From the IMG/VR virus record IMGVR_UViG_2695420398_000010: 28,240 bases of DNA; one strand, 5' to 3'. How positions within the stretch are numbered: the stretch's first letter is position 1; each line of letters opens with the position of its first letter. Below are positions 1 through 28,240 of the stretch, one piece after another. Below the pieces are notes generated by a model. That model had not been told where the DNA came from, did no database searches, and saw only the letters and a program-made list of their open reading frames with translations. Origin of the DNA: a virus. Taxonomy: Duplodnaviria; Heunggongvirae; Uroviricota; Caudoviricetes. A program made the translations under genes and the position numbers.

Positions 1-216
1 ATGAAATCCATGGATAAGTTAACAACGGGTGTCGCCTATGGCACCTCAGCAGGTAGTGCCGGGTACTGGTTTTTACAGTTGCTCGATAAAGTCACGCCCT
101 CACAGTGGGCGGCAATAGGTGTGCTGGGTAGTCTGGTATTTGGCTTGCTGACGTATCTGACAAACCTTTATTTCAAGATTAAAGAAGATAAGCGTAAGGC
201 TGCGAGAGGTGAATAA
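1..216 (+). CDS. S: Class II holin (pinholin), phage 21 S-type, 71 aa
   Basis: 71-aa ORF closely resembling the phage 21 S pinholin as recalled, with the Met1-Lys-Ser-Met4 dual-start motif (antiholin/holin) and two hydrophobic segments; stop overlaps the endolysin start (TAATG). Confidence 0.85.
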
Positions 217-713
217 TGTCGCCATCATTACGCAAGGCTGTTGCTGCTGCTATTGGTGGTGGGGCTGTTGCCATAGCGTCTGTGCTCATCACTGGTCCGA
301 GTGGTGACGATGGCCTGGAAGGTGTCAGCTACATACCATACAAAGATATCGTTGGCGTATGGACTGTATGTCACGGACACACCGGAAAAGACATCATGCT
401 AGGTAAAACGTATACCGAAGCAGAATGCAAAGCCCTCCTGAATAAAGACCTTGCCACGGTCGCCAGACAAATTAACCCGTACATCAAAGTCGATATACCG
501 GAAACAACGCGCGGCGCTCTTTACTCGTTCGTCTACAACGTGGGTGCTGGCAATTTCAGAACATCGACGCTTCTTCGCAAAATAAACCAGGGCGATATCA
601 AAGGCGCATGTGACCAGCTACGTCGCTGGACATACGCTGGCGGTAAGCAATGGAAAGGCCTGATGACTCGTCGTGAGATTGAGCGTGAAGTCTGTTTGTG
701 GGGGCAACAATGA
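216..713 (+). CDS. R: SAR endolysin (T4-lysozyme-like, GH24), phage 21 R-type
   Basis: 165 aa; N-terminal Gly/Ala-rich weakly hydrophobic signal-anchor-release segment ([20 protein letters not shown]) followed by a lysozyme-like catalytic region; immediately downstream of the holin. Confidence 0.9.
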
Positions 714-1177
714 GCAGAGTAACCGCGATTATCTCCGCTCTGGTTATCTGCATCATCGTCTGCCTGTCGTGGGCGGTCAATCATTACCGTGATAACGCCA
801 TCGCCTACAAAGAACAGCGTGATAAAAAAGTCAGTGAGCTGAAGCAGGCGACCGCCACCATCGCTGACATGCAGCAGCGTCAGCGTGATGTTGCTGCGAT
901 CGATGCAAAATACACGAAGGAGTTAGCCGATGCGAAAACTGAAAATGAAACTCTGCGCGCTGATGTTGCCGCTGGTCGTAAGCGCCTGCGGGTCAATGCC
1001 AGTTGCTCCGCAGCCGTGCGTGAAGCCACCGGACCCACCAGCATGGATAATGCAACCAGCCCCCGACTGGCAGACACCGCTGAACGGGATTATTTCACCC
1101 TCAGAGAACGGTTGATGACGATGCAGAAGCAACTGGAAGGGGCGCAGGAATATATCCGCACCCAGCGCATTAAGTAG
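710..1177 (+). CDS. Rz: Inner-membrane spanin Rz
   Basis: Start moved to ATG 710 (ATGA overlap with the endolysin stop); N-terminal TM helix then coiled-coil; near-identical to lambda Rz by recollection. Confidence 0.9.
930..1115 (+). CDS. Rz1: Outer-membrane lipoprotein spanin Rz1, embedded in the +1 frame of Rz
   Basis: 61-aa ORF wholly inside Rz in another frame; lipobox LVVSAC and proline-rich mature region, the hallmark of Rz1. Confidence 0.85.
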
Positions 1178-1198
1178 CTGGAGAAAAAACACGAATCT

Positions 1199-1561
1199 GT
1201 GGTTTTTACTGAGCGCGGTGTACACGGTGGAACATATGGCGGGAAGTTTGTTGCTTATGATTATGCAGCATGGCTAAACCCCGGATTTAAATATGCAGCC
1301 TATAAAGTCCTGGATGACTACTTCACCGGAGAACTTCAGCATCGCAACAGCTTAAGTGCGCAGCTCAATATGAAGTGTCATGAGTTTGATCAGAAAAAAG
1401 ATATGGCGAGCTTCTGTGGACAAGGGCTGGCGGCATGGCGCTATACGAAGCCAGTGTTGGTCGCTGAGATTAACTCCCTGGCTAACCAGCTGCAGATAAC
1501 GATCCCCGGGCTGTCCGGTATTTGCCGGTATGAAATTACCGGAAGGCGCGGTCGTTACTGA
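1199..1561 (+). CDS. KilA-N-like domain protein (moron between lysis genes and cos)
   Basis: 120-aa ORF with GTG start after a GGAG-like RBS; contains a GT[YW]...AAWLNPGF motif reminiscent of the KilA-N/APSES signature. Assignment is from memory of the motif only. Confidence 0.4.
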   Translation: MVFTERGVHGGTYGGKFVAYDYAAWLNPGFKYAAYKVLDDYFTGELQHRNSLSAQLNMKCHEFDQKKDMASFCGQGLAAWRYTKPVLVAEINSLANQLQITIPGLSGICRYEITGRRGRY

Positions 1562-1826
1562 GTAACAGCAGGCATTACAGCAGCCCTTCACTGAGGGGCT
1601 GCGATAATGTGAGGAATAAAAAACCGGCAGGGGAAATCCATTGAAGATTTGCCGGTGGCAAAAGATGGCCATGCTTTTTACCTTAGTAGCAGAGTTACGG
1701 AGTTCAACAACGACCGTCGCCGTTATCTTGCTGAAAGGCGTTTCAATGATTTTCATCAATTTATTCATCAGCAATGGTGATAATCACTCTCATTTTGGCG
1801 GGTCCTTCCGGTGGGGTGGCCTGCCA

Positions 1827-1845
1827 CGGGGCGGGAGCGTCGCGG
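1827..1845. other. Candidate cosN (terminase nicking site)
   Basis: CGGGGCGGGAGCGTCGCGG lies between the lysis genes and the small terminase gene and resembles the lambda cosN region (CGGGGCGGCGACCTCGCGG as recalled), differing at a few positions. Confidence 0.3.
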
Positions 1846-1885
1846 AAAAAGGCTAGTTTTTGAAATTTTATTCGTCATCACCACT

Positions 1886-1909
1886 ACTGTAATATATTGA
1901 TATTACAGT
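1886..1909. promoter_or_regulatory. 10-bp inverted repeat in an AT-rich cosB-like region upstream of the small terminase gene
   Basis: ACTGTAATAT-ATTG-ATATTACAGT, perfect 10-bp arms with a 4-bp spacer, inside an AT-rich and T-tract-rich stretch; plausible terminase or IHF binding site. Confidence 0.35.
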
Positions 1910-2014
1910 GTTTTTATTTTTATGGTGTCGATTTTGATTGTTTTTTGTTCATCGCTAACACCGTTTGCCTAAAGTTGTTCGCAAGATGCATGTTTAAAAC
2001 ATTCTGGAGCGGGT

Positions 2015-2509
2015 ATGGATCGAGAGTTGAAAAATCTGACGCTGAATATCAGTCAACTGGCGGCACTGTCAGGTGTACATCGCCAGACTGCTGCGGCAAG
2101 GCTGCAAAATCTACCCGTTGCAGGGGGGCATGAAAGCAACCTCAAGCTTTATCGGGTGGTTGATATTGTGTCGGCATTTCTGGCATTACCACCGCCGGTT
2201 GCAGAAGGCGAAATGGACGCGCATGAGCGCAAAGCCTGGTATCAGTCTGAACGTGAGCGTCTTAAGTTCGAACAGGAAACGGCACAACTCATTCCGGCCA
2301 GTGATGTCAGACGGGAGTTTGCCATCTGGGCAAAAGCGGTCGTGCAGGTGCTGGAGACATTACCGGATATTCTTGAACGTGACTGCGGTCTGCAGCCTGC
2401 CGCTGTGAGCCGTGTTCAGTCCATTATTGATGATCTGCGCGATCAGATAGCCCTGCGGGTGACTGAAGCAGGTGCGGATGATGAGGAGGAATTACAGCAG
2501 GAGGAGTAA
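2015..2509 (+). CDS. Terminase small subunit (Nu1-like, N-terminal HTH)
   Basis: 164 aa directly downstream of the cos-like region; predicted N-terminal helix-turn-helix and acidic C-terminus; stop overlaps the large terminase start (TAATG). Confidence 0.75.
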   Translation: MDRELKNLTLNISQLAALSGVHRQTAAARLQNLPVAGGHESNLKLYRVVDIVSAFLALPPPVAEGEMDAHERKAWYQSERERLKFEQETAQLIPASDVRREFAIWAKAVVQVLETLPDILERDCGLQPAAVSRVQSIIDDLRDQIALRVTEAGADDEEELQQEE

Positions 2510-4611
2510 TGCTGAATCAGGAAACCGCAAAGGCAGCACGAACCGATTCAGGTTATATCCTTCGCGCACCGAGACGAATGCGGGTTGCTGATGCCGTTGC
2601 TCAGTATATGCGGGTGCCCATGGGGGCAGGGAACTCAGTCCCGTGGGATCCGCTGGTGGCACCGTATGTTATTGAGCCGATGAACTGCCTGGCCTCGCGT
2701 GAATACGACGCAGTGATATTTGTTGGCCCGGCACGAACCGGCAAGACTATCGGCCTGATTGACGGCTGGGTGATTTACAACGTGATTTGCGATCCTGCTG
2801 ATATGCTGATCATTCAGATGACGGAGGAAAAAGCCCGCGAACACTCCAAAAAACGACTCGCCAGAACGTTTCGCGTCAGCCCGGAAGTGGTCAGTCGCCT
2901 GAGTCCGAACAAAAATGACAACAACGTTTATGACAGAACATTCCTTGCTGGTAACTACCTGAAAATCGGCTGGCCGTCAGTCAATATCATGTCCTCATCA
3001 GATTATAAATGCGTCGCGCTGACGGATTATGACCGTTTTCCGGAAGATATTGATGGCGAGGGGGATGCTTTCTCTCTTGCCTCAAAACGTACCACAACAT
3101 TTATGTCCAGTGGTATGACGCTTGTGGAGAGTTCCCCCGGCAGGGATGTGAAGGATGTGAAATGGCGACGGACTTCACCGCATGAGGCTCCACCAACCAC
3201 GGGGATACTGTCGCTCTATAACCGTGGCGATCGCCGTCGCTGGTACTGGCCCTGTCCACACTGTGGTGAGTATTTTCAGCCCTGCGGCGATGTGGTTGCT
3301 GGTTTCCGTGATATTGCCGATCCCGTGCTGGCAAGTGAGGCGGCTTATATTCAGTGTCCTTCCTGTTCAGGACGGATTATGCCTGAACACAAACGTGAGC
3401 TGAACGGACGTGGGGTCTGGTTGCGGGATGGTGAATCCATCAATGCGGATGGCAGTCGTTATGGTGATCCCCGACGCTCACGTATTGCGTCATTCTGGAT
3501 GGAGGGTCCGGCAGCTGCTTACCAGACACTCTCGCAACTCGTTTACAAACTGCTTACTGCAGAACAGGAATACGAGACAACCGGAAGTGAAGAAACACTC
3601 AAGACGGTTATCAATACCGACTGGGGATTACCTTATCTTCCCCGCGCCAGCATGGAGCAACGAAAAAGTGAACTGCTTGAGCAGCGGGCAGAGCCAGTTC
3701 CTTCCCGCAGTGTGCCGGATGGCGTTAATTTCCTTGTGGCGACAGTGGATGTGCAGGCGGGACGTCATCGCCGTTTTGTGGTTCAGGTAACGGGCTATGG
3801 CAGCCGTGGCGAACGCTGGATTATTGATCGTTACAACATCACGCAGTCATTGCGCGGTGACAGCGACGGGGAGAGCCAGCGAATTGATCCGGCCAGCTAT
3901 CCGGAAGACTGGGATGTCCTGCTGACGGATGTTTTTCATAAAAGCTGGCCGCTGGCCTCCGATCCTTCTCAACAAATGCGACTGATGGCAATGGCGGTGG
4001 ACTCCGGCGGTGAAGACGGGGTCACTGATAATGCCTATAAATTCTGGCGTCGTTGCCGTCGTGATGGCCTTGGTAAACGTATTTACCTGTTTAAGGGCGA
4101 CAGCATCCGGCGCGCAAAACTGATCACCCGTACATTCCCTGATAACACCGGACGAACGGGCCGACGGGCGCAGGCCGCAGGTGATGTGCCGCTCTGGCTT
4201 CTTCAGACGGATGCACTGAAAGACCGGGTGAATAACGCGTTATGGCGTGACTCGCCAGGTCCCGGCTATGTGCATTTCCCTGACTGGCTGGGGAGCTGGT
4301 TTTACGACGAACTGACGTATGAAGAGCGGAGCAGTGACGGGAAATGGAGTAAGCCGGGTCGCGGTGCCAACGAAGCTTTTGACCTGATGGTGTATGCCGA
4401 GGCTCTGGTCATTCTGCATGGATACGAAAAGATCCGCTGGCCGGATGCACCGGAGTGGGCGAGCCGGGAAACCTGGCTGGAGTGTGTCCCGGACAGTACC
4501 GAACCGTCACCCTCACCGGAACCGGTATCCACGCCTGTTAAAAAACAAAAACGGAAGAAAACAGTAACTGACGATGTTAACCCCTGGCTGACTTCCGGAG
4601 GATGGTTATGA
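2509..4611 (+). CDS. Terminase large subunit (gpA family)
   Basis: 700-aa ORF translationally coupled to the small subunit; ATPase-like N-terminal part with a Walker-A-like GPARTGKT motif and Cys-rich segments, typical of gpA-family terminases. Confidence 0.9.
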   Translation: MLNQETAKAARTDSGYILRAPRRMRVADAVAQYMRVPMGAGNSVPWDPLVAPYVIEPMNCLASREYDAVIFVGPARTGKTIGLIDGWVIYNVICDPADMLIIQMTEEKAREHSKKRLARTFRVSPEVVSRLSPNKNDNNVYDRTFLAGNYLKIGWPSVNIMSSSDYKCVALTDYDRFPEDIDGEGDAFSLASKRTTTFMSSGMTLVESSPGRDVKDVKWRRTSPHEAPPTTGILSLYNRGDRRRWYWPCPHCGEYFQPCGDVVAGFRDIADPVLASEAAYIQCPSCSGRIMPEHKRELNGRGVWLRDGESINADGSRYGDPRRSRIASFWMEGPAAAYQTLSQLVYKLLTAEQEYETTGSEETLKTVINTDWGLPYLPRASMEQRKSELLEQRAEPVPSRSVPDGVNFLVATVDVQAGRHRRFVVQVTGYGSRGERWIIDRYNITQSLRGDSDGESQRIDPASYPEDWDVLLTDVFHKSWPLASDPSQQMRLMAMAVDSGGEDGVTDNAYKFWRRCRRDGLGKRIYLFKGDSIRRAKLITRTFPDNTGRTGRRAQAAGDVPLWLLQTDALKDRVNNALWRDSPGPGYVHFPDWLGSWFYDELTYEERSSDGKWSKPGRGANEAFDLMVYAEALVILHGYEKIRWPDAPEWASRETWLECVPDSTEPSPSPEPVSTPVKKQKRKKTVTDDVNPWLTSGGWL

Positions 4612-4820
4612 ACCAGAATGATATCGAAGCCATGATTCAGCGTTATACGGAAGCTGAAATGGCGGTGCTGGACGGAAAATCCGTCACCTTTAATGGTCAG
4701 CAGATGACCATGGAAAACTTATCTGAGATCCGGCAGGGACGGCAGGAGTGGGAGCGCCGCCTTGCGGCTCTGATTACACGACGACGGGGGCATCCCGGGT
4801 ACCGGCTGGCGAGGTTCTGA
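4608..4820 (+). CDS. W: Head-tail joining protein, gpW-like
   Basis: About 70 aa following the terminase with a C-terminal RRRG.PG motif as in lambda gpW; start placed at ATG 4608 for better RBS spacing (track start 4602). Confidence 0.6.
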   Translation: MNQNDIEAMIQRYTEAEMAVLDGKSVTFNGQQMTMENLSEIRQGRQEWERRLAALITRRRGHPGYRLARF

Positions 4821-6328
4821 TGGCAATTCTTGATGATGTGATTGGCGTTTTTTCACCAGGATGGAAAGCGGCAAGGCTGCGTTCCCGTGCGGTGATCCAG
4901 GCTTATGAGGCCGTAAAAACGACGCGGACACACAAAGCCCGGCGGGAAAACCGAACTGCCGACCAGTTAAGCCAGTACGGGGCCGTGTCGTTACGTGAGC
5001 AGGCCCGTTACCTTGATAACAACCACGATCTGGTTATTGGTGTATTTGACAAGCTGGAAGAACGGGTGGTGGGGAAAAACGGGATTATTGTCGAGCCACA
5101 TCCGGTATTACGCAATGGGGCCATTGCCCGTGACCTGGCTGCGGAGATTCGCACCCGATGGAGTGAATGGTCTGTCAGCCCGGAAGTCACCGGGCAGTTT
5201 ACCCGTCCGATGCTGGAACGTCTGATGCTGCGTACCTGGCTGCGCGATGGTGAGGTGTTTGCCCAGATGGTTTCCGGGCGCATAAACAGCCTGACGCCTT
5301 CTGCCGGTGTTCATTTCTGGCTGGAGGCGCTCGAGCCGGACTTTATTCCCATGACCAGTGATGAGAGCAACAGGCTGAATCAGGGCGTGTTTGTTGATGA
5401 CTGGGGGCGTCCCGAAAAATATCTGGTGTATAAAAGCCGTCCCGTATCCGGACGGCAGATGGAAACCAAAGAAGTGGATGCAGAGCGAATGCTGCATCTT
5501 AAATTTGTTCGCCGTCTGCACCAGATGCGCGGGACGTCTTTGTTGTCCGGTGTGCTGATCCGCCTCAGTGCCCTGAAAGATTATGAAGATTATGAGCTGA
5601 CTGCAGCAAGGATCGCCGCTGCTCTGGGGATGTACATCCGCAAAGGCGACGGGCAGAGCTATGAACCGGATGGTAATGGCAGCAAGGAGAATGAACGCGA
5701 TCTTACCATTCAGCCAGGCATTATTTACGACGATCTGAAACCCGGCGAAGAAATCGGAATGGTGAAGTCGGATCGTCCCAATCCTAACCTTGAAACTTTT
5801 CGTAATGGTCAGTTGCGTGCCGTGGCGGCGGGCAGTCGTCTGAGTTTTTCCAGTACGGCACGCAACTATAACGGCACTTACAGCGCCCAGCGTCAGGAAC
5901 TGGTTGAGTCTACTGATGGCTACCTGATCCTGCAGGACTGGTTTATTGGTGCCGTCACCCGCCCGATGTATCGTGCCTGGCTGAAACAGGCTGTGGCATC
6001 CGGTGTTATCAGGCTACCCCGCGATCTTGACCGTTCTTCACTGTATACCGCGGTGTATTCCGGACCGGTGATGCCGTGGATTGACCCTGTTAAGGAGGCT
6101 GAGGCCTGGAAAATCCAGATTCGTGGTGGAGCGGCGACAGAATCAGACTGGGTACGTGCTGGTGGTCGTAATCCGGATGATGTCAAACGTCGGCGCAAGG
6201 CCGAAATTGATGAAAACCGCAAGCTGGATCTGGTATTTGATACCGATCCGGCCAGTGATAAAGGAGGCAGCAGTGCCGCAACGAAACGACATGAGCCGCA
6301 GCACACCGACGACCAGTCCGAAGAATAA
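4820..6328 (+). CDS. Portal protein (lambda gpB family)
   Basis: 503 aa from ATG 4820 (ATGA overlap with the W stop); the track ORF extends upstream to 4748 but that overlaps W. Position and size fit a portal. Confidence 0.85.
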   Translation: MAILDDVIGVFSPGWKAARLRSRAVIQAYEAVKTTRTHKARRENRTADQLSQYGAVSLREQARYLDNNHDLVIGVFDKLEERVVGKNGIIVEPHPVLRNGAIARDLAAEIRTRWSEWSVSPEVTGQFTRPMLERLMLRTWLRDGEVFAQMVSGRINSLTPSAGVHFWLEALEPDFIPMTSDESNRLNQGVFVDDWGRPEKYLVYKSRPVSGRQMETKEVDAERMLHLKFVRRLHQMRGTSLLSGVLIRLSALKDYEDYELTAARIAAALGMYIRKGDGQSYEPDGNGSKENERDLTIQPGIIYDDLKPGEEIGMVKSDRPNPNLETFRNGQLRAVAAGSRLSFSSTARNYNGTYSAQRQELVESTDGYLILQDWFIGAVTRPMYRAWLKQAVASGVIRLPRDLDRSSLYTAVYSGPVMPWIDPVKEAEAWKIQIRGGAATESDWVRAGGRNPDDVKRRRKAEIDENRKLDLVFDTDPASDKGGSSAATKRHEPQHTDDQSEE

Positions 6329-8300
6329 TTCCTGGTTCAGGATGCAGGCTGGTCACCAGAGTGACGCGGATATTTATATTTATGACGAGATTGGTTTCTG
6401 GGGTGTTACAGCGAAGCAGTTTATCAGTGATCTGAATGCACTGGGCGATATCACCCACATTAATCTCCATATTAATTCACCGGGTGGCGATGTCTTTGAA
6501 GGCATCGCCATTTTTAATGCGCTTAAAACACATGGTGCGTCCATTACCGTTTATGTCGACGGTGTGGCGGCGTCAATGGCGTCGGTCATTGCGATGGTGG
6601 GAAACCCGGTCATTATGCCGGAAAACACCTTCATGATGATTCATAAACCATTTGGCTTTACGGGCGGTGATGCGGAGGACATGCGCACCTATGCCGACCT
6701 GCTCGATAAGGTTGAGGCGGTTCTGTTACCCGCTTATGCACAGAAAACCGGGAAAACCACCGATGAAATTGCTGCCATGCTGGCGGATGAGACCTGGATG
6801 TCCGGTGCCGAATGTCTGGCACATGGATTTGCTGATCAGGTAACGCCAGCCGTTAAGGCAATGGCATGTATTCAGTCAAAACGTACAGAGGAATTTAAAA
6901 AGATGCCGGAATCCATTCGAAACATGATTACTCCGCCACGCAACAGTGCTCCACGCGTACAGGATGATGAACCTGCAGCCTCCCGGACGCCAGTGCAGGC
7001 AGCAGCACCCGTGGTGGATGAAAACAGTATCCGTGCGCAGGTACTGGCAGAGCAAAAAGCGCGTGTAAACGGTATTAATGATCTGTTTGCCATGTTTGGC
7101 GGGCGTTATCAGACACTGCAGGCTCAGTGTCTTGCCGATCCTGAATGTTCGCTGGAGCAGGCCCGCGAAAAGCTGTTGAACGAGATGGGGCGCGAGTCCA
7201 CGCCATCCAATAAAAATACCCCGGCTCATATTTATGCCGGTAACGGTAATTTTGTGGGGGACGGGATCCGCCAGGCGCTGATGGCGCGTGCCGGATTTGA
7301 AAAAACCGAACGTGATAATGTCTACAACGGGATGACCCTGCGTGAATATGCCCGTATGTCACTGACTGAACGGGGTATTGGGGTTTCCAGTTATAACCCG
7401 ATGCAGATGGTCGGTGCGGCGTTCACACACAGTACGTCTGACTTCGGTAATATTCTGCTGGATGTTGCGAATAAAGCCATTTTGCAGGGCTGGGAAGATG
7501 CCCCTGAAACCTATGAACAGTGGACGCGGAAAGGTCAGTTGTCTGATTTTAAAATTGCCCATCGTGTGGGTATGGGGGGCTTCAGTGCTCTGCGTCAGGT
7601 GCGTGAAGGGGCGGAATATAAATACGTCACCACCGGAGATAAACAGGCCACTATTGCACTGGCGACCTATGGCGAGCTGTTCAGTATCACCCGTCAGGCC
7701 ATTATCAATGATGATCTGAATATGCTGACCGATGTCCCGATGAAACTGGGCCGTGCGGCGAAATCCACTATTGCCGATCTGGTTTATGCCATTCTGACGT
7801 CTAACCCGAAAATCTCCACAGATAATGTAAGTCTGTTCGATAAAGCGAAACATGCAAACGTACTGGAGAGCGCGGCAATGGACGTGGCATCGCTGGATAA
7901 AGCCCGCCAGTTGATGCGCGTTCAGAAAGAGGGGGAGCGTCATCTGAATATTCGTCCTGCGTTCGTACTGGTACCGACGGCGATGGAGTCTGTTGCTAAC
8001 CAGGTCATTCGCTCCTCAAGTGTCAAGGGGGCTGACATTAACGCCGGTATTATTAATCCGGTGAAAGATTTTGCGACCGTTATTGCAGAGCCTCGTCTTG
8101 ATGATAACAGCCAGACCACCTTCTACCTGGCTGCGTCCAAAGGCTCCGATACGATTGAAGTGGCTTATCTCAACGGTGTGGATACGCCATATATTGATCA
8201 GATGGAGGGCTTCAGTGTGGATGGCGTGACAACGAAAGTGCGTATTGACGCTGGTGTCGCGCCAGTTGATCACCGCGGTCTGGTGAAATGTACGGCGTAA
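6273..8300 (+). CDS. Fused prohead protease (ClpP-like) / scaffold-like linker / major capsid protein
   Basis: Single uninterrupted frame; probable GTG start 6273 after AAGGAGG (alternative ATG 6291). N-terminal ClpP/S14-type protease region (GVAASMAS..., MIHKP), a charged linker, and a C-terminal major-capsid-like domain. Confidence 0.8.
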   Translation: MPQRNDMSRSTPTTSPKNNSWFRMQAGHQSDADIYIYDEIGFWGVTAKQFISDLNALGDITHINLHINSPGGDVFEGIAIFNALKTHGASITVYVDGVAASMASVIAMVGNPVIMPENTFMMIHKPFGFTGGDAEDMRTYADLLDKVEAVLLPAYAQKTGKTTDEIAAMLADETWMSGAECLAHGFADQVTPAVKAMACIQSKRTEEFKKMPESIRNMITPPRNSAPRVQDDEPAASRTPVQAAAPVVDENSIRAQVLAEQKARVNGINDLFAMFGGRYQTLQAQCLADPECSLEQAREKLLNEMGRESTPSNKNTPAHIYAGNGNFVGDGIRQALMARAGFEKTERDNVYNGMTLREYARMSLTERGIGVSSYNPMQMVGAAFTHSTSDFGNILLDVANKAILQGWEDAPETYEQWTRKGQLSDFKIAHRVGMGGFSALRQVREGAEYKYVTTGDKQATIALATYGELFSITRQAIINDDLNMLTDVPMKLGRAAKSTIADLVYAILTSNPKISTDNVSLFDKAKHANVLESAAMDVASLDKARQLMRVQKEGERHLNIRPAFVLVPTAMESVANQVIRSSSVKGADINAGIINPVKDFATVIAEPRLDDNSQTTFYLAASKGSDTIEVAYLNGVDTPYIDQMEGFSVDGVTTKVRIDAGVAPVDHRGLVKCTA

Positions 8301-8323
8301 TCGTCGCAGATAACAACTCTGAT

Positions 8324-8345
8324 GGCCCGTAAGGGCTTTTTTTGT
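8324..8345 (+). terminator. Rho-independent terminator-like hairpin after the capsid gene
   Basis: GGCCC-GTAA-GGGC followed by a run of 8 T; a second hairpin AGCCCC-TGAAC-GGGGCT follows at about 8355-8371. Confidence 0.5.
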
Positions 8346-8386
8346 ACCTGAAATCAGCCCCTGAACGGGGCTGTGCGGAGACAGTT

Positions 8387-8710
8387 ATGGCAAAGAATTT
8401 TGTAGAAGAAGGAAAAACGGTGGCGATTGTTGCCAGTGCAGCCATCAGCAGCGGAGATCTGGTGCAGGTGGGTGATATTTTTGCGGTGGCGCTGACCGAT
8501 ATTCCACAGGGTGAAACAGGCGACGGCATGACCGAAGGTGTGTTTATGCTGCCTAAGCTGAAAACGGATGACATGAAAACGGGTAAGAAGGTTTATCTGA
8601 AGTCCGGAAAAGTTCAGCTGACTAACAGCGGCTCTGATCCGCTGGTCGGGGTTGTCTGGGCAGATGCCGGAACCAGTGCAGAAGAAGTGCCGGTAAAACT
8701 CAATGTCTGA
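8387..8710 (+). CDS. Small head-associated protein (DUF2190-like; possible decoration/cement protein)
   Basis: 107 aa from ATG 8387 with a GGAG RBS; Gly/Val-rich beta-type sequence directly after the capsid gene. Confidence 0.45.
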   Translation: MAKNFVEEGKTVAIVASAAISSGDLVQVGDIFAVALTDIPQGETGDGMTEGVFMLPKLKTDDMKTGKKVYLKSGKVQLTNSGSDPLVGVVWADAGTSAEEVPVKLNV

Positions 8711-8978
8711 TCCCTTTTCCCGGCTGGCAGCGCGTATGGATGCGATCACGGTCAGAAAGATGGGAAAGACAGCCTCGATTAATGATGTCGATATGACTGT
8801 GATCCCGGGAGAAACACTGGCAGAGCTGAATGCTCTGTCCGGACCTGCGGTCTCTCTGGTGGTGTTTTCTTCGGGATACCGCCCACGGCGCGGGGATCGC
8901 GTTGTTTATGACGGACAACAATGGACGGTCACACGGCATGAACGCTTTAACGGTAAGCCAATGATCTTTATTGAGTAA
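8703..8978 (+). CDS. Head completion / head-tail connector protein (FII-like position)
   Basis: 91-aa ORF overlapping the previous stop, immediately upstream of the Z homologue; functional call is positional only. Confidence 0.4.
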   Translation: MSDPFSRLAARMDAITVRKMGKTASINDVDMTVIPGETLAELNALSGPAVSLVVFSSGYRPRRGDRVVYDGQQWTVTRHERFNGKPMIFIE

Positions 8979-8989
8979 AGAGGTGTGGG

Positions 8990-9568
8990 ATGAAGGGGCT
9001 TGAGAACGCCATCCGCAATCTGAACAGCCTTGATACCCGTATGGTGCCACAGGCCAGCGCATGGGCGATAAACCGTGTGGCACAGAAAGCGGTCTCGGTT
9101 GCCACCCGGAAGGTTGCCGGGAATACCGTTGCGGGAGATAACCAGGTGAAAGGGATCCCCCTGAAACTGGTACGTCAGCGTGTCCGGGTGTTTAAAGCCA
9201 GTCCATCAGGAAAAATGACGGCCAGGATCCGCGTTAACCGGGGCAATCTGCCCGCCATTAAGCTGGGGACAGCCCGGGTCAGACTGGCCCGGCGTGGTGG
9301 AAAACTGCAGTACCGTGGCAGTGTGCTGAAGGTGGGTAAATATCTTTTCCGGGATGCGTTTATTCAGCAACTGGCGAATGGTCGCTGGCATGTGATGCGG
9401 CGTATTGATGGCAAAAATCGTTACCCCATTGATGTGGTGAAAATCCCGCTGTCCGGACCGCTGACACAGGCATTTGAAGATGCCCGCGACCACATCATTG
9501 CTGCGGAAATGCCGAAACAGCTGGGGTATGCACTGAAACAACAACTGAGGTTATGGCTGACCCGATGA
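8990..9568 (+). CDS. Z: Tail completion protein Z
   Basis: 192 aa, same length as lambda gpZ, with shared blocks (KGLE.A..NL, AINRVA, IKLG.ARV, FIQQL.NGRWHVM.R..GKNRYPIDVVKIP, LGYAL..QLR). Confidence 0.85.
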   Translation: MKGLENAIRNLNSLDTRMVPQASAWAINRVAQKAVSVATRKVAGNTVAGDNQVKGIPLKLVRQRVRVFKASPSGKMTARIRVNRGNLPAIKLGTARVRLARRGGKLQYRGSVLKVGKYLFRDAFIQQLANGRWHVMRRIDGKNRYPIDVVKIPLSGPLTQAFEDARDHIIAAEMPKQLGYALKQQLRLWLTR

Positions 9569-9966
9569 ACCGACATACACAAATCCGCCAGGCCGTACTG
9601 GCACGCCTTCGGGAACAGTGTGGAGACAGCGCCACGTTTTTTGACGGGCTTCCGGCATTTGTTGATGCGCAGGAACTGCCTGCCGTGGCGGTGTGGCTGA
9701 GTGATGCTCAGTACACCGGAAAAATGACGGATGAAGATGACTGGCAGGCTGTTCTGCATATTGCTGTCTTCATCCGGGCACAGGCACCGGATTCAGAGCT
9801 GGATATGTGGATGGAGAGCACCATTTTCCCGGCCCTGAATGATGTACCAGCACTTTCCGGACTCATCGACACCCTGATCCCACTCGGTTTTAACTATCAA
9901 CGTGATAATGAGATGGCCACCTGGGCGATGGCGGAAATCACGTACCAGATCACGTACACGAATTAA
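9565..9966 (+). CDS. U: Tail terminator protein U
   Basis: Matches lambda gpU blocks (GATFFDG.PA, FPAVAV.L..A.YTG, LHI.VF..AQ.PDSELD.WMES, ITY.ITY); start set at ATG 9565 (ATGA overlap with Z stop), track start is 9553. Confidence 0.85.
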   Translation: MNRHTQIRQAVLARLREQCGDSATFFDGLPAFVDAQELPAVAVWLSDAQYTGKMTDEDDWQAVLHIAVFIRAQAPDSELDMWMESTIFPALNDVPALSGLIDTLIPLGFNYQRDNEMATWAMAEITYQITYTN

Positions 9967-9976
9967 GGAGGTGGTA

Positions 9977-10720
9977 ATGACCACACCAAATCCACTGGCA
10001 AAAACGAAAGGTGCGGGAACGACGTTCTGGATGTATACCGGCAAGGGCGATGCGTTTGCGAACCCTTTATCGGACACTGACTGGCTGCGTCTTGCGATGG
10101 TGAAGGATCTGCAACCTGGCGAAATGACCGCTGATGCAGAAGATGACACTTATCTCGATGATGAAGATGCAGACTGGAAAACGACAACCCAGGGGCAGAA
10201 ATCCGTTGGTGATACTTCGGCGACGCTGGCCTGGCGTCCGGGTGACAGCGGGCAGAAAAAACTGGTTCAGTTGTTCGACTCCGGTGAAGTCTGCGCGTTT
10301 CGTATCAAATATCCCAACGGCACTGTTGATGTTTTCCGTGGCTGGCTGAGCTCACTGGGTAAAACCATTGCCTCAAAAGACGTGATGACCCGCACTGTGA
10401 AAATCAGCGGTGTGGGGCGTCCGTATCTGGCAGAGGAAGGCACTGAAACCGTGAGCGTTACCGGGCTGACAGTATCACCGGCATCTGCCAGTGTAAAAGT
10501 GGGAGCAACCACCACGCTGACCTTTACAGTAAAACCTGACGGAGCCAGTGACAAAGCGATCAGTGTGCATTCGTCAGATCCACAGACTGCCACGGTTACC
10601 CTGAACGGACTTGTGGCCACGGTAAAAGGCGTGAAGCAGGGCAGTGTCAGCATTGTGGGCATGACCGCTGACGGGAATTTTGTGGCTGTGGCTGCGGTGA
10701 CTGTCAGCGCAGCAGATTAA
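9977..10720 (+). CDS. V: Major tail protein V with C-terminal Ig-like (Big_2) domain
   Basis: ATG 9977 after AAGGAGG; strong similarity to lambda gpV (NP...KGAGTT.W.Y.G.GD..ANPLSD.DW.RLA.VKDL.PGE.TA, YLDDEDADW, FPNGTVDVFRGW) with a C-terminal Ig-like region. Confidence 0.9.
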   Translation: MTTPNPLAKTKGAGTTFWMYTGKGDAFANPLSDTDWLRLAMVKDLQPGEMTADAEDDTYLDDEDADWKTTTQGQKSVGDTSATLAWRPGDSGQKKLVQLFDSGEVCAFRIKYPNGTVDVFRGWLSSLGKTIASKDVMTRTVKISGVGRPYLAEEGTETVSVTGLTVSPASASVKVGATTTLTFTVKPDGASDKAISVHSSDPQTATVTLNGLVATVKGVKQGSVSIVGMTADGNFVAVAAVTVSAAD

Positions 10721-10740
10721 CAGGACGATACTCATCATTT

Positions 10741-10765
10741 GCCCCGGTTATTCGGGGCTTTTTTG
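10741..10765 (+). terminator. Rho-independent terminator-like hairpin between V and G
   Basis: GCCCCG-GTTATT-CGGGGC followed by TTTTTT. Confidence 0.5.
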
Positions 10766-10777
10766 CAGGTGGAGAAC

Positions 10778-11167
10778 ATGATGTTTCTGAAACAGGACAC
10801 GTTTAATTATGAAAAACAGTCCGTGGTGCTCAGTGAGCTGTCCGGGCTGCAGAGAATTGAATATCTGACGTTTGTTCAGCAGCGAACGGCAAAGTTTGAT
10901 GCCGGGGAGGGAGAACTGCCGGAGGCTGAACGACAGATTGCTTTTCTGCGGATGGGGATGGATATCAATGCCTGGCTGGTTTCCCGCTCACTGTGGAATG
11001 CGGAACAGTCTCAGGATGTTGAGACGCTTTACGCATCCGTTATTACAACATGGTCGTATGATGCCCTGGGTGCGGGGGCGGAGATGGTTCTGTCGCTGAG
11101 CGGTATGGGGGCCATTGATAATGCCGGGGATTTGGAGCATGAGGTGCTGACGCCGGAAAAGTCCTGA
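10778..11167 (+). CDS. G: Tail assembly chaperone G
   Basis: Start at ATG 10778 (MMFLK...); resembles lambda gpG (MFLK, VTLSELS.LQRIE.L); ends at TGA 11165-11167. Confidence 0.85.
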   Translation: MMFLKQDTFNYEKQSVVLSELSGLQRIEYLTFVQQRTAKFDAGEGELPEAERQIAFLRMGMDINAWLVSRSLWNAEQSQDVETLYASVITTWSYDALGAGAEMVLSLSGMGAIDNAGDLEHEVLTPEKS

Positions 11168-11505
11168 CGCGGGAAATGCAGTTTGTCATGCGGCTTGCCC
11201 GGGAGTTCCGGCGGGCAGACTGGCGGCGGATGCTGTCGGAAATGTCGGCCACTGAGCTTGGTGAGTGGGGCGATTATTTCCGGATGCAGAGCTTCAGTGA
11301 TGTGTGGATGGATGCGCAGTTTGCCTCGCTGAAGGCATTGATCGTGAGAATGGTGTCCGGCAGCAGTGATGCTGCGGTGGCTGATTTCAGCCTTTTACCG
11401 GAAGAGAACGGGATACCGGAGCGAACGGACGAAGAACTGATGCATCTTGGGGAAGGTATTTCCGGAGGTGTGCGTTATGGACCAGATAGCCAACCTGGTC
11501 ATTGA
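11143..11505 (+). CDS. T: T-frame segment of the G-T tail assembly chaperone, reached by -1 frameshift from G
   Basis: The -1 frame is open from 11143 and overlaps the last 8 codons of G; an A-rich slip site CCGGAAAAG sits at about 11153-11161; the ORF continues to 11505 and overlaps the H start. Confidence 0.7.
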   Translation, partial: GADAGKVLTREMQFVMRLAREFRRADWRRMLSEMSATELGEWGDYFRMQSFSDVWMDAQFASLKALIVRMVSGSSDAAVADFSLLPEENGIPERTDEELMHLGEGISGGVRYGPDSQPGH

Positions 11506-14500
11506 TTTGGGGATTGATGCGGCAGAGTTTAAAAATGAAATTCCCCGTATCAAAAACCTTCTGAATGGTGCAGCCAGCGATGCAGAACGGTCTTCTGCCC
11601 GTATGCAGCGTTTTATGGAGCGTCAGACTCAGGCCGCCCGGCAGACAACGCAGGCGGCTTCTTCGGCTGCAACAGCCGCATCCGTCCATGCGCAGACGGT
11701 GGAGAAGAACGCACAGGCTCATGAACGCATGGCCCGTGAGGTGGAGAAAACCCGCCAGCGCATGGAGGCACTGAGCCAGAAAATGCGCGAGGAACAGGCG
11801 CAGGCCATGGCTCTGGCGGAGGCTCAGGATAAAGCGGCTGCTGCGTTTTATCGTCAGATTGACAGTGTGAAACAGGCCAGTGCGGGGCTGCAGGAATTAC
11901 AGCGTATTCAGCAGCAGATCCGACAGGCCAGAAACAGTGGCGGGATTGGTCAGCAGGATTATCTGGCGCTGATTTCTGAGGTTACGGCGAAAACCCGTGT
12001 TCTTACGCAGGCTGAGGAAGAGGCTACCCGACAGAAAGTGGCGTTTATCCGTCAGCTTAAAGAGCAGGCAACCCGCCAGAATCTTTCTTCTTCTGAGTTG
12101 CTTCGTGCCAAGGCTGCCCAGCTGGGGGTAAGCAGTGCTGCAGAAGTGTATATCCGCAAAATGGAGCAGGCAGGAAAAGCCACGCATTCGCTGGGTCTGA
12201 AAAGTGCAGCGGCCCGCCAGGAGATAGGCGTTCTGATAGGTGAACTGGCCCGCGGCAATTTAGGGGCGCTGAGGGGATCCGGGATAACGCTGGCTAACCG
12301 TGCCGGATGGATAGACACTCTGATGTCACCGAAAGGCATGATGCTTGGCGGGGTTATTGGCGGTATTGCCGCGGCCGTCTATGGTCTGGGTAAAGCCTGG
12401 TATGACGGTCAGAAGGAGGGGGAAGAATTTAACCGCCAGTTGTCGCTGACGGGGCATTATGCCGGAGTCACTGCCGGGCAGCTGTGGACGCTCAGTCGTG
12501 CTATTTCCGGGAATGGTATCACGCAACATGCTGCAGCCGGTGCGCTGGCTCAGGTGGTGGGGAGTGGTGCATTTCGTGGAAACGATATCGGTATGGTGGC
12601 GAGAGCTGCCGCACAGATGGAGCGATCGGTTGGCCAGTCGGTCAGCGATACCATAAATCAGTTTAAGCGGCTGAAGGATGATCCTGTAAATGCCGCGAAG
12701 GCTCTGGACAATGAGCTGCATTTTCTTACTGCCACTCAGCTTGAGCAGATACGTGTCCTTGGGGATCAGGGACGGTCCAGTGATGCTGCACGGATAGCCA
12801 TGTCTGCACTGGCAGAGGAAACCGGTCGGCGTACTGCGGATATTGATAATAACCTCAATGCGCTTGGCAGTACGCTGAAGTATCTGTCTGATTTGTGGAG
12901 TCGTTTCTGGGATGCGGCCATGAATATTGGTCGTGAAGACTCGCTGGATGAACAGATTGCCGCTTTACAGGAGAAAGTGTCGCGGGCGAAAAGACTCCCC
13001 TGGACGGCATCATCTTCTCAGGTTGAATACGATCAGCAGCGTCTTAACGATCTTCAGGAGAAAAAACGCCAGAAGGATTTGCAGGATGCAAAAGAGCAGG
13101 CAGAGCGGAATTATCAGGAGCAACAGAAACGACGTAATGCTGAAAATGCTGCACTGAACCGGATGAATGAAACGGAAGCAGCACGACATCAGCGTGAAAT
13201 TGCGCGTATTAATTCCATGCAGTACGCCGATCAGGCTGTCAGGGATGCAGCGATACAACGTGAAAATGAACGTTACGAGAAAGCCCTGGCATCCGGTAAG
13301 AAAAAAACACGCGAAACCCGTAATGATGAGGCCACCCGGTTATTGCTGCAGTACAGTCAGCAACAGGCACAGGTGGAAGGACAGATTGCTGCTGCAAGAC
13401 AGTCAGCAGGCATTGCCACTGACAGGATGACAGAAGCGCATAAACAGCTTCTGGCTCTGCAGCAGCGCATCAGCGATCTGGACGGGAAAAAACTGACGGC
13501 AGATGAAAAGAGTGTGCTGGCCCGTAAAGATGAACTGATTCAGGCACTGACGCTGCTGGATGTAAAACAGCAGGAGCTTCAGAAACAGACGGCACTCAAC
13601 GATCTGAAGAAAAAAACAATTCAGCTGACCAGTCAACTGGCTGAAGAAGAGCGCGCTCAGCGTCAGCAACATGACCTGGATATCGCCACGGTGGGTATGG
13701 GTGATCAGCAGCGGCAGCGATATCAGATACAACTGAGTCTTCGCCAGAAATACCAGCAACAGCTGGAGCAGTTGAGGCGGGATAGTGAGCAGAAAGGGAC
13801 ATATAACACGGATGACTACAGAAAGGCCGAGCAGGCGCTGACGGAGAGCCTGAACCGACAACTGAATGAGAATCGCCGTTACTGGCAACAGCTTGAAGTT
13901 ATGCAGGGTAACTGGAAAAACGGAGTCCTGCGTGCATTTCAGGATTTTACCGTGGATGCAGACAATACGGCAGGAATAGCAGAACAGGTGTTCTCGTCAG
14001 CCTTCAGCAACATGGGAAATGGCCTGGCAACTTTTGTCACTACCGGCAAACTCAACTTCAAATCCTTCACCTCTTCGGTGCTGTCAGATATGGCGAAAAT
14101 CCTGGCGCAGGCAACCATGATGAAATCGATAAAAGGGATTGGCAGTGTACTGGGATTTGATCTCAGCAGCCTTTCCCTGAATGCCAATGGGGGGATTTAT
14201 CAGTCTGCTGATTTGAGTCGTTACAGTGGCACGGTGGTTAACCGTCCGACGTTTTTTGCTTTTGCAAAAGGCGCGGGTGTGATGGGGGAAGCTGGACCTG
14301 AAGCCATTCTGCCACTGCGTCGTGGTGCTGACGGTAAGCTGGGGGTTGTGGCGGATATTGGTGGTTCAGGTATGGCGATGTTTGCCCCGCAGTACAACAT
14401 CGAGATCAATAACGATGGCACGAACGGGCAGATAGGTCCGGCTGCCCTGAAGGTGGTTTATGACCTTGGGAAAAAAGCGGCAGCGGACTTTATGCAACAG

Positions 14501-14542
14501 CAGGCCCGTGATGGTGGTCGGTTAAGTGGAGCATATCGGTAA
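11477..14542 (+). CDS. H: Tail tape measure protein H
   Basis: 1021 aa from ATG 11477 after a GGAGG RBS; long Gln/Ala/Arg-rich coiled-coil core, Gly-rich hydrophobic segment, and a C-terminus resembling lambda gpH (NNDGTNGQIGPAALK.VYD). Confidence 0.9.
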   Translation: MDQIANLVIDLGIDAAEFKNEIPRIKNLLNGAASDAERSSARMQRFMERQTQAARQTTQAASSAATAASVHAQTVEKNAQAHERMAREVEKTRQRMEALSQKMREEQAQAMALAEAQDKAAAAFYRQIDSVKQASAGLQELQRIQQQIRQARNSGGIGQQDYLALISEVTAKTRVLTQAEEEATRQKVAFIRQLKEQATRQNLSSSELLRAKAAQLGVSSAAEVYIRKMEQAGKATHSLGLKSAAARQEIGVLIGELARGNLGALRGSGITLANRAGWIDTLMSPKGMMLGGVIGGIAAAVYGLGKAWYDGQKEGEEFNRQLSLTGHYAGVTAGQLWTLSRAISGNGITQHAAAGALAQVVGSGAFRGNDIGMVARAAAQMERSVGQSVSDTINQFKRLKDDPVNAAKALDNELHFLTATQLEQIRVLGDQGRSSDAARIAMSALAEETGRRTADIDNNLNALGSTLKYLSDLWSRFWDAAMNIGREDSLDEQIAALQEKVSRAKRLPWTASSSQVEYDQQRLNDLQEKKRQKDLQDAKEQAERNYQEQQKRRNAENAALNRMNETEAARHQREIARINSMQYADQAVRDAAIQRENERYEKALASGKKKTRETRNDEATRLLLQYSQQQAQVEGQIAAARQSAGIATDRMTEAHKQLLALQQRISDLDGKKLTADEKSVLARKDELIQALTLLDVKQQELQKQTALNDLKKKTIQLTSQLAEEERAQRQQHDLDIATVGMGDQQRQRYQIQLSLRQKYQQQLEQLRRDSEQKGTYNTDDYRKAEQALTESLNRQLNENRRYWQQLEVMQGNWKNGVLRAFQDFTVDADNTAGIAEQVFSSAFSNMGNGLATFVTTGKLNFKSFTSSVLSDMAKILAQATMMKSIKGIGSVLGFDLSSLSLNANGGIYQSADLSRYSGTVVNRPTFFAFAKGAGVMGEAGPEAILPLRRGADGKLGVVADIGGSGMAMFAPQYNIEINNDGTNGQIGPAALKVVYDLGKKAAADFMQQQARDGGRLSGAYR

Positions 14543-14871
14543 TGGAGACGTTTCACTGGAAAGTGCGCCCGGATATGAATGTGGTATCAGAGCCGAAAGT
14601 GGTGACAGTGAAGCTGGGCGATGGTTATGAACAGCGTCGTGCGGCGGGACTGAATAACCAGTTGTCGACTTACAGCGTGACGATACGTGTTCGTAAATGT
14701 GAACACCCATCTTTAAAAGCCTTTCTGGAACGGCACGGTGGCGTCCGCGCATTTCAGTGGACGCCACCTTATGACTGGAAGCCGATCAGGGTGGTTTGTC
14801 GTAAATGGTCGGCAAGCGTGGGGGCGTTGTGGGTAACCATAACGGCAGATTTTGAACAGGTCGTGGCATAG
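14542..14871 (+). CDS. M: Minor tail protein M
   Basis: 109 aa, same length as lambda gpM, with shared blocks (FHWKV.P.M, GDGY.QR...GLN, TYSV, FLE.HGG, WTPPY.W, FEQVV). Confidence 0.9.
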   Translation: METFHWKVRPDMNVVSEPKVVTVKLGDGYEQRRAAGLNNQLSTYSVTIRVRKCEHPSLKAFLERHGGVRAFQWTPPYDWKPIRVVCRKWSASVGALWVTITADFEQVVA

Positions 14872-14880
14872 GAGTCTCTG

Positions 14881-15579
14881 ATGCAGGATATTCCACAGGA
14901 AACACATCATGAGACGACACACCTCACTCAGTCAGCCCAGGTGGTGCTCTGGGAAATCGATCTGACAGTGGTTGGTGGAGAACGTTATTTTTTCTGTAAT
15001 GAGCAGAACGAAAAAGGTGAGCCGGTCACCTGGCAGGGGCGACAGTATCAGGCGTATCCCATTCAGGGGACGGGATTTGAACTGAACGGCAAGGGCAGTG
15101 CTGCCCGTCCGACACTGACGGTTTCTAACCTGCACGGCATGGTCACCGGGATGGCGGAAGACCTGCAGAGTCTGGTCGGAGGAACGGTGGTCCGGCGTAA
15201 GGTTTACGCCCGTTTTCTGGATGCGGTGAACTTCGTCAACGGAAACAGTGACGCCGATCCGGAGCAGGAGGTGATCAGCCGCTGGCGCATCGAGCAGTGC
15301 AGCGAACTGAGCGCGGTGAGTGCCTCTTTTGTACTGTCCACGCCGACGGAAACGGACGGTGCCGTTTTTCCGGGACGTATCATGCTGGCCAACACCTGCA
15401 CCTGGACCTATCGCGGTGATGAGTGCGGTTATCACGGTCCGGCGGTCGCGGATGAATATGATCAGCCGACGTCCGATATCACGAAGGATAAATGCAGCAA
15501 ATGCCTGAGCGGCTGTAAGTTTCGCAATAACGTCGGCAACTTTGGCGGCTTCCTTTCCATTAACAAACTTTCGCAGTGA
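14881..15579 (+). CDS. L: Minor tail protein L
   Basis: 232 aa, same length as lambda gpL; Cys-rich C-terminus. Confidence 0.9.
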   Translation: MQDIPQETHHETTHLTQSAQVVLWEIDLTVVGGERYFFCNEQNEKGEPVTWQGRQYQAYPIQGTGFELNGKGSAARPTLTVSNLHGMVTGMAEDLQSLVGGTVVRRKVYARFLDAVNFVNGNSDADPEQEVISRWRIEQCSELSAVSASFVLSTPTETDGAVFPGRIMLANTCTWTYRGDECGYHGPAVADEYDQPTSDITKDKCSKCLSGCKFRNNVGNFGGFLSINKLSQ

Positions 15580-15584
15580 ATCCC

Positions 15585-16328
15585 ATGACAGAGACAGAAT
15601 CAGCGATTCTGGCGCACGCCCGGCGATGTGCGCCAGCGGAGTCGTGCGGCTTCGTGGTGAGAACGCCGGAAGGGGAAAGATATTTTCCCTGCGTGAATAT
15701 CTCCGGTGAGCCGGAGGATTATTTCCGGATGGCTCCGGAGGACTGGCTGCAGGCAGAAATGCAGGGAGAGATTGTGGCGCTGGTCCACAGCCACCCCGGT
15801 GGTCTGCCCTGGCTGAGTGAGGCCGACCGGCGGCTGCAGGTGCAGAGTGATTTGCCGTGGTGGCTGGTCTGCCGGGGGGCGATTCATAAATTCCGCTGTG
15901 TGCCGCATCTCACCGGGCGGCGCTTTGAGCACGGGGTGACGGACTGTTACACGCTGTTCCGGGACGCTTACCATCTGGCGGGAATTGAGATGCCGGATTT
16001 TCATCGCGGGGATGACTGGTGGCGTCACGGCCAGAATCTCTATCTTGACAATATGGAGGCAACGGGTTTTTACCGTGTCCCACTGACAGAGGCGCAGCCT
16101 GGCGACGTGCTGCTGTGCTGTTTTGGTTCATCGGTGCCGAATCATGCCGCCATTTACTGTGGCGACGGCGAGCTGCTGCACCATATTCCTGAACAACTGA
16201 GTAAACGAGAGAGGTACACCGACAAATGGCAGCGACGCACACACTCCCTCTGGCGTCACCGGGCATGGCACGCATCTGCCTTTACGGGGATTTGCAACGA
16301 TTTGGTCGCCGTATCGACCTTCGTGTGA
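15585..16328 (+). CDS. K: Tail assembly protein K (JAB/MPN plus NlpC/P60-like)
   Basis: HSHP metal-binding JAMM-like motif and a downstream Cys/His segment; start set at ATG 15585 (track gives GTG 15576 overlapping the L stop). Confidence 0.85.
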   Translation: MTETESAILAHARRCAPAESCGFVVRTPEGERYFPCVNISGEPEDYFRMAPEDWLQAEMQGEIVALVHSHPGGLPWLSEADRRLQVQSDLPWWLVCRGAIHKFRCVPHLTGRRFEHGVTDCYTLFRDAYHLAGIEMPDFHRGDDWWRHGQNLYLDNMEATGFYRVPLTEAQPGDVLLCCFGSSVPNHAAIYCGDGELLHHIPEQLSKRERYTDKWQRRTHSLWRHRAWHASAFTGICNDLVAVSTFV

Positions 16329-16873
16329 AAACGGGGGCTGAAGCCATCCGGGCACTGGCCACACAGCTCCCGGTGTTTCGTCAGAAACTGAATGAGGGCT
16401 GGTATCAGGTGCGCATTGCCGGGCGTGATGCAGGCGAAAATGAATTATCTGCCCGTCTTAATGAGCCGCTGGCAAATGGTGCCGTGATCCACATCGTGCC
16501 GCGTCTGGCGGGAGCTAAAAGTGGCGGTGTGTTTCAGGTGGTGCTTGGGGCGGCGCTGATTGCGGTGGCATGGTGGAACCCTGTGGGCTGGCTGGGGGCC
16601 GCGGCTGTATCGGGCATGTATGCGGCAGGGGCCAGTATGATCCTGGGCGGAGTGGCGCAGATGCTGGCACCGAAAGCCAGGACGCCCACGGCAGCCAGTA
16701 CAGATAACGGCAAACAGAACACCTATTTCTCCTCACTGGATAACATGGTTGCCCAGGGCAATGTTCTGCCGGTTCTGTACGGTGAAATGCGCGTGGGGTC
16801 ACGCGTGGTTTCTCAGGAGATCAGCACGGCAGACGAAGGGGACGGTGGTCAGGTTGTGGTGATTGGTCGCTGA
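16226..16873 (+). CDS. I: Tail tip assembly protein I
   Basis: Near-identical to lambda gpI at both termini as recalled (MAATHTLPLASPGMARICLYGDLQRFGRR... and ...VLPVLYGEMRVGSRVVSQEISTADEGDGGQVVVIGR); overlaps the 3' end of K as in lambda. Confidence 0.85.
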   Translation: MAATHTLPLASPGMARICLYGDLQRFGRRIDLRVKTGAEAIRALATQLPVFRQKLNEGWYQVRIAGRDAGENELSARLNEPLANGAVIHIVPRLAGAKSGGVFQVVLGAALIAVAWWNPVGWLGAAAVSGMYAAGASMILGGVAQMLAPKARTPTAASTDNGKQNTYFSSLDNMVAQGNVLPVLYGEMRVGSRVVSQEISTADEGDGGQVVVIGR

Positions 16874-16892
16874 TGCAAAATGTTTTATGTGA

Positions 16893-16920
16893 AACCGCCT
16901 CCGGGCGGTTTTGTCGTTTA
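16893..16920 (+). terminator. Hairpin plus T-rich tract between I and J (possible attenuator)
   Basis: AACCGCC-TCCG-GGCGGTT followed by TTGTCGTTT, 14 nt upstream of the J start. Confidence 0.3.
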
Positions 16921-16933
16921 TGGAGCGTGAGGA

Positions 16934-19900
16934 ATGGGTAAAGGCAGCAGTAAGGGGCATACCCCGCGCGAAGCAAAGGACAACCTGAAGTCCACGCAGT
17001 TGCTGAGTGTGATCGATGCCATCAGCGAAGGGCCGGTTGAAGGTCCGGTGGATGGATTAAAAAGCGTGCTGCTGAACAGTACACCGGTGCTGGACAGTGA
17101 GGGGAATACTAACATCTCCGGTGTCACGGTGGTGTTCCGGGCAGGTGAGCAGGAACAGACACCGCCGGAGGGATTTGAATCATCAGGTTCCGAGACGGTA
17201 CTGGGTACGGAAGTGAAATACGACACGCCGATCACCCGGACCATCACGTCGGCAAACATTGACCGTCTGCGCTTTACCTTCGGTGTGCAGGCACTGGTGG
17301 AAACCACCTCAAAGGGGGACAGGAATCCGTCGGAAGTTCGCCTGCTGGTTCAGATACAACGTAACGGTGGCTGGGTGACGGAAAAAGACATCACCATTAA
17401 GGGCAAAACCACCTCGCAGTATCTGGCCTCGGTAGTGGTGGATAATTTGCCGCCGCGCCCGTTCAACATCCGGATGCGCAGGATGACGCCGGACAGCACC
17501 ACAGACCAGCTGCAGAACAAAACGCTCTGGTCGTCATACACCGAAATCATCGATGTGAAACAGTGCTACCCGAACACGGCACTGGTCGGCGTACAGGTGG
17601 ATTCGGAGCAGTTCGGCAGCCAGCAGGTGAGCCGTAATTATCATCTGCGCGGGCGCATTCTGCAGGTGCCGTCGAACTATAACCCGCAGACGCGGCAATA
17701 CAGCGGTATCTGGGACGGAACGTTTAAGCCAGCATACAGCAACAACATGGCCTGGTGTCTGTGGGATATGCTGACCCATCCGCGCTACGGCATGGGGAAA
17801 CGTCTTGGTGCGGCGGATGTGGACAAATGGGCGCTGTATGTCATCGGCCAGCATTGCGATCAGTCGGTGCCGGACGGTTTTGGCGGCACGGAGCCGCGCA
17901 TCACCTGTAATGCGTACCTGACCACACAGCGTAAGGCGTGGGATGTGCTCAGTGATTTCTGCTCGGCGATGCGCTGTATACCGGTATGGAACGGGCAGAC
18001 GCTGACGTTCGTGCAGGACCGACCGTCGGATAAGGCGTGGACCTATAACCGCAGTAATGTGGTGATGCCGGATGATGGCGCGCCGTTCCGCTACAGCTTC
18101 AGCGCCCTGAAGGACCGCCATAATGCCGTTGAGGTGAACTGGATTGACCCGGATAACGGCTGGGAGACGGCGACAGAGCTTGTGGAGGATACGCAGGCCA
18201 TTGCCCGTTACGGTCGTAACGTCACGAAGATGGATGCCTTTGGCTGTACCAGCCGGGGGCAGGCACACCGCGCCGGGCTGTGGCTGATTAAAACAGAACT
18301 GCTGGAAACGCAGACCGTGGACTTCAGCGTGGGTGCCGAAGGGCTTCGCCATGTACCGGGCGATGTCATTGAAATCTGCGATGATGACTATGCCGGTATC
18401 CGCACCGGCGGGCGCGTGCTGGCGGTAAACAGCCAGACCCGGACGCTGACGCTCGACCGTGAAATCACGCTGCCATCTTCCGGCACCACGCTGATAAGCC
18501 TGGTTGACGGGCAGGGGAGTCCGGTCAGCGTGGAGGTTCAGTCCGTCACCGACGGCGTGAAGGTGAAAGTGAGCCGTGTTCCTGACGGCGTTGCTGAATA
18601 CAGCGTATGGGGGCTGAAGTTGCCGACGCTGCGCCAGCGCCTGTTCCGCTGTGTGAGTATCCGTGAGAACGACGACGGCACGTATGCCATCACTGCCGTG
18701 CAGCATGTACCGGAGAAAGAAGCCATCGTGGATAACGGGGCGCACTTTGACGGTGACCAGAGCGGCACGGTGAATGGTGTCACGCCGCCAGCAGTGCAGC
18801 ATCTGACCGCCGAAGTCACCGCAGACAGCGGGGAATATCAGGTGCTGGCGCGATGGGACACGCCGAAGGTGGTGAAGGGCGTGAGCTTTATGCTTCGCCT
18901 GACCGTGGCAGCGGATGACGGCAGTGAGCGGCTGGTCAGCACGGCCAGGACGACGGAAACCACATACCGCTTCACGCAACTGGCGCTGGGGAACTACAGG
19001 CTGACGGTCCGGGCGGTAAATGCGTGGGGACAGCAGGGCGATCCGGCGTCGGTATCGTTCCGGATCGCCGCACCGGCAGCACCGTCGCGGATTGAGCTGA
19101 CGCCGGGCTATTTTCAGATAACCGCAACGCCGCATCTTGCGGTTTATGATCCGACGGTACAGTTTGAGTTCTGGTTCTCGGAAAAGCGGATTACCGATAT
19201 CAGGCAGGTTGAAACCACAGCCCGCTATCTTGGCACGGGGCTGTACTGGATAGCCGCCAGTATCAATATCAAACCGGGCCATGATTATTATTTTTACGTT
19301 CGCAGTGTGAACACCGTTGGCAAATCGGCATTCGTGGAGGCTGTTGGTCAGCCGAGTGATGACGCATCCGGCTATCTGGATTTTTTCAAAGGCGAGATAG
19401 GGAAAACCCATCTAGCTCAGGAGCTGTGGACGCAGATTGATAACGGTCAGCTTGCGCCTGACCTGGCTGAAATCAGGACGTCCATTACGGATGTCAGCAA
19501 TGAAATCACGCAGACCGTCAATAAGAAACTGGAAGACCAGAGTGCGGCAATTCAGCAGATACAGAAGGTTCAGGTTGATACAAATAATAACCTGAACAGC
19601 ATGTGGGCCGTGAAACTGCAGCAGATGCAGGACGGACGCCTTTATATTGCGGGTATCGGTGCCGGTATTGAGAATACGCCAGCAGGAATGCAGAGTCAGG
19701 TGCTGCTGGCGGCAGACAGGATTGCGATGATTAATCCTGCGAATGGCAACACAAAGCCGATGTTTGTTGGTCAGGGTGATCAGATATTCATGAACGACGT
19801 GTTCCTGAAATATCTGACGGCTCCCACCATTACCAGCGGCGGTAATCCTCCGGTATTTTCCCTGACACCGGACGGGCGGCTGACGGCGAAAAATGCCGAT

Positions 19901-20413
19901 ATCAGCGGTAACGTGAATGCGAACTCCGGGACGCTCAACAACGTCACGATTAACGAGAACTGTCGGGTTCTGGGAAAACTGTCCGCCAACCAGATTGAAG
20001 GCGATCTCGTTAAAACAGTGGGCAAAGCTTTCCCCCGGGACTCCCGTGCACCGGAACGGTGGCCATCAGGGACCATCACCGTCAGGGTTTATGACGATCA
20101 GCCGTTTGACCGGCAGATTGTTATTCCGGCGGTGGCATTCAGCGGCGCTAAACATGAGCGGGAGAATAACGATATTTATTCGTCATGCCGCCTGATAGTA
20201 CGGAAAAACGGTGCTGAAATTTATAACCGTACCGCGCTGGATAATACGCTGATTTACAGTGGTGTTATTGATATGCCTGCCGGTCACGGTCACATGACAC
20301 TGGAGTTTTCGGTGTCAGCATGGCTGGTAAATAACTGGTATCCCACAGCAAGTATCAGCGATTTGCTGGTTGTGGTGATGAAGAAAGCCACTGCAGGCAT
20401 CACGATTAGCTGA
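16934..20413 (+). CDS. J: Tail tip / host specificity protein J (central tail fibre)
   Basis: 1159 aa; N-terminal roughly 880 residues near-identical to lambda gpJ as recalled; the C-terminal roughly 280 residues (receptor-binding region) are clearly more divergent. Confidence 0.95.
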
Positions 20414-20432
20414 ATTTTATAACCCAGATACG

Positions 20433-20457
20433 GGCGCCAGAAATGGCGCCTTTTTTA
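20433..20457 (+). terminator. Rho-independent terminator after J
   Basis: GGCGCC-AGAAAT-GGCGCC followed by TTTTTT. Confidence 0.5.
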
Positions 20458-20480
20458 TTGCAGAAAAGCGAGAGGTAATT

Positions 20481-21080
20481 ATGCGTAAATTATGTGCTGT
20501 TATTTTGTCCGCAGCCATCTGTCTGTCCGTATCCGGTGCGCCTGCATGGGCGTCTGAACATCAGTCCACACTGAGCGCAGGGTATCTTCATGCCCGTACG
20601 AACGCTCCCGGCAGCGATAATCTGAACGGGATTAACGTGAAATACCGTTATGAGTTTACGGACACGCTGGGGCTGATTACGTCCTTCAGTTATGCCAATG
20701 CTGAGGATGAGCAAAAAACGCACTACAGCGATACCCGCTGGCATGAAGATTCCGTGCGTAACCGCTGGTTCAGCGTGATGGCAGGGCCGTCTGTGCGCGT
20801 GAATGAATGGTTCAGCGCGTATGCGATAGCGGGTATGGCTTACAGCCGTGTGTCGACCTTCTCCGGGGATTATCTCCGCGTAACTGACAACAAGGGGAAA
20901 ACGCACGATGTGCTGACCGGAAGTGATGACGGTCGCCACAGCAACATGTCTCTGGCGTGGGGGGCTGGCGTGCAGTTTAACCCGACCGAATCCGTGGCCA
21001 TTGATATTGCTTATGAAGGCTCCGGCAGTGGCGACTGGCGCACTGACGGTTTCATCGTGGGTGTCGGTTATAAATTCTGA
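20481..21080 (+). CDS. lom: Lom outer-membrane protein (Ail/Lom/PagC beta-barrel family)
   Basis: 199 aa with a cleavable signal peptide (AWA|SE); C-terminus YEGSGSGDWRTDGFIVGVGYKF matches lambda Lom as recalled; AAGCGAGAGG RBS. Confidence 0.9.
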   Translation: MRKLCAVILSAAICLSVSGAPAWASEHQSTLSAGYLHARTNAPGSDNLNGINVKYRYEFTDTLGLITSFSYANAEDEQKTHYSDTRWHEDSVRNRWFSVMAGPSVRVNEWFSAYAIAGMAYSRVSTFSGDYLRVTDNKGKTHDVLTGSDDGRHSNMSLAWGAGVQFNPTESVAIDIAYEGSGSGDWRTDGFIVGVGYKF

Positions 21081-21106
21081 TTAGCCAGGTAACACAGTGT
21101 TATGAC

Positions 21107-21134
21107 AGCCCGCCGGTTCAGGCGGGCTTTTTTG
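21107..21134 (+). terminator. Rho-independent terminator after lom
   Basis: AGCCCGCC-GGTTCA-GGCGGGCT followed by TTTTT. Confidence 0.5.
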
Positions 21135-21144
21135 TGGGGGGAAT

Positions 21145-24100
21145 ATGGCAGTACGGATTTCAGGTGTACTGAAAGATGGCGCAGGTAAGCCGATACAAAA
21201 CTGCACCATTCAGCTAAAGGCCAGGCGCAACAGCACCACGGTGGTGGTGAACACAGTGGCCTCAGAAAACCCGGATGAAGCCGGGCGTTACAGCATGGAC
21301 GTTGAGTACGGTCAGTACAGCGTTATTCTGTTGGTGGAAGGATTCCCGCCGTCACATGCCGGGATCATCACCGTGTATGAAGATTCCCAACCCGGTACGC
21401 TGAATGATTTTCTCGGTGCCATGACGGAGGATGATGCCCGTCCTGAGGCACTGCGCCGTTTTGAACTGATGGTGGAAGAGGTGGCGCGTAACGCGTCCGC
21501 AGTGGCACAGAACACGGCAGCCGCGAAGAAGTCAGCCGGCGATGCCGGCACATCTGCCCGTGAGGCGGCAACCCATGCGACTGATGCTGCAGGCTCAGCA
21601 CGCGCAGCCAGCACGTCAGCCGGACAGGCCGCTTCGTCGGCTCAGTCAGCGTCTTCCAGCGCAGGAACGGCATCAACAAAGGCCACTGAGGCATCGAAAA
21701 GTGCTGCTGCTGCAGAGTCCTCAAAAAGCGCGGCAGCTACCAGTGCCAGTGCCGCGAAAACGTCAGAAACGAATGCTGCAGCGTCACAACAATCAGCAGC
21801 CACTTCTGCATCCACCGCGACTACGAAAGCGTCAGAAGCTGCCACCTCAGCCCGGGATGCGGCGGCTTCAAAAGAGGCGGCAAAATCATCAGAAACGAAC
21901 GCATCCTCGAGCGCCAGTAGCGCAGCTTCCTCGGCAACGGCGACAGCAAATTCTGCGAAGGCGGCCAAAACGTCCGAGACGAACGCCAGGTCTTCTGAAA
22001 CGGCAGCGGGACAGAGTGCCTCAGCTGCGGCAGGCTCAAAAACAGCGGCTGCGTCGTCTGCCAGCGCCGCGTCAACAAGTGCCGGGCAGGCCTCAGCCAG
22101 TGCCACCGCCGCCGGAAAATCGGCAGAAAGCGCCGCATCATCCGCTTCAACAGCCACAACGAAGGCTGGCGAAGCCACTGAGCAGGCCAGCGCAGCAGCG
22201 AGGTCAGCTTCCGCAGCGAAGACATCCGAAACGAACGCGAAAGCGTCGGAAACCCGTGCAGAATCCTCAAAAACGGCTGCTGCATCGTCCGCCAGTTCGG
22301 CGGCGTCATCGGCATCATCTGCGTCTGCTTCAAAAGATGAGGCGAGCAGACAGGCATCAGCAGCGAAAGGCAGCGCCAAGACGGCATCCACGAAGGCGAC
22401 AGAGGCAGCTGGCAGTGCGACGGCGGCAGCTCAGAGCAAAAGTACGGCGGAATCCGCGGCAACGCGCGCTGAGACAGCGGCAAAACGGGCAGAGGATATT
22501 GCATCCGCCGTGGCGCTTGAGGATGCGAGCACGACGAAAAAGGGGATAGTACAGCTCAGCAGTGCGACCAACAGCACTTCCGAGTCACTGGCGGCAACGC
22601 CAAAAGCCGTTAAGGCCGCGTATGACCTGGCTAACGGGAAATACACCGCACAGGATGCAACGACAGCACAGAAAGGGATAATCCAGCTAAGCAGCGCGAC
22701 CAACAGCACGTCTGAAACGCTGGCGGCAACGCCAAAGGCAGTAAAATCAGCCTATGACAATGCAGAGAAACGTCTGCAGAAAGACCAGAACGGCGCTGAT
22801 ATACCCGATAAGGGACGCTTCCTGAACAACATTAACGCGGTCAGTAAAACAGACTTTGCTGATAAGCGTGGTATGCGTTATGTGCGGGTTAACGCTCCTG
22901 CAGGTGCAACATCTGGAAAATATTACCCTGTTGTTGTTATGCGTTCTGCTGGCTCAGTAAGCGAACTGGCATCAAGGGTCATTATCACCACGGCAACGCG
23001 AACCGCAGGCGATCCGATGAATAACTGCGAGTTTAACGGATTTGTTATGCCTGGTGGCTGGACTGACAGGGGGCGTTATGCTTATGGAATGTTCTGGCAA
23101 TATCAAAACAATGAACGAGCCATCCACTCAATAATGATGAGTAATAAGGGCGATGATTTGCGCTCTGTGTTCTATGTTGATGGCGCTGCTTTCCCTGTTT
23201 TTGCGTTTATCGAAGATGGCCTGTCAATATCCGCACCTGGTGCTGATCTCGTTGTTAATGATACGACCTATAAGTTTGGGGCAACAAATCCAGCGACTGA
23301 ATGTATCGCGGCGGACGTTATCCTTGATTTTAAGAGTGGGCGTGGTTTTTATGAGTCTCATTCGTTAATCGTTAACGATAACTTGTCGTGCAAAAAACTT
23401 TTTGCCACAGACGAAATTGTAGCGCGTGGTGGTAATCAGATTCGAATGATAGGTGGGGAGTATGGTGCATTATGGCGTAATGATGGCGCTAAAACTTACC
23501 TGCTGCTTACCAATCAAGGTGATGTTTATGGTGGCTGGAATACATTAAGACCGTTTGCTATTGATAACGCAACCGGCGAACTGGTTATTGGAACCAAACT
23601 GTCCGCAAGTCTGAACGGTAATGCATTAACAGCAACAAAGCTGCAAACGCCAAGACTGGTTTCTGGTGTTGAGTTTGATGGTTCCAAAGATATTACTTTA
23701 ACCGCCGCGCATGTGGCTGCTTTTGCCAGAAGGGCAACGGATACATATGCCGATGCGGATGGTGGCGTTCCCTGGAATGCCGAATCAGGCGCTTATAATG
23801 TCACCCGCTCTGGCGACAGCTATATTCTGGTTAACTTCTATACCGGAGTCGGAAGTTGCCGGACATTGCAGATGAAGGCGCATTACAGAAATGGTGGTCT
23901 GTTCTACCGTTCTTCAAGAGACGGTTATGGTTTTGAAGAAGACTGGGCAGAAGTTTATACCTCGAAAAATCTTCCACCAGAAAGCTACCCAGTAGGCGCA
24001 CCAATCCCGTGGCCATCAGATACCGTTCCGTCTGGCTATGCCCTGATGCAGGGGCAGGCTTTTGACAAATCTGCTTACCCGAAACTCGCAGCCGCTTATC

Positions 24101-24690
24101 CGTCAGGCGTGATCCCTGATATGCGTGGCTGGACGATTAAGGGCAAACCTGCCAGTGGTCGTGCCGTATTGTCTCAGGAACAGGACGGCATTAAATCGCA
24201 CACCCACAGCGCCAGCGCATCCAGTACGGATTTGGGGACGAAAACCACATCGTCGTTTGATTACGGCACTAAATCCACGAATAACACCGGGGCGCATACG
24301 CACAGTCTGAGTGGCTCTACGGGGTCTGCCGGTGCTCATACTCATGGTAATGGTATTCGTTGGCCAGGAGGCGGCGGTTCTGCGTTAGCATTTTATGATG
24401 GCGGTGGGTTCACTTATGTCAAGGATTCACAGTATCAAGTAAGCCCGGGGACTTCTTCCAGTAGATCGTATTATCAACGTATTCAGACACAGTCAGCAGG
24501 TGCTCATACCCACTCGCTGTCTGGTACTGCAGCAAGTTCTGGCGCACATGCACATACTGTAGGTATTGGTGCGCATACGCACTCGGTTGCGATTGGCTCA
24601 CATGGACACACCATCACCGTTAACGCTGCGGGTAACGCGGAAAACACCGTCAAAAACATCGCATTTAACTATATTGTGAGGCTTGCATAA
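21145..24690 (+). CDS. stf: Side tail fibre protein Stf (mosaic, 1181 aa)
   Basis: N-terminus near-identical to lambda Stf as recalled; long Ala/Ser/Thr-rich repeat shaft; a central block not shared with lambda Stf; C-terminal His-box repeats (GAHTHS, GAHAHT, GSHGHT) and an end matching lambda Stf ([22 protein letters not shown]). Confidence 0.85.
21500..22500 (+). repeat. In-frame degenerate tandem repeats encoding the Ala/Ser-rich Stf shaft
   Basis: Reiterated motifs such as [19 protein letters not shown] and ATTKA[GS]EA at the protein level; the low-complexity GC-rich DNA creates long phantom ORFs in other frames and on the opposite strand. Confidence 0.55.
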
Positions 24691-25274
24691 TGGCATTCAG
24701 AATGAGTGAACAACCACGGACCATAACAATTTATAATCTGCTGGCCGGAACTAATGAATTTATTGGTGAAGGTGACGCATATATTCCGCCTCATACAGGT
24801 CTGCCAGCAAACAGTACCGATATTGCACCGCCAGATATTCCGGCTGGCTTTGTGGCTGTTTTCAACAGTGATGAGGCATCGTGGCATCTCGTTGAAGACC
24901 ATCGGGGTAAAACGGTCTATGACGTGGCTTCCGGCGACGCGTTATTTATTTCTGAACTCGGCTCATTACCGGAAAATGTCACCTGGTTATCCCCGGAAGG
25001 GGAGTTTCAGAAGTGGAACGGTACAGTCTGGGTGAAGGATACGGAAGCAGAAAAACTGTTCCGGATCCGGGAGGCGGAAGAAACAAAAAACAGCCTGATG
25101 CAGGTAGCCAGTGAGCATATAGCGCCGCTTCAGGATGCTGTAGATCTGGAGATTGCAACGGAAGAAGAGGCGTCGTTGCTGGAAGCCTGGAAGAAGTATC
25201 GGGTGTTGCTGAACCGTGTTGATACATCAACTGCACCTGATATTGAGTGGCCTGCTGTCCCTGTTATGGAGTAA
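24690..25274 (+). CDS. tfa: Tail fibre assembly protein Tfa
   Basis: 194 aa, same length as lambda Tfa and near-identical to it as recalled; start overlaps the stf stop (TAATG). Confidence 0.9.
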
Positions 25275-25288
25275 TCGTTTTGTGATAT

Positions 25289-25323
25289 GCCGCAGAAACG
25301 TTGTATGAAATAACGTTCTGCGG
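25289..25323. terminator. Bidirectional terminator hairpin between convergent tfa and the ea47-like gene
   Basis: CCGCAGAAACGTT-GTATGAAAT-AACGTTCTGCGG, a roughly 12-bp stem, between the two convergent stop codons. Confidence 0.5.
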
Positions 25324-25402
25324 TTAGTTAGTATATTGTAAAGCTGAGTATTGGTTTATTTGGCGATTATTATCTTCAGGAGAATAATGGAAGTTCTATG
25401 AC

Positions 25403-26635
25403 TCAATTGTTCATAGTGTTTACATCACCGCCAATTGCTTTTAAGACTGAACGCATGAAATATGGTTTTTCGTCATGTTTTGAGTCTGCTGTTGATATTT
25501 CTAAAGTCGGTTTTTTTTCTTCGTTTTCTCTAACTATTTTCCATGAAATACATTTTTGATTATTATTTGAATCAATTCCAATTACCTGAAGTCTTTCATC
25601 TATAATTGGCATTGTATGTATTGGTTTATTGGAGTAGATGCTTGCTTTTCTGAGCCATAGCTCTGATATCCAAATGAAGCCATAGGCATTTGTTATTTTG
25701 GCTCTGTCAGCTGCATAACGCCAAAAAATATATTTATCTGCTTGATCTTCAAATGTTGTATTGATTAAATCAATTGGATGGAATTGTTTATCATAAAAAA
25801 TTAATGTTTGAATGTGATAACCGTCCTTTAAAAAAGTCGTTTCTGCAAGCTTGGCTGTATAGTCAACTAACTCTTCTGTCGAAGTGATATTTTTAGGCTT
25901 ATCTACCAGTTTTAGACGCTCTTTAATATCTTCAGGAATTATTTTATTGTCATATTGTATCATGCTAAATGACAATTTGCTTATGGAGTAATCTTTTAAT
26001 TTTAAATAAGTTATTCTCCTGGCTTCATCAAATAAAGAGTCGAATGATGTTGGCGAAATCACATCGTCACCCATTGGATTGTTTATTTGTATGCCAAGAG
26101 AGTTACAGCAGTTATACATTCTGCCATAGATTATAGCTAAGGCATGTAATAATTCGTAATCTTTTAGCGTATTAGCGACCCATCGTCTTTCTGATTTAAT
26201 AATAGATGATTCAGTTAAATATGAAGGTAATTTCTTTTGTGCAAGTCTGACTAACTTTTTTATACCAATGTTTAACATACTTTCATTTGTAATAAACTCA
26301 ATGTCATTTTCTTCAATGTAAGATGAAATAAGAGTAGCCTTTGCCTCGCTATACATTTCTAAATCGCCTTGTTTTTCTATCGTATTGCGAGAATTTTTAG
26401 CCCAAGCCATTAATGGATCATTTTTCCATTTTTCAATAACATTATTGTTATACCAAATGTCATATCCTATAATCTGGTTTTTGTTTTTTTGAATAATAAA
26501 TGTTACTGTTCTTGCGGTTTGGAGGAATTGATTCAAATTCAAGCGGAATAATTCAGGGTCAAAATATGTATCAATGCAGCATTTGAGCAAGTGCGATAAA
26601 TCTTTAAGTCTTCTTTCCCATGGTTTTTTAGTCAT
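25403..26635 (-). CDS. ea47: Ea47-like protein of unknown function (AT-rich accessory gene)
   Basis: Long uninterrupted minus-strand ORF in visibly AT-rich DNA; starting at the third in-frame Met (MTKKPWERRL, GGAGAG RBS upstream) gives 410 aa / 1233 nt, the size of lambda ea47, and the 128-nt gap from tfa matches lambda; track ORF extends to 26662 (419 aa). No Walker A, HNH or HEPN motif seen by eye. Confidence 0.6.
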   Translation of the reverse strand: MTKKPWERRLKDLSHLLKCCIDTYFDPELFRLNLNQFLQTARTVTFIIQKNKNQIIGYDIWYNNNVIEKWKNDPLMAWAKNSRNTIEKQGDLEMYSEAKATLISSYIEENDIEFITNESMLNIGIKKLVRLAQKKLPSYLTESSIIKSERRWVANTLKDYELLHALAIIYGRMYNCCNSLGIQINNPMGDDVISPTSFDSLFDEARRITYLKLKDYSISKLSFSMIQYDNKIIPEDIKERLKLVDKPKNITSTEELVDYTAKLAETTFLKDGYHIQTLIFYDKQFHPIDLINTTFEDQADKYIFWRYAADRAKITNAYGFIWISELWLRKASIYSNKPIHTMPIIDERLQVIGIDSNNNQKCISWKIVRENEEKKPTLEISTADSKHDEKPYFMRSVLKAIGGDVNTMNN

Positions 26636-26811
26636 AAAACTCTCCATTTTGATAGGTTGCATGCTAGATGCTGATATATTTTAGAGGTGATAAAATTAAC
26701 TGCTTAACTGTCAATGTAATACAAGTTGTTTGATCTTTGCAATGATTCTTATCAGAAACCATATAGTAAATTAGTTACACAGGAAATTTTTAATATTATT
26801 ATTATCATTCA

Positions 26812-27126
26812 TTATGTATTAAAATTAGAGTTGTGGCTTGGCTCTGCTAACACGTTGCTCATAGGAGATATGGTAGAGCCGCAGACACGTCGTATGCAGG
26901 AACGTGCTGCGGCTGGCTGGTGAACTTTCGATAGTGCGAGTATTGAATGATTTCCAACTGTTATCGATTTTGCGTATTTTTTGCATGAGAGGATTTTTAC
27001 CTCCTCCCACCGATCCTCCATGGCTTTACGCCAGTGTCTCTGGTCTGCTATGTGCCAGGAGCAGCCATTGCTAAGTCCATCCTGTATTGTGCAGGTCAGC
27101 TCGTTTTTAAAGAGTCCGGCCATCAT
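26812..27126 (-). CDS. Hypothetical 104-aa ORF upstream of and co-oriented with the ea47-like gene (doubtful)
   Basis: Open frame of near-normal GC content with a weak RBS and tandem ATG start; no recognisable family; could be a decayed remnant. Confidence 0.15.
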   Translation of the reverse strand: MMAGLFKNELTCTIQDGLSNGCSWHIADQRHWRKAMEDRWEEVKILSCKKYAKSITVGNHSILALSKVHQPAAARSCIRRVCGSTISPMSNVLAEPSHNSNFNT

Positions 27127-27416
27127 CTTACTGGTACAGACACCATATACTTTGTGACGGTCAGGCTACATATGCACAACTCAACTTATTCATCTATTTT
27201 TTGCTTTAGCATGTCAGTGTTGCTTTCTCGTCGGCGGGTGAGCGGTGACCTGACCTGTCGATAAAGGAACGTAGCACGTTTTATGCAACACCCGCATGCG
27301 GCAGAAAATTATTGCCGAACGTTTACCCCTGTCAACAAGCTTTACTTTCTGAGGCGCGCCAGCCCGCGAGGAAAACAATCTGAACATCAAACAATTAATG
27401 ACACAAGAAATACGAT

Positions 27417-27442
27417 TAAAGATTTTTTTGTGCATGCCGATA
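27417..27442 (+). promoter_or_regulatory. Sigma-28 (FliA)-type promoter
   Basis: TAAAG-N14-GCCGATAG fits the flagellar sigma-28 consensus (TAAAGTTT-N11-GCCGATAA) in sequence and spacing; lies about 25 nt upstream of an AAGGAG RBS and ATG 27467. Confidence 0.55.
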
Positions 27443-27466
27443 GTGCTTTTTTAAAAGGAGAAATCT

Positions 27467-27799
27467 ATGTCTGTCACAATTCAGGGAAATACCTCAACCG
27501 TTATTTCAAACAACTCCGCCCCGGAAGGAACATCAGAAATAGCCAAAATCACAAGACAAATTCAGGTGCTGACTGAAAAGCTTGGGAAAATCTCATCGGA
27601 AGAGGGGATGACGACACAGCAGAAAAAAGAAATGGCTGCATTGGTACAGAAGCAAATTGAAAGCCTCAGGGCTCAACTGGAGCAGTTGTTAAGGCAGCAG
27701 GCAGAGAAAAAGAATGAAGACGCGACAGTTCAGCCTGATAAAAAAGAAGAGAAAAAAGACGATACAAATACCGCTGGCACCATTGATATTTACGTCTAA
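27467..27799 (+). CDS. flxA: FlxA-like small coiled-coil protein
   Basis: 110 aa with a Ser/Thr-rich N-terminus, central heptad-like coiled-coil and Lys/Glu-rich C-terminus; size and architecture match prophage FlxA-family proteins and it carries a sigma-28-type promoter; strong RBS. Confidence 0.55.
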   Translation: MSVTIQGNTSTVISNNSAPEGTSEIAKITRQIQVLTEKLGKISSEEGMTTQQKKEMAALVQKQIESLRAQLEQLLRQQAEKKNEDATVQPDKKEEKKDDTNTAGTIDIYV

Positions 27800-27814
27800 G
27801 TGACAGCCGTATTG

Positions 27815-27836
27815 TGGCCCTCATCGGGCCACTTTT
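27815..27836 (+). terminator. Terminator-like hairpin after the flxA-like gene
   Basis: TGGCCC-TCATC-GGGCCA followed by a short T-rich tract (CTTTTC). Confidence 0.4.
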
Positions 27837-28240
27837 CGCCATCAGCCTTTTCTTTAAAGACATATTATCTTTGTATCATTTTTGATAGTTAACATTACAA
27901 GATATAAGTAATGGACGCACTCCCAATTAGTCTATTTAAATCGCCACGAGTTTAACTGACAACCCATGATCAATTATGAATTGCAACTATTTCTGTAGTC
28001 ACTTTTGTGGGGACAGTCCACAAAACTGCCAACTTCCGCTTCTTGCTCATAACAGACATAAACTTCAGTTATGGCATAAAGGTATGCATGCTGGGTGGGG
28101 AAAGTATGAAGGAAAAGAAGACTGCTGCGCCGTTTGTCGTCACGTTTATCTTCATTGGCTATGCAAGTCGTAATACAAGGTGGGACAAAACTGAGACACA
28201 TAAGGCCTCGCAATGGCTTGCAAGGCTTTACATGTTTTGA

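Follow-up and report, generated by a model that had tools for sequence, protein, structure and literature searches.

A single reading frame for prohead protease, scaffold-like linker and major capsid protein in a cdtI/mEp460-type phage head module, with a candidate nested start

Results

One frame spans protease, linker and capsid protein

We analysed the head genes in a window of 28,240 nt, the whole stretch of DNA considered here, taken from the IMG/VR virus record IMGVR_UViG_2695420398_000010 (Table 1). Following a portal gene, whose start is placed by mapping the PGAP start of a near-identical RefSeq locus to position 4820, a single open frame runs from 6081 to the stop codon at 8298–8300 in the ORF list. 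Translation from the GTG at 6273 yields 675 aa, one residue short of the roughly 676 originally predicted. This start is the one annotated by RefSeq/PGAP in a near-identical gene, and its Shine-Dalgarno (SD) sequence, which is also found in the Stx2-phage homolog, has a predicted duplex energy of −11.6 kcal/mol with the anti-SD. The 3' end of the portal gene and the 5' end of the fusion gene overlap by 56 nt, so the earlier estimate of 40–55 nt was about right; an alternative ATG at 6291, which lacks an SD, would shrink the overlap to 38 nt.

Table 1. Features of the head module, with window coordinates and the evidence for each.
Feature	Position	Strand	Evidence or remark
Portal gene, lambda family	4820..6328	+	Pfam Phage_portal_2, E 1.4e-81; TIGR01539 portal_lambda, 451 bits
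Shine-Dalgarno AAGGAGG for full-length product	6261..6267	+	5 nt upstream of GTG 6273
Fusion gene: ClpP-like prohead protease, scaffold-like linker, major capsid protein (675 aa)	6273..8300	+	ORF; NF045540; PHROG 133; Gifsy-2 homology
ClpP-like (S14-type) serine protease domain, aa 20–200	6330..6872	+	Pfam CLP_protease; NF045542; solved ClpP structures
Ser101 codon, predicted catalytic nucleophile (S of AASMA)	6573..6575	+	Aligns with ClpP (1y7o) active-site Ser
His124 codon, predicted catalytic His (H of MIHKP)	6642..6644	+	Aligns with ClpP IHQP
Glu173 codon (ETW motif)	6789..6791	+	At ClpP triad Asp position
Internal SD-like GAGGA	6888..6892	+	AGGA core at −14 to −11 of internal ATG
In-frame ATG (Met211), protease/linker junction, candidate nested start	6903..6905	+	ATG in 81/82 homologs
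Variable Pro/Ala-rich segment, aa 220–249	6930..7019	+	Mean identity only 25% across homologs
Helical linker, aa 250–310, candidate scaffolding (delta-like) domain	7020..7202	+	AlphaFold2 helices; mean identity 48%
Conserved segment upstream of Pfam capsid match, aa 311–374	7203..7394	+	Mean identity 65%
Major capsid protein domain, Mu-gpT/Phage_capsid_4 type, aa 375–675	7395..8297	+	Pfam PF25209, PF10124
Decoration ('cement') protein gene, separate, directly 3' of fusion gene	8387..8710	+	Pfam Phage_cement_2, E 5.5e-21

The original prediction placed protease, linker and capsid protein in one frame, and a domain search bears this out. Pfam finds CLP_protease at residues 31–191 (E 2.8e-36), in the N-terminal third, and Phage_capsid_4 (PF25209) at residues 375–672 (E 9.4e-55), at the C-terminus. 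The protein also scores 985 bits, against a cut-off of 475, on NF045540 (ClpP-like prohead protease/major capsid protein fusion protein), with residues 32–674 covering model positions 2–651 of 652. The functions of lambda C, Nu3, D and E were all supposed to be fused here; this stands for C, Nu3 and E but not for D, whose functional counterpart is the separate cement gene, a 'DUF2190 family protein' in PGAP's annotation of the near-identical locus.

By sequence identity, the gene belongs to the cdtI/mEp460-type group of lambdoid E. coli phages. Across all 2028 nt it is 98.5–99.5% identical to its counterparts in cdtI (NC_009514), mEp460/mEp460_4F5, phi458, Tritos and Ayreon, with DNA identity to cdtI and mEp460_4F5 of 99.4–99.5%. 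On the scale of the whole window, phi458, vB_EcoS-569R4, mEp460_ev081 and PhiR55_1 cover 80–86% of the first 25 kb at 96.6–97.6% identity. The gene was found in 2125 of 5426 complete E. coli genomes (~39%), and ~1970 carry at least 80% of its length. The frame is uninterrupted in all 78 complete loci from other species (Enterobacterales, Pasteurellales, Shewanella, Pseudomonas and others), down to 46% identity, and also in Gifsy-2 and Pseudomonas phage F10. The fusion of head proteins in one polypeptide is confirmed, and it is conserved in many Gammaproteobacteria.

The N-terminal domain resembles phage head maturation proteases

The N-terminal domain scores 215.7 bits, against a cut-off of 120, on NF045542 ('head maturation protease, ClpP-related'), and residues 54–196 match solved ClpP structures (E 4e-16). 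Its mean identity is 68% over 81 homologs. Ser101, His124 and Glu173 are each invariant in the 82 fused homologs, and the ETW glutamate is likewise invariant in all three aligned unfused phage ClpP-like proteases; Glu173 may take the third place of the triad. As neither the catalytic Ser nor the His varies among the 82 homologs, an active, self-processing protease is plausible. Compared with cellular, ATP-dependent ClpP, the domain scores only 59.6 bits on TIGR00493 (cut-off 308.6) and also misses all other ClpP equivalog cut-offs. By these matches, the domain has the fold and catalytic residues of ClpP but is not a cellular ClpP.

Linker and capsid domain

In an AlphaFold2 model built from a 23-sequence alignment, residues 220–249 show no predicted secondary structure and low pLDDT, and this segment is probably a flexible tether. 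The linker that follows contains predicted helices at residues 250–273, 280–288 and 294–305, and the 10-residue blocks within 251–300, with mean pLDDT of 60–85, are the sole well-scored blocks beyond the protease core. No Pfam family matches residues 250–310. The modelled helices hint, weakly, that this linker could act as a scaffold. Within the conserved segment at residues 311–374, the motifs AGNGN... and DN.YNGMTLRE are shared with a second fusion family, NF045541; the maturation cleavage site probably lies in this segment.

The capsid domain also matches PF10124 (E 4e-8). A profile of 38 linker-plus-capsid sequences matches the solved capsid proteins 9jod_A (E 2.7e-11) and 8rkx_L and 8rkc_A (E ~7e-11), and a single-sequence search against solved capsid structures gave E 7e-4. 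The AlphaFold2 model is poor (mean pLDDT 39.8, capsid part below 50), so an HK97 fold of the capsid domain is supported through profile homology only.

Relation to other head modules

Gifsy-2 of Salmonella provides the closest studied relative. Its STM1034.3n protein (STM1034.3n/STM1033 region) aligns with the window's protein over its full length (70% identity, 83% positives over 668 aa) and itself scores 949.6 bits on NF045540. The two share an architecture of ClpP-like protease, central domain of ~200 residues and capsid protein, and the same neighbors: a lambda-type terminase, a small W-like gene, a portal gene that runs into the start of the fusion, a DUF2190 decoration gene and then Z, U and V. 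They differ in host (E. coli versus Salmonella), in an N-terminus that is 21 aa shorter and in a diverged P/A-rich linker. The Gifsy-2 protein has been studied experimentally, whereas the E. coli allele is known here from its sequence. In Gifsy-2, one fused gene encodes the prohead protease and the coat protein (PMC12315714, citing Effantin et al. 2010, pmid 20427067), the capsid is T=7 (PMC8814770) and a trimeric decoration protein sits at the 3-fold axes (PMC8538268).

The protease-scaffold-capsid fusion is therefore an already known, curated and very common type. NF045541 ('prohead protease/major capsid protein fusion protein', for example in Ralstonia phage YO122_2) is also a single ORF, and its linker and capsid module is homologous to the window's from the internal Met onward: residues 220–672 match the model with 399.9 bits, below the cut-off of 525. 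However, the protease domain at its N-terminus shows no relation to ClpP and matches no Pfam family. The Gifsy-2 gene is, reportedly since the work of Effantin and colleagues in 2010, referred to as a tripartite capsid gene.

The head module had been taken to be of a different lineage from the lambda-like tail module, and the sequence comparison supports this. The tail proteins of the window are 49–94% identical to lambda's by BLASTP, whereas at E <1e-3 the fusion protein hits none of lambda C, Nu3, D and E, and Pfam finds in it neither Peptidase_S49 nor Phage_cap_E, with SppA present only as a sub-threshold hit (22 bits). However, terminase and portal still fall in lambda-type families (GpA, portal_lambda), at only 23–25% identity, so the head module is related to lambda's, if very remotely. 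Lambda C/Nu3/E occupy the same late-operon position after a lambda-family portal, with an in-frame scaffold behind a protease that belongs to the same clan (ClpP/SppA fold). Translation of Nu3 begins within C, at codon 239 just past the protease domain, a precedent for a start at codon 211 here. In lambda, capsid protein E is encoded separately and decoration gene D precedes it, whereas here the capsid protein is fused and the decoration gene follows.

Unfused ClpP-type head modules in Paenibacillus HB10c2, Staphylococcus fPfSau02 and Vibrio K316 have the same order of portal, ClpP-like protease and capsid protein, and their protease domains are 38–43% identical to the window's. HK97 also follows this order, with the gp4 protease preceding gp5, in which the delta domain is fused to the capsid protein; gp5 is thus a scaffold domain attached to a capsid protein (PMC10275583). 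Unlike the window's gene, HK97 and the unfused modules have a stop codon between protease and capsid protein. Their capsid proteins come from another Pfam family, and the HK97 protease is of a different type.

A candidate nested start at Met211

An SD-like sequence and an in-frame ATG lie at the junction of protease and linker (Table 1). A start at this ATG is predicted to give a 465-aa scaffold-capsid protein (6903–8300), a direct analog of HK97 gp5. The ATG is kept in 81 of 82 homologs, at 46–99% identity; this count and those below overstate independence, as the sequences are phylogenetically related. Gifsy-2 also has an internal SD plus ATG, where AGGAG lies 9 nt upstream of the ATG that opens 'MPQSIK'.

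The upstream nucleotides appear constrained beyond the protein they encode. Codon 206 is GAG, AAG or CAG, with G as its third base in all 79 E/K/Q codons, compared with gene-wide G-ending fractions for E, K and Q codons of 0.40, 0.31 and 0.59. It ranks top of 47 comparable columns, the runner-up reaching 0.77. At position −13, 62 of 65 distinct sequences have G; of the six other third-codon positions between −19 and +5, five reach only 0.31–0.58 and one, −7, reaches 0.74. In 82/82 homologs, the 45 nt around ATG 6903 carry less structure than the gene does on average (mean z +1.55; controls near 0), and the mRNA around this ATG is locally A/U-rich in homologs. An equivalent pair of SD and ATG recurs in 22 of the 25 NF045541 members, also at the protease/linker junction, where it encodes differing residues (KE, RE, TE, QE, GV).

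We hypothesize that the internal ribosome-binding site and ATG also yield the protease-less 465-aa protein, which would make the gene a nested pair like lambda C/Nu3 and place the protease on only a fraction of coat subunits. From the sequence patterns, we judge this slightly more probable than not. As the signal recurs in two fusion families with unrelated proteases, a nested start would be a general rule for these prophage head genes. This conserved candidate start is possibly the one new point about this gene.

Discussion

We propose that this gene is the E. coli orthologue, in a cdtI/mEp460-type lambdoid phage, of the Salmonella Gifsy-2 tripartite capsid gene and that its product is a processed polyprotein, a reading to which we assign a probability of about 0.88. 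What we observed directly is one ORF with its domain identities, catalytic residues that never vary, orthology to Gifsy-2 and a fusion conserved in many Gammaproteobacteria; processing, scaffolding role, T number and decoration are drawn by analogy from the Gifsy-2, HK97 and lambda literature. Translation from GTG 6273, within the end of the portal gene, would produce the 675-aa polyprotein, whose C-terminal HK97-fold (Mu-gpT-type) domain would build a T=7 procapsid shell, with the N-terminal ClpP-like protease and helical, delta-like linker facing inward. The linker would act as scaffold while covalently attached, and the protease would enter the shell as part of the fusion. Once the shell has assembled, the Ser101/His124 protease would cut away everything upstream of the ~300-residue capsid domain, and DNA packaging would then expand the shell, which the separate cement protein would stabilize.

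Two readings that would undo this proposal fare poorly. Two or three genes could have been merged into one frame by faulty sequencing or assembly, or in a decayed prophage gene, an explanation whose probability we consider negligible and in whose favor we found nothing. Such a merging error was the refuting condition named with the original prediction. It is refuted by the intact frame in independent phages at 99% identity, in ~1970 E. coli genomes and in 78/78 other-species loci, and it conflicts with the clear purifying selection on catalytic residues and capsid motifs seen when homologs are compared. A catalytically dead ClpP-like domain, retained as extra scaffold or cargo while a host or other phage protease matures the capsid, is very improbable. 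It could appeal to the Glu at the third triad position, where cellular ClpP has Asp, and to scores far under the genuine ClpP equivalog cut-offs. However, the nucleophile and His never vary, the ETW Glu is just as fixed in stand-alone phage ClpP-like head proteases, the domain passes the head maturation model and, among the neighboring head-module ORFs, Pfam finds no other protease gene.

The alternative to a nested start is that only the full-length polyprotein is made, each of the ~415 shell subunits carrying its own protease and linker, and that Met211-Pro212 is a protein-level motif, such as a self-cleavage site or a C-terminal extension of the protease. We regard this as possible, if short of probable. 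The SD at 6273 is far stronger, the internal duplex, at −6.0 kcal/mol, being modest and in the 7th percentile of in-frame positions. Unfused ClpP-like prohead proteases likewise keep Pro212, F/Y208 and an acidic residue at 207, and because the first two are kept there, part of the Met211 motif is a protein-level feature. A nested gene is annotated in none of the public records examined for near-identical loci and relatives. By a rough estimate with an assumed inner radius of ~205 Å, 415 copies of ~38 kDa would fill about half of the prohead interior, which is crowded but possible. A protein motif nevertheless leaves unexplained why codon 206 always ends in G whether it encodes E, K or Q, as well as the locally A/U-rich, unstructured mRNA in every homolog; nor does it account for the recurrence of SD plus ATG with different residues in NF045541. 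In a simple one-column reading, moreover, the Met column is occupied by Val or Ala in five of nine proteases that lack a fused capsid domain, the alignment there being ambiguous for Mycobacterium Camster and Xanthomonas Xop411, and Vibrio R20L has Met-Pro at this column but no SD.

If the nested start is real, it would explain how the ratio of protease to coat is set and how the packing of ~415 proteases per prohead is avoided. It would resemble a phage version of the retroviral Gag/Gag-Pol dosage strategy and carry the C/Nu3 principle of lambda over to the coat protein. Synonymous SD mutants would then offer a genetic handle on the dosing of attached scaffold and protease in capsid assembly.

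The gene matters mainly for annotation, as a very common prophage gene of E. coli, Shigella and Salmonella under inconsistent labels. Records call it 'head maturation protease', 'protease/scaffold protein', 'Major head protein', 'Nu3' or 'Clp protease ClpP', the last a misnomer in many records. These varied labels mask its role as the major capsid protein gene, including in Stx-converting and cdt-converting phages. Among these records, naming as a fusion comes from RefSeq/PGAP only.

A protease, linker and capsid protein in one reading frame

The plus-strand frame that carries the fusion gene has no stop from position 6081 until the stop codon at 8298–8300, and the start at 6273 chosen in the original prediction, a GTG, yields a product of 675 aa. 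An AAGGAGG at 6261–6267 lies 5 nt 5' of this GTG and is predicted to pair with the 3' end of 16S rRNA at -11.6 kcal/mol, and RefSeq/PGAP uses the equivalent start in a chromosomal copy that is 99.7% identical. The 6291 ATG was rejected as an alternative start, since it lacks a Shine-Dalgarno (SD) sequence (+0.1 kcal/mol) and PGAP takes 6273. Pfam found both a protease and a capsid domain in this one ORF, confirming that protease, linker and capsid protein share a single frame.

Features of the window and segments of the fusion protein. Positions are nucleotides of the window or, where marked, residues (aa) of the fusion protein; identities are means among homologues. The last row refers to a locus in another phage.
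Feature	Position	Strand	Details
DUF1441 small-terminase gene	2015–2509		just downstream of 1990
Portal gene	4820–6328		3' end 56 nt inside fusion gene
Fusion gene	6273–8300	+	675 aa
CLP_protease	aa 31–191		Pfam E 2.8e-36
Phage_capsid_4	aa 375–672		Pfam E 9.4e-55; Mu-like gpT match weaker
Protease	aa 20–200		68% identity
Junction motif	aa 201–219		55% identity
Pro/Ala-rich segment	aa 220–249		25% identity
Helical segment	aa 250–310		48% identity
Pre-capsid segment, conserved	aa 311–374		65% identity
Capsid domain	aa 375–675		66% identity
Decoration gene	8387–8710		Phage_cement_2; own gene
G and T homologues	10739–11505		adjacent, as in lambda
K homologue ORF	15576–16328		tail gene
Antisense ORF, 625 aa	17534–19411	-	wholly within J (central tail fibre) gene
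Low-GC island	25300–27200		33–37% GC vs ~53% elsewhere
ORF, 419 aa	25403–26662	-	low-GC island
ORF, 104 aa	26812–27126	-	low-GC island
Ralstonia phage YO122_2 fusion	L168 1829–3922		further members L169–L197

Residues 54–196 align with solved ClpP structures (E 4e-16), and in this alignment Ser101 (in AASMA), His124 (in MIHKP) and Glu173 (in ETW) fall at the ClpP triad positions; all three are invariant across 82 fused homologues. At the other end of the protein, a profile of 38 linker-plus-capsid sequences matched the solved Mu-gpT-type capsid proteins 9jod_A, 8rkx_L and 8rkc_A (E 3e-11 to 7e-11). An AlphaFold2 model of the full protein, built on an alignment of just 23 fairly close homologues, was of low quality, averaging a pLDDT of 39.8 and exceeding ~65 only in parts of the protease core and in three helices at 250–305; it hints that the linker may be helical and scaffold-like.

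A known and widespread fusion family

The fusion gene is an already known, curated feature. Its product reaches 985 bits on NF045540 ('ClpP-like prohead protease/major capsid protein fusion protein'; cut-off 475) and matches PHROG 133 end to end. The gene is 98.5–99.5% identical in DNA to its counterparts in phages cdtI, mEp460, mEp460_4F5, phi458, Tritos and Ayreon; of 5426 complete E. coli genomes, 2125 carry it. Over its first 25 kb, the window is 96–98% identical to cdtI/mEp460-type phages across 73–86% of length, which identifies it as the late region of a lambdoid phage or prophage of this type. Labels on the fusion gene vary in public records, from 'Clp protease ClpP', 'head-tail preconnector protein Nu3' and 'protease/scaffold protein' to 'head maturation protease' and 'Major head protein'.

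Gifsy-2 STM1034.3n shares 70% full-length identity with the window's fusion protein, and the Gifsy-2 record itself names the cdtI protein as a relative. In the 2010 account by Effantin et al., the Gifsy-2 protein reportedly begins with a ClpP-like protease and ends with the capsid protein, and a central domain, ~200 residues long, may serve as scaffold. STM1034.3n is what Effantin et al. 2010 (pmid 20427067) call the 'tripartite capsid gene', and a citing paper describes the Gifsy-2 prohead protease and coat genes as fused (PMC12315714). Other citing papers give the Gifsy-2 capsid as T=7 (PMC8814770), with a decoration protein that sits as trimers on its 3-fold axes (PMC8538268). A full-text literature search on the fusion, Gifsy-2 capsid processing and an internal start returned only citations of Effantin 2010. 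In PMC8814770, automated prediction failed to recover an HK97-fold capsid protein for Gifsy-2; we suspect that this is because the capsid protein is concealed in a gene labelled protease.

A viral-contig scan using the fusion alignment yielded little beyond near-identical E. coli prophages; the diversity used in our comparisons comes from genome contigs. There, a scan with one genome per species identified 80 loci at 46–99% identity, from Enterobacterales, Pasteurellales, Shewanella, Psychromonas, Photobacterium, Pseudomonas and others; Pseudomonas phage F10 carries the fusion at 57% identity. The frame is uninterrupted in all 78 complete loci. Thus, the single frame is not an artefact, and the fusion is widespread. 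Phages further removed encode the ClpP-like protease in a gene of its own, between the portal and capsid protein genes, and the fusion thus amounts to a joining of genes that already lie side by side.

A candidate internal start at the protease–linker junction

An in-frame ATG at 6903, encoding Met211, lies exactly where the protease domain ends. The codon is ATG in 81 of 82 homologues, a count that, like the others at this site, comes from related and hence non-independent sequences. Among nine proteases that lack a fused capsid domain, a simple reading of this one column gives Val or Ala in five and Met in three, one of which (Vibrio R20L) is without an SD; the alignment is ambiguous here for Mycobacterium Camster and Xanthomonas Xop411. 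The neighbouring F/Y208 and P212 are a protein-level feature too, shared by unfused proteases.

We rejected SD-likeness by itself as evidence for initiation at Met211: a strong SD-like stretch also precedes a control methionine, M137, owing to conserved G-G-D-A-E-D residues. Synonymous sites, RNA structure and a second fusion family served as evidence in its place. The residue at codon 206 is variable (GAG 57, AAG 13, CAG 9), and its third base is G in 79/79 sequences, so that AGGA is invariant at -14 to -11 of the ATG; gene-wide use of these G-ending codons is 0.40, 0.31 and 0.59, respectively. Codon 206 is the sole column at 1.0 among 47 comparable ones, the next reaching 0.77. At -13, 62 of the 65 distinct sequences have a G, and other third-codon positions from -19 to +5 range over 0.31–0.58 in five of six cases, with -7 at 0.74. 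The 45-nt window around the ATG is also below the gene average in structure in all 82 homologues (mean z +1.55) and 15 points lower in G+C; nothing comparable was seen at six control Met columns. At -6 kcal/mol, the internal SD is of modest strength and falls short of the one at the full-length start.

The second family, NF045541, on which the Ralstonia phage YO122_2 fusion protein scores 744 bits, has a protease domain that is unrelated to the ClpP-like one and had no match in a Pfam search. Homology between the window's protein and this family begins at the methionine equivalent to Met211, the linker-plus-capsid module being common to both, which suggests an exchange of protease domains in front of a conserved scaffold–capsid unit. 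The equivalent codon is an ATG with AGGA or GGAG 7–10 nt upstream in 22 of 25 full-length members, even though the residues encoded differ (KE, RE, TE, QE, GV). In lambda, translation of Nu3 begins inside C, at its codon 239, likewise just past the protease domain. Together, these observations point to a putative nested 465-aa scaffold–capsid product from Met211, a modest addition to a known fusion family.

Relationship to lambda and a model for head maturation

We compared the window's proteins with those of lambda by BLASTP. TerL and Portal are 25% and 23% identical to their counterparts, and the fusion protein had no match to C, Nu3, D or E. In contrast, Z, U, V and M are 49–56% identical and L, K, I and J 78–94%. 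On the strength of these identities, the proposal that head and tail modules differ in lineage holds, although the terminase and portal nonetheless belong to lambda-type families. The decoration gene follows the capsid gene, whereas that of lambda precedes it.

The reading of the original prediction, a fused head protein that processes itself, is supported by the domains, catalytic residues, orthology to Gifsy-2 and conservation observed here alongside the gene structure. We infer processing, scaffold role, cleavage position and stoichiometry as follows. Polyprotein subunits, possibly interspersed with protease-less scaffold–capsid subunits, would most likely build a T=7 procapsid on the portal that encloses protease and linker. 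The Ser101/His124 protease would then cut off the N-terminal 300–370 residues, after which the shell would expand and the cement protein bind.

Other features of the window

At the G/T junction the lambda slippery heptamer GGGAAAG is absent; a G-T frameshift product, if made, would use another slip site. The K homologue ORF extends 51 aa beyond the N-terminus of lambda K (aa 52–250 match lambda aa 1–199 at 94% identity), and the GTG given by the ORF finder probably lies upstream of its real start. The records of mEp460, Ayreon and mEp460_ev081 start at window position 1990, near which a genome end (cos) may lie.

The low-GC island adjoins the tail-fibre assembly gene, on its downstream side, where prophages classically carry a 'moron' or cargo gene; the two ORFs of the island had no match in Pfam or PADLOC. 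Finally, the antisense ORF within J is probably a by-product of codon composition in a high-GC stretch.

What the first reader, a model, noticed from the sequence alone, without database searches (positions are those of the whole stretch)
19330..20413. Lambda-like J with a divergent C-terminal receptor-binding region
The first roughly 880 residues of J look near-identical to lambda gpJ as I recall it, but the last roughly 280 residues, which in lambda determine LamB recognition, are much more divergent (many substitutions from about ...GYLDFFKG onward). This pattern of a conserved body with a swapped tip is typical of host-range switching and predicts a receptor other than, or a variant of, LamB.
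Basis: partly seen in the sequence, partly recalled or inferred. Interest (0 to 1): 0.5.

Follow-up and report, generated by a model that had tools for sequence, protein, structure and literature searches.

The report
Lambda-like tail tip with OmpC-type end
This prophage's tail-tip protein J has the lambda body but carries the receptor-binding end that is commonest among E. coli prophages; a near-identical copy of that end has been shown to use the porin OmpC instead of LamB, so the finding is real but ordinary.

Summary
J (16934-20413, 1159 aa) is 96.9% identical to lambda J over residues 1-812 and 49.6% over residues 813-1159. The break falls exactly at GYLDFFKG (residue 813), not at about residue 880.

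The divergent part has three modules:
- a helical shaft 28 residues longer than lambda's
- a re-conserved lower prism (residues 921-1000, 84% identical to lambda)
- the receptor-binding domain (RBD; residues 1001-1159, 43% identical to lambda)

The RBD is 100% identical to phage vB_EcoS-640R1 and 98% to VT1-Sakai. It matches the RBD of the engineered chimera gpJ-1A2 except for three residues in one loop. That chimera delivers DNA into lamB/ompC-deleted E. coli only when a suitable OmpC allele is supplied (20 of 23 alleles; not K-12 OmpC). The most likely receptor is therefore OmpC, not LamB. This is an inference; it was not assayed for this variant.

This RBD class occurs in 3386 of 5426 complete E. 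coli genomes. Lambda's own RBD occurs in 98. Lambda is the outlier, not this phage. The exact protein is already in RefSeq as WP_053890520.1, annotated as J.

Verdict: modular J mosaicism, already known, low interest. The only open point is whether the R1076/N1078/N1079 loop variant changes which OmpC alleles are recognised.

The parts
16934..20413 (+). Gene J: central tail fibre / tip attachment protein, 1159 aa plus stop codon.
   Evidence: ORF list and translation. Six Pfam J domains score above their cut-offs: FNIII-A_GpJ 86-207, Phage-tail_3 330-498, Ig_J 610-714, Ig_J_second 716-818, Phage_Tail_Tip 872-1000, Ig_GpJ_C 1029-1159. The exact sequence is RefSeq WP_053890520.1.
16934..19369 (+). 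Conserved body, residues 1-812 (hub domains and two FNIII/Ig domains). Lambda / phage 21 type.
   Evidence: 96.9% identical to lambda, 98% to phage 21 and to 640R1. Only 71% identical to VT1-Sakai over the part of this segment covered by the VT1-Sakai C-terminal fragment used, and 77% to phi330.
19370..19693 (+). Divergent shaft segment, residues 813-920 (alpha-helical shaft and upper prism). Phage 21 / VT1-Sakai type, 28 residues longer than lambda's.
   Evidence: 45% identical to lambda with a 28-residue gap in lambda. 96% identical to phage 21, 98% to VT1-Sakai, 99% to 640R1. The lambda shaft is residues 809-861 according to PMC11101478.
19694..19933 (+). Re-conserved lower prism, residues 921-1000. 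This is the junction where RBD modules are exchanged.
   Evidence: 84% identical to lambda and 96-98% to phage 21, 640R1 and VT1-Sakai. The published chimeras were fused at lambda residue 964, which is window residue 992 (19907-19909). [quoted passage not shown]
19934..20410 (+). Receptor-binding domain, residues 1001-1159. VT1-Sakai / gpJ-1A2 class; predicted receptor is OmpC.
   Evidence: Identity: 43% to lambda, 70% to phage 21, 66% to phi330, 98% to VT1-Sakai, 100% to 640R1. The DNA breakpoint against phage 21 lies at about 19984-20013. 150 of the 167 residues after the fusion point are found as exact 5-mers in the published gpJ-1A2 sequence. Pfam Ig_GpJ_C matches. PDB matches: 9wca (A8 gpJ) at E = 2.6e-126 and 8xcj (lambda J) at E = 4.7e-105.
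20039..20062 (+). RBD loop, residues 1036-1043 (DSRAPERW). Four residues longer than in phage 21 and phi330.
   Evidence: Alignment. It is equivalent to phi330 loop T918-Y921, described for phi330 in PMC12502783.
20156..20173 (+). RBD loop, residues 1075-1080 (ERENND). It is five residues shorter than in phage 21 and phi330. It holds the only three RBD differences from VT1-Sakai and 1A2: R1076K, N1078H, N1079T.
   Evidence: It aligns with phi330 hairpin E953-S962, which an AlphaFold3 model in PMC12502783 places inside the OmpC barrel.
20327..20344 (+). RBD loop, residues 1132-1137 (VNNWYP). This is the second spot where sequences of this RBD class vary (N/G/D at residue 1134).
   Evidence: It aligns with phi330 hairpin A1015-P1020, predicted to contact the OmpC rim.
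20432..20451 (+). Intrinsic-terminator-like hairpin followed by a T-run, just after J.
   Evidence: A terminator is annotated at the same place after phage 21 J.

Best explanation
J is an intact lambda-family central tail fibre assembled from interchangeable modules:
- a lambda / phage 21-type body (residues 1-812)
- a phage 21 / VT1-Sakai-type shaft and prism (residues 813-1000)
- a VT1-Sakai / gpJ-1A2-class receptor-binding domain (residues 1001-1159)

Shown here: the module boundaries, the identities, the domain architecture and the prevalence.

Inferred from a near-identical RBD tested by others: the trimeric tip binds the trimeric porin OmpC rather than LamB. It probably accepts most natural OmpC alleles but not the K-12 allele.

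Inferred by analogy with the lambda-LamB cryo-EM work: the distal loops of each RBD enter or clasp one porin barrel. Binding spreads the base of the RBD trimer and twists the prism. The helical shaft flips, the FNIII arms are released and the tail tube opens for DNA ejection.
For: - Segment identities and DNA breakpoints.
- Pfam architecture, including the C-terminal receptor-binding domain family.
- Match to solved J tips (9wca A8 gpJ, 8xcj lambda J).
- The published gpJ-1A2 sequence (PMC11338833, supplement 1) translates after the fusion point to the VT1-Sakai RBD: 154 of 167 residues are verified by exact 5-mers. It matches the window RBD at 150 of 167. The only readable difference is KEHT versus RENN at residues 1076-1079.
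- 1A2 particles delivered DNA into MG1655 lacking lamB and ompC only when OmpC was supplied from a plasmid. 20 of 23 natural alleles gave 76-99% GFP-positive cells at the top MOI. The other three (G1, G2, G40) gave 0.9-2%.
- 1A2 gave 98.7% delivery into MG1655 carrying the EDL933 OmpC, against 5.2% into wild-type MG1655.
- The side fibre in those particles was replaced by an LPS-binding P2 chimera, so the OmpC dependence comes from gpJ.
- The ORF is intact and has the normal M-L-K-I-J-lom-stf-tfa context.
- Phage vB_EcoS-640R1 carries the identical RBD.
- Conformational mechanism for lambda: PMC11101478.
Against: - Nothing was assayed for this exact protein.
- The three substitutions relative to 1A2 lie in the loop that, in a 66%-identical homologue, an AlphaFold3 model (not an experiment) places inside the OmpC barrel. 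Allele range, or even the choice of porin, could therefore differ.
- Receptor choice in this family is labile. Phage 21 is reported to gain OmpC use through a single J mutation. The phi330 (OmpC) and phage 21 (LamB) RBDs are 81% identical.
- The 1A2 sequence was read from a machine-read PDF with dropped bases. 13 of the 167 residues could not be verified.
- 1A2 is a chimera on a lambda shaft, whereas this J has the longer shaft.
- In the held source file for Extended Data Fig. 2 of that paper, the 1A2 and A8 values in panel C repeat those in panel B. [quoted passage not shown] 1 instead.
Confidence: 0.8

Rival explanations
1. The tip still uses LamB, as phage 21 does, and the divergence from lambda is neutral or reflects tuning to LamB alleles.
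For: Phage 21 J shares this protein's shaft and prism at 96% identity. Its RBD is 70% identical to this one and only 49% to lambda's. LamB is nevertheless reported as its native receptor (PMC11336670).
Against: The 98%-identical 1A2 / VT1-Sakai RBD works in a lamB deletion strain, and its activity follows the OmpC allele supplied. Wild-type MG1655, which carries lamB and the K-12 OmpC, was barely transduced by 1A2 (5.2%) but was transduced by wild-type lambda particles (97.7%). The RBD breakpoint against phage 21 lies at about residue 1017-1027, so the binding loops are not the phage 21 ones.
Confidence: 0.05
2. The RENN loop variant (R1076, N1078, N1079), shared with 640R1, recognises a different set of OmpC alleles than 1A2, or a different porin such as OmpF.
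For: All three RBD differences from 1A2 fall in one loop. That loop aligns with the phi330 hairpin predicted to enter the OmpC barrel. Among eight RBDs of this class, variation clusters in this loop and at residue 1134 in a second predicted contact loop. This pattern is what diversifying pressure on receptor contacts would produce. A8 and 1A2 differ in which alleles they accept.
Against: The three changes are moderate (R/K, N/H, N/T) and the loop length is unchanged. The rest of the RBD is identical. No data show that this variant behaves differently.
Confidence: 0.12
3. The gene is a relic in a decaying prophage and has no current function.
For: Many J genes in E. coli prophages are defective. 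The VT1-Sakai J itself is annotated as two truncated CDSs, 'truncated protein by a mutation'.
Against: The ORF is uninterrupted over 1159 codons. All six J domains score well above their Pfam cut-offs. The full late operon from lysis genes to tfa is present. A phage record (640R1) has a 99% identical J.
Confidence: 0.03

Closest known systems
Bacteriophage lambda gpJ (NP_040600 / P03749; PDB 8iyk, 8xcj, 8xck)
   Same: Same gene position and the same six-domain architecture. 96.9% identical over residues 1-812 and 84% over the lower prism. Presumably the same trimeric fibre and the same trigger mechanism.
   Different: The shaft is 28 residues longer and 45% identical. The RBD is 43% identical. 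Lambda binds LamB. Lambda's RBD is rare in nature: 98 of 5426 complete genomes, and all five records displayed were laboratory or DE3-type strains.
Engineered gpJ-1A2 chimera (Eligo Bioscience; PMC11338833), whose RBD is of the VT1-Sakai (Sp15) type
   Same: The RBD downstream of the fusion point matches at 150 of 167 residues verified (98% identity against VT1-Sakai). The tested receptor is OmpC, independent of LamB. 20 of 23 alleles were accepted; K-12 OmpC was not.
   Different: Three loop residues differ (R1076K, N1078H, N1079T). 1A2 carries lambda's shorter shaft and prism up to residue 964, and its DNA is recoded (67% nucleotide identity). The VT1-Sakai J gene is annotated as two truncated CDSs.
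Escherichia phage vB_EcoS-640R1 J (ON470612, URC10086)
   Same: 96.6% nucleotide identity and 99% protein identity over the whole gene. The RBD is 100% identical, including the RENN loop. The downstream lom and stf arrangement is the same.
   Different: Four substitutions in residues 813-1000. I found no receptor data for this phage.
Phage 21 J (OL657228, UMO75436)
   Same: 98% identical over the body and 96% over the shaft and prism, including the extra 28 residues.
   Different: The RBD is 70% identical and two loops differ in length. Its native receptor is reported as LamB, with OmpC and OmpF use evolving through a few J mutations (PMC11336670).
phi330 J (PV189401) and the A8 gpJ chimera (PDB 9wca, 9wcb)
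   Same: Same fold family. Both use OmpC: phi330 by knockout and complementation (PMC12502783), A8 by allele-dependent delivery. The best PDB sequence match to the window tip is 9wca.
   Different: The RBD is only 66% identical. The barrel-entering hairpin is five residues longer and the first loop four residues shorter. A8 accepts K-12 OmpC and 1A2 does not.

Membership tests
Lambda-type central tail fibre / tip attachment protein J | Full J domain series: FNIII-A, hub (Phage-tail_3), two Ig/FNIII domains, tail-tip prism, C-terminal Ig-like RBD. | tested here: met
   All six Pfam families score above their curated cut-offs and occur in the expected order.
Lambda-type central tail fibre / tip attachment protein J | Position in the tail operon: tape measure, M, L, K, I, then J, followed by lom, stf and tfa. 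| tested here: met
   ORF layout of the window, Pfam hits for Lom, Stf and Tfa, PGAP annotation of a 97%-identical prophage and the lambda map.
Lambda-type central tail fibre / tip attachment protein J | High sequence identity to lambda gpJ in the hub and FNIII body. | tested here: met
   787 of 812 residues identical.
Lambda-type central tail fibre / tip attachment protein J | Forms a trimer at the tail tip and triggers DNA ejection on receptor binding. | not testable with these tools
   Known for lambda from cryo-EM (PMC11101478). Inferred here from homology.
   139 of 250 = 55.6% identical; 40.5% over the Pfam RBD region, residues 1029-1159.
LamB-specific lambda RBD | Adsorption and infection depend on LamB. 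| not testable with these tools
   The near-identical 1A2 RBD works without LamB, which argues against LamB dependence.
OmpC-specific gpJ RBD class (1A2 / VT1-Sakai type) | RBD sequence essentially identical to gpJ-1A2 downstream of the fusion point (lambda residue 964). | tested here: met
   150 of 167 residues verified identical. Three substitutions fall in one loop. 13 residues are unreadable because bases were dropped from the supplement text. 98% identical to VT1-Sakai over residues 1001-1159.
OmpC-specific gpJ RBD class (1A2 / VT1-Sakai type) | DNA delivery depends on OmpC and on its allele, in a lamB-deleted host. | not testable with these tools
   Shown for 1A2 in PMC11338833. Not assayed for the RENN variant.

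The most novel reading that the evidence does not exclude
The RENN loop variant (R1076, N1078, N1079), shared with phage 640R1, is a natural specificity switch within the OmpC-binding class. It would change which OmpC alleles (for example the K-12 type) or which porin the tip accepts. The two variable loops (residues 1076-1079 and 1134) would then mark an ongoing arms race with OmpC surface loops across E. coli.
Probability: 0.15. Interest if true: 0.3.

Novelty: already known. Interest (0 to 1): 0.1.

Why it matters
It matters little for discovery. Exchange of C-terminal modules in lambdoid J proteins is textbook biology. This exact protein is already in RefSeq, and the receptor of its RBD class has been determined experimentally on a near-identical copy.

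It is useful for annotation. This prophage's particles should be expected to need OmpC, not LamB, and probably will not plate on K-12 strains carrying the native ompC. That bears on the choice of indicator strain for induction experiments.

It is also a reminder that lambda's LamB-binding tip is unusual among E. coli prophages.

Tried and rejected
- **Literature on the closest sequenced phages.** A search for PhiR55_1 found nothing. The PhiR phage panel (Brenes and Laub 2025) appears in PMC13190303, but that paper gives dependence on ManYZ only, not the outer-membrane receptor. I did not search specifically for receptor data on 640R1 or 2G7b, and none turned up in the papers read.
- **Reviews and receptor-prediction work.** The STEC phage review lists only BamA, FadL and LamB claims for other Stx phages. 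The 2026 receptor-prediction preprint covers Drexlerviridae-type GpJ and explicitly leaves out lambda's RBD.
- **Publication behind PDB 9wca.** No paper on it was in the library.
- **Structure prediction.** A single-sequence AlphaFold2 model of residues 1001-1159 gave mean pLDDT 47.7, too poor to use, so I ran no fold search. It is all-beta, and its three longest inter-strand gaps (model residues 30-44, 71-82, 130-142) overlap the three loops discussed. I give that no weight.
- **Large protein-database search.** The sequence matches to solved J tips (E = 1e-126 and 1e-105) and to Pfam PF12421 already settle the fold.
- **Embedded ORFs.** Mechanical ORFs inside the J 3' region (19780-20079 on the minus strand; 19917-20195 on the plus strand) have nothing to support them, and I dismissed them.
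- **Reading the 1A2 sequence.** Direct tblastn broke at dropped bases in the PDF text. I replaced it with an exact 5-mer coverage test over all three reading frames.
- **Missing files.** I exported the alignments through the alignment tools instead.
Full report
**Observation**

The finding lies in the 3' third of a single ORF, 16934-20413 (+), which encodes a 1159-aa protein. I fetched lambda (NC_001416) and compared its J protein (1132 aa) with this one.
- Overall identity is 83%, but it is very unevenly spread.
- Residues 1-812 are 787/812 = 96.9% identical, with no gaps.
- Residues 813-1159 are 172/347 = 49.6% identical, and 28 residues have no counterpart in lambda. Fisher exact p = 3e-80.
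- DNA identity to lambda starts to fall at 19330-19390.

The coordinates and the substance of the observation are therefore right. The residue counts (880 and 280) are off by about 70.

**Anatomy**

Pfam finds the complete J domain series, all above the curated cut-offs: FNIII-A_GpJ 86-207, Phage-tail_3 330-498, Ig_J 610-714, Ig_J_second 716-818, Phage_Tail_Tip 872-1000 and Ig_GpJ_C 1029-1159. Pfam describes the last as the C-terminal receptor-binding domain.

The lambda cryo-EM paper (PMC11101478) describes, after the two FNIII domains, an alpha-helical shaft (residues 809-861), a beta-sheet prism and an Ig-like receptor-binding domain (RBD) with four distal loops. On that map the divergent 347 residues split into three parts:
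- Shaft and upper prism, residues 813-920: 45% identical to lambda, and the site of the 28 extra residues.
- Lower prism, residues 921-1000: conservation returns to 84%, with 37 of 40 identical at 961-1000.
- RBD, residues 1001-1159: 43% identical.

A terminator-like hairpin follows the stop codon at 20432-20451, where phage 21 has an annotated terminator. The gene sits in the usual order: tape measure, M, L, K, I, J, lom, stf, tfa.

**Mosaic relationships**

I aligned J from lambda, phage 21, vB_EcoS-640R1, VT1-Sakai and phi330 with this one at protein level and DNA level.

| Segment (residues) | lambda | phage 21 | 640R1 | VT1-Sakai | phi330 |
|---|---|---|---|---|---|
| Body, 1-812 | 97% | 98% | 98% | 71%* | 77% |
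| Shaft, 813-920 | 45% | 96% | 99% | 98% | 60% |
| Lower prism, 921-1000 | 84% | 96% | 96% | 98% | 78% |
| RBD, 1001-1159 | 43% | 70% | 100% | 98% | 66% |

*Over the part of this segment covered by the VT1-Sakai C-terminal fragment used.

- The body is the lambda / phage 21 / 640R1 type.
- In the shaft and prism, lambda is the odd one out. It is the only one lacking the 28 residues.
- DNA breakpoints: about 19330-19390 against lambda, about 19984-20013 against phage 21, and about 19054 against VT1-Sakai.

This is the usual patchwork of lambdoid tail genes, with exchange points in stretches of conserved sequence.

**Receptor**

Three relatives have experimental receptor assignments.
- Lambda uses LamB.
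- Phage 21 is reported to use LamB natively and to gain OmpC and then OmpF use through a few J mutations (PMC11336670).
- phi330 fails to plate on an ompC knockout and recovers on complementation (PMC12502783).

The decisive comparison came from the PDB search. The best sequence match to the window tip is 9wca, 'A8 gpJ 713'. That led to the Eligo/Bikard paper (PMC11338833). There, C-terminal parts of natural gpJ variants were fused to lambda gpJ at residue 964, and two chimeras, A8 and 1A2, were characterised.

Supplement 1 of that paper prints the GpJ 1A2 DNA. It is recoded (67% nucleotide identity to the window), and the machine-read text has dropped bases, so a plain tblastn alignment broke at frameshifts. 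An exact 5-mer test over all three frames gave the following for the 167 residues after the fusion point:
- 154 are verifiably identical to VT1-Sakai.
- 150 are verifiably identical to the window.
- The only readable difference from the window is KHEKEHTD against the window's KHERENND.
- By the same test, phage 21 reaches 70 residues, phi330 47 and lambda 19.

So 1A2 carries the VT1-Sakai-class RBD. The window RBD differs from it at R1076K, N1078H and N1079T.

**What 1A2 does**

The 1A2 particles carried an LPS-binding P2 side-fibre chimera, which removes any OmpC binding by Stf.
- Recipients were MG1655 lacking both lamB and ompC, with an OmpC allele supplied on a plasmid.
- 20 of 23 natural OmpC alleles gave 76-99% GFP-positive cells at the highest MOI.
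- Alleles G1, G2 and G40 gave 0.9-2%.
- Delivery was 98.7% into MG1655 carrying the EDL933 OmpC. It was 5.2% into wild-type MG1655, which wild-type lambda particles transduced at 97.7%.
- The authors state that 1A2 efficiently delivers only to the EDL933 variant of the two tested in detail.

The RBD class found here is therefore independent of LamB, dependent on OmpC and sensitive to the OmpC allele. One caution: in the held source file for Extended Data Fig. 2, the 1A2 and A8 values in panel C repeat those in panel B. [quoted passage not shown] 1 instead.

**Fine variation**

The three differences from 1A2 sit in the loop at residues 1075-1080. This loop aligns with phi330 hairpin E953-S962, which an AlphaFold3 model in PMC12502783 places inside the OmpC barrel. 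That is a prediction on a 66%-identical homologue, not a measurement.

I compared eight RBDs of this class: the window, 640R1, VT1-Sakai, 2G7b, PhiR5_1, PhiR55_1, PhiR46_1 and an Stx2a phage.
- Variation inside the RBD clusters at residues 1076-1079 and at 1134.
- Residue 1134 lies in the loop equivalent to the second predicted contact hairpin of phi330 (A1015-P1020).
- The window and 640R1 alone have NN at 1078-1079. The other six have HT.

This pattern fits tuning of OmpC allele range, but it has not been tested.

**Prevalence**

- The last 480 nt of the gene match 3386 of 5426 complete E. coli genomes, with a median of 2 copies per genome that has any. 360 records match at 99% or better and 1903 at 95-99%.
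- The same stretch of lambda J matches 98 genomes, all at 99% or better. All five records displayed were laboratory or DE3-type strains.
- The exact 1159-aa protein is RefSeq WP_053890520.1, 'phage attachment tail tip protein J', in a 90%-identity cluster of 6699 members.
- Prophages about 97% identical to the first 25 kb of the window occur in about 1000 complete genomes.

**Mechanism**

Shown here: J is a modular protein with a lambda body and a 1A2-class RBD.

Inferred at about 0.8 confidence: the RBD trimer docks on an OmpC trimer.

Inferred by analogy with lambda and LamB (PMC11101478): the distal loops enter the porin lumen, the base of the RBD trimer spreads, the prism twists, the shaft flips, the FNIII arms come away and the tube opens. 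The shaft here is 28 residues longer than lambda's. I cannot assess what effect that has. It is the common state among the relatives compared.

**Rival explanations**

- LamB is retained, as in phage 21 (0.05). The 1A2 data in a lamB deletion host argue against it.
- The RENN variant has a different allele range or uses a different porin (0.12). This stays open because the three substitutions fall in a putative contact loop, and receptor choice in this family can change with single mutations.
- The gene is a non-functional relic (0.03). The ORF is intact, the operon is complete and phage 640R1 has a 99%-identical J.

**Verdict**

The feature is ordinary: modular exchange of the J tip, with an RBD class that is the commonest in E. 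coli and already has an experimentally assigned receptor. It is already known and of low interest.

**What led nowhere**

- Literature on PhiR55_1 and the PhiR phage panel gave no outer-membrane receptor data.
- A general receptor-prediction preprint excludes lambda-type RBDs.
- No paper on PDB 9wca was in the library.
- The single-sequence AlphaFold2 model was too poor to use (mean pLDDT 47.7), so I ran no fold search.

Noticed in passing
window 25403-26662 (-): A 419-aa ORF lies in a low-GC stretch (33-37% GC against 51-61% GC in the tail genes), just downstream of tfa. It has no Pfam or PADLOC hit. It matches PHROG 19262 (unknown function) end to end at E = 3e-295. This is the usual position for prophage cargo or defence genes. 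A 97%-identical prophage in E. coli 94EC carries an RnlA/RnlB toxin-antitoxin pair there instead.
   Followed up: partly
window 21145-25274 (+): A large side tail fibre gene (Stf, 1181 aa; phage_tail_N, Gp34_trimer and Collar domains) and a tail fibre assembly gene (Tfa, 194 aa) follow lom. They form a second, independent host-range determinant of this prophage. Its target was not examined.
   Followed up: no
window 20156-20173 and 20327-20344; loci L004, L005, L007-L011: Among eight RBDs of this class, amino-acid variation clusters at residues 1076-1079 and at 1134. These loops align with the two phi330 hairpins predicted to contact OmpC. The pattern suggests diversifying selection on receptor contacts.
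   Followed up: partly
L001 18424-18903 compared with window 19934-20413: Lambda's own RBD sequence is found in only 98 of 5426 complete E. coli genomes, all at 99% identity or better; the five records displayed were all laboratory or DE3-type strains. The window's RBD class is in 3386. The textbook LamB-binding tip is the rare one.
   Followed up: yes
window 2015-8300 and 11447-14542: The head and packaging module is not lambda-like. It has a DUF1441-type small terminase, a 700-aa large terminase and a ClpP-like protease / major capsid fusion protein. The tape measure ORF is 1031 aa, against 853 aa in lambda. The near-lambda J body therefore sits in an otherwise different virion module set.
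   Followed up: partly
window 27467-27799 (+): A FlxA-like protein (Pfam PF14282, E = 1e-14) lies near the right end of the window, beyond the low-GC cargo region.
   Followed up: no
L003 (phage 21) and L002 (phi330), RBD regions: The phage 21 and phi330 RBDs are 81% identical and have the same loop lengths. Yet they are reported to use different native receptors (LamB and OmpC). Percentage identity is a weak predictor of receptor in this family.
   Followed up: partly

Follow-up and report, generated by a model that had tools for sequence, protein, structure and literature searches.

The window, by which we mean the whole 28,240-nucleotide stretch of DNA analysed, contains an open reading frame of 419 codons at 25403..26662 on the minus strand, a run without a stop codon that has a probability of about 4e-16 given the composition of the strand. 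The frame is opposite to the whole late operon and lies immediately after tfa (24690..25274, plus strand), with which it is convergent, at the tail-fibre end of the lambdoid genome; the preliminary description of this DNA had placed an antisense gene directly after tfa, and that placement holds. The gene is ea47 of phage lambda, carried here by a different lambdoid prophage. The locus comprises the following features.

24490..26975, no strand assigned: DNA block shared with other carriers by pairwise blastn, containing the 3' end of stf, tfa, the hairpin, ea47 and about 340 nt upstream of it
25290..25323, no strand assigned: inverted repeat between the convergent tfa and ea47, with a 12 bp stem, a 1-nt bulge (A25298) and a 9-nt loop
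25403..26635, minus strand: ea47 coding sequence, 410 aa plus the stop codon at 25403-25405 (from the open reading frame list, identity with lambda and the starts of homologues)
25406..26080, minus strand: codons 186-410, a variable linker (186-252) and a C-terminal alpha/beta domain
26081..26359, minus strand: codons 93-185, a middle alpha/beta region of beta-beta-alpha-beta-alpha order (AlphaFold secondary structure and conservation)
26360..26635, minus strand: codons 1-92, a helical bundle at the N-terminus, where conservation is strongest by a wide margin
26636..26662, minus strand: in-frame upstream extension of nine codons (MQPIKMESF)
26642..26645, minus strand: Shine-Dalgarno-like GGAG, 6 nt upstream of the ATG at 26635 (read from the sequence)
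26687..26714, minus strand: candidate sigma-70-like promoter, TTGACA (26714-26709), a 16-nt spacer and TATCAC (26692-26687) (read from the sequence)

The methionines of the 419-codon frame are codons 1, 6 and 10. In an alignment of homologues, all 48 of 48 begin at the M-x-x-KPWERRL position, which is the third of these, and the lambda and RefSeq annotations of Ea47 are likewise of the 410-aa form. Because the starts of the 48 homologues and the GGAG element agree on 26635, the true coding sequence is 25403..26635, as the preliminary description had it; the nine-codon extension, inside which the GGAG lies, is probably untranslated. The protein has a mass of 48.1 kDa and a pI of 8.0 and contains no transmembrane segment (maximum Kyte-Doolittle mean over 19 residues, 0.85), in agreement with the earlier remark that none was obvious.

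The gene had been called ea47-like on the grounds of its position and size. Both grounds stand, and the label is too weak. Alignment of 25200-26900 of the window with lambda 22483-24183 gives 99.9% nucleotide identity; at the protein level, identity with lambda Ea47 (NP_040606) is 100% (410/410 residues), with one synonymous nucleotide change. It matches PHROG 19262 over residues 1-410 of 410 (E 2.8e-295), and its homologues carry the precomputed Pfam family PF26900 "Phage_lambda_Ea47". Each of these families provides a name without a function, PHROG 19262 being listed as 'unknown function', and ea47 itself is an already known, long-standing gene without an assigned function. The two loci share the identical protein, its position after tfa on the opposite strand, the hairpin and the 5' region; they differ downstream, where ea31/ea59 and attP follow in lambda, and flxA and a '4-fold beta flower' gene, adjoining LysR/paoD, follow here.

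The base composition of ea47 sets it apart from the late genes. GC content is 0.31 in 500-nt windows across 25501-26500 versus 0.49-0.63 across 1-25000, and the gene has 31.5% GC and a GC3 of 27% versus 54% GC for positions 1-21000, which hold the late genes. The AT-richness reported from first inspection is thus confirmed, and the separate acquisition proposed with it is supported by this difference together with the nearest relatives outside E. coli, which come from Citrobacter (73% identity) and from Vibrio, Shewanella and Photobacterium (about 62-64%). The "perfect hairpin terminator" described between tfa and ea47 fares less well. The hairpin is real: the 71-nt stretch 25275-25345 that holds it has a folding energy of -25 kcal/mol on the plus strand (z = -5.7 versus shuffles), and it folds on the minus strand too. 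It is not perfect, having a bulge, and the term terminator is overstated, since the T-run that accompanies the stem-loop of an intrinsic (Rho-independent) terminator is missing on both strands (TTAGTTAG follows on the plus strand, CATATCAC on the minus strand) and a consensus terminator scan gave 0 sites at 25290-25323. The hairpin may possibly act as a bidirectional stop to transcription.

The candidate promoter lies 52-79 nt upstream of the ea47 start codon, and the record of phage HK629 annotates the same TTGACA/TATCAC element as a promoter. Its poor -10 hexamer lacks the final T, for which reason a promoter scan passed over it. The 165 nt 5' of ea47 are identical at 164-165 of 165 positions in lambda and in four E. 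coli prophages that carry different genes upstream. In a microarray study of lambda lysogens (PMC1151598), the ea47 transcript reached 2-fold or more. Together with a sigma-70-like candidate that travels with the gene, this lends modest support to the earlier proposal of expression in the lysogen.

The gene moves as part of a small self-contained cassette made up of tfa, the hairpin, ea47 and about 340 nt of 5' region. The block 24490..26975 is 96-99% identical in lambda, in three other E. coli prophages and in an IncI2 plasmid, the genes beyond it differ in each carrier, and its right-hand breakpoints scatter over 26975-27078. Within 5426 complete E. coli genomes ea47 occurs in 121, in every case behind tfa; the genes downstream of it vary, and the insertion sites number four or more. 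A query of 24600-28240 (the end of stf, tfa, ea47 and flxA) has matches in 5334 genomes. Two features of morons, a distinct GC content and patchy presence among related prophages, are therefore both found for ea47. Prophage defence morons, such as lambda RexAB and those of prophage-end and P2/P4-type hotspots, offer the closest comparison: like them, ea47 is AT-rich, antisense to the late operon and at a prophage end, has its own 5' region, is dispensable to the phage and is patchily distributed (121/5426), and its relatives lie by Lamassu, AbiL, SIR2-like/AbiTii and Septu-like genes. It differs from them in that Ea47 has no sequence or fold similarity to catalogued defence proteins. We tentatively propose, at somewhat less than an even chance, that Ea47 is a stand-alone 'biological conflict' protein, that is, a single-gene module for anti-phage immunity, abortive infection or exclusion that arose in bacteria and was taken up by lambda as a moron.

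The Ea47 family extends far beyond phages. At E<=1e-3 it has 1313 representatives (clusters at 50% identity), which span the Proteobacteria and reach plasmids of Actinobacteria, on chromosomes, on plasmids and in one integron cassette. Lambda DNA contamination accounted for about 20 of 80 'related loci' and for several 48.5-kb 'plasmids', all of which were left out. A tblastn search of 50,697 phage records returned only lambda, HK629, HK630, 4W, E26 and O276, all at least 99% identical. Judged by this sequence distribution, the family is a bacterial (cellular) one and not a phage family.

This distribution bears on a different proposal, that Ea47 is an early protein that serves the lytic growth of lambda when natural hosts are infected, through counter-defence or host take-over, and is dispensable only in laboratory K-12. 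The 'Ea' name stems from detection as an early protein made by read-through from pL into the b region, an origin in keeping with such a role, and ea47 is non-essential in K-12, as are many anti-defence genes. Yeast two-hybrid pairs of N with Ea47 and of U with Ea47, the latter in two vector combinations (PMC3224144), point the same way. The early-lytic status of the protein would fit a role in lytic growth as well as it fits one in defence, and so weighs against the defence interpretation. Nevertheless, we consider the lytic-growth proposal quite unlikely, as lambda and its near-identical relatives are essentially the only sequenced phages with a member of the family, and the bacterial chromosomes, plasmids and integron cassette through which it is spread offer no obvious use for an anti-defence protein. 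Moreover, a protein of 410 aa and three domains is large for an inhibitor, and the prophage gene, which brings its own 5' region, is not coupled to pL.

Searches for a known function were empty, consistent with the initial statement that ea47 has none established. There was no match in NCBIfam, none of the PADLOC-DB 2.0 families matched at E<=1, and the PDB yielded nothing usable when searched by sequence (phmmer) or with profiles of 49 and 88 sequences. The one Pfam-A match, to vRNAP_dom below threshold (E 0.035; 14.9 bits versus a cut-off of 27), was rejected as due to chance, and the sole PDB match, ElaA (E 0.59), was not usable. Over 88 divergent members no weak Pfam family recurred; Mvb12, seen in 7 of the 88 at E>=0.037, was rejected. 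A confident match to a characterised protein with a routine phage role was sought, and none was found. In the literature searched we found no functional study of ea47, nor any link of the gene to phage resistance; published work uses it as a dispensable insertion site, replaced routinely as a neutral cargo site, and reports it dispensable for lambda growth, lysogeny and induction.

The AlphaFold model of Ea47 is confident and consists of the N-terminal helical bundle followed by alpha/beta domains. Conservation among 88 diverse relatives is focused in codons 1-92, which hold 20 of the 29 positions conserved at 90% or more, including R9, Y24, R31, R42, T45, Q49, K52, D73, W78, R83, N84, K88 and D91. 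Conserved residues of the middle region are S96, R150, W152 and E161, and those of the C-terminal domain are H274, K301, E325, W327 and E347. Residues 1-92 hold constant while the middle and C-terminus vary, as one would expect of a protein in which a conserved effector is linked to a specificity part that changes. The alpha/beta domains had no informative structural match, and the C-terminal one matched no nuclease fold, PD-(D/E)xK or other. Foldseek of the full model against the PDB gave a best E of 0.064 and query-normalised TM-scores of 0.08-0.16, and the GAF, TRPML2 and kinesin candidates were rejected.

The N-terminal bundle raises the question of mechanism. In helix 4, R83 is invariant and N84 and K88 are near-invariant, and the resulting R-N-x3-K has the spacing of the HEPN R-x4-H motif. 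The bundle could thus be a divergent HEPN ribonuclease, a mechanism that would be compatible with a defence role. We regard this as improbable. The catalytic R-x4-6-H motif is absent, lysine standing in place of the defining histidine at R83-N84-x3-K88, and no histidine is conserved in residues 1-250 of the alignment of relatives. No HEPN family of Pfam matched Ea47 or any of the 88 members even weakly (E<=1), and no PDB profile matched. Ea47 therefore differs from the HEPN superfamily (HepT toxins, the HEPN domains of Csm6/Csx1, the KNTase C-terminal domain) in having no catalytic histidine and no profile-level similarity, generic bundles matching equally well or better, and in about 320 further residues that have no counterpart there. 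The first reading of the sequence, which saw no ATPase, nuclease or HEPN motif, is confirmed; what is present is just a HEPN-like bundle without the histidine.

The genomic neighbourhoods of Ea47 provide the main evidence on its function. This evidence is qualitative, and the gene calling in the 55 loci compared was crude. Among the four neighbours on either side in these loci there is no conserved partner gene, and the sole recurrent neighbour is a resolvase of about 190 aa (7/55 loci, at variable positions). Two copies add to this picture of autonomy: one forms an integron cassette by itself, and one, in Aeromonas, is a lone insertion amid housekeeping genes. Assigned neighbours among 148 include Resolvase (5), integrase (3), LmuB (3), DRT reverse transcriptases (2) and AriA (2). 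Serine recombinases have been reported as markers of defence loci (2025 preprint, PMC12632615). In a Vibrio parahaemolyticus prophage the order is int, Ea47 and then Lamassu LmuA/LmuB (E 5e-119 and 9e-208); in Shewanella the neighbours are AbiLi/AbiLii; and an integrase island of Pectobacterium carries Ea47 with AbiTii, a SIR2-like gene, Hcp, DUF5677 and Barstar. In lambda itself, PADLOC identifies the neighbour Ea59 as PtuA1/PDC-M01A (E 5e-184 and 4e-201) and Ea31 as PDC-M01B (6e-113). This Septu-like pair of ATPase and HNH nuclease lies beside ea47 on the same strand of the b region, which by its gene content suggests that the region may be a small defence island. The two proteins are unrelated to Ea47 and are missing from this window and from three of the four other E. 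coli contexts examined; Ea47 thus does not depend on them. The description of the region as an accessory or defence hotspot is supported by the neighbours of Ea47 in several genomes, from which we infer the defence function itself.

The same neighbourhoods suggest two further alternatives. Ea47 might be an accessory gene that rides on mobile DNA and aids the host or the mobile element outside phage defence, for example as an enzyme or binding protein in stress, metabolism or regulation. Many copies have only ordinary genes around them and none for defence, and integron cassettes and islands carry adaptive genes of many kinds. No known defence model matches Ea47, and its fold gives no hint of the usual effectors (nuclease, NADase, protease, pore). 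We judge this alternative unlikely, if a serious contender, because independent lineages repeatedly have defence systems right beside Ea47, TPR-S fusions of Ea47 bear the name of a 'sensor' repeat from conflict systems, and some loci place Ea47 at prophage ends beside integrases.

Alternatively, Ea47 might be a selfish, addiction-type or toxin-like module that stabilises its own DNA and has no dedicated anti-phage role. In a chromosomal integron of Vibrio it is a single-gene cassette bounded by VCR-like attC repeats (L005 9842-9893 and 11230-11281), genes for a SocA/Panacea antitoxin, HigB and an Xre/MbcA antitoxin are near it in some loci, and Barstar is present in the Pectobacterium island; all of these would suit such a module. 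It is very unlikely in our view, as no conserved small gene adjoins Ea47 as an antitoxin, and lambda lysogens and ea47 replacements are routine, with no toxicity or instability reported.

Rare long relatives of Ea47, of 850-920 aa, add a clue to how an immunity module of this kind could work. In three of them (P0180, P0232, P0240), the Ea47 module is followed on its C-terminal side by a SEC-C motif and TPR repeats, including TPR-S; the TPR-S matches score at the Pfam cut-off or under it (28.7 versus 27.6; 19.6 versus 27.6). TPR-S is named in Pfam for a 'sensor' role, and the repeats were described for NTPase-based conflict systems. The long relatives resemble conflict proteins with TPR-S and SEC-C in carrying both, with Ea47 where the effectors usually sit, and differ in having no STAND or other NTPase domain; lambda Ea47 lacks the extensions.

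In the scheme that we favour, Ea47 would be a cytoplasmic 48-kDa protein whose working site is the nearly invariant N-terminal bundle, rich in arginine, lysine, aspartate and aromatic residues. The putative site would comprise R9, Y24, R31, R42, Q49, K52, W78, R83-N84-x3-K88 and D91, joined by R150, W152 and E161, and would most plausibly bind or cleave RNA or a nucleotide. The variable alpha/beta C-terminal half would control or target this activity, for example by sensing an invader, and the SEC-C zinc motif and TPR-S of the rare long relatives would extend the sensing role. In the prophage, where ea47 would be out of the reach of pL, expression would have to come from its own weak sigma-70-like promoter; after induction or infection, in keeping with the classical lambda literature, the protein would also be made as an early ('Ea') protein by read-through from pL.

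The autonomy of the gene, its cellular family, the defence neighbours, the fusions, the conservation pattern, the moron signatures and its dispensability together suggest this role. Points against it are a microarray signal in lysogens of just 2-fold or more, the absence of a PADLOC 2.0 model and the poor -10 hexamer. We know of no phenotype reported for b-region deletion phages in decades of work. A bolder extension, which we think doubtful, is that Ea47 founds a widespread, hitherto unrecognised class of single-protein anti-phage effectors, of about 1300 clusters at 50% identity. Their architecture would be new, a non-canonical HEPN-like helical effector combined with alpha/beta sensor domains that have no solved relative, and the b region, with ea47 and the Septu-like ea59/ea31, would be a two-system defence island.

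Lambda is the best-studied temperate phage, and genes of its b region have been without an assigned role for fifty years; many laboratories delete ea47 to make room for cargo, treating the site as neutral. Should Ea47 prove to be an immunity module, RexAB and the Septu-like Ea59/Ea31 would be joined by a third defence system in lambda lysogens, lambda vectors engineered without ea47-ea59 would differ from the wild type in phage-phage competition, and a family of more than 1000 bacterial clusters would acquire a function along with a new effector fold. New to this study are the large bacterial family, its single-gene autonomy, its defence and recombinase neighbours, the SEC-C/TPR-S relatives and the predicted fold.

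An hhalign probability of 0.1 led us to reject homology between DUF5677 and the N-terminus of Ea47; DUF5677 is only an occasional fusion or neighbour. The DUF5677-Ea47 fusion adjoins a second DUF5677 gene and an integrase.

Judged from its sequence, the open reading frame at 25403..26662 on the minus strand is ea47 itself. At 99.9% identity the DNA from 25200 to 26900 matches lambda 22483-24183 as well as HK629, HK630, 4W and imm21/imm434 hybrids, and the protein agrees with lambda Ea47 at every residue (100% identity), one synonymous substitution being the sole change in the gene; the match in position and size claimed in the preliminary description is thereby exceeded. The features of the region are as follows.

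21145-24690, plus strand: stf, side-tail-fibre gene, intact, 1181 aa
24690-25274, plus strand: tfa, tail-fibre-assembly gene
25033-25231, plus strand: full-length match to the candidate sRNA model IS009 (Rfam RF02111), 221.6 bits, E 2e-55
25290-25323: inverted repeat between tfa and ea47
25403-26662, minus strand: ea47 frame of 419 codons (ORF list)
26714-26687, minus strand: candidate promoter TTGACA-16 nt-TATCAC, inside the conserved 5' region, annotated as a promoter in the HK629 record
27335-27308, minus strand: promoter-like match TTGACA-16-AATAAT, 11/12, the best in the region
27467-27799, plus strand: flxA

The frame is convergent with tfa and opposite in strand to the long plus-strand late operon. 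So many stop-free codons have a chance of ~4e-16, computed from the base composition of the strand. GC is 0.31 in windows 25501-26500 versus 0.49-0.63 upstream, and ea47 has 31.5% GC (GC3 27%) versus 54% over positions 1-21000; the composition shift is genuine, and the separate AT-rich gene described earlier stands. Translation most probably starts at the third Met (26635), giving the 410 aa proposed: this is the first residue of every aligned homologue, a GGAG precedes the ATG by 6 nt, and the 410-aa form is the one annotated in lambda and RefSeq. The inverted repeat folds well (71-nt stretch 25275-25345, -25 kcal/mol, z -5.7), but "perfect hairpin terminator" overstated it, since the stem has a one-base bulge, no T-run lies beside it, and the terminator scan made no call there.

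The window itself is not lambda. Lambda homology spans 24592-27078 (lambda 21875-24362) and then ends; beyond it lies flxA, followed in the best-matching genome, E. coli PS1Phumofeces1, by a '4-fold beta flower' gene adjoining LysR/paoD. The window has neither ea31 nor ea59 of lambda. The homology ends 27 nt before the misc_recomb feature 24389-24390 of NC_001416, and the shared block breaks off on its right at points scattered over 26975-27057 in other E. coli prophages, which together point to a recombination-prone junction upstream of ea47.

Among 5426 complete E. coli genomes, 121 carry ea47 DNA, always at an identity of at least 99%. In every context examined (lambda, the window prophage, strains NT1F10, 1436 and B1-56, and an IncI2 plasmid with a lambdoid tail module) ea47 stands immediately after stf-tfa, antisense to it. 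The gene upstream varies (ea31/ea59, flxA, a lipase-family gene or a DinI-like gene), and so do the chromosomal insertion sites. The shared block extends from ~24490 to between 26975 and 27078, and the 165-nt stretch 5' of ea47 keeps 164-165/165 identity across all contexts. The candidate promoter there has a weak -10 and was not flagged by the promoter scan; the promoter-like match between ea47 and the FlxA-like gene is aimed at ea47, ~670 nt upstream of its start codon. In a lambda-type prophage, the att split separates the ea47 end of the genome from pL, so that, on the known lambda map, any expression of ea47 in the lysogen would have to be autonomous. For lambda lysogens, a microarray study reported an ea47 transcript raised 2-fold or more (PMC1151598).

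A word-indexed search returned 454 relatives, and an exhaustive profile search gave 1313 cluster representatives at E<=1e-3 (851 at E<=1e-10); almost all are 400-450 aa long and align from end to end. They come from Enterobacterales, Vibrio, Shewanella, Aeromonas, Beta- and Alphaproteobacteria and a few other phyla, with divergent copies on plasmids of Acidithiobacillus, Streptomyces, Nocardia and Arthrobacter. In contrast, tblastn against 50,697 phage records found ea47 only in lambda and near-identical relatives. The ea47 family is bacterial and was acquired by lambda; it is not a phage family. That Ea47 is a lytic-cycle counter-defence or take-over protein is improbable, weakened by this near-absence from phages and by the family's presence in integrons and chromosomes.

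Across 88 diverse members (22-61% identity), residues 1-92 hold 20 of the 29 positions conserved in at least 90% of sequences, including R9, Y24, R31, R42, T45, Q49, K52, W61, Y62, D73, W78, R83, N84, K88, G90 and D91. Conserved positions also occur in the middle part (S96, R150, W152, E161) and the C-terminal domain (H274, K301, E325, W327, E347), and residues 186-252 and 381-410 are variable. A decayed, non-functional relic is excluded by strong conservation over >1000 clusters.

Searches of Ea47 against Pfam-A (local copy), NCBIfam, PADLOC and PDB sequences gave no match. PHROG 19262 is labelled 'unknown function', and the precomputed Pfam label of the homologues, PF26900 'Phage_lambda_Ea47', is a name without a function. 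The gene is non-essential in a CRISPRi map (PMC10695390) and serves as a neutral insertion site (PMC11980383; PMC3945230), and a yeast two-hybrid screen gave the pairs U-Ea47 and N-Ea47 (PMC3224144). We found no functional study in the literature on ea47, ea31/ea59, PF26900, or ea47 and defence.

The AlphaFold2 model (49 sequences) is confident (pLDDT 89.5, pTM 0.87), with four N-terminal helices (5-22, 27-50, 58-71, 74-89), a beta-beta-alpha-beta-alpha middle part and an alpha-beta-beta-alpha-beta-beta-beta-beta-alpha C-terminal domain. The fold search suggested earlier, run with Foldseek against the PDB, gave no match below E 0.06, and about three-quarters of the protein is without a solved structural relative. 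No transmembrane segment was found, as first described. R83-N84-x3-K88 is spaced as the HEPN R-x4-H motif, but Lys replaces His, the N-terminal half of the family has no conserved His, and HEPN profiles give no match. Ea47 thus fails the test that defines a HEPN protein, and the likeness is only a resemblance, which bears out the initial reading that no such motif is present. It is quite unlikely that the bundle is a non-canonical HEPN-like RNase.

The Ea47-family gene is always alone. All-against-all blastp of the ±4 neighbours at 55 genuine loci, where gene calling was crude, revealed no conserved partner, and an addiction or toxin-like module, lacking an antitoxin-like partner, is the least probable reading. 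The only recurrent neighbour family is a ~190-aa serine recombinase (7 of 55 loci). According to a 2025 preprint, defence loci can be recognised by serine recombinases, and DUF5677 is among the domains enriched near those linked to defence (PMC12632615). The Vibrio misgurnus copy is a cassette of the chromosomal integron, and the lambda copy adjoins Ea59 and Ea31.

L005 (V. misgurnus locus) 9842-9893 and 11230-11281: VCR-like attC repeats bounding the cassette
L002 (lambda locus) 5610-8074 = lambda 24509-26973: ea59/ea31, outside the window

Ea59 matches the PADLOC models PtuA1 (Septu ATPase, E 5e-184) and PDC-M01A (E 4e-201), and Ea31 (HNH) matches PDC-M01B (E 6e-113); from the strength of these matches, lambda appears to carry a Septu-like two-gene system beside ea47. 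The family gene lies between integrase and a Lamassu system in a V. parahaemolyticus prophage (LmuA E 5e-119, LmuB E 9e-208), adjoins AbiLi/AbiLii in Shewanella, and shares a Pectobacterium integrase island with FRG, AbiTii, a SIR2-like gene, Hcp, DUF5677, Barstar and a UvrD helicase. The 148 immediate neighbours, searched with Pfam and PADLOC, include resolvases (5), integrases (3), LmuB (3), DRT reverse transcriptases (2), AriA (2), PLD nucleases, AAA_15/21 and SocA/Panacea. As individual observed cases, these defence-gene neighbours are suggestive of a conflict role. Elsewhere the gene is inserted by itself between housekeeping genes.

A handful of relatives are long (850-920 aa), with an added SEC-C zinc motif at ~residue 450 as well as TPR repeats, some of them of the 'TPR-S' sensor type; shorter extended forms (575-585 aa) add SEC-C alone. 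In one relative, DUF5677 is fused N-terminally and a second DUF5677 gene follows, beside an integrase (L104, the fusion locus, 7068-10422), and the Pectobacterium DUF5677 gene is adjacent and convergent (L003 11439-12272). The linkage was thus seen twice, independently, as fusion and as neighbour. DUF5677 as an Ea47 homologue was rejected (hhalign probability 0.1).

The best-supported reading, which we hold tentatively, takes ea47 for a self-contained moron that came from bacteria and encodes a conflict module consisting of a single protein, most likely one directed against phages; the strong form of the defence reading is doubtful. The working site would then be formed by the near-invariant N-terminal bundle with R150, W152 and E161, and a regulatory or sensing role would fall to the variable C-terminal half, lengthened by SEC-C/TPR-S in the long forms. 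The HEPN-like RNase idea is weaker than the conflict-module reading. A rival reading, that Ea47 has an accessory role that has nothing to do with phages, is rather unlikely. As an object, ea47 is already known, a textbook lambda gene with an identical protein catalogued by Pfam and PHROGs. What is new is its bacterial rather than phage distribution, single-gene autonomy, integron-cassette copy, defence-gene neighbours (including the Septu-like nature of ea59/ea31), TPR-S/SEC-C fusions, and a confident model without structural relatives; jointly, these make the long-standing small question of ea47 function directly testable.

Lambda ea47 at 95-100% identity (100% in most) also occurs in assemblies of unrelated organisms, such as Chromatium, Leeuwenhoekiella, Pseudomonas, Neobacillus, Oceanobacillus, Streptomyces and Fusobacterium. 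Contig names give a coverage of ~1-2.5x in many cases and ~10x in one Pseudomonas contig. These records, along with 48.5-kb 'plasmids' of Salmonella, Stenotrophomonas and Paenibacillus and 'Campylobacter phage CJLB-4' (together loci L017-L025, L028-L032, L034, L036, L054, L058 and L059; search hits H10, H115 and H124-H126), look like contamination of public records by lambda control DNA. The IS009 match falls within tfa, at the 3' end of its coding sequence; tfa is repeated in many E. coli prophages. The window stf is intact and long, whereas that of laboratory lambda is frameshifted (orf-401/orf-314). Its ~1-kb Ala/Ser/Thr-rich low-complexity stretch (~21500-22500; AT skew 0.35-0.42, GC 0.60-0.63) produces spurious ORFs of considerable length in other reading frames and on the complementary strand.

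Follow-up and report, generated by a model that had tools for sequence, protein, structure and literature searches.

A probable lambda/e14-type recombination joint within a conserved, structured element between ea47 and flxA of a lambdoid prophage

The roughly 0.8-kb segment between ea47 and flxA (positions 26636-27416) in a viral DNA of 28,240 nucleotides, the whole of which is called the window here, is very probably a composite non-coding region at a mosaic joint and contains no gene. Positions 26636-26878 would represent lambda's own ea47 5' region with its probable promoter. They would be followed at 26879-26973 by an element of lambdoid phages that appears to be an orphan in lambda and in the window, having neither a dinI gene nor a U-run, and at 26974-27416 by the leader of the flxA cassette, in which a vestigial ydfV ORF is accompanied by a leftward sigma-70-like promoter, with the FliA promoter just outside. 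The two arms seem to have been joined when a lambda-type genome and a prophage of the e14-like thrW family exchanged DNA within 26913-26938 (26 bp). In the product, the left side would consist of lambda structural genes with ea47, and the attR-proximal ydfV'-flxA module on the right would take the place of ea31-ea59. A first-pass annotation of this DNA had proposed a recombination junction at which a cargo module was exchanged, and a change from lambda-identical to e14-like-identical DNA is indeed found between 26912 and 26939.

Alignment to lambda and to related prophages, the check suggested in that annotation, puts the breakpoint within 26913-26938, a tract with no difference between lambda and the e14-like parent. 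Lambda-specific bases end at 26912, and those specific to the e14-like type begin at 26939. On the left side each 40-bp bin of 26600-26919 matches lambda in 40/40 positions and 20/20 informative positions in 26860-26912 are of the lambda type, while on the right side each 40-bp bin of 26960-27399 matches the e14-like prophage L007 in 40/40 positions and 34/34 informative positions in 26939-27088 are of the L007 type. Further to the right, 27800-28240 is 99.8% identical to L007, and over the whole of 26939-28240 the identity to e14-like prophages, at their 'cargo - ydfV' - flxA' end, is 99.8-100%. The joint contains no sequence foreign to both parents save one private base, a T at 26928 inside the crossover tract where both parental types have a C; the right-hand parent may have been slightly different from L007, or the base may have mutated later. 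Moreover, the parents share 26879-27078 (about 200 bp) at approximately 85-92% identity, and the patch in common with lambda extends from 26879 to about 27078-27081 (lambda 24162 to about 24362-24365). Since the switch lies within an identical tract that is embedded in some 200 bp of 85-92% homology, the joint is read as a homologous exchange, and its sequence makes recombination between a lambda-type genome and an e14-like, thrW-integrating prophage the very likely origin. The recombinase would presumably have been a phage Rad52-like enzyme or RecA.

The segment is not collinear with lambda throughout, as homology stops at about 27081 and resumes only at 28031 with a right-hand lambda-conserved patch (28031-28172), which is 83% identical to lambda 27319-27464, just left of the lambda sib/attP region. 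Between the two lambda-conserved patches, lambda 24.3-27.3 kb with ea31 and ea59 is replaced by about 1.1 kb with ydfV'-flxA. The absence of ea31 and ea59, noted at first pass, is evident from a BLAST comparison of window 19000-28240 with lambda 21000-29000, which yielded three blocks, none of them from lambda 24366-27318. Not all of the segment is replaced DNA, as its first 277-443 bp are collinear with the lambda ea47-ea31 spacer (23919-24362). One crossover, the right-hand one at 26913-26938, was mapped. The joint is rare, being present in 1 of 5426 complete E. coli genomes, where the prophage occupies the tRNA-Thr/proA site and combines e14/CPS-53-like early genes with lambda-like late genes. 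The same ydfV'-flxA module ends other prophages beside chromosomal LysR genes, paoD and rclC, and the tails of these prophages are of the Mu/e14 type. Such mosaic joints are ordinary in lambdoid phages. This one provides a base-resolved example of lambdoid prophages swapping attR-proximal cargo and suggests that a crossover tract of at most 26 bp in a short shared non-coding patch is enough to link the structural arm of lambda with an flxA module from an unrelated prophage family; the conserved element is the more interesting by-product.

To the left of the joint, the ea47-like gene recognized at first pass is the lambda allele of ea47 itself (25403-26635, minus strand; 410 aa by RefSeq coordinates; WP_000162952.1 in L001), with 1 difference from lambda in the whole of 25211-26912. 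No Pfam, NCBIfam or PADLOC family matched Ea47, a 50-year-old puzzle. The region upstream of ea47 (26636-26878, minus strand, GC 30%) is identical to lambda 23919-24161 and holds a consensus-like TTGACA-N16-TATCAC sequence at 26714-26684 that is probably the ea47 promoter; its activity is predicted, and the record of phage HK629 carries a promoter feature at the homologous position upstream of ea47. The first-pass division of the segment by base composition is reproduced, as the AT-rich stretch beside ea47 (26663-26810) has a GC content of 25.7% versus 52.1% for the whole window and the near-normal-GC part (26811-27416) one of 46.0%. By sequence identity the AT-rich part is plain lambda DNA, and the near-normal-GC part corresponds to the ydfV-flxA leader already known from Qin/e14-type prophages, where it hardly varies. 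Of the fallback functions considered for the segment at that time, an ea47 promoter (in 26636-26878, with the HK629 annotation) and a regulatory RNA (with the conserved structured element as candidate) are retained and a small protein is not.

To the right of the joint, the left flank of the flxA cassette, that is the ydfV'-flxA leader at 26974-27416, is 100% identical to e14-like prophages of the thrW and paoD loci, and homology to K-12 Qin begins only at about 27040. The stretch 27085-27466 is present in 1212 of 5426 genomes. A sigma-28-driven gene had been surmised here, and it is flxA (27467-27799, plus strand, 110 aa; PF14282, 1.2e-14; WP_001349760.1 in relatives). Its FliA (sigma-28) promoter, TAAAGATTTTTTTGTGCATGCCGATAGT (27417-27444, plus strand), is identical to the FliA motif from ChIP-seq; the motif of the TAAAGTTT-N11-GCCGATAA type upstream of flxA, in the window TAAAGATT-N11-GCCGATAG at 27417-27443, thus matches an experimentally bound site, the FliA-binding motif of flxA having been mapped by ChIP-seq (PMC4183435). 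In addition, a consensus scan found a leftward sigma-70-like promoter, TTGACA-N16-AATAAT (27308-27335, minus strand, 11/12), that points at the element and ea47. Its activity is a prediction, and sigma-70-like sites in the region are not above chance (6 found versus 4.0 ± 1.8 expected).

Does the segment encode a small protein? Overlapping weak ORFs of 104 aa on the minus strand (26812-27126) and 76 aa on the plus strand (27034-27264) are present as listed at first pass, and RefSeq places an 83-aa hypothetical or YdfV ORF inside the segment (27013-27264, plus strand; 76 aa from GTG 27034), so that the absence of a gene was a judgement that needed testing. That either ORF is a real small protein is very unlikely, and the impression of a segment without a convincing gene withstood scrutiny of protein families, codon phase, frameshifts and start codon, none of which upheld an ORF. 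Searches of Pfam and NCBIfam with the ORFs in or overlapping the segment returned nothing except FlxA. Neither main ORF is longer than chance allows: the 104-aa one is in the upper 6% of random expectation, ORFs of at least this length occurring in 5.8% of 1000 dinucleotide shuffles of 26636-27466 (at least 76 aa in 35%). A short minus-strand ORF is annotated at the corresponding position in some lambda records. However, the 104-aa ORF is a chimera across the crossover that reads through a hairpin which in relatives precedes a U-run, its amino acid identity of 58-70% is below the nucleotide identity of about 88%, and its substitutions relative to lambda in 26939-27039 (5/8/5 at codon positions 1/2/3) exhibit no third-position excess. 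Beyond 27039 it is broken by indels of 1, 1 and 3 nt relative to lambda, the 1-nt indels disrupting the frame, and tblastn with it against phages only re-found the DNA element. The plus-strand ORF has been annotated by RefSeq as hypothetical protein or YdfV and lies in a region that is at least 99% conserved in 1212 genomes, but the YdfV-like RefSeq model begins with ATC. The first 29 aa of K-12 YdfV (b1565) originate from unrelated DNA next to relB that is absent here, and the C-terminal approximately 70 aa are identical in the window ORF; a breakpoint inside the ORF accounts for the different N-termini in K-12 and in other prophages. Using tblastn against phages, this ORF was found in one Qin-like phage only, with no diverged homologue, and a search for diverged copies of the ydfV-flxA leader for a coding test found none, as 1213 of 1215 records are at least 99% identical. 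This near-invariance reflects recent spread and extends to flanking non-coding DNA; given it, evolutionary grounds do not speak against coding in the leader. The YdfV-like ORF is judged to be vestigial and no supported gene, and none of the segment's ORFs should be taken for a gene, the 'YdfV-like' call of RefSeq among them.

The conserved element of about 95 bp (26879-26973, assigned to the minus strand) is discrete, structured and very widespread. It is present in 196 phage records, and its carriers include lambda itself, HK97, phi80, phages of the HK633 IntS type, Stx phages and thrW phages. The segment is matched in 3908 of 5426 E. coli genomes, mostly via the element, and phages of Salmonella and Citrobacter as well as at least 120 IMG/VR contigs carry a second subfamily of the element. 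Apparent hosts outside Enterobacteriaceae in a scan of genome contigs were short or low-coverage lambda-like contigs and were taken as contamination. Rfam 15, searched with gathering and permissive thresholds, contains no family for the element, only IS009 (inside tfa) and a sub-threshold CssrB being returned, and nothing was found on ten subfamily-2 loci. Literature searches using the sequence strings of the element retrieved no paper containing them, and those on ea47, ea31 and terminator retrieved nothing on this spacer. Several identities of the element were considered and rejected: the 3' end of the E. coli chromosomal dinI, since the K-12 dinI terminator is short and unrelated; EcsR2, known from the ykgJ literature, since it sits in the neighboring yagU-ykgJ spacer; and a plus-strand mini-ORF from a conserved ATG at 26947 (MISNCYRFCVFFA here), since length and sequence vary between flank classes.

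What is the element in these phages? In 99 of 193 contexts the same strand carries a DinI-family ORF (PF06183, 1.2e-19) that ends 10-65 nt upstream of the element 5' edge as set in that scan, and in the record of phi80 a LexA box is predicted upstream of the phage's dinI-family gene. At least 8 unrelated flank classes share a 5' edge (GUAAAAUC) at one and the same nucleotide, the element always comes after the last rightward late gene, and the sib site annotated in HK97 abuts it. In most relatives the element is probably the 3' untranslated tail and terminator hairpin of a leftward prophage dinI/msgA-type gene. Neither the window nor lambda has dinI at the element.

Read on the minus strand, the element consists of 5'-GCAAAAUCGAUAAC, a stem-loop 1 (GUUGG...CCAGC closing the invariant loop AAAUCAUUCAAUACUCGCACUAUCGAAAGUUCA) and a 3'-terminal terminator-type hairpin (26879-26912), which has a fold energy of -28.6 kcal/mol (z = -2.6). 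In the first alignment of the hairpin 6 of 11 stem pairs are changed on both sides, and there are 25 double-change cells versus 6.3 ± 2.0 in shuffles; for the whole element the numbers are 75 versus 25.5 ± 3.9, and in both cases 0 of 500 shuffles scored as high. Furthermore, 87.9% of the element cells are paired versus 26-61% with the partners slid. The outer six-pair helix of the hairpin is paired in 92.7% of cells with double changes in 4 of 6 pairs, and stem-loop 1 is weaker with 83% of cells paired and double changes in 2 of 7 pairs; the window's own copy of stem-loop 1 contains one mismatch and one wobble. RNAalifold on a plain MAFFT alignment missed the hairpin owing to indels; the structure was set by hand and pairs were counted. 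These compensatory stem changes argue for selection on pairing, and a stable G+C-rich hairpin kept by selection, as expected of an intrinsic terminator, is therefore present. A U-run (at least 4 U in the 6 nt past the hairpin) is found on the minus strand in 34 of 91 variants and on the plus strand in 0 of 91, but in the window and in lambda CUCUACC (minus) or CUGGCUGG (plus) follows the hairpin. As an element with neither dinI nor U-run, the orphan copy would probably be at most a leaky 3'-end or stability hairpin for leftward transcripts toward ea47.

Gene context and U-runs together suggest that the element acts on the minus strand. Alternatively, it could work on the plus strand, as the end of the late or tail-fiber transcript or as the 3' end of a rightward CssrB-like small RNA. 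The Rfam small RNA CssrB (230 bits in L021) has a paralogous hairpin, in window-plus orientation, exactly at its end, the window hairpin itself gives a weak CssrB match (17.4 bits), and the constant position of the element after the last rightward late gene would suit a transcript end. Reading the plus strand also turns 45 A-C cells into G-U, notably in the lambda stem-loop 1, yet on the minus strand 70 cells are G-U, so that the wobble test mildly favors the minus strand, and the G-U pairs inside the terminator stem of subfamily 2 are minus-strand pairs. With no U-run past the hairpin on the plus strand in any of the 91 variants and with a dinI-type gene and its stop codon directly upstream on the minus strand in half of the contexts, a function on the plus strand is unlikely.

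A further question is whether the element is conserved as DNA, for example as an attP-near protein-binding site or a recombination hot spot, with the RNA structure being incidental. Column conservation is higher in loops (approximately 94%) than in stems (83%), as for sequence-specific recognition. Although the element copies were collected by exact-match patterns, which by itself accounts for part of the conservation at 22 loop positions, the loop AAUCAUUCAAUACUCGCACUAUCG, a possible seed, is invariant or nearly so across both subfamilies, and BLAST-collected phage copies, which are free of pattern bias and cover the same span, agree. Moreover, the present crossover falls inside the element, the element adjoins sib/attP in HK97-type phages, and the HK633 annotators labelled it attP. 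Identity with an attachment site was rejected, since phages that differ in integrase and attachment site (lambda, phi80, HK633 IntS-type, Stx, thrW) all have the element and the lambda copy is 3.4 kb from attP. The compensatory changes favor selection on pairing, although pairing in single-stranded or cruciform DNA would look the same as in RNA. On balance conservation as a DNA site appears quite improbable, and a role of the element at the RNA level is the reading we prefer.

The terminator-type hairpin recurs in the window. The hairpin pattern occurs twice versus 0.04 expected, the left copy (CCGCAG-N22-CTGCGG at 25290-25323, within 25289-25332) being located just after tfa, and the 44 nt of 25289-25332 are 77% identical to 26878-26921, so that direct repeats bracket the ea47 cassette. 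A short hairpin copy is also found in lambda and after pinE in e14-like prophages. In an e14-like prophage PD-T4-3 is arranged alike, in the order short hairpin, minus-strand cargo and element, next to the Pin invertase gene. The same slot beside the element is occupied by a GmrSD enzyme in a second e14-like prophage and by ykgJ in a K-12 remnant, whose copy of the element is at 304,224-304,313 between ykgJ and ecpE; at these GmrSD and ykgJ loci a short hairpin copy was not detected. As far as found, this recurrent cargo slot has not been described in the literature. It could be imagined that the joint arose by illegitimate or site-specific recombination, with a cassette inserted at the hairpin and the cargo-bracketing repeats serving as sites of a dedicated mechanism. 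The 44-nt direct repeats around ea47 with their PD-T4-3 counterpart, the GmrSD and ykgJ genes at the same position next to the element, and the 5' edge that is fixed to the nucleotide across at least 8 unrelated flank classes would fit such a mechanism. Nevertheless, the switch occurred 1-26 nt beyond the hairpin, inside the parent-identical tract within about 200 bp of homology, and the repeats are equally explained if each cargo unit has its own terminator of a common type. We know of no recombinase that acts on this hairpin and found none, and Pin acts on other sites. A site-specific origin of the joint is therefore highly improbable, and homologous exchange is retained.

More speculatively, and only as a tentative proposal, the element might be an autonomous prophage regulatory RNA module of two hairpins with invariant loops that was born as the 3' end of SOS-inducible dinI/msgA genes and is kept without dinI in lambda, HK97 and this prophage, acting in trans as a DinR-like small RNA or as a protein-binding RNA. 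Together with the hairpin repeats it might mark the borders of a recurrent cargo slot that collects anti-phage genes (PD-T4-3, GmrSD) where the tail-fiber region ends. If the element is a functional RNA tied to SOS-induced prophage dinI genes, it would be a new regulator for the best-studied phage, one that is absent from Rfam and was not found in the searchable literature. If the combined RNA-module and cargo-slot proposal is true, lambda Ea47 would be a candidate defense protein, and the neighboring cargo slot would give a testable hypothesis for Ea47.

How does this locus compare with known systems? In lambdoid phages, resident (defective) prophages are partners in the relaxed homologous recombination that gives rise to mosaics (De Paepe et al. 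2014, PMC3945230), and in these 100% identity flanked by about 90% identity is a trace of homologous recombination (PMC3945230). Likewise, two segments of approximately 100% identity to different lineages, one a lambda-type phage and the other an E. coli prophage, here meet in a shorter shared stretch of lower identity, and the tfa/ea47 neighborhood was used in the assays of that paper. In contrast to those mosaics, the homology patch comprises a non-coding element of about 95 bp plus about 100 bp to its right instead of a gene fragment, and the event is deduced from sequence only. DinR is an Hfq-dependent small RNA cut from the 3' end of Klebsiella pneumoniae dinI mRNA, a chromosomal dinI, and is described as Klebsiella-specific (PMC10907235). 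Like DinR, the element would be an RNA that forms the 3' end of a LexA-controlled gene of the dinI family and finishes with that gene's intrinsic terminator, with a conserved single-stranded stretch upstream of the terminator; unlike DinR, the window element is joined to no dinI gene. The chromosome-encoded Shigella small RNA CssrB (RF02799) has a 3' hairpin of the same hairpin family, but the match is confined to the hairpin (17.4 bits versus a gathering threshold of 76) and in opposite orientation, and in the one locus examined CssrB lies about 1 kb from the element. The lambda sib/tI is similarly a hairpin in a leftward transcript downstream of int/att on the b-region side, but sib is not the element itself: in lambda it lies about 3.3 kb rightward of the element, and in HK97 the two are side by side. 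Window 27040-27800 is 99.7-100% identical to the ydfV-flxA module of K-12 Qin (1645.98-1646.74 kb), including the FliA promoter and flxA; in K-12 this module abuts relB with a different 5' third of ydfV, whereas here and in e14-like prophages it abuts the element. Finally, morons in the sense of Juhala et al. 2000 are reportedly autonomous units of cargo in lambdoid late regions, each bringing its own promoter and terminator. The ea47 gene with its AT-rich upstream region and downstream hairpin, in a slot that holds other single genes in relatives, resembles them, but differs in that repeats of a single hairpin family flank the units, at least in lambda and the window and in the PD-T4-3 prophage.

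At its right end the window carries stf, a side tail fibre gene of 1181 aa (21145-24690, +), an intact tail-fibre assembly gene, tfa (24690-25274, +), the AT-rich gene ea47 (25403-26635, -), the 0.8-kb segment (26636-27416) and flxA (27467-27799, +; 110 aa; PF14282, 1.2e-14). The features described in the first-pass annotation are present at their coordinates, namely a GC content of 25.7% in 26663-26810 and 46% in 26811-27416, ORFs of 104 aa (26812-27126, -) and 76 aa (27034-27264, +), and a sigma-28 gene to the right. The stf product, with its very long Ala/Ser/Thr-rich repetitive region, far exceeds the lambda stf pieces in length; stf aligns well with lambda only in its last ~180 bp, and tfa aligns well too. 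Inside tfa, Rfam places IS009 (RF02111, 221 bits) at 25033-25231 (+), and the family also matches tfa fragments elsewhere, including the yagU-ykgJ spacer of K-12 (L014 8612-8811), so that this Rfam 'gene' is the 3' part of the phage tfa coding sequence. The sRNA EcsR2 was placed between yagU and ykgJ by Raghavan et al., 2015 (PMC4350180).

Does the segment encode a protein? The two ORFs are not unusual in length, ORFs of at least 104 aa and at least 76 aa occurring in 5.8% and 35%, respectively, of 1000 dinucleotide shuffles of 26636-27466. Six ORFs lie within 26636-27416 or overlap it, and searches of Pfam and NCBIfam gave no match for any of them. By tblastn the 104-aa ORF finds the conserved DNA element at 26879-26973 alone, with 58-70% amino acid identity compared to ~88% nucleotide identity, and it spans the crossover and passes through the hairpin of the element. 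Substitutions between lambda and the window in 26939-27039 fall 5, 8 and 5 times on its codon positions 1, 2 and 3, past which there are indels of 1, 1 and 3 nt. An 83-aa RefSeq ORF has ATC at its start codon position, and no diverged homologue of it was found. In 1212 genomes the ydfV'-flxA leader is present, with at least 99% identity in all records but two, a near-invariance that reflects recent spread and is uninformative on coding. The first 29 codons of K-12 ydfV are absent here; they stem from unrelated DNA adjoining relB. Given the missing family matches, the codon-position pattern, the indels, the ATC start and the position of the 104-aa ORF astride the crossover, a genuine small protein is very unlikely, and the earlier view that the segment contains no convincing gene holds.

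The segment is a mosaic of two parental types. Among phage records, 26636-27078 (segment bases 1-443) corresponds to lambda 23919-24362, lambda's own ea47-ea31 spacer, at 93.9%, the left 243 bp being the ea47 upstream region of lambda. In 5426 complete E. coli genomes, 26879-27416 (segment bases 244-781) matches at 98.5-98.7% the ends of e14-like prophages with Mu/e14-type tails and the Pin invertase, where the order is pinE, a single minus-strand cargo gene, a hypothetical or 'YdfV' ORF, flxA and chromosomal genes near paoD/ykg; homology to K-12 Qin begins only at ~27040 and extends rightward. The whole segment occurs in only one of these genomes, NZ_CP180609 (99.9%), in a prophage at tRNA-Thr adjoining proA with e14/CPS-53-type early genes (ymfK, ymfT, ymfL), DLP12-type lysis genes and lambda-type late genes. 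The crossover in the window is the right-hand one of this hybrid prophage. A '4-fold beta flower' gene, next after flxA in NZ_CP180609, is missing from the window.

The first-pass annotation had read the segment as a recombination junction and proposed alignment to lambda and related prophages. Aligned with lambda and with L007, the closest e14-like locus, the window is identical to lambda in each 40-bp bin (40/40) of 26600-26919 and to L007 in each bin of 26960-27399. Where the parental types differ, all 20 sites in 26860-26912 match lambda and all 34 sites in 26939-27088 match L007, so that the exchange, as surmised, occurred here, within 26913-26938, where the two parental sequences do not differ and the window has one private base (26928, T versus C in both). 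On the left, 25211-26912 differs from lambda once; on the right, the window and L007 share 99.8% identity over 27800-28240. The recombinase involved may have been a phage Rad52-like enzyme or RecA. Lambda homology ends at 27081 (lambda 24365) and returns at 28031-28172 (lambda 27319-27464, 83%), immediately left of sib/attP, so that in map terms the ea31-ea59 block has been swapped for ydfV'-flxA, with a conserved patch on either side, in agreement with the exchange of cargo postulated before. Since 28169-28229 in turn resembles the sequence directly after the element in HK633-type phages (L012, several IMG/VR contigs), flxA apparently sits as an insertion between two stretches that lie side by side in such phages.

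The ea47 region (25333-26877, GC 31%) has a direct 44-nt repeat of one hairpin on each side (25289-26921), and the equivalent slot is occupied by PD-T4-3 (2.2e-140; L007 4987-6122) or a GmrSD type IV restriction enzyme (E = 0; L003 2843-5116) in e14-like prophages and by ykgJ in the K-12 remnant (L014 8612-9314). The position next to the element thus seems to be a slot that recurrently takes up cargo or defence genes, and Ea47, which has no match in PADLOC or Pfam, is a candidate defence protein. A site-specific cassette mechanism acting at the hairpin could be imagined for the joint itself, as hairpin repeats flank both ea47 and PD-T4-3, and GmrSD and ykgJ sit at the equivalent position in other relatives; but the joint lies beyond the hairpin and within shared homology, which makes such a mechanism highly improbable and favors homologous exchange.

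The element (26879-26973) is found in 196 phage records, well past the two parents, among them lambda, HK97, HK106, HK633, phi80, mEp460, mEpX2, the cdtI phage, many Stx1/Stx2 phages and VT1-Sakai, and also in the ykgJ-ecpE spacer of K-12. A second subfamily, whose loop starts CAAUC instead of AAAUC, comprises at least 120 IMG/VR contigs and occurs in Salmonella phages FSL SP-016 and ZC-S1_prp and Citrobacter phage Chris1. The element is always preceded by the last rightward late or tail-fibre gene, and sib/attP or the prophage end follows it; both of its edges are sharp and adjoin many unrelated flanks. No paper containing its sequence was found, and it is apparently an undescribed, discrete, structured and very widespread prophage patch that served as homology patch. 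Two labels are probable misannotations: 'attP' in the HK633 record (L012 2505-2585), given for its match to the K-12 ykgJ-yagV spacer, and an 87-bp PGAP 'capsid protein' pseudogene (L007 6014-6100). Exact copies in a scan of genome contigs, from assemblies assigned to Chromatium, Pseudomonas, Streptomyces, Enterococcus, Paenibacillus and others (L016, L018, L020, L022-L024, L026, L029 and others), on short or low-coverage contigs, some of ~48.4 kb, look like lambda DNA contamination. 'Campylobacter phage CJLB-4' (MW057783, 48,361 bp) matches the segment with the same span, identity and score as lambda.

Several observations point to the minus strand as the one on which the element is read. A DinI-family ORF (PF06183, 1.2e-19) ends 10-65 nt upstream of its 5' edge, as set by the counting script, in 99 of 193 distinct contexts (66/90 in subfamily 2, 33/103 in subfamily 1); the phi80 record has a predicted LexA box upstream of this gene; and, of 91 variants, 34 carry at least 4 U within the 6 nt after the hairpin on the minus strand and none does so on the plus strand, where a role is accordingly unlikely. 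Across 65 sequences of both subfamilies the terminal hairpin (26879-26912) covaries, with 87.9% of cells pairing versus 26-61% with slid partners and 75 double-change cells versus 25.5 +/- 3.9 in shuffles (0/500 as high). The upstream stem (GGCUGG/CCAGCC, GACUGGC/GCCAGUC in subfamily 2) is weaker overall, with one strongly compensated pair (GC n=37, AU n=17). Loops (~94%) are more conserved than stems (83%), and the excess of G-U (70) over A-C cells (45) lends mild support to the minus strand. The element may function at the RNA level, and that it is instead a DNA site seems improbable. No Rfam family matches it; a sub-threshold CssrB match is due to the paralogous hairpin at the end of CssrB, which has the other orientation. 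An E. coli prophage carries full-length CssrB (RF02799, 230 bits; L021 4611-4790, -) at ~1 kb from the element, and the hairpin at the end of this CssrB belongs to the same family as the window's two, so that this 'chromosome-encoded Shigella sRNA' is prophage-borne, at least in that genome. An origin as the 3' end of chromosomal dinI was rejected, the K-12 dinI terminator being short and unrelated.

In lambda and the window the element is an orphan with no dinI upstream and CUCUACC at the position of the U-run, so leftward transcripts are probably not stopped efficiently and could continue toward ea47. In lambda, leftward transcripts here are pL read-through giving the 'Ea' early proteins. 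In the window they might also start at a predicted near-consensus sigma-70 promoter inside the ydfV-flxA leader (27335-27308, -; TTGACA-N16-AATAAT, 11 of 12, from a consensus scan), which faces away from flxA and whose K-12 counterpart would fire toward relBE. A consensus-like sequence at 26714-26684 (-; TTGACA-N16-TATCAC), annotated as a promoter at the homologous place in the HK629 record, may likewise be active. Rightward, the FliA promoter of flxA, TAAAGATTTTTTTGTGCATGCCGATAGT (27417-27444, +), is letter by letter identical to the published FliA ChIP-seq motif for flxA (PMC4183435). Read by eye, a hairpin 15 nt past the flxA stop codon (27814-27838, +; GTGGCCC-TCATC-GGGCCAC, then TTTTCG), absent from the consensus scan output, is the likely flxA terminator.

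The closest described analogue of the element is DinR, an Hfq-dependent sRNA cut out of the Klebsiella dinI mRNA's 3' end and reported as Klebsiella-specific (PMC10907235). It is the element, as a by-product, that lifts the finding slightly past routine; beside it lies the slot with known defence genes in relatives and ea47 in lambda. The joint itself is a fresh instance of ordinary, well-understood lambdoid mosaicism: in such mosaics two ~100% blocks meeting in a ~90% patch were called a 'trace of homologous recombination', with ~30 bp quoted as the minimum Red-beta substrate (PMC3945230), and the window has the same pattern of ~100% blocks joined within a ~90% patch.

Follow-up and report, generated by a model that had tools for sequence, protein, structure and literature searches.

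Near the right end of a 28,240-nt stretch of caudovirus DNA (IMG/VR record IMGVR_UViG_2695420398_000010; this whole stretch is called the window), a gene for a 110-residue protein stands behind a sequence that resembles the promoters read by the flagellar sigma factor FliA (sigma-28). Does this sequence tie a gene carried by a prophage to the flagellar regulon of the host, and what might such a gene do there? A first-pass annotation, made from the letters of the window, had proposed the tie and called the gene flxA-like. We find that the locus is, with high confidence, flxA equipped with its own class-3 flagellar sigma-28 promoter. Both the gene and its FliA promoter are already known, from literature since 1997 and from genome-wide re-mapping in 2014.

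The flxA promoter and its counterpart in K-12

The element begins with TAAAG at 27417-27421, and the 15 nt from TAAA to GCCGATAG correspond to the spacing of the FliA consensus, TAAAGTTT-N11-GCCGATAA (Table 1). Its -10 element agrees with GCCGATAA at seven of eight positions, and validated sites also vary at the last position. It ends 23 nt before the ATG of flxA, on the same strand, so that the match in sequence and spacing and the placement upstream of the gene are both as first described. The statement that such a match would be unusual by chance stands in part. It fails for the pattern as originally drawn, whose expected count per window is 0.45 when up to two mismatches are allowed and which occurs at least once in 34 of 100 shuffles, whereas it holds for the exact core TAAA-N15-GCCGATA, present a single time against an expectation of 0.01 per window. 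It also holds for a position weight matrix (PWM) built from the 17 other experimentally supported FliA promoters in Table 2 of Fitzgerald et al., with flxA omitted. The flxA promoter scores 20.1 bits on this matrix and ranks first among the 56,426 window positions on both strands; the runner-up scores 13.3 bits, and the 17 training promoters span 11.8 to 30.5 bits, with a median of 21.2.

Sigma-28 promoters have a usual distance between the -10 element and the start site, from which flxA transcription would start about 6-10 nt 3' of GCCGATAG, with a leader of about 15-18 nt. The Shine-Dalgarno sequence that follows agrees with the earlier view of a strongly initiated gene. Beyond the gene lies a GC-rich hairpin of 7 bp (27814-27832) that starts 15 nt after the stop codon; the RNA of 27797-27850 folds at -17.3 kcal/mol (z = -2.55). 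A consensus terminator scan did not flag this hairpin because its T-run has only 4 T, and we keep it as a probable terminator because of its fold energy. An Rfam search gave no match in the flxA region. Between the ydfV remnant and flxA, a sigma-70-like promoter, TTGACA-16-AATAAT (11/12 positions), lies on the minus strand at 27335..27308, directed away from flxA and antisense into ydfV; the K-12 copy is identical and carries no annotation there.

Table 1. Features of the flxA locus, in positions of the window
Feature	Position	Strand	Basis or remark
Larger right-edge segment, 1.36 kb	26879..28240	+	99.3% identity to Combat11I9
ydfV'-promoter-flxA-hairpin unit, 1,026 bp	27034..28059	+	98.9% identity to K-12 Qin, Shigella flexneri and PhiR42_1 copies
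5'-truncated ydfV	27034..27264	+	blastn: homology starts 75 nt inside K-12 ydfV (L002 5898-6203)
FliA (sigma-28) class-3 promoter of flxA	27417..27444	+	Sequence, K-12 identity, PWM, conservation
-35 element TAAAGATT	27417-27424 (core TAAA 27417-27420)	+	
-10 element GCCGATAG	27436-27443	+	11-nt spacer 3' of -35
Expected transcription start	27449..27453	+	Inferred from usual sigma-28 -10-to-start distance
Shine-Dalgarno AAGGAG	27455..27460	+	6 nt before ATG 27467; same in K-12
flxA CDS, 110 aa + stop	27467..27799	+	ORF list, PF14282, K-12 FlxA identity
Probable intrinsic terminator GTGGCCC-TCATC-GGGCCAC + TTTT	27814..27836	+	Fold energy; K-12 copy identical

The gene first labelled flxA-like is flxA itself. 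The comparison with K-12 FlxA (b1566) that had been proposed as a check gives 109/110 identical residues, the exception being R68 (W68 in K-12), and the protein matches Pfam PF14282 at 54.7 bits (gathering threshold 26.3, E = 1.2e-14) over residues 7-101, as well as phrog_11044, a family of unknown function. The flanking DNA is common to both, since 27034-28059 aligns with 1,645,972-1,646,997 in the Qin prophage of K-12 MG1655 at 98.9% identity (blastn), with zero differences in the promoter, leader, Shine-Dalgarno sequence and hairpin. Besides residue 68, ydfV differs: it lacks its first 25 codons here. About 1,200 of 5,426 complete E. coli genomes match the region at 99% identity or more, with the gene annotated as flxA or FlxA-like. 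At codon 68 (27668-27670), K-12 has TGG (Trp), and the window and the aligned close relatives have Arg, which suggests that the Trp allele of this laboratory strain may be derived.

The 28-mer TAAAGATTTTTTTGTGCATGCCGATAGT (27417-27444) is, letter for letter, the FliA ChIP-seq motif of K-12 flxA (Fitzgerald, Bonocora and Wade 2014, PMC4183435), and the same study reports a flxA RNA level of 280 in motile MG1655 versus 2 in a fliA deletion. [quoted passage not shown] Genomic SELEX with sigma-28 holoenzyme places a peak between ydfV and flxA, and flxA co-varies with fli, flg and che genes in transcriptomes of unrelated regulator knock-outs. The gene was first described by Ide and Kutsukake (1997, Gene 199:19), by whose title it is FliA-dependent and dispensable for motility, and a 2024 survey still lists it among uncharacterised genes. 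Since these K-12 data concern an identical 28-mer, the proposed tie to the host flagellar regulon is correct and the system a known one. The data on FliA dependence all come from K-12, and fliA and flhDC lie outside the window.

The FliA promoters of ycgR, yhjH (pdeH), ynjH, yjcZ, modA and ves have the same consensus and spacing as that of flxA and precede non-structural genes, and the fliA dependence of flxA is of the same size as that of yhjH or tar. In contrast to E. coli flxA, which is prophage-borne, ycgR, yhjH, ynjH, yjcZ, modA and ves are chromosomal core genes, some of them with known functions (c-di-GMP brake, phosphodiesterase).

In the flagellar cascade, FlhDC turns on fliA, whose product is kept inactive by FlgM up to the point at which the finished hook-basal body exports FlgM. 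Sigma-28 holoenzyme freed in this way would then fire class-3 promoters including that of flxA, and, because FlgM is released only after the hook-basal body is complete, flxA would be made only late in flagellar assembly. Firing here would follow the identical K-12 sequence, which sigma-28 RNA polymerase binds in vivo and from which flxA RNA depends more than 100-fold on fliA. The transcript, with a strong Shine-Dalgarno sequence in its short leader, would end at the hairpin, and promoter, gene and hairpin together would make up a self-contained promoter-gene-terminator cassette.

Prophage setting and movement of the cassette

The window covers the late region of a lambdoid prophage, with genes for terminase, portal, protease-capsid, tape measure, J, Lom, tail fibre and tail-fibre assembly. 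3' of the tail-fibre assembly gene come a minus-strand gene of 419 codons, the truncated ydfV and then flxA. This 419-aa reading frame has a GC content of about 31% versus about 50% in the tail genes, and its only match is phrog_19262 (function unknown); Pfam, NCBIfam and PADLOC gave none. This gene has the look of foreign cargo, and might be an accessory or defence gene that awaits characterisation. A strong, full-length plus-strand match to Rfam IS009 (RF02111; 221.6 bits) at 25033-25231 falls within the tail-fibre assembly gene (24690-25274).

In such a setting flxA might be transcribed mainly by read-through, from an antiterminated late operon or a promoter of the truncated ydfV, with the sigma-28 site secondary. 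The gene is on the same strand as the late genes from terminase to tail-fibre assembly, and the ydfV upstream of it is truncated and newly joined at 27034. However, the tail-fibre assembly gene and flxA are separated by a convergent 1.26-kb gene (the 419-aa frame, 25403-26662, minus strand), a lysogen keeps the late operon silent, and a scan of 26806-27466 found no good plus-strand sigma-70 site. Moreover, K-12 has the same 433 bp upstream of flxA, and there a fliA deletion removes more than 99% of the RNA. We consider it very unlikely that read-through is the main source of flxA RNA; late-operon read-through at induction could add FliA-independent expression to that from the sigma-28 promoter.

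The gene had been described as lying inside the prophage. It does adjoin lambdoid late genes, but it sits at their extreme right edge, and the segment that carries it (26879-28240) is also found 3' of unrelated prophages. In Combat11I9, QEC11-421 and H7, which have one layout in common, an e14/Mu-like prophage with its pinE and GIY-YIG genes stands before the segment, and chromosomal genes (LysR, pao, ykg or rcl) come after it. The left end of the prophage is outside the window, and a search of the window for tRNA genes found none. flxA may be cargo of the lambdoid prophage or a remnant beside it.

In K-12 and PhiR42_1 the unit is flanked by relBE-ydfV and the replication/immunity genes and runs antisense to the early-right operon; in the window it stands 3' of the tail-fibre genes, where the lambdoid prophage has its right edge, and adjoins the pao/ykg chromosomal region. 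With the e14-like arrangement, the ydfV'-flxA cassette occupies at least three kinds of prophage position. PhiR42_1, a packaged phage, is its only carrier among 50,697 phage records. Of the window junctions, the left one is present in 33 and the right one in 23 of the 5,426 complete E. coli genomes, and the complete arrangement from the tail-fibre assembly gene to the window end is found in one, PS1Phumofeces1, with an extra 602 bp at 28051. This insert (L001 12853-13453) carries a gene for a '4-fold beta flower protein'; the blastn alignments flanking it overlap by 21 bp (28031-28051), and homology to K-12 ends nearby, at 28059.

Phage morons, such as lom and bor of lambda, are autonomous promoter-gene-terminator cassettes in lambdoid phages. 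The flxA unit resembles them, as a single gene flanked by its own promoter and its own probable terminator (with a short T-run), placed between or beyond phage blocks and mosaic among unrelated prophages. It differs in that a host alternative sigma factor, the flagellar one, drives flxA in place of sigma-70, and in that its chromosomal kin share the promoter.

Rearrangements at the locus were also seen. In E. coli H7 (L024, NZ_CP010171.1, 1683-9866), the block of tail-fibre assembly genes, pinE, GIY-YIG gene, ydfV' and flxA occurs twice in tandem, bounded by IS1. In at least 10 strains, mostly from chicken (for example NZ_CP017631.1 and NZ_CP043217.1), IS1A appears to split flxA, with two fragments flanking the transposase. 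Together with the published lack of a motility phenotype, these insertions suggest that the gene is dispensable.

Promoter conservation in the FlxA family

Because near-identical copies say nothing about constraint, we collected divergent relatives: an Enterobacter copy (87% identity), two metagenomic copies (about 67%) and seven distant members (about 27-41%), the last from an exhaustive phmmer search that returned 49 representatives. A scan of species representatives gave four loci, and the single seemingly divergent one (L006, 66%) was rejected, being flxA itself with indels from assembly.

When the upstream regions are aligned, TAAA and CCGATA keep their register, and the spacer and flanks have diverged. 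All 11 loci, the window and the ten others, have a match of 10-12 out of 12 positions to T[A/C]AA-N15/16-GCCGATAA that ends 23-32 nt upstream of the start codon. Within this 26-nt slot, 8 matches reach 11/12 or better, where the remaining sequence of the same loci would predict 0.004, and in nine of the ten other loci the upstream site is the best PWM match of the whole locus. That the motif in the window is a chance match, with the reading frame expressed, if at all, from something else, is therefore extremely improbable: the looseness of the original pattern and the AT-richness of the flxA region would favour it, but the scarcity of the exact core, the first rank by PWM, the in vivo FliA binding and fliA dependence of the same sequence in K-12, and the register kept across homologues of 27-87% protein identity all stand against it.

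Most of the distant members lie in one conserved chromosomal locus with the order gltX, flxA-like gene, convergent LysR gene, SBF-family gene, ypeB-like gene, ligA. Five of the loci (L015, L016, L018, L019 and L020) have this arrangement, and in each a sigma-28-type element precedes the start codon by 25-32 nt. L019 is on a 947-kb contig, and its protein (P0155) shares 91% identity with a named protein of Pantoea, the genus of the named members of this subgroup; at least L019 is thus from Pantoea. These Pantoea-type chromosomal genes (PF14282; gltX / yfeR-like / yfeH-like / ypeB / ligA) resemble E. coli flxA in protein length, in layout, with a disordered N-terminus, two helices and the motif IDIYI at the C-terminus, and in the sigma-28-type element. 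They differ in being non-prophage genes whose products are about 27-40% identical to E. coli FlxA, in a -35 core that is often TCAA and not TAAA, and, in three loci, in a spacer longer by 1 nt. Erwinia amylovora EAM_2383 is also annotated flxA. The presence of a sigma-28-type promoter at all sampled FlxA loci, chromosomal ones included, indicates that the flagellar link is ancestral and not a quirk of prophages. E. coli prophage flxA is a diverged, mobile member of the family.

Two large proteins, P0131 (3,361 aa) and P0146 (2,729 aa), contain 17 and 7 repeats, respectively, that match FlxA residues 8-50 at 36-37% identity.

Readings of FlxA function

The predicted FlxA fold is a small hairpin of two helices, with disorder at both termini. 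The AlphaFold2 model, built from an 18-sequence alignment, has helices at residues 20-42 and 50-86, which fits the earlier description as a coiled coil, and disorder at 1-18 and 87-110; its mean pLDDT is 65.6, with 79-89 in the helices. The family alignment shows a Ser/Thr/Gly-rich N-terminus, then the two helices and a variable linker, and at the C-terminus ID(I/V)Y(I/V), which is conserved. A PDB search with the family profile returned coiled-coil noise (best E = 1.5e-4, a designed coiled coil), and Foldseek of the model against PDB gave nothing below E = 0.5. The hairpin of the FliJ-like Chlamydia CdsO, at Foldseek rank 10 with E = 1.4, was set aside as not meaningful. PADLOC and NCBIfam had no matches for FlxA or the ydfV remnant. 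None of the three readings of FlxA function weighed here is better than even.

The first is that FlxA remains cytoplasmic, a small, non-exported coiled-coil partner of a flagellar, motor or chemotaxis component or regulator, comparable to other small proteins encoded in class 3 or the regulon. The modelled helical hairpin of about 65 residues, the lack of a signal peptide or membrane segment in FlxA, strict class-3 co-expression and the conservation of the family in chromosomes of motile Erwiniaceae are consistent with such a role. However, the title of the original paper reports no motility defect, the PDB sequence and fold searches detected no similarity to a known flagellar chaperone or regulator, and FlxA has been found in culture supernatant at the same enrichment as hook-associated proteins. 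We regard the cytoplasmic role as possible, though short of an even chance.

The supernatant finding leads to the second reading, in which the flagellar type III export apparatus secretes FlxA as a late substrate. Both the identity of its promoter and the literature place FlxA expression in class 3, after the hook-basal body. Its residues 1-18 have pLDDT below 50 and are rich in Ser, Thr and Asn, which is compatible with an export substrate and non-specific. In E. coli culture supernatant, FlxA was enriched 3.4-fold together with FlgK, FliD, FliC, FlgL, FlgM and FlgE. The same supernatant also contained CheY and many cytoplasmic enzymes, so that lysis and co-regulation could explain the presence of FlxA there. 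At 42 C, a temperature at which flagellar secretion fails, FlxA protein and mRNA change in opposite directions, the text of the source not saying which of the two rises. The supernatant and 42 C observations fit flagellar export weakly. A paper on isobutanol was discarded as a lead on flxA, since its mentions concern the end point of a large deletion only. We hold the export reading tentatively, as rather unlikely on present evidence; it is the most directly testable of the three.

The third reading, that FlxA benefits the phage, for instance as an exclusion factor against flagellum-dependent phages at exactly the times when flagella are present, is improbable: the autonomous cassette does occur in several unrelated prophages and one sequenced phage, and the timing of FlxA coincides with receptor exposure, but relatives with the same promoter occupy a conserved chromosomal non-prophage locus, no PADLOC defence model matches FlxA, and the literature searched holds no experimental hint of such a role.

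To return to export, the FlxA family may consist of unrecognised late flagellar export substrates or otherwise released flagellum-associated factors. In this scenario, which is speculative and which we judge doubtful as a whole, the family would be an old member of the Enterobacterales class-3 regulon, chromosomal in Pantoea and relatives, that was captured by prophages with its sigma-28 promoter and is now spread in E. coli, Shigella and Salmonella.

The sigma-28 promoter at all sampled FlxA-family loci and the movement of the cassette among prophage positions are modest additions to a known system. Export through the flagellar apparatus is a simple, testable hypothesis for flxA; if true, it would give a well-studied secretion system a new substrate and a widespread prophage cargo gene a function.
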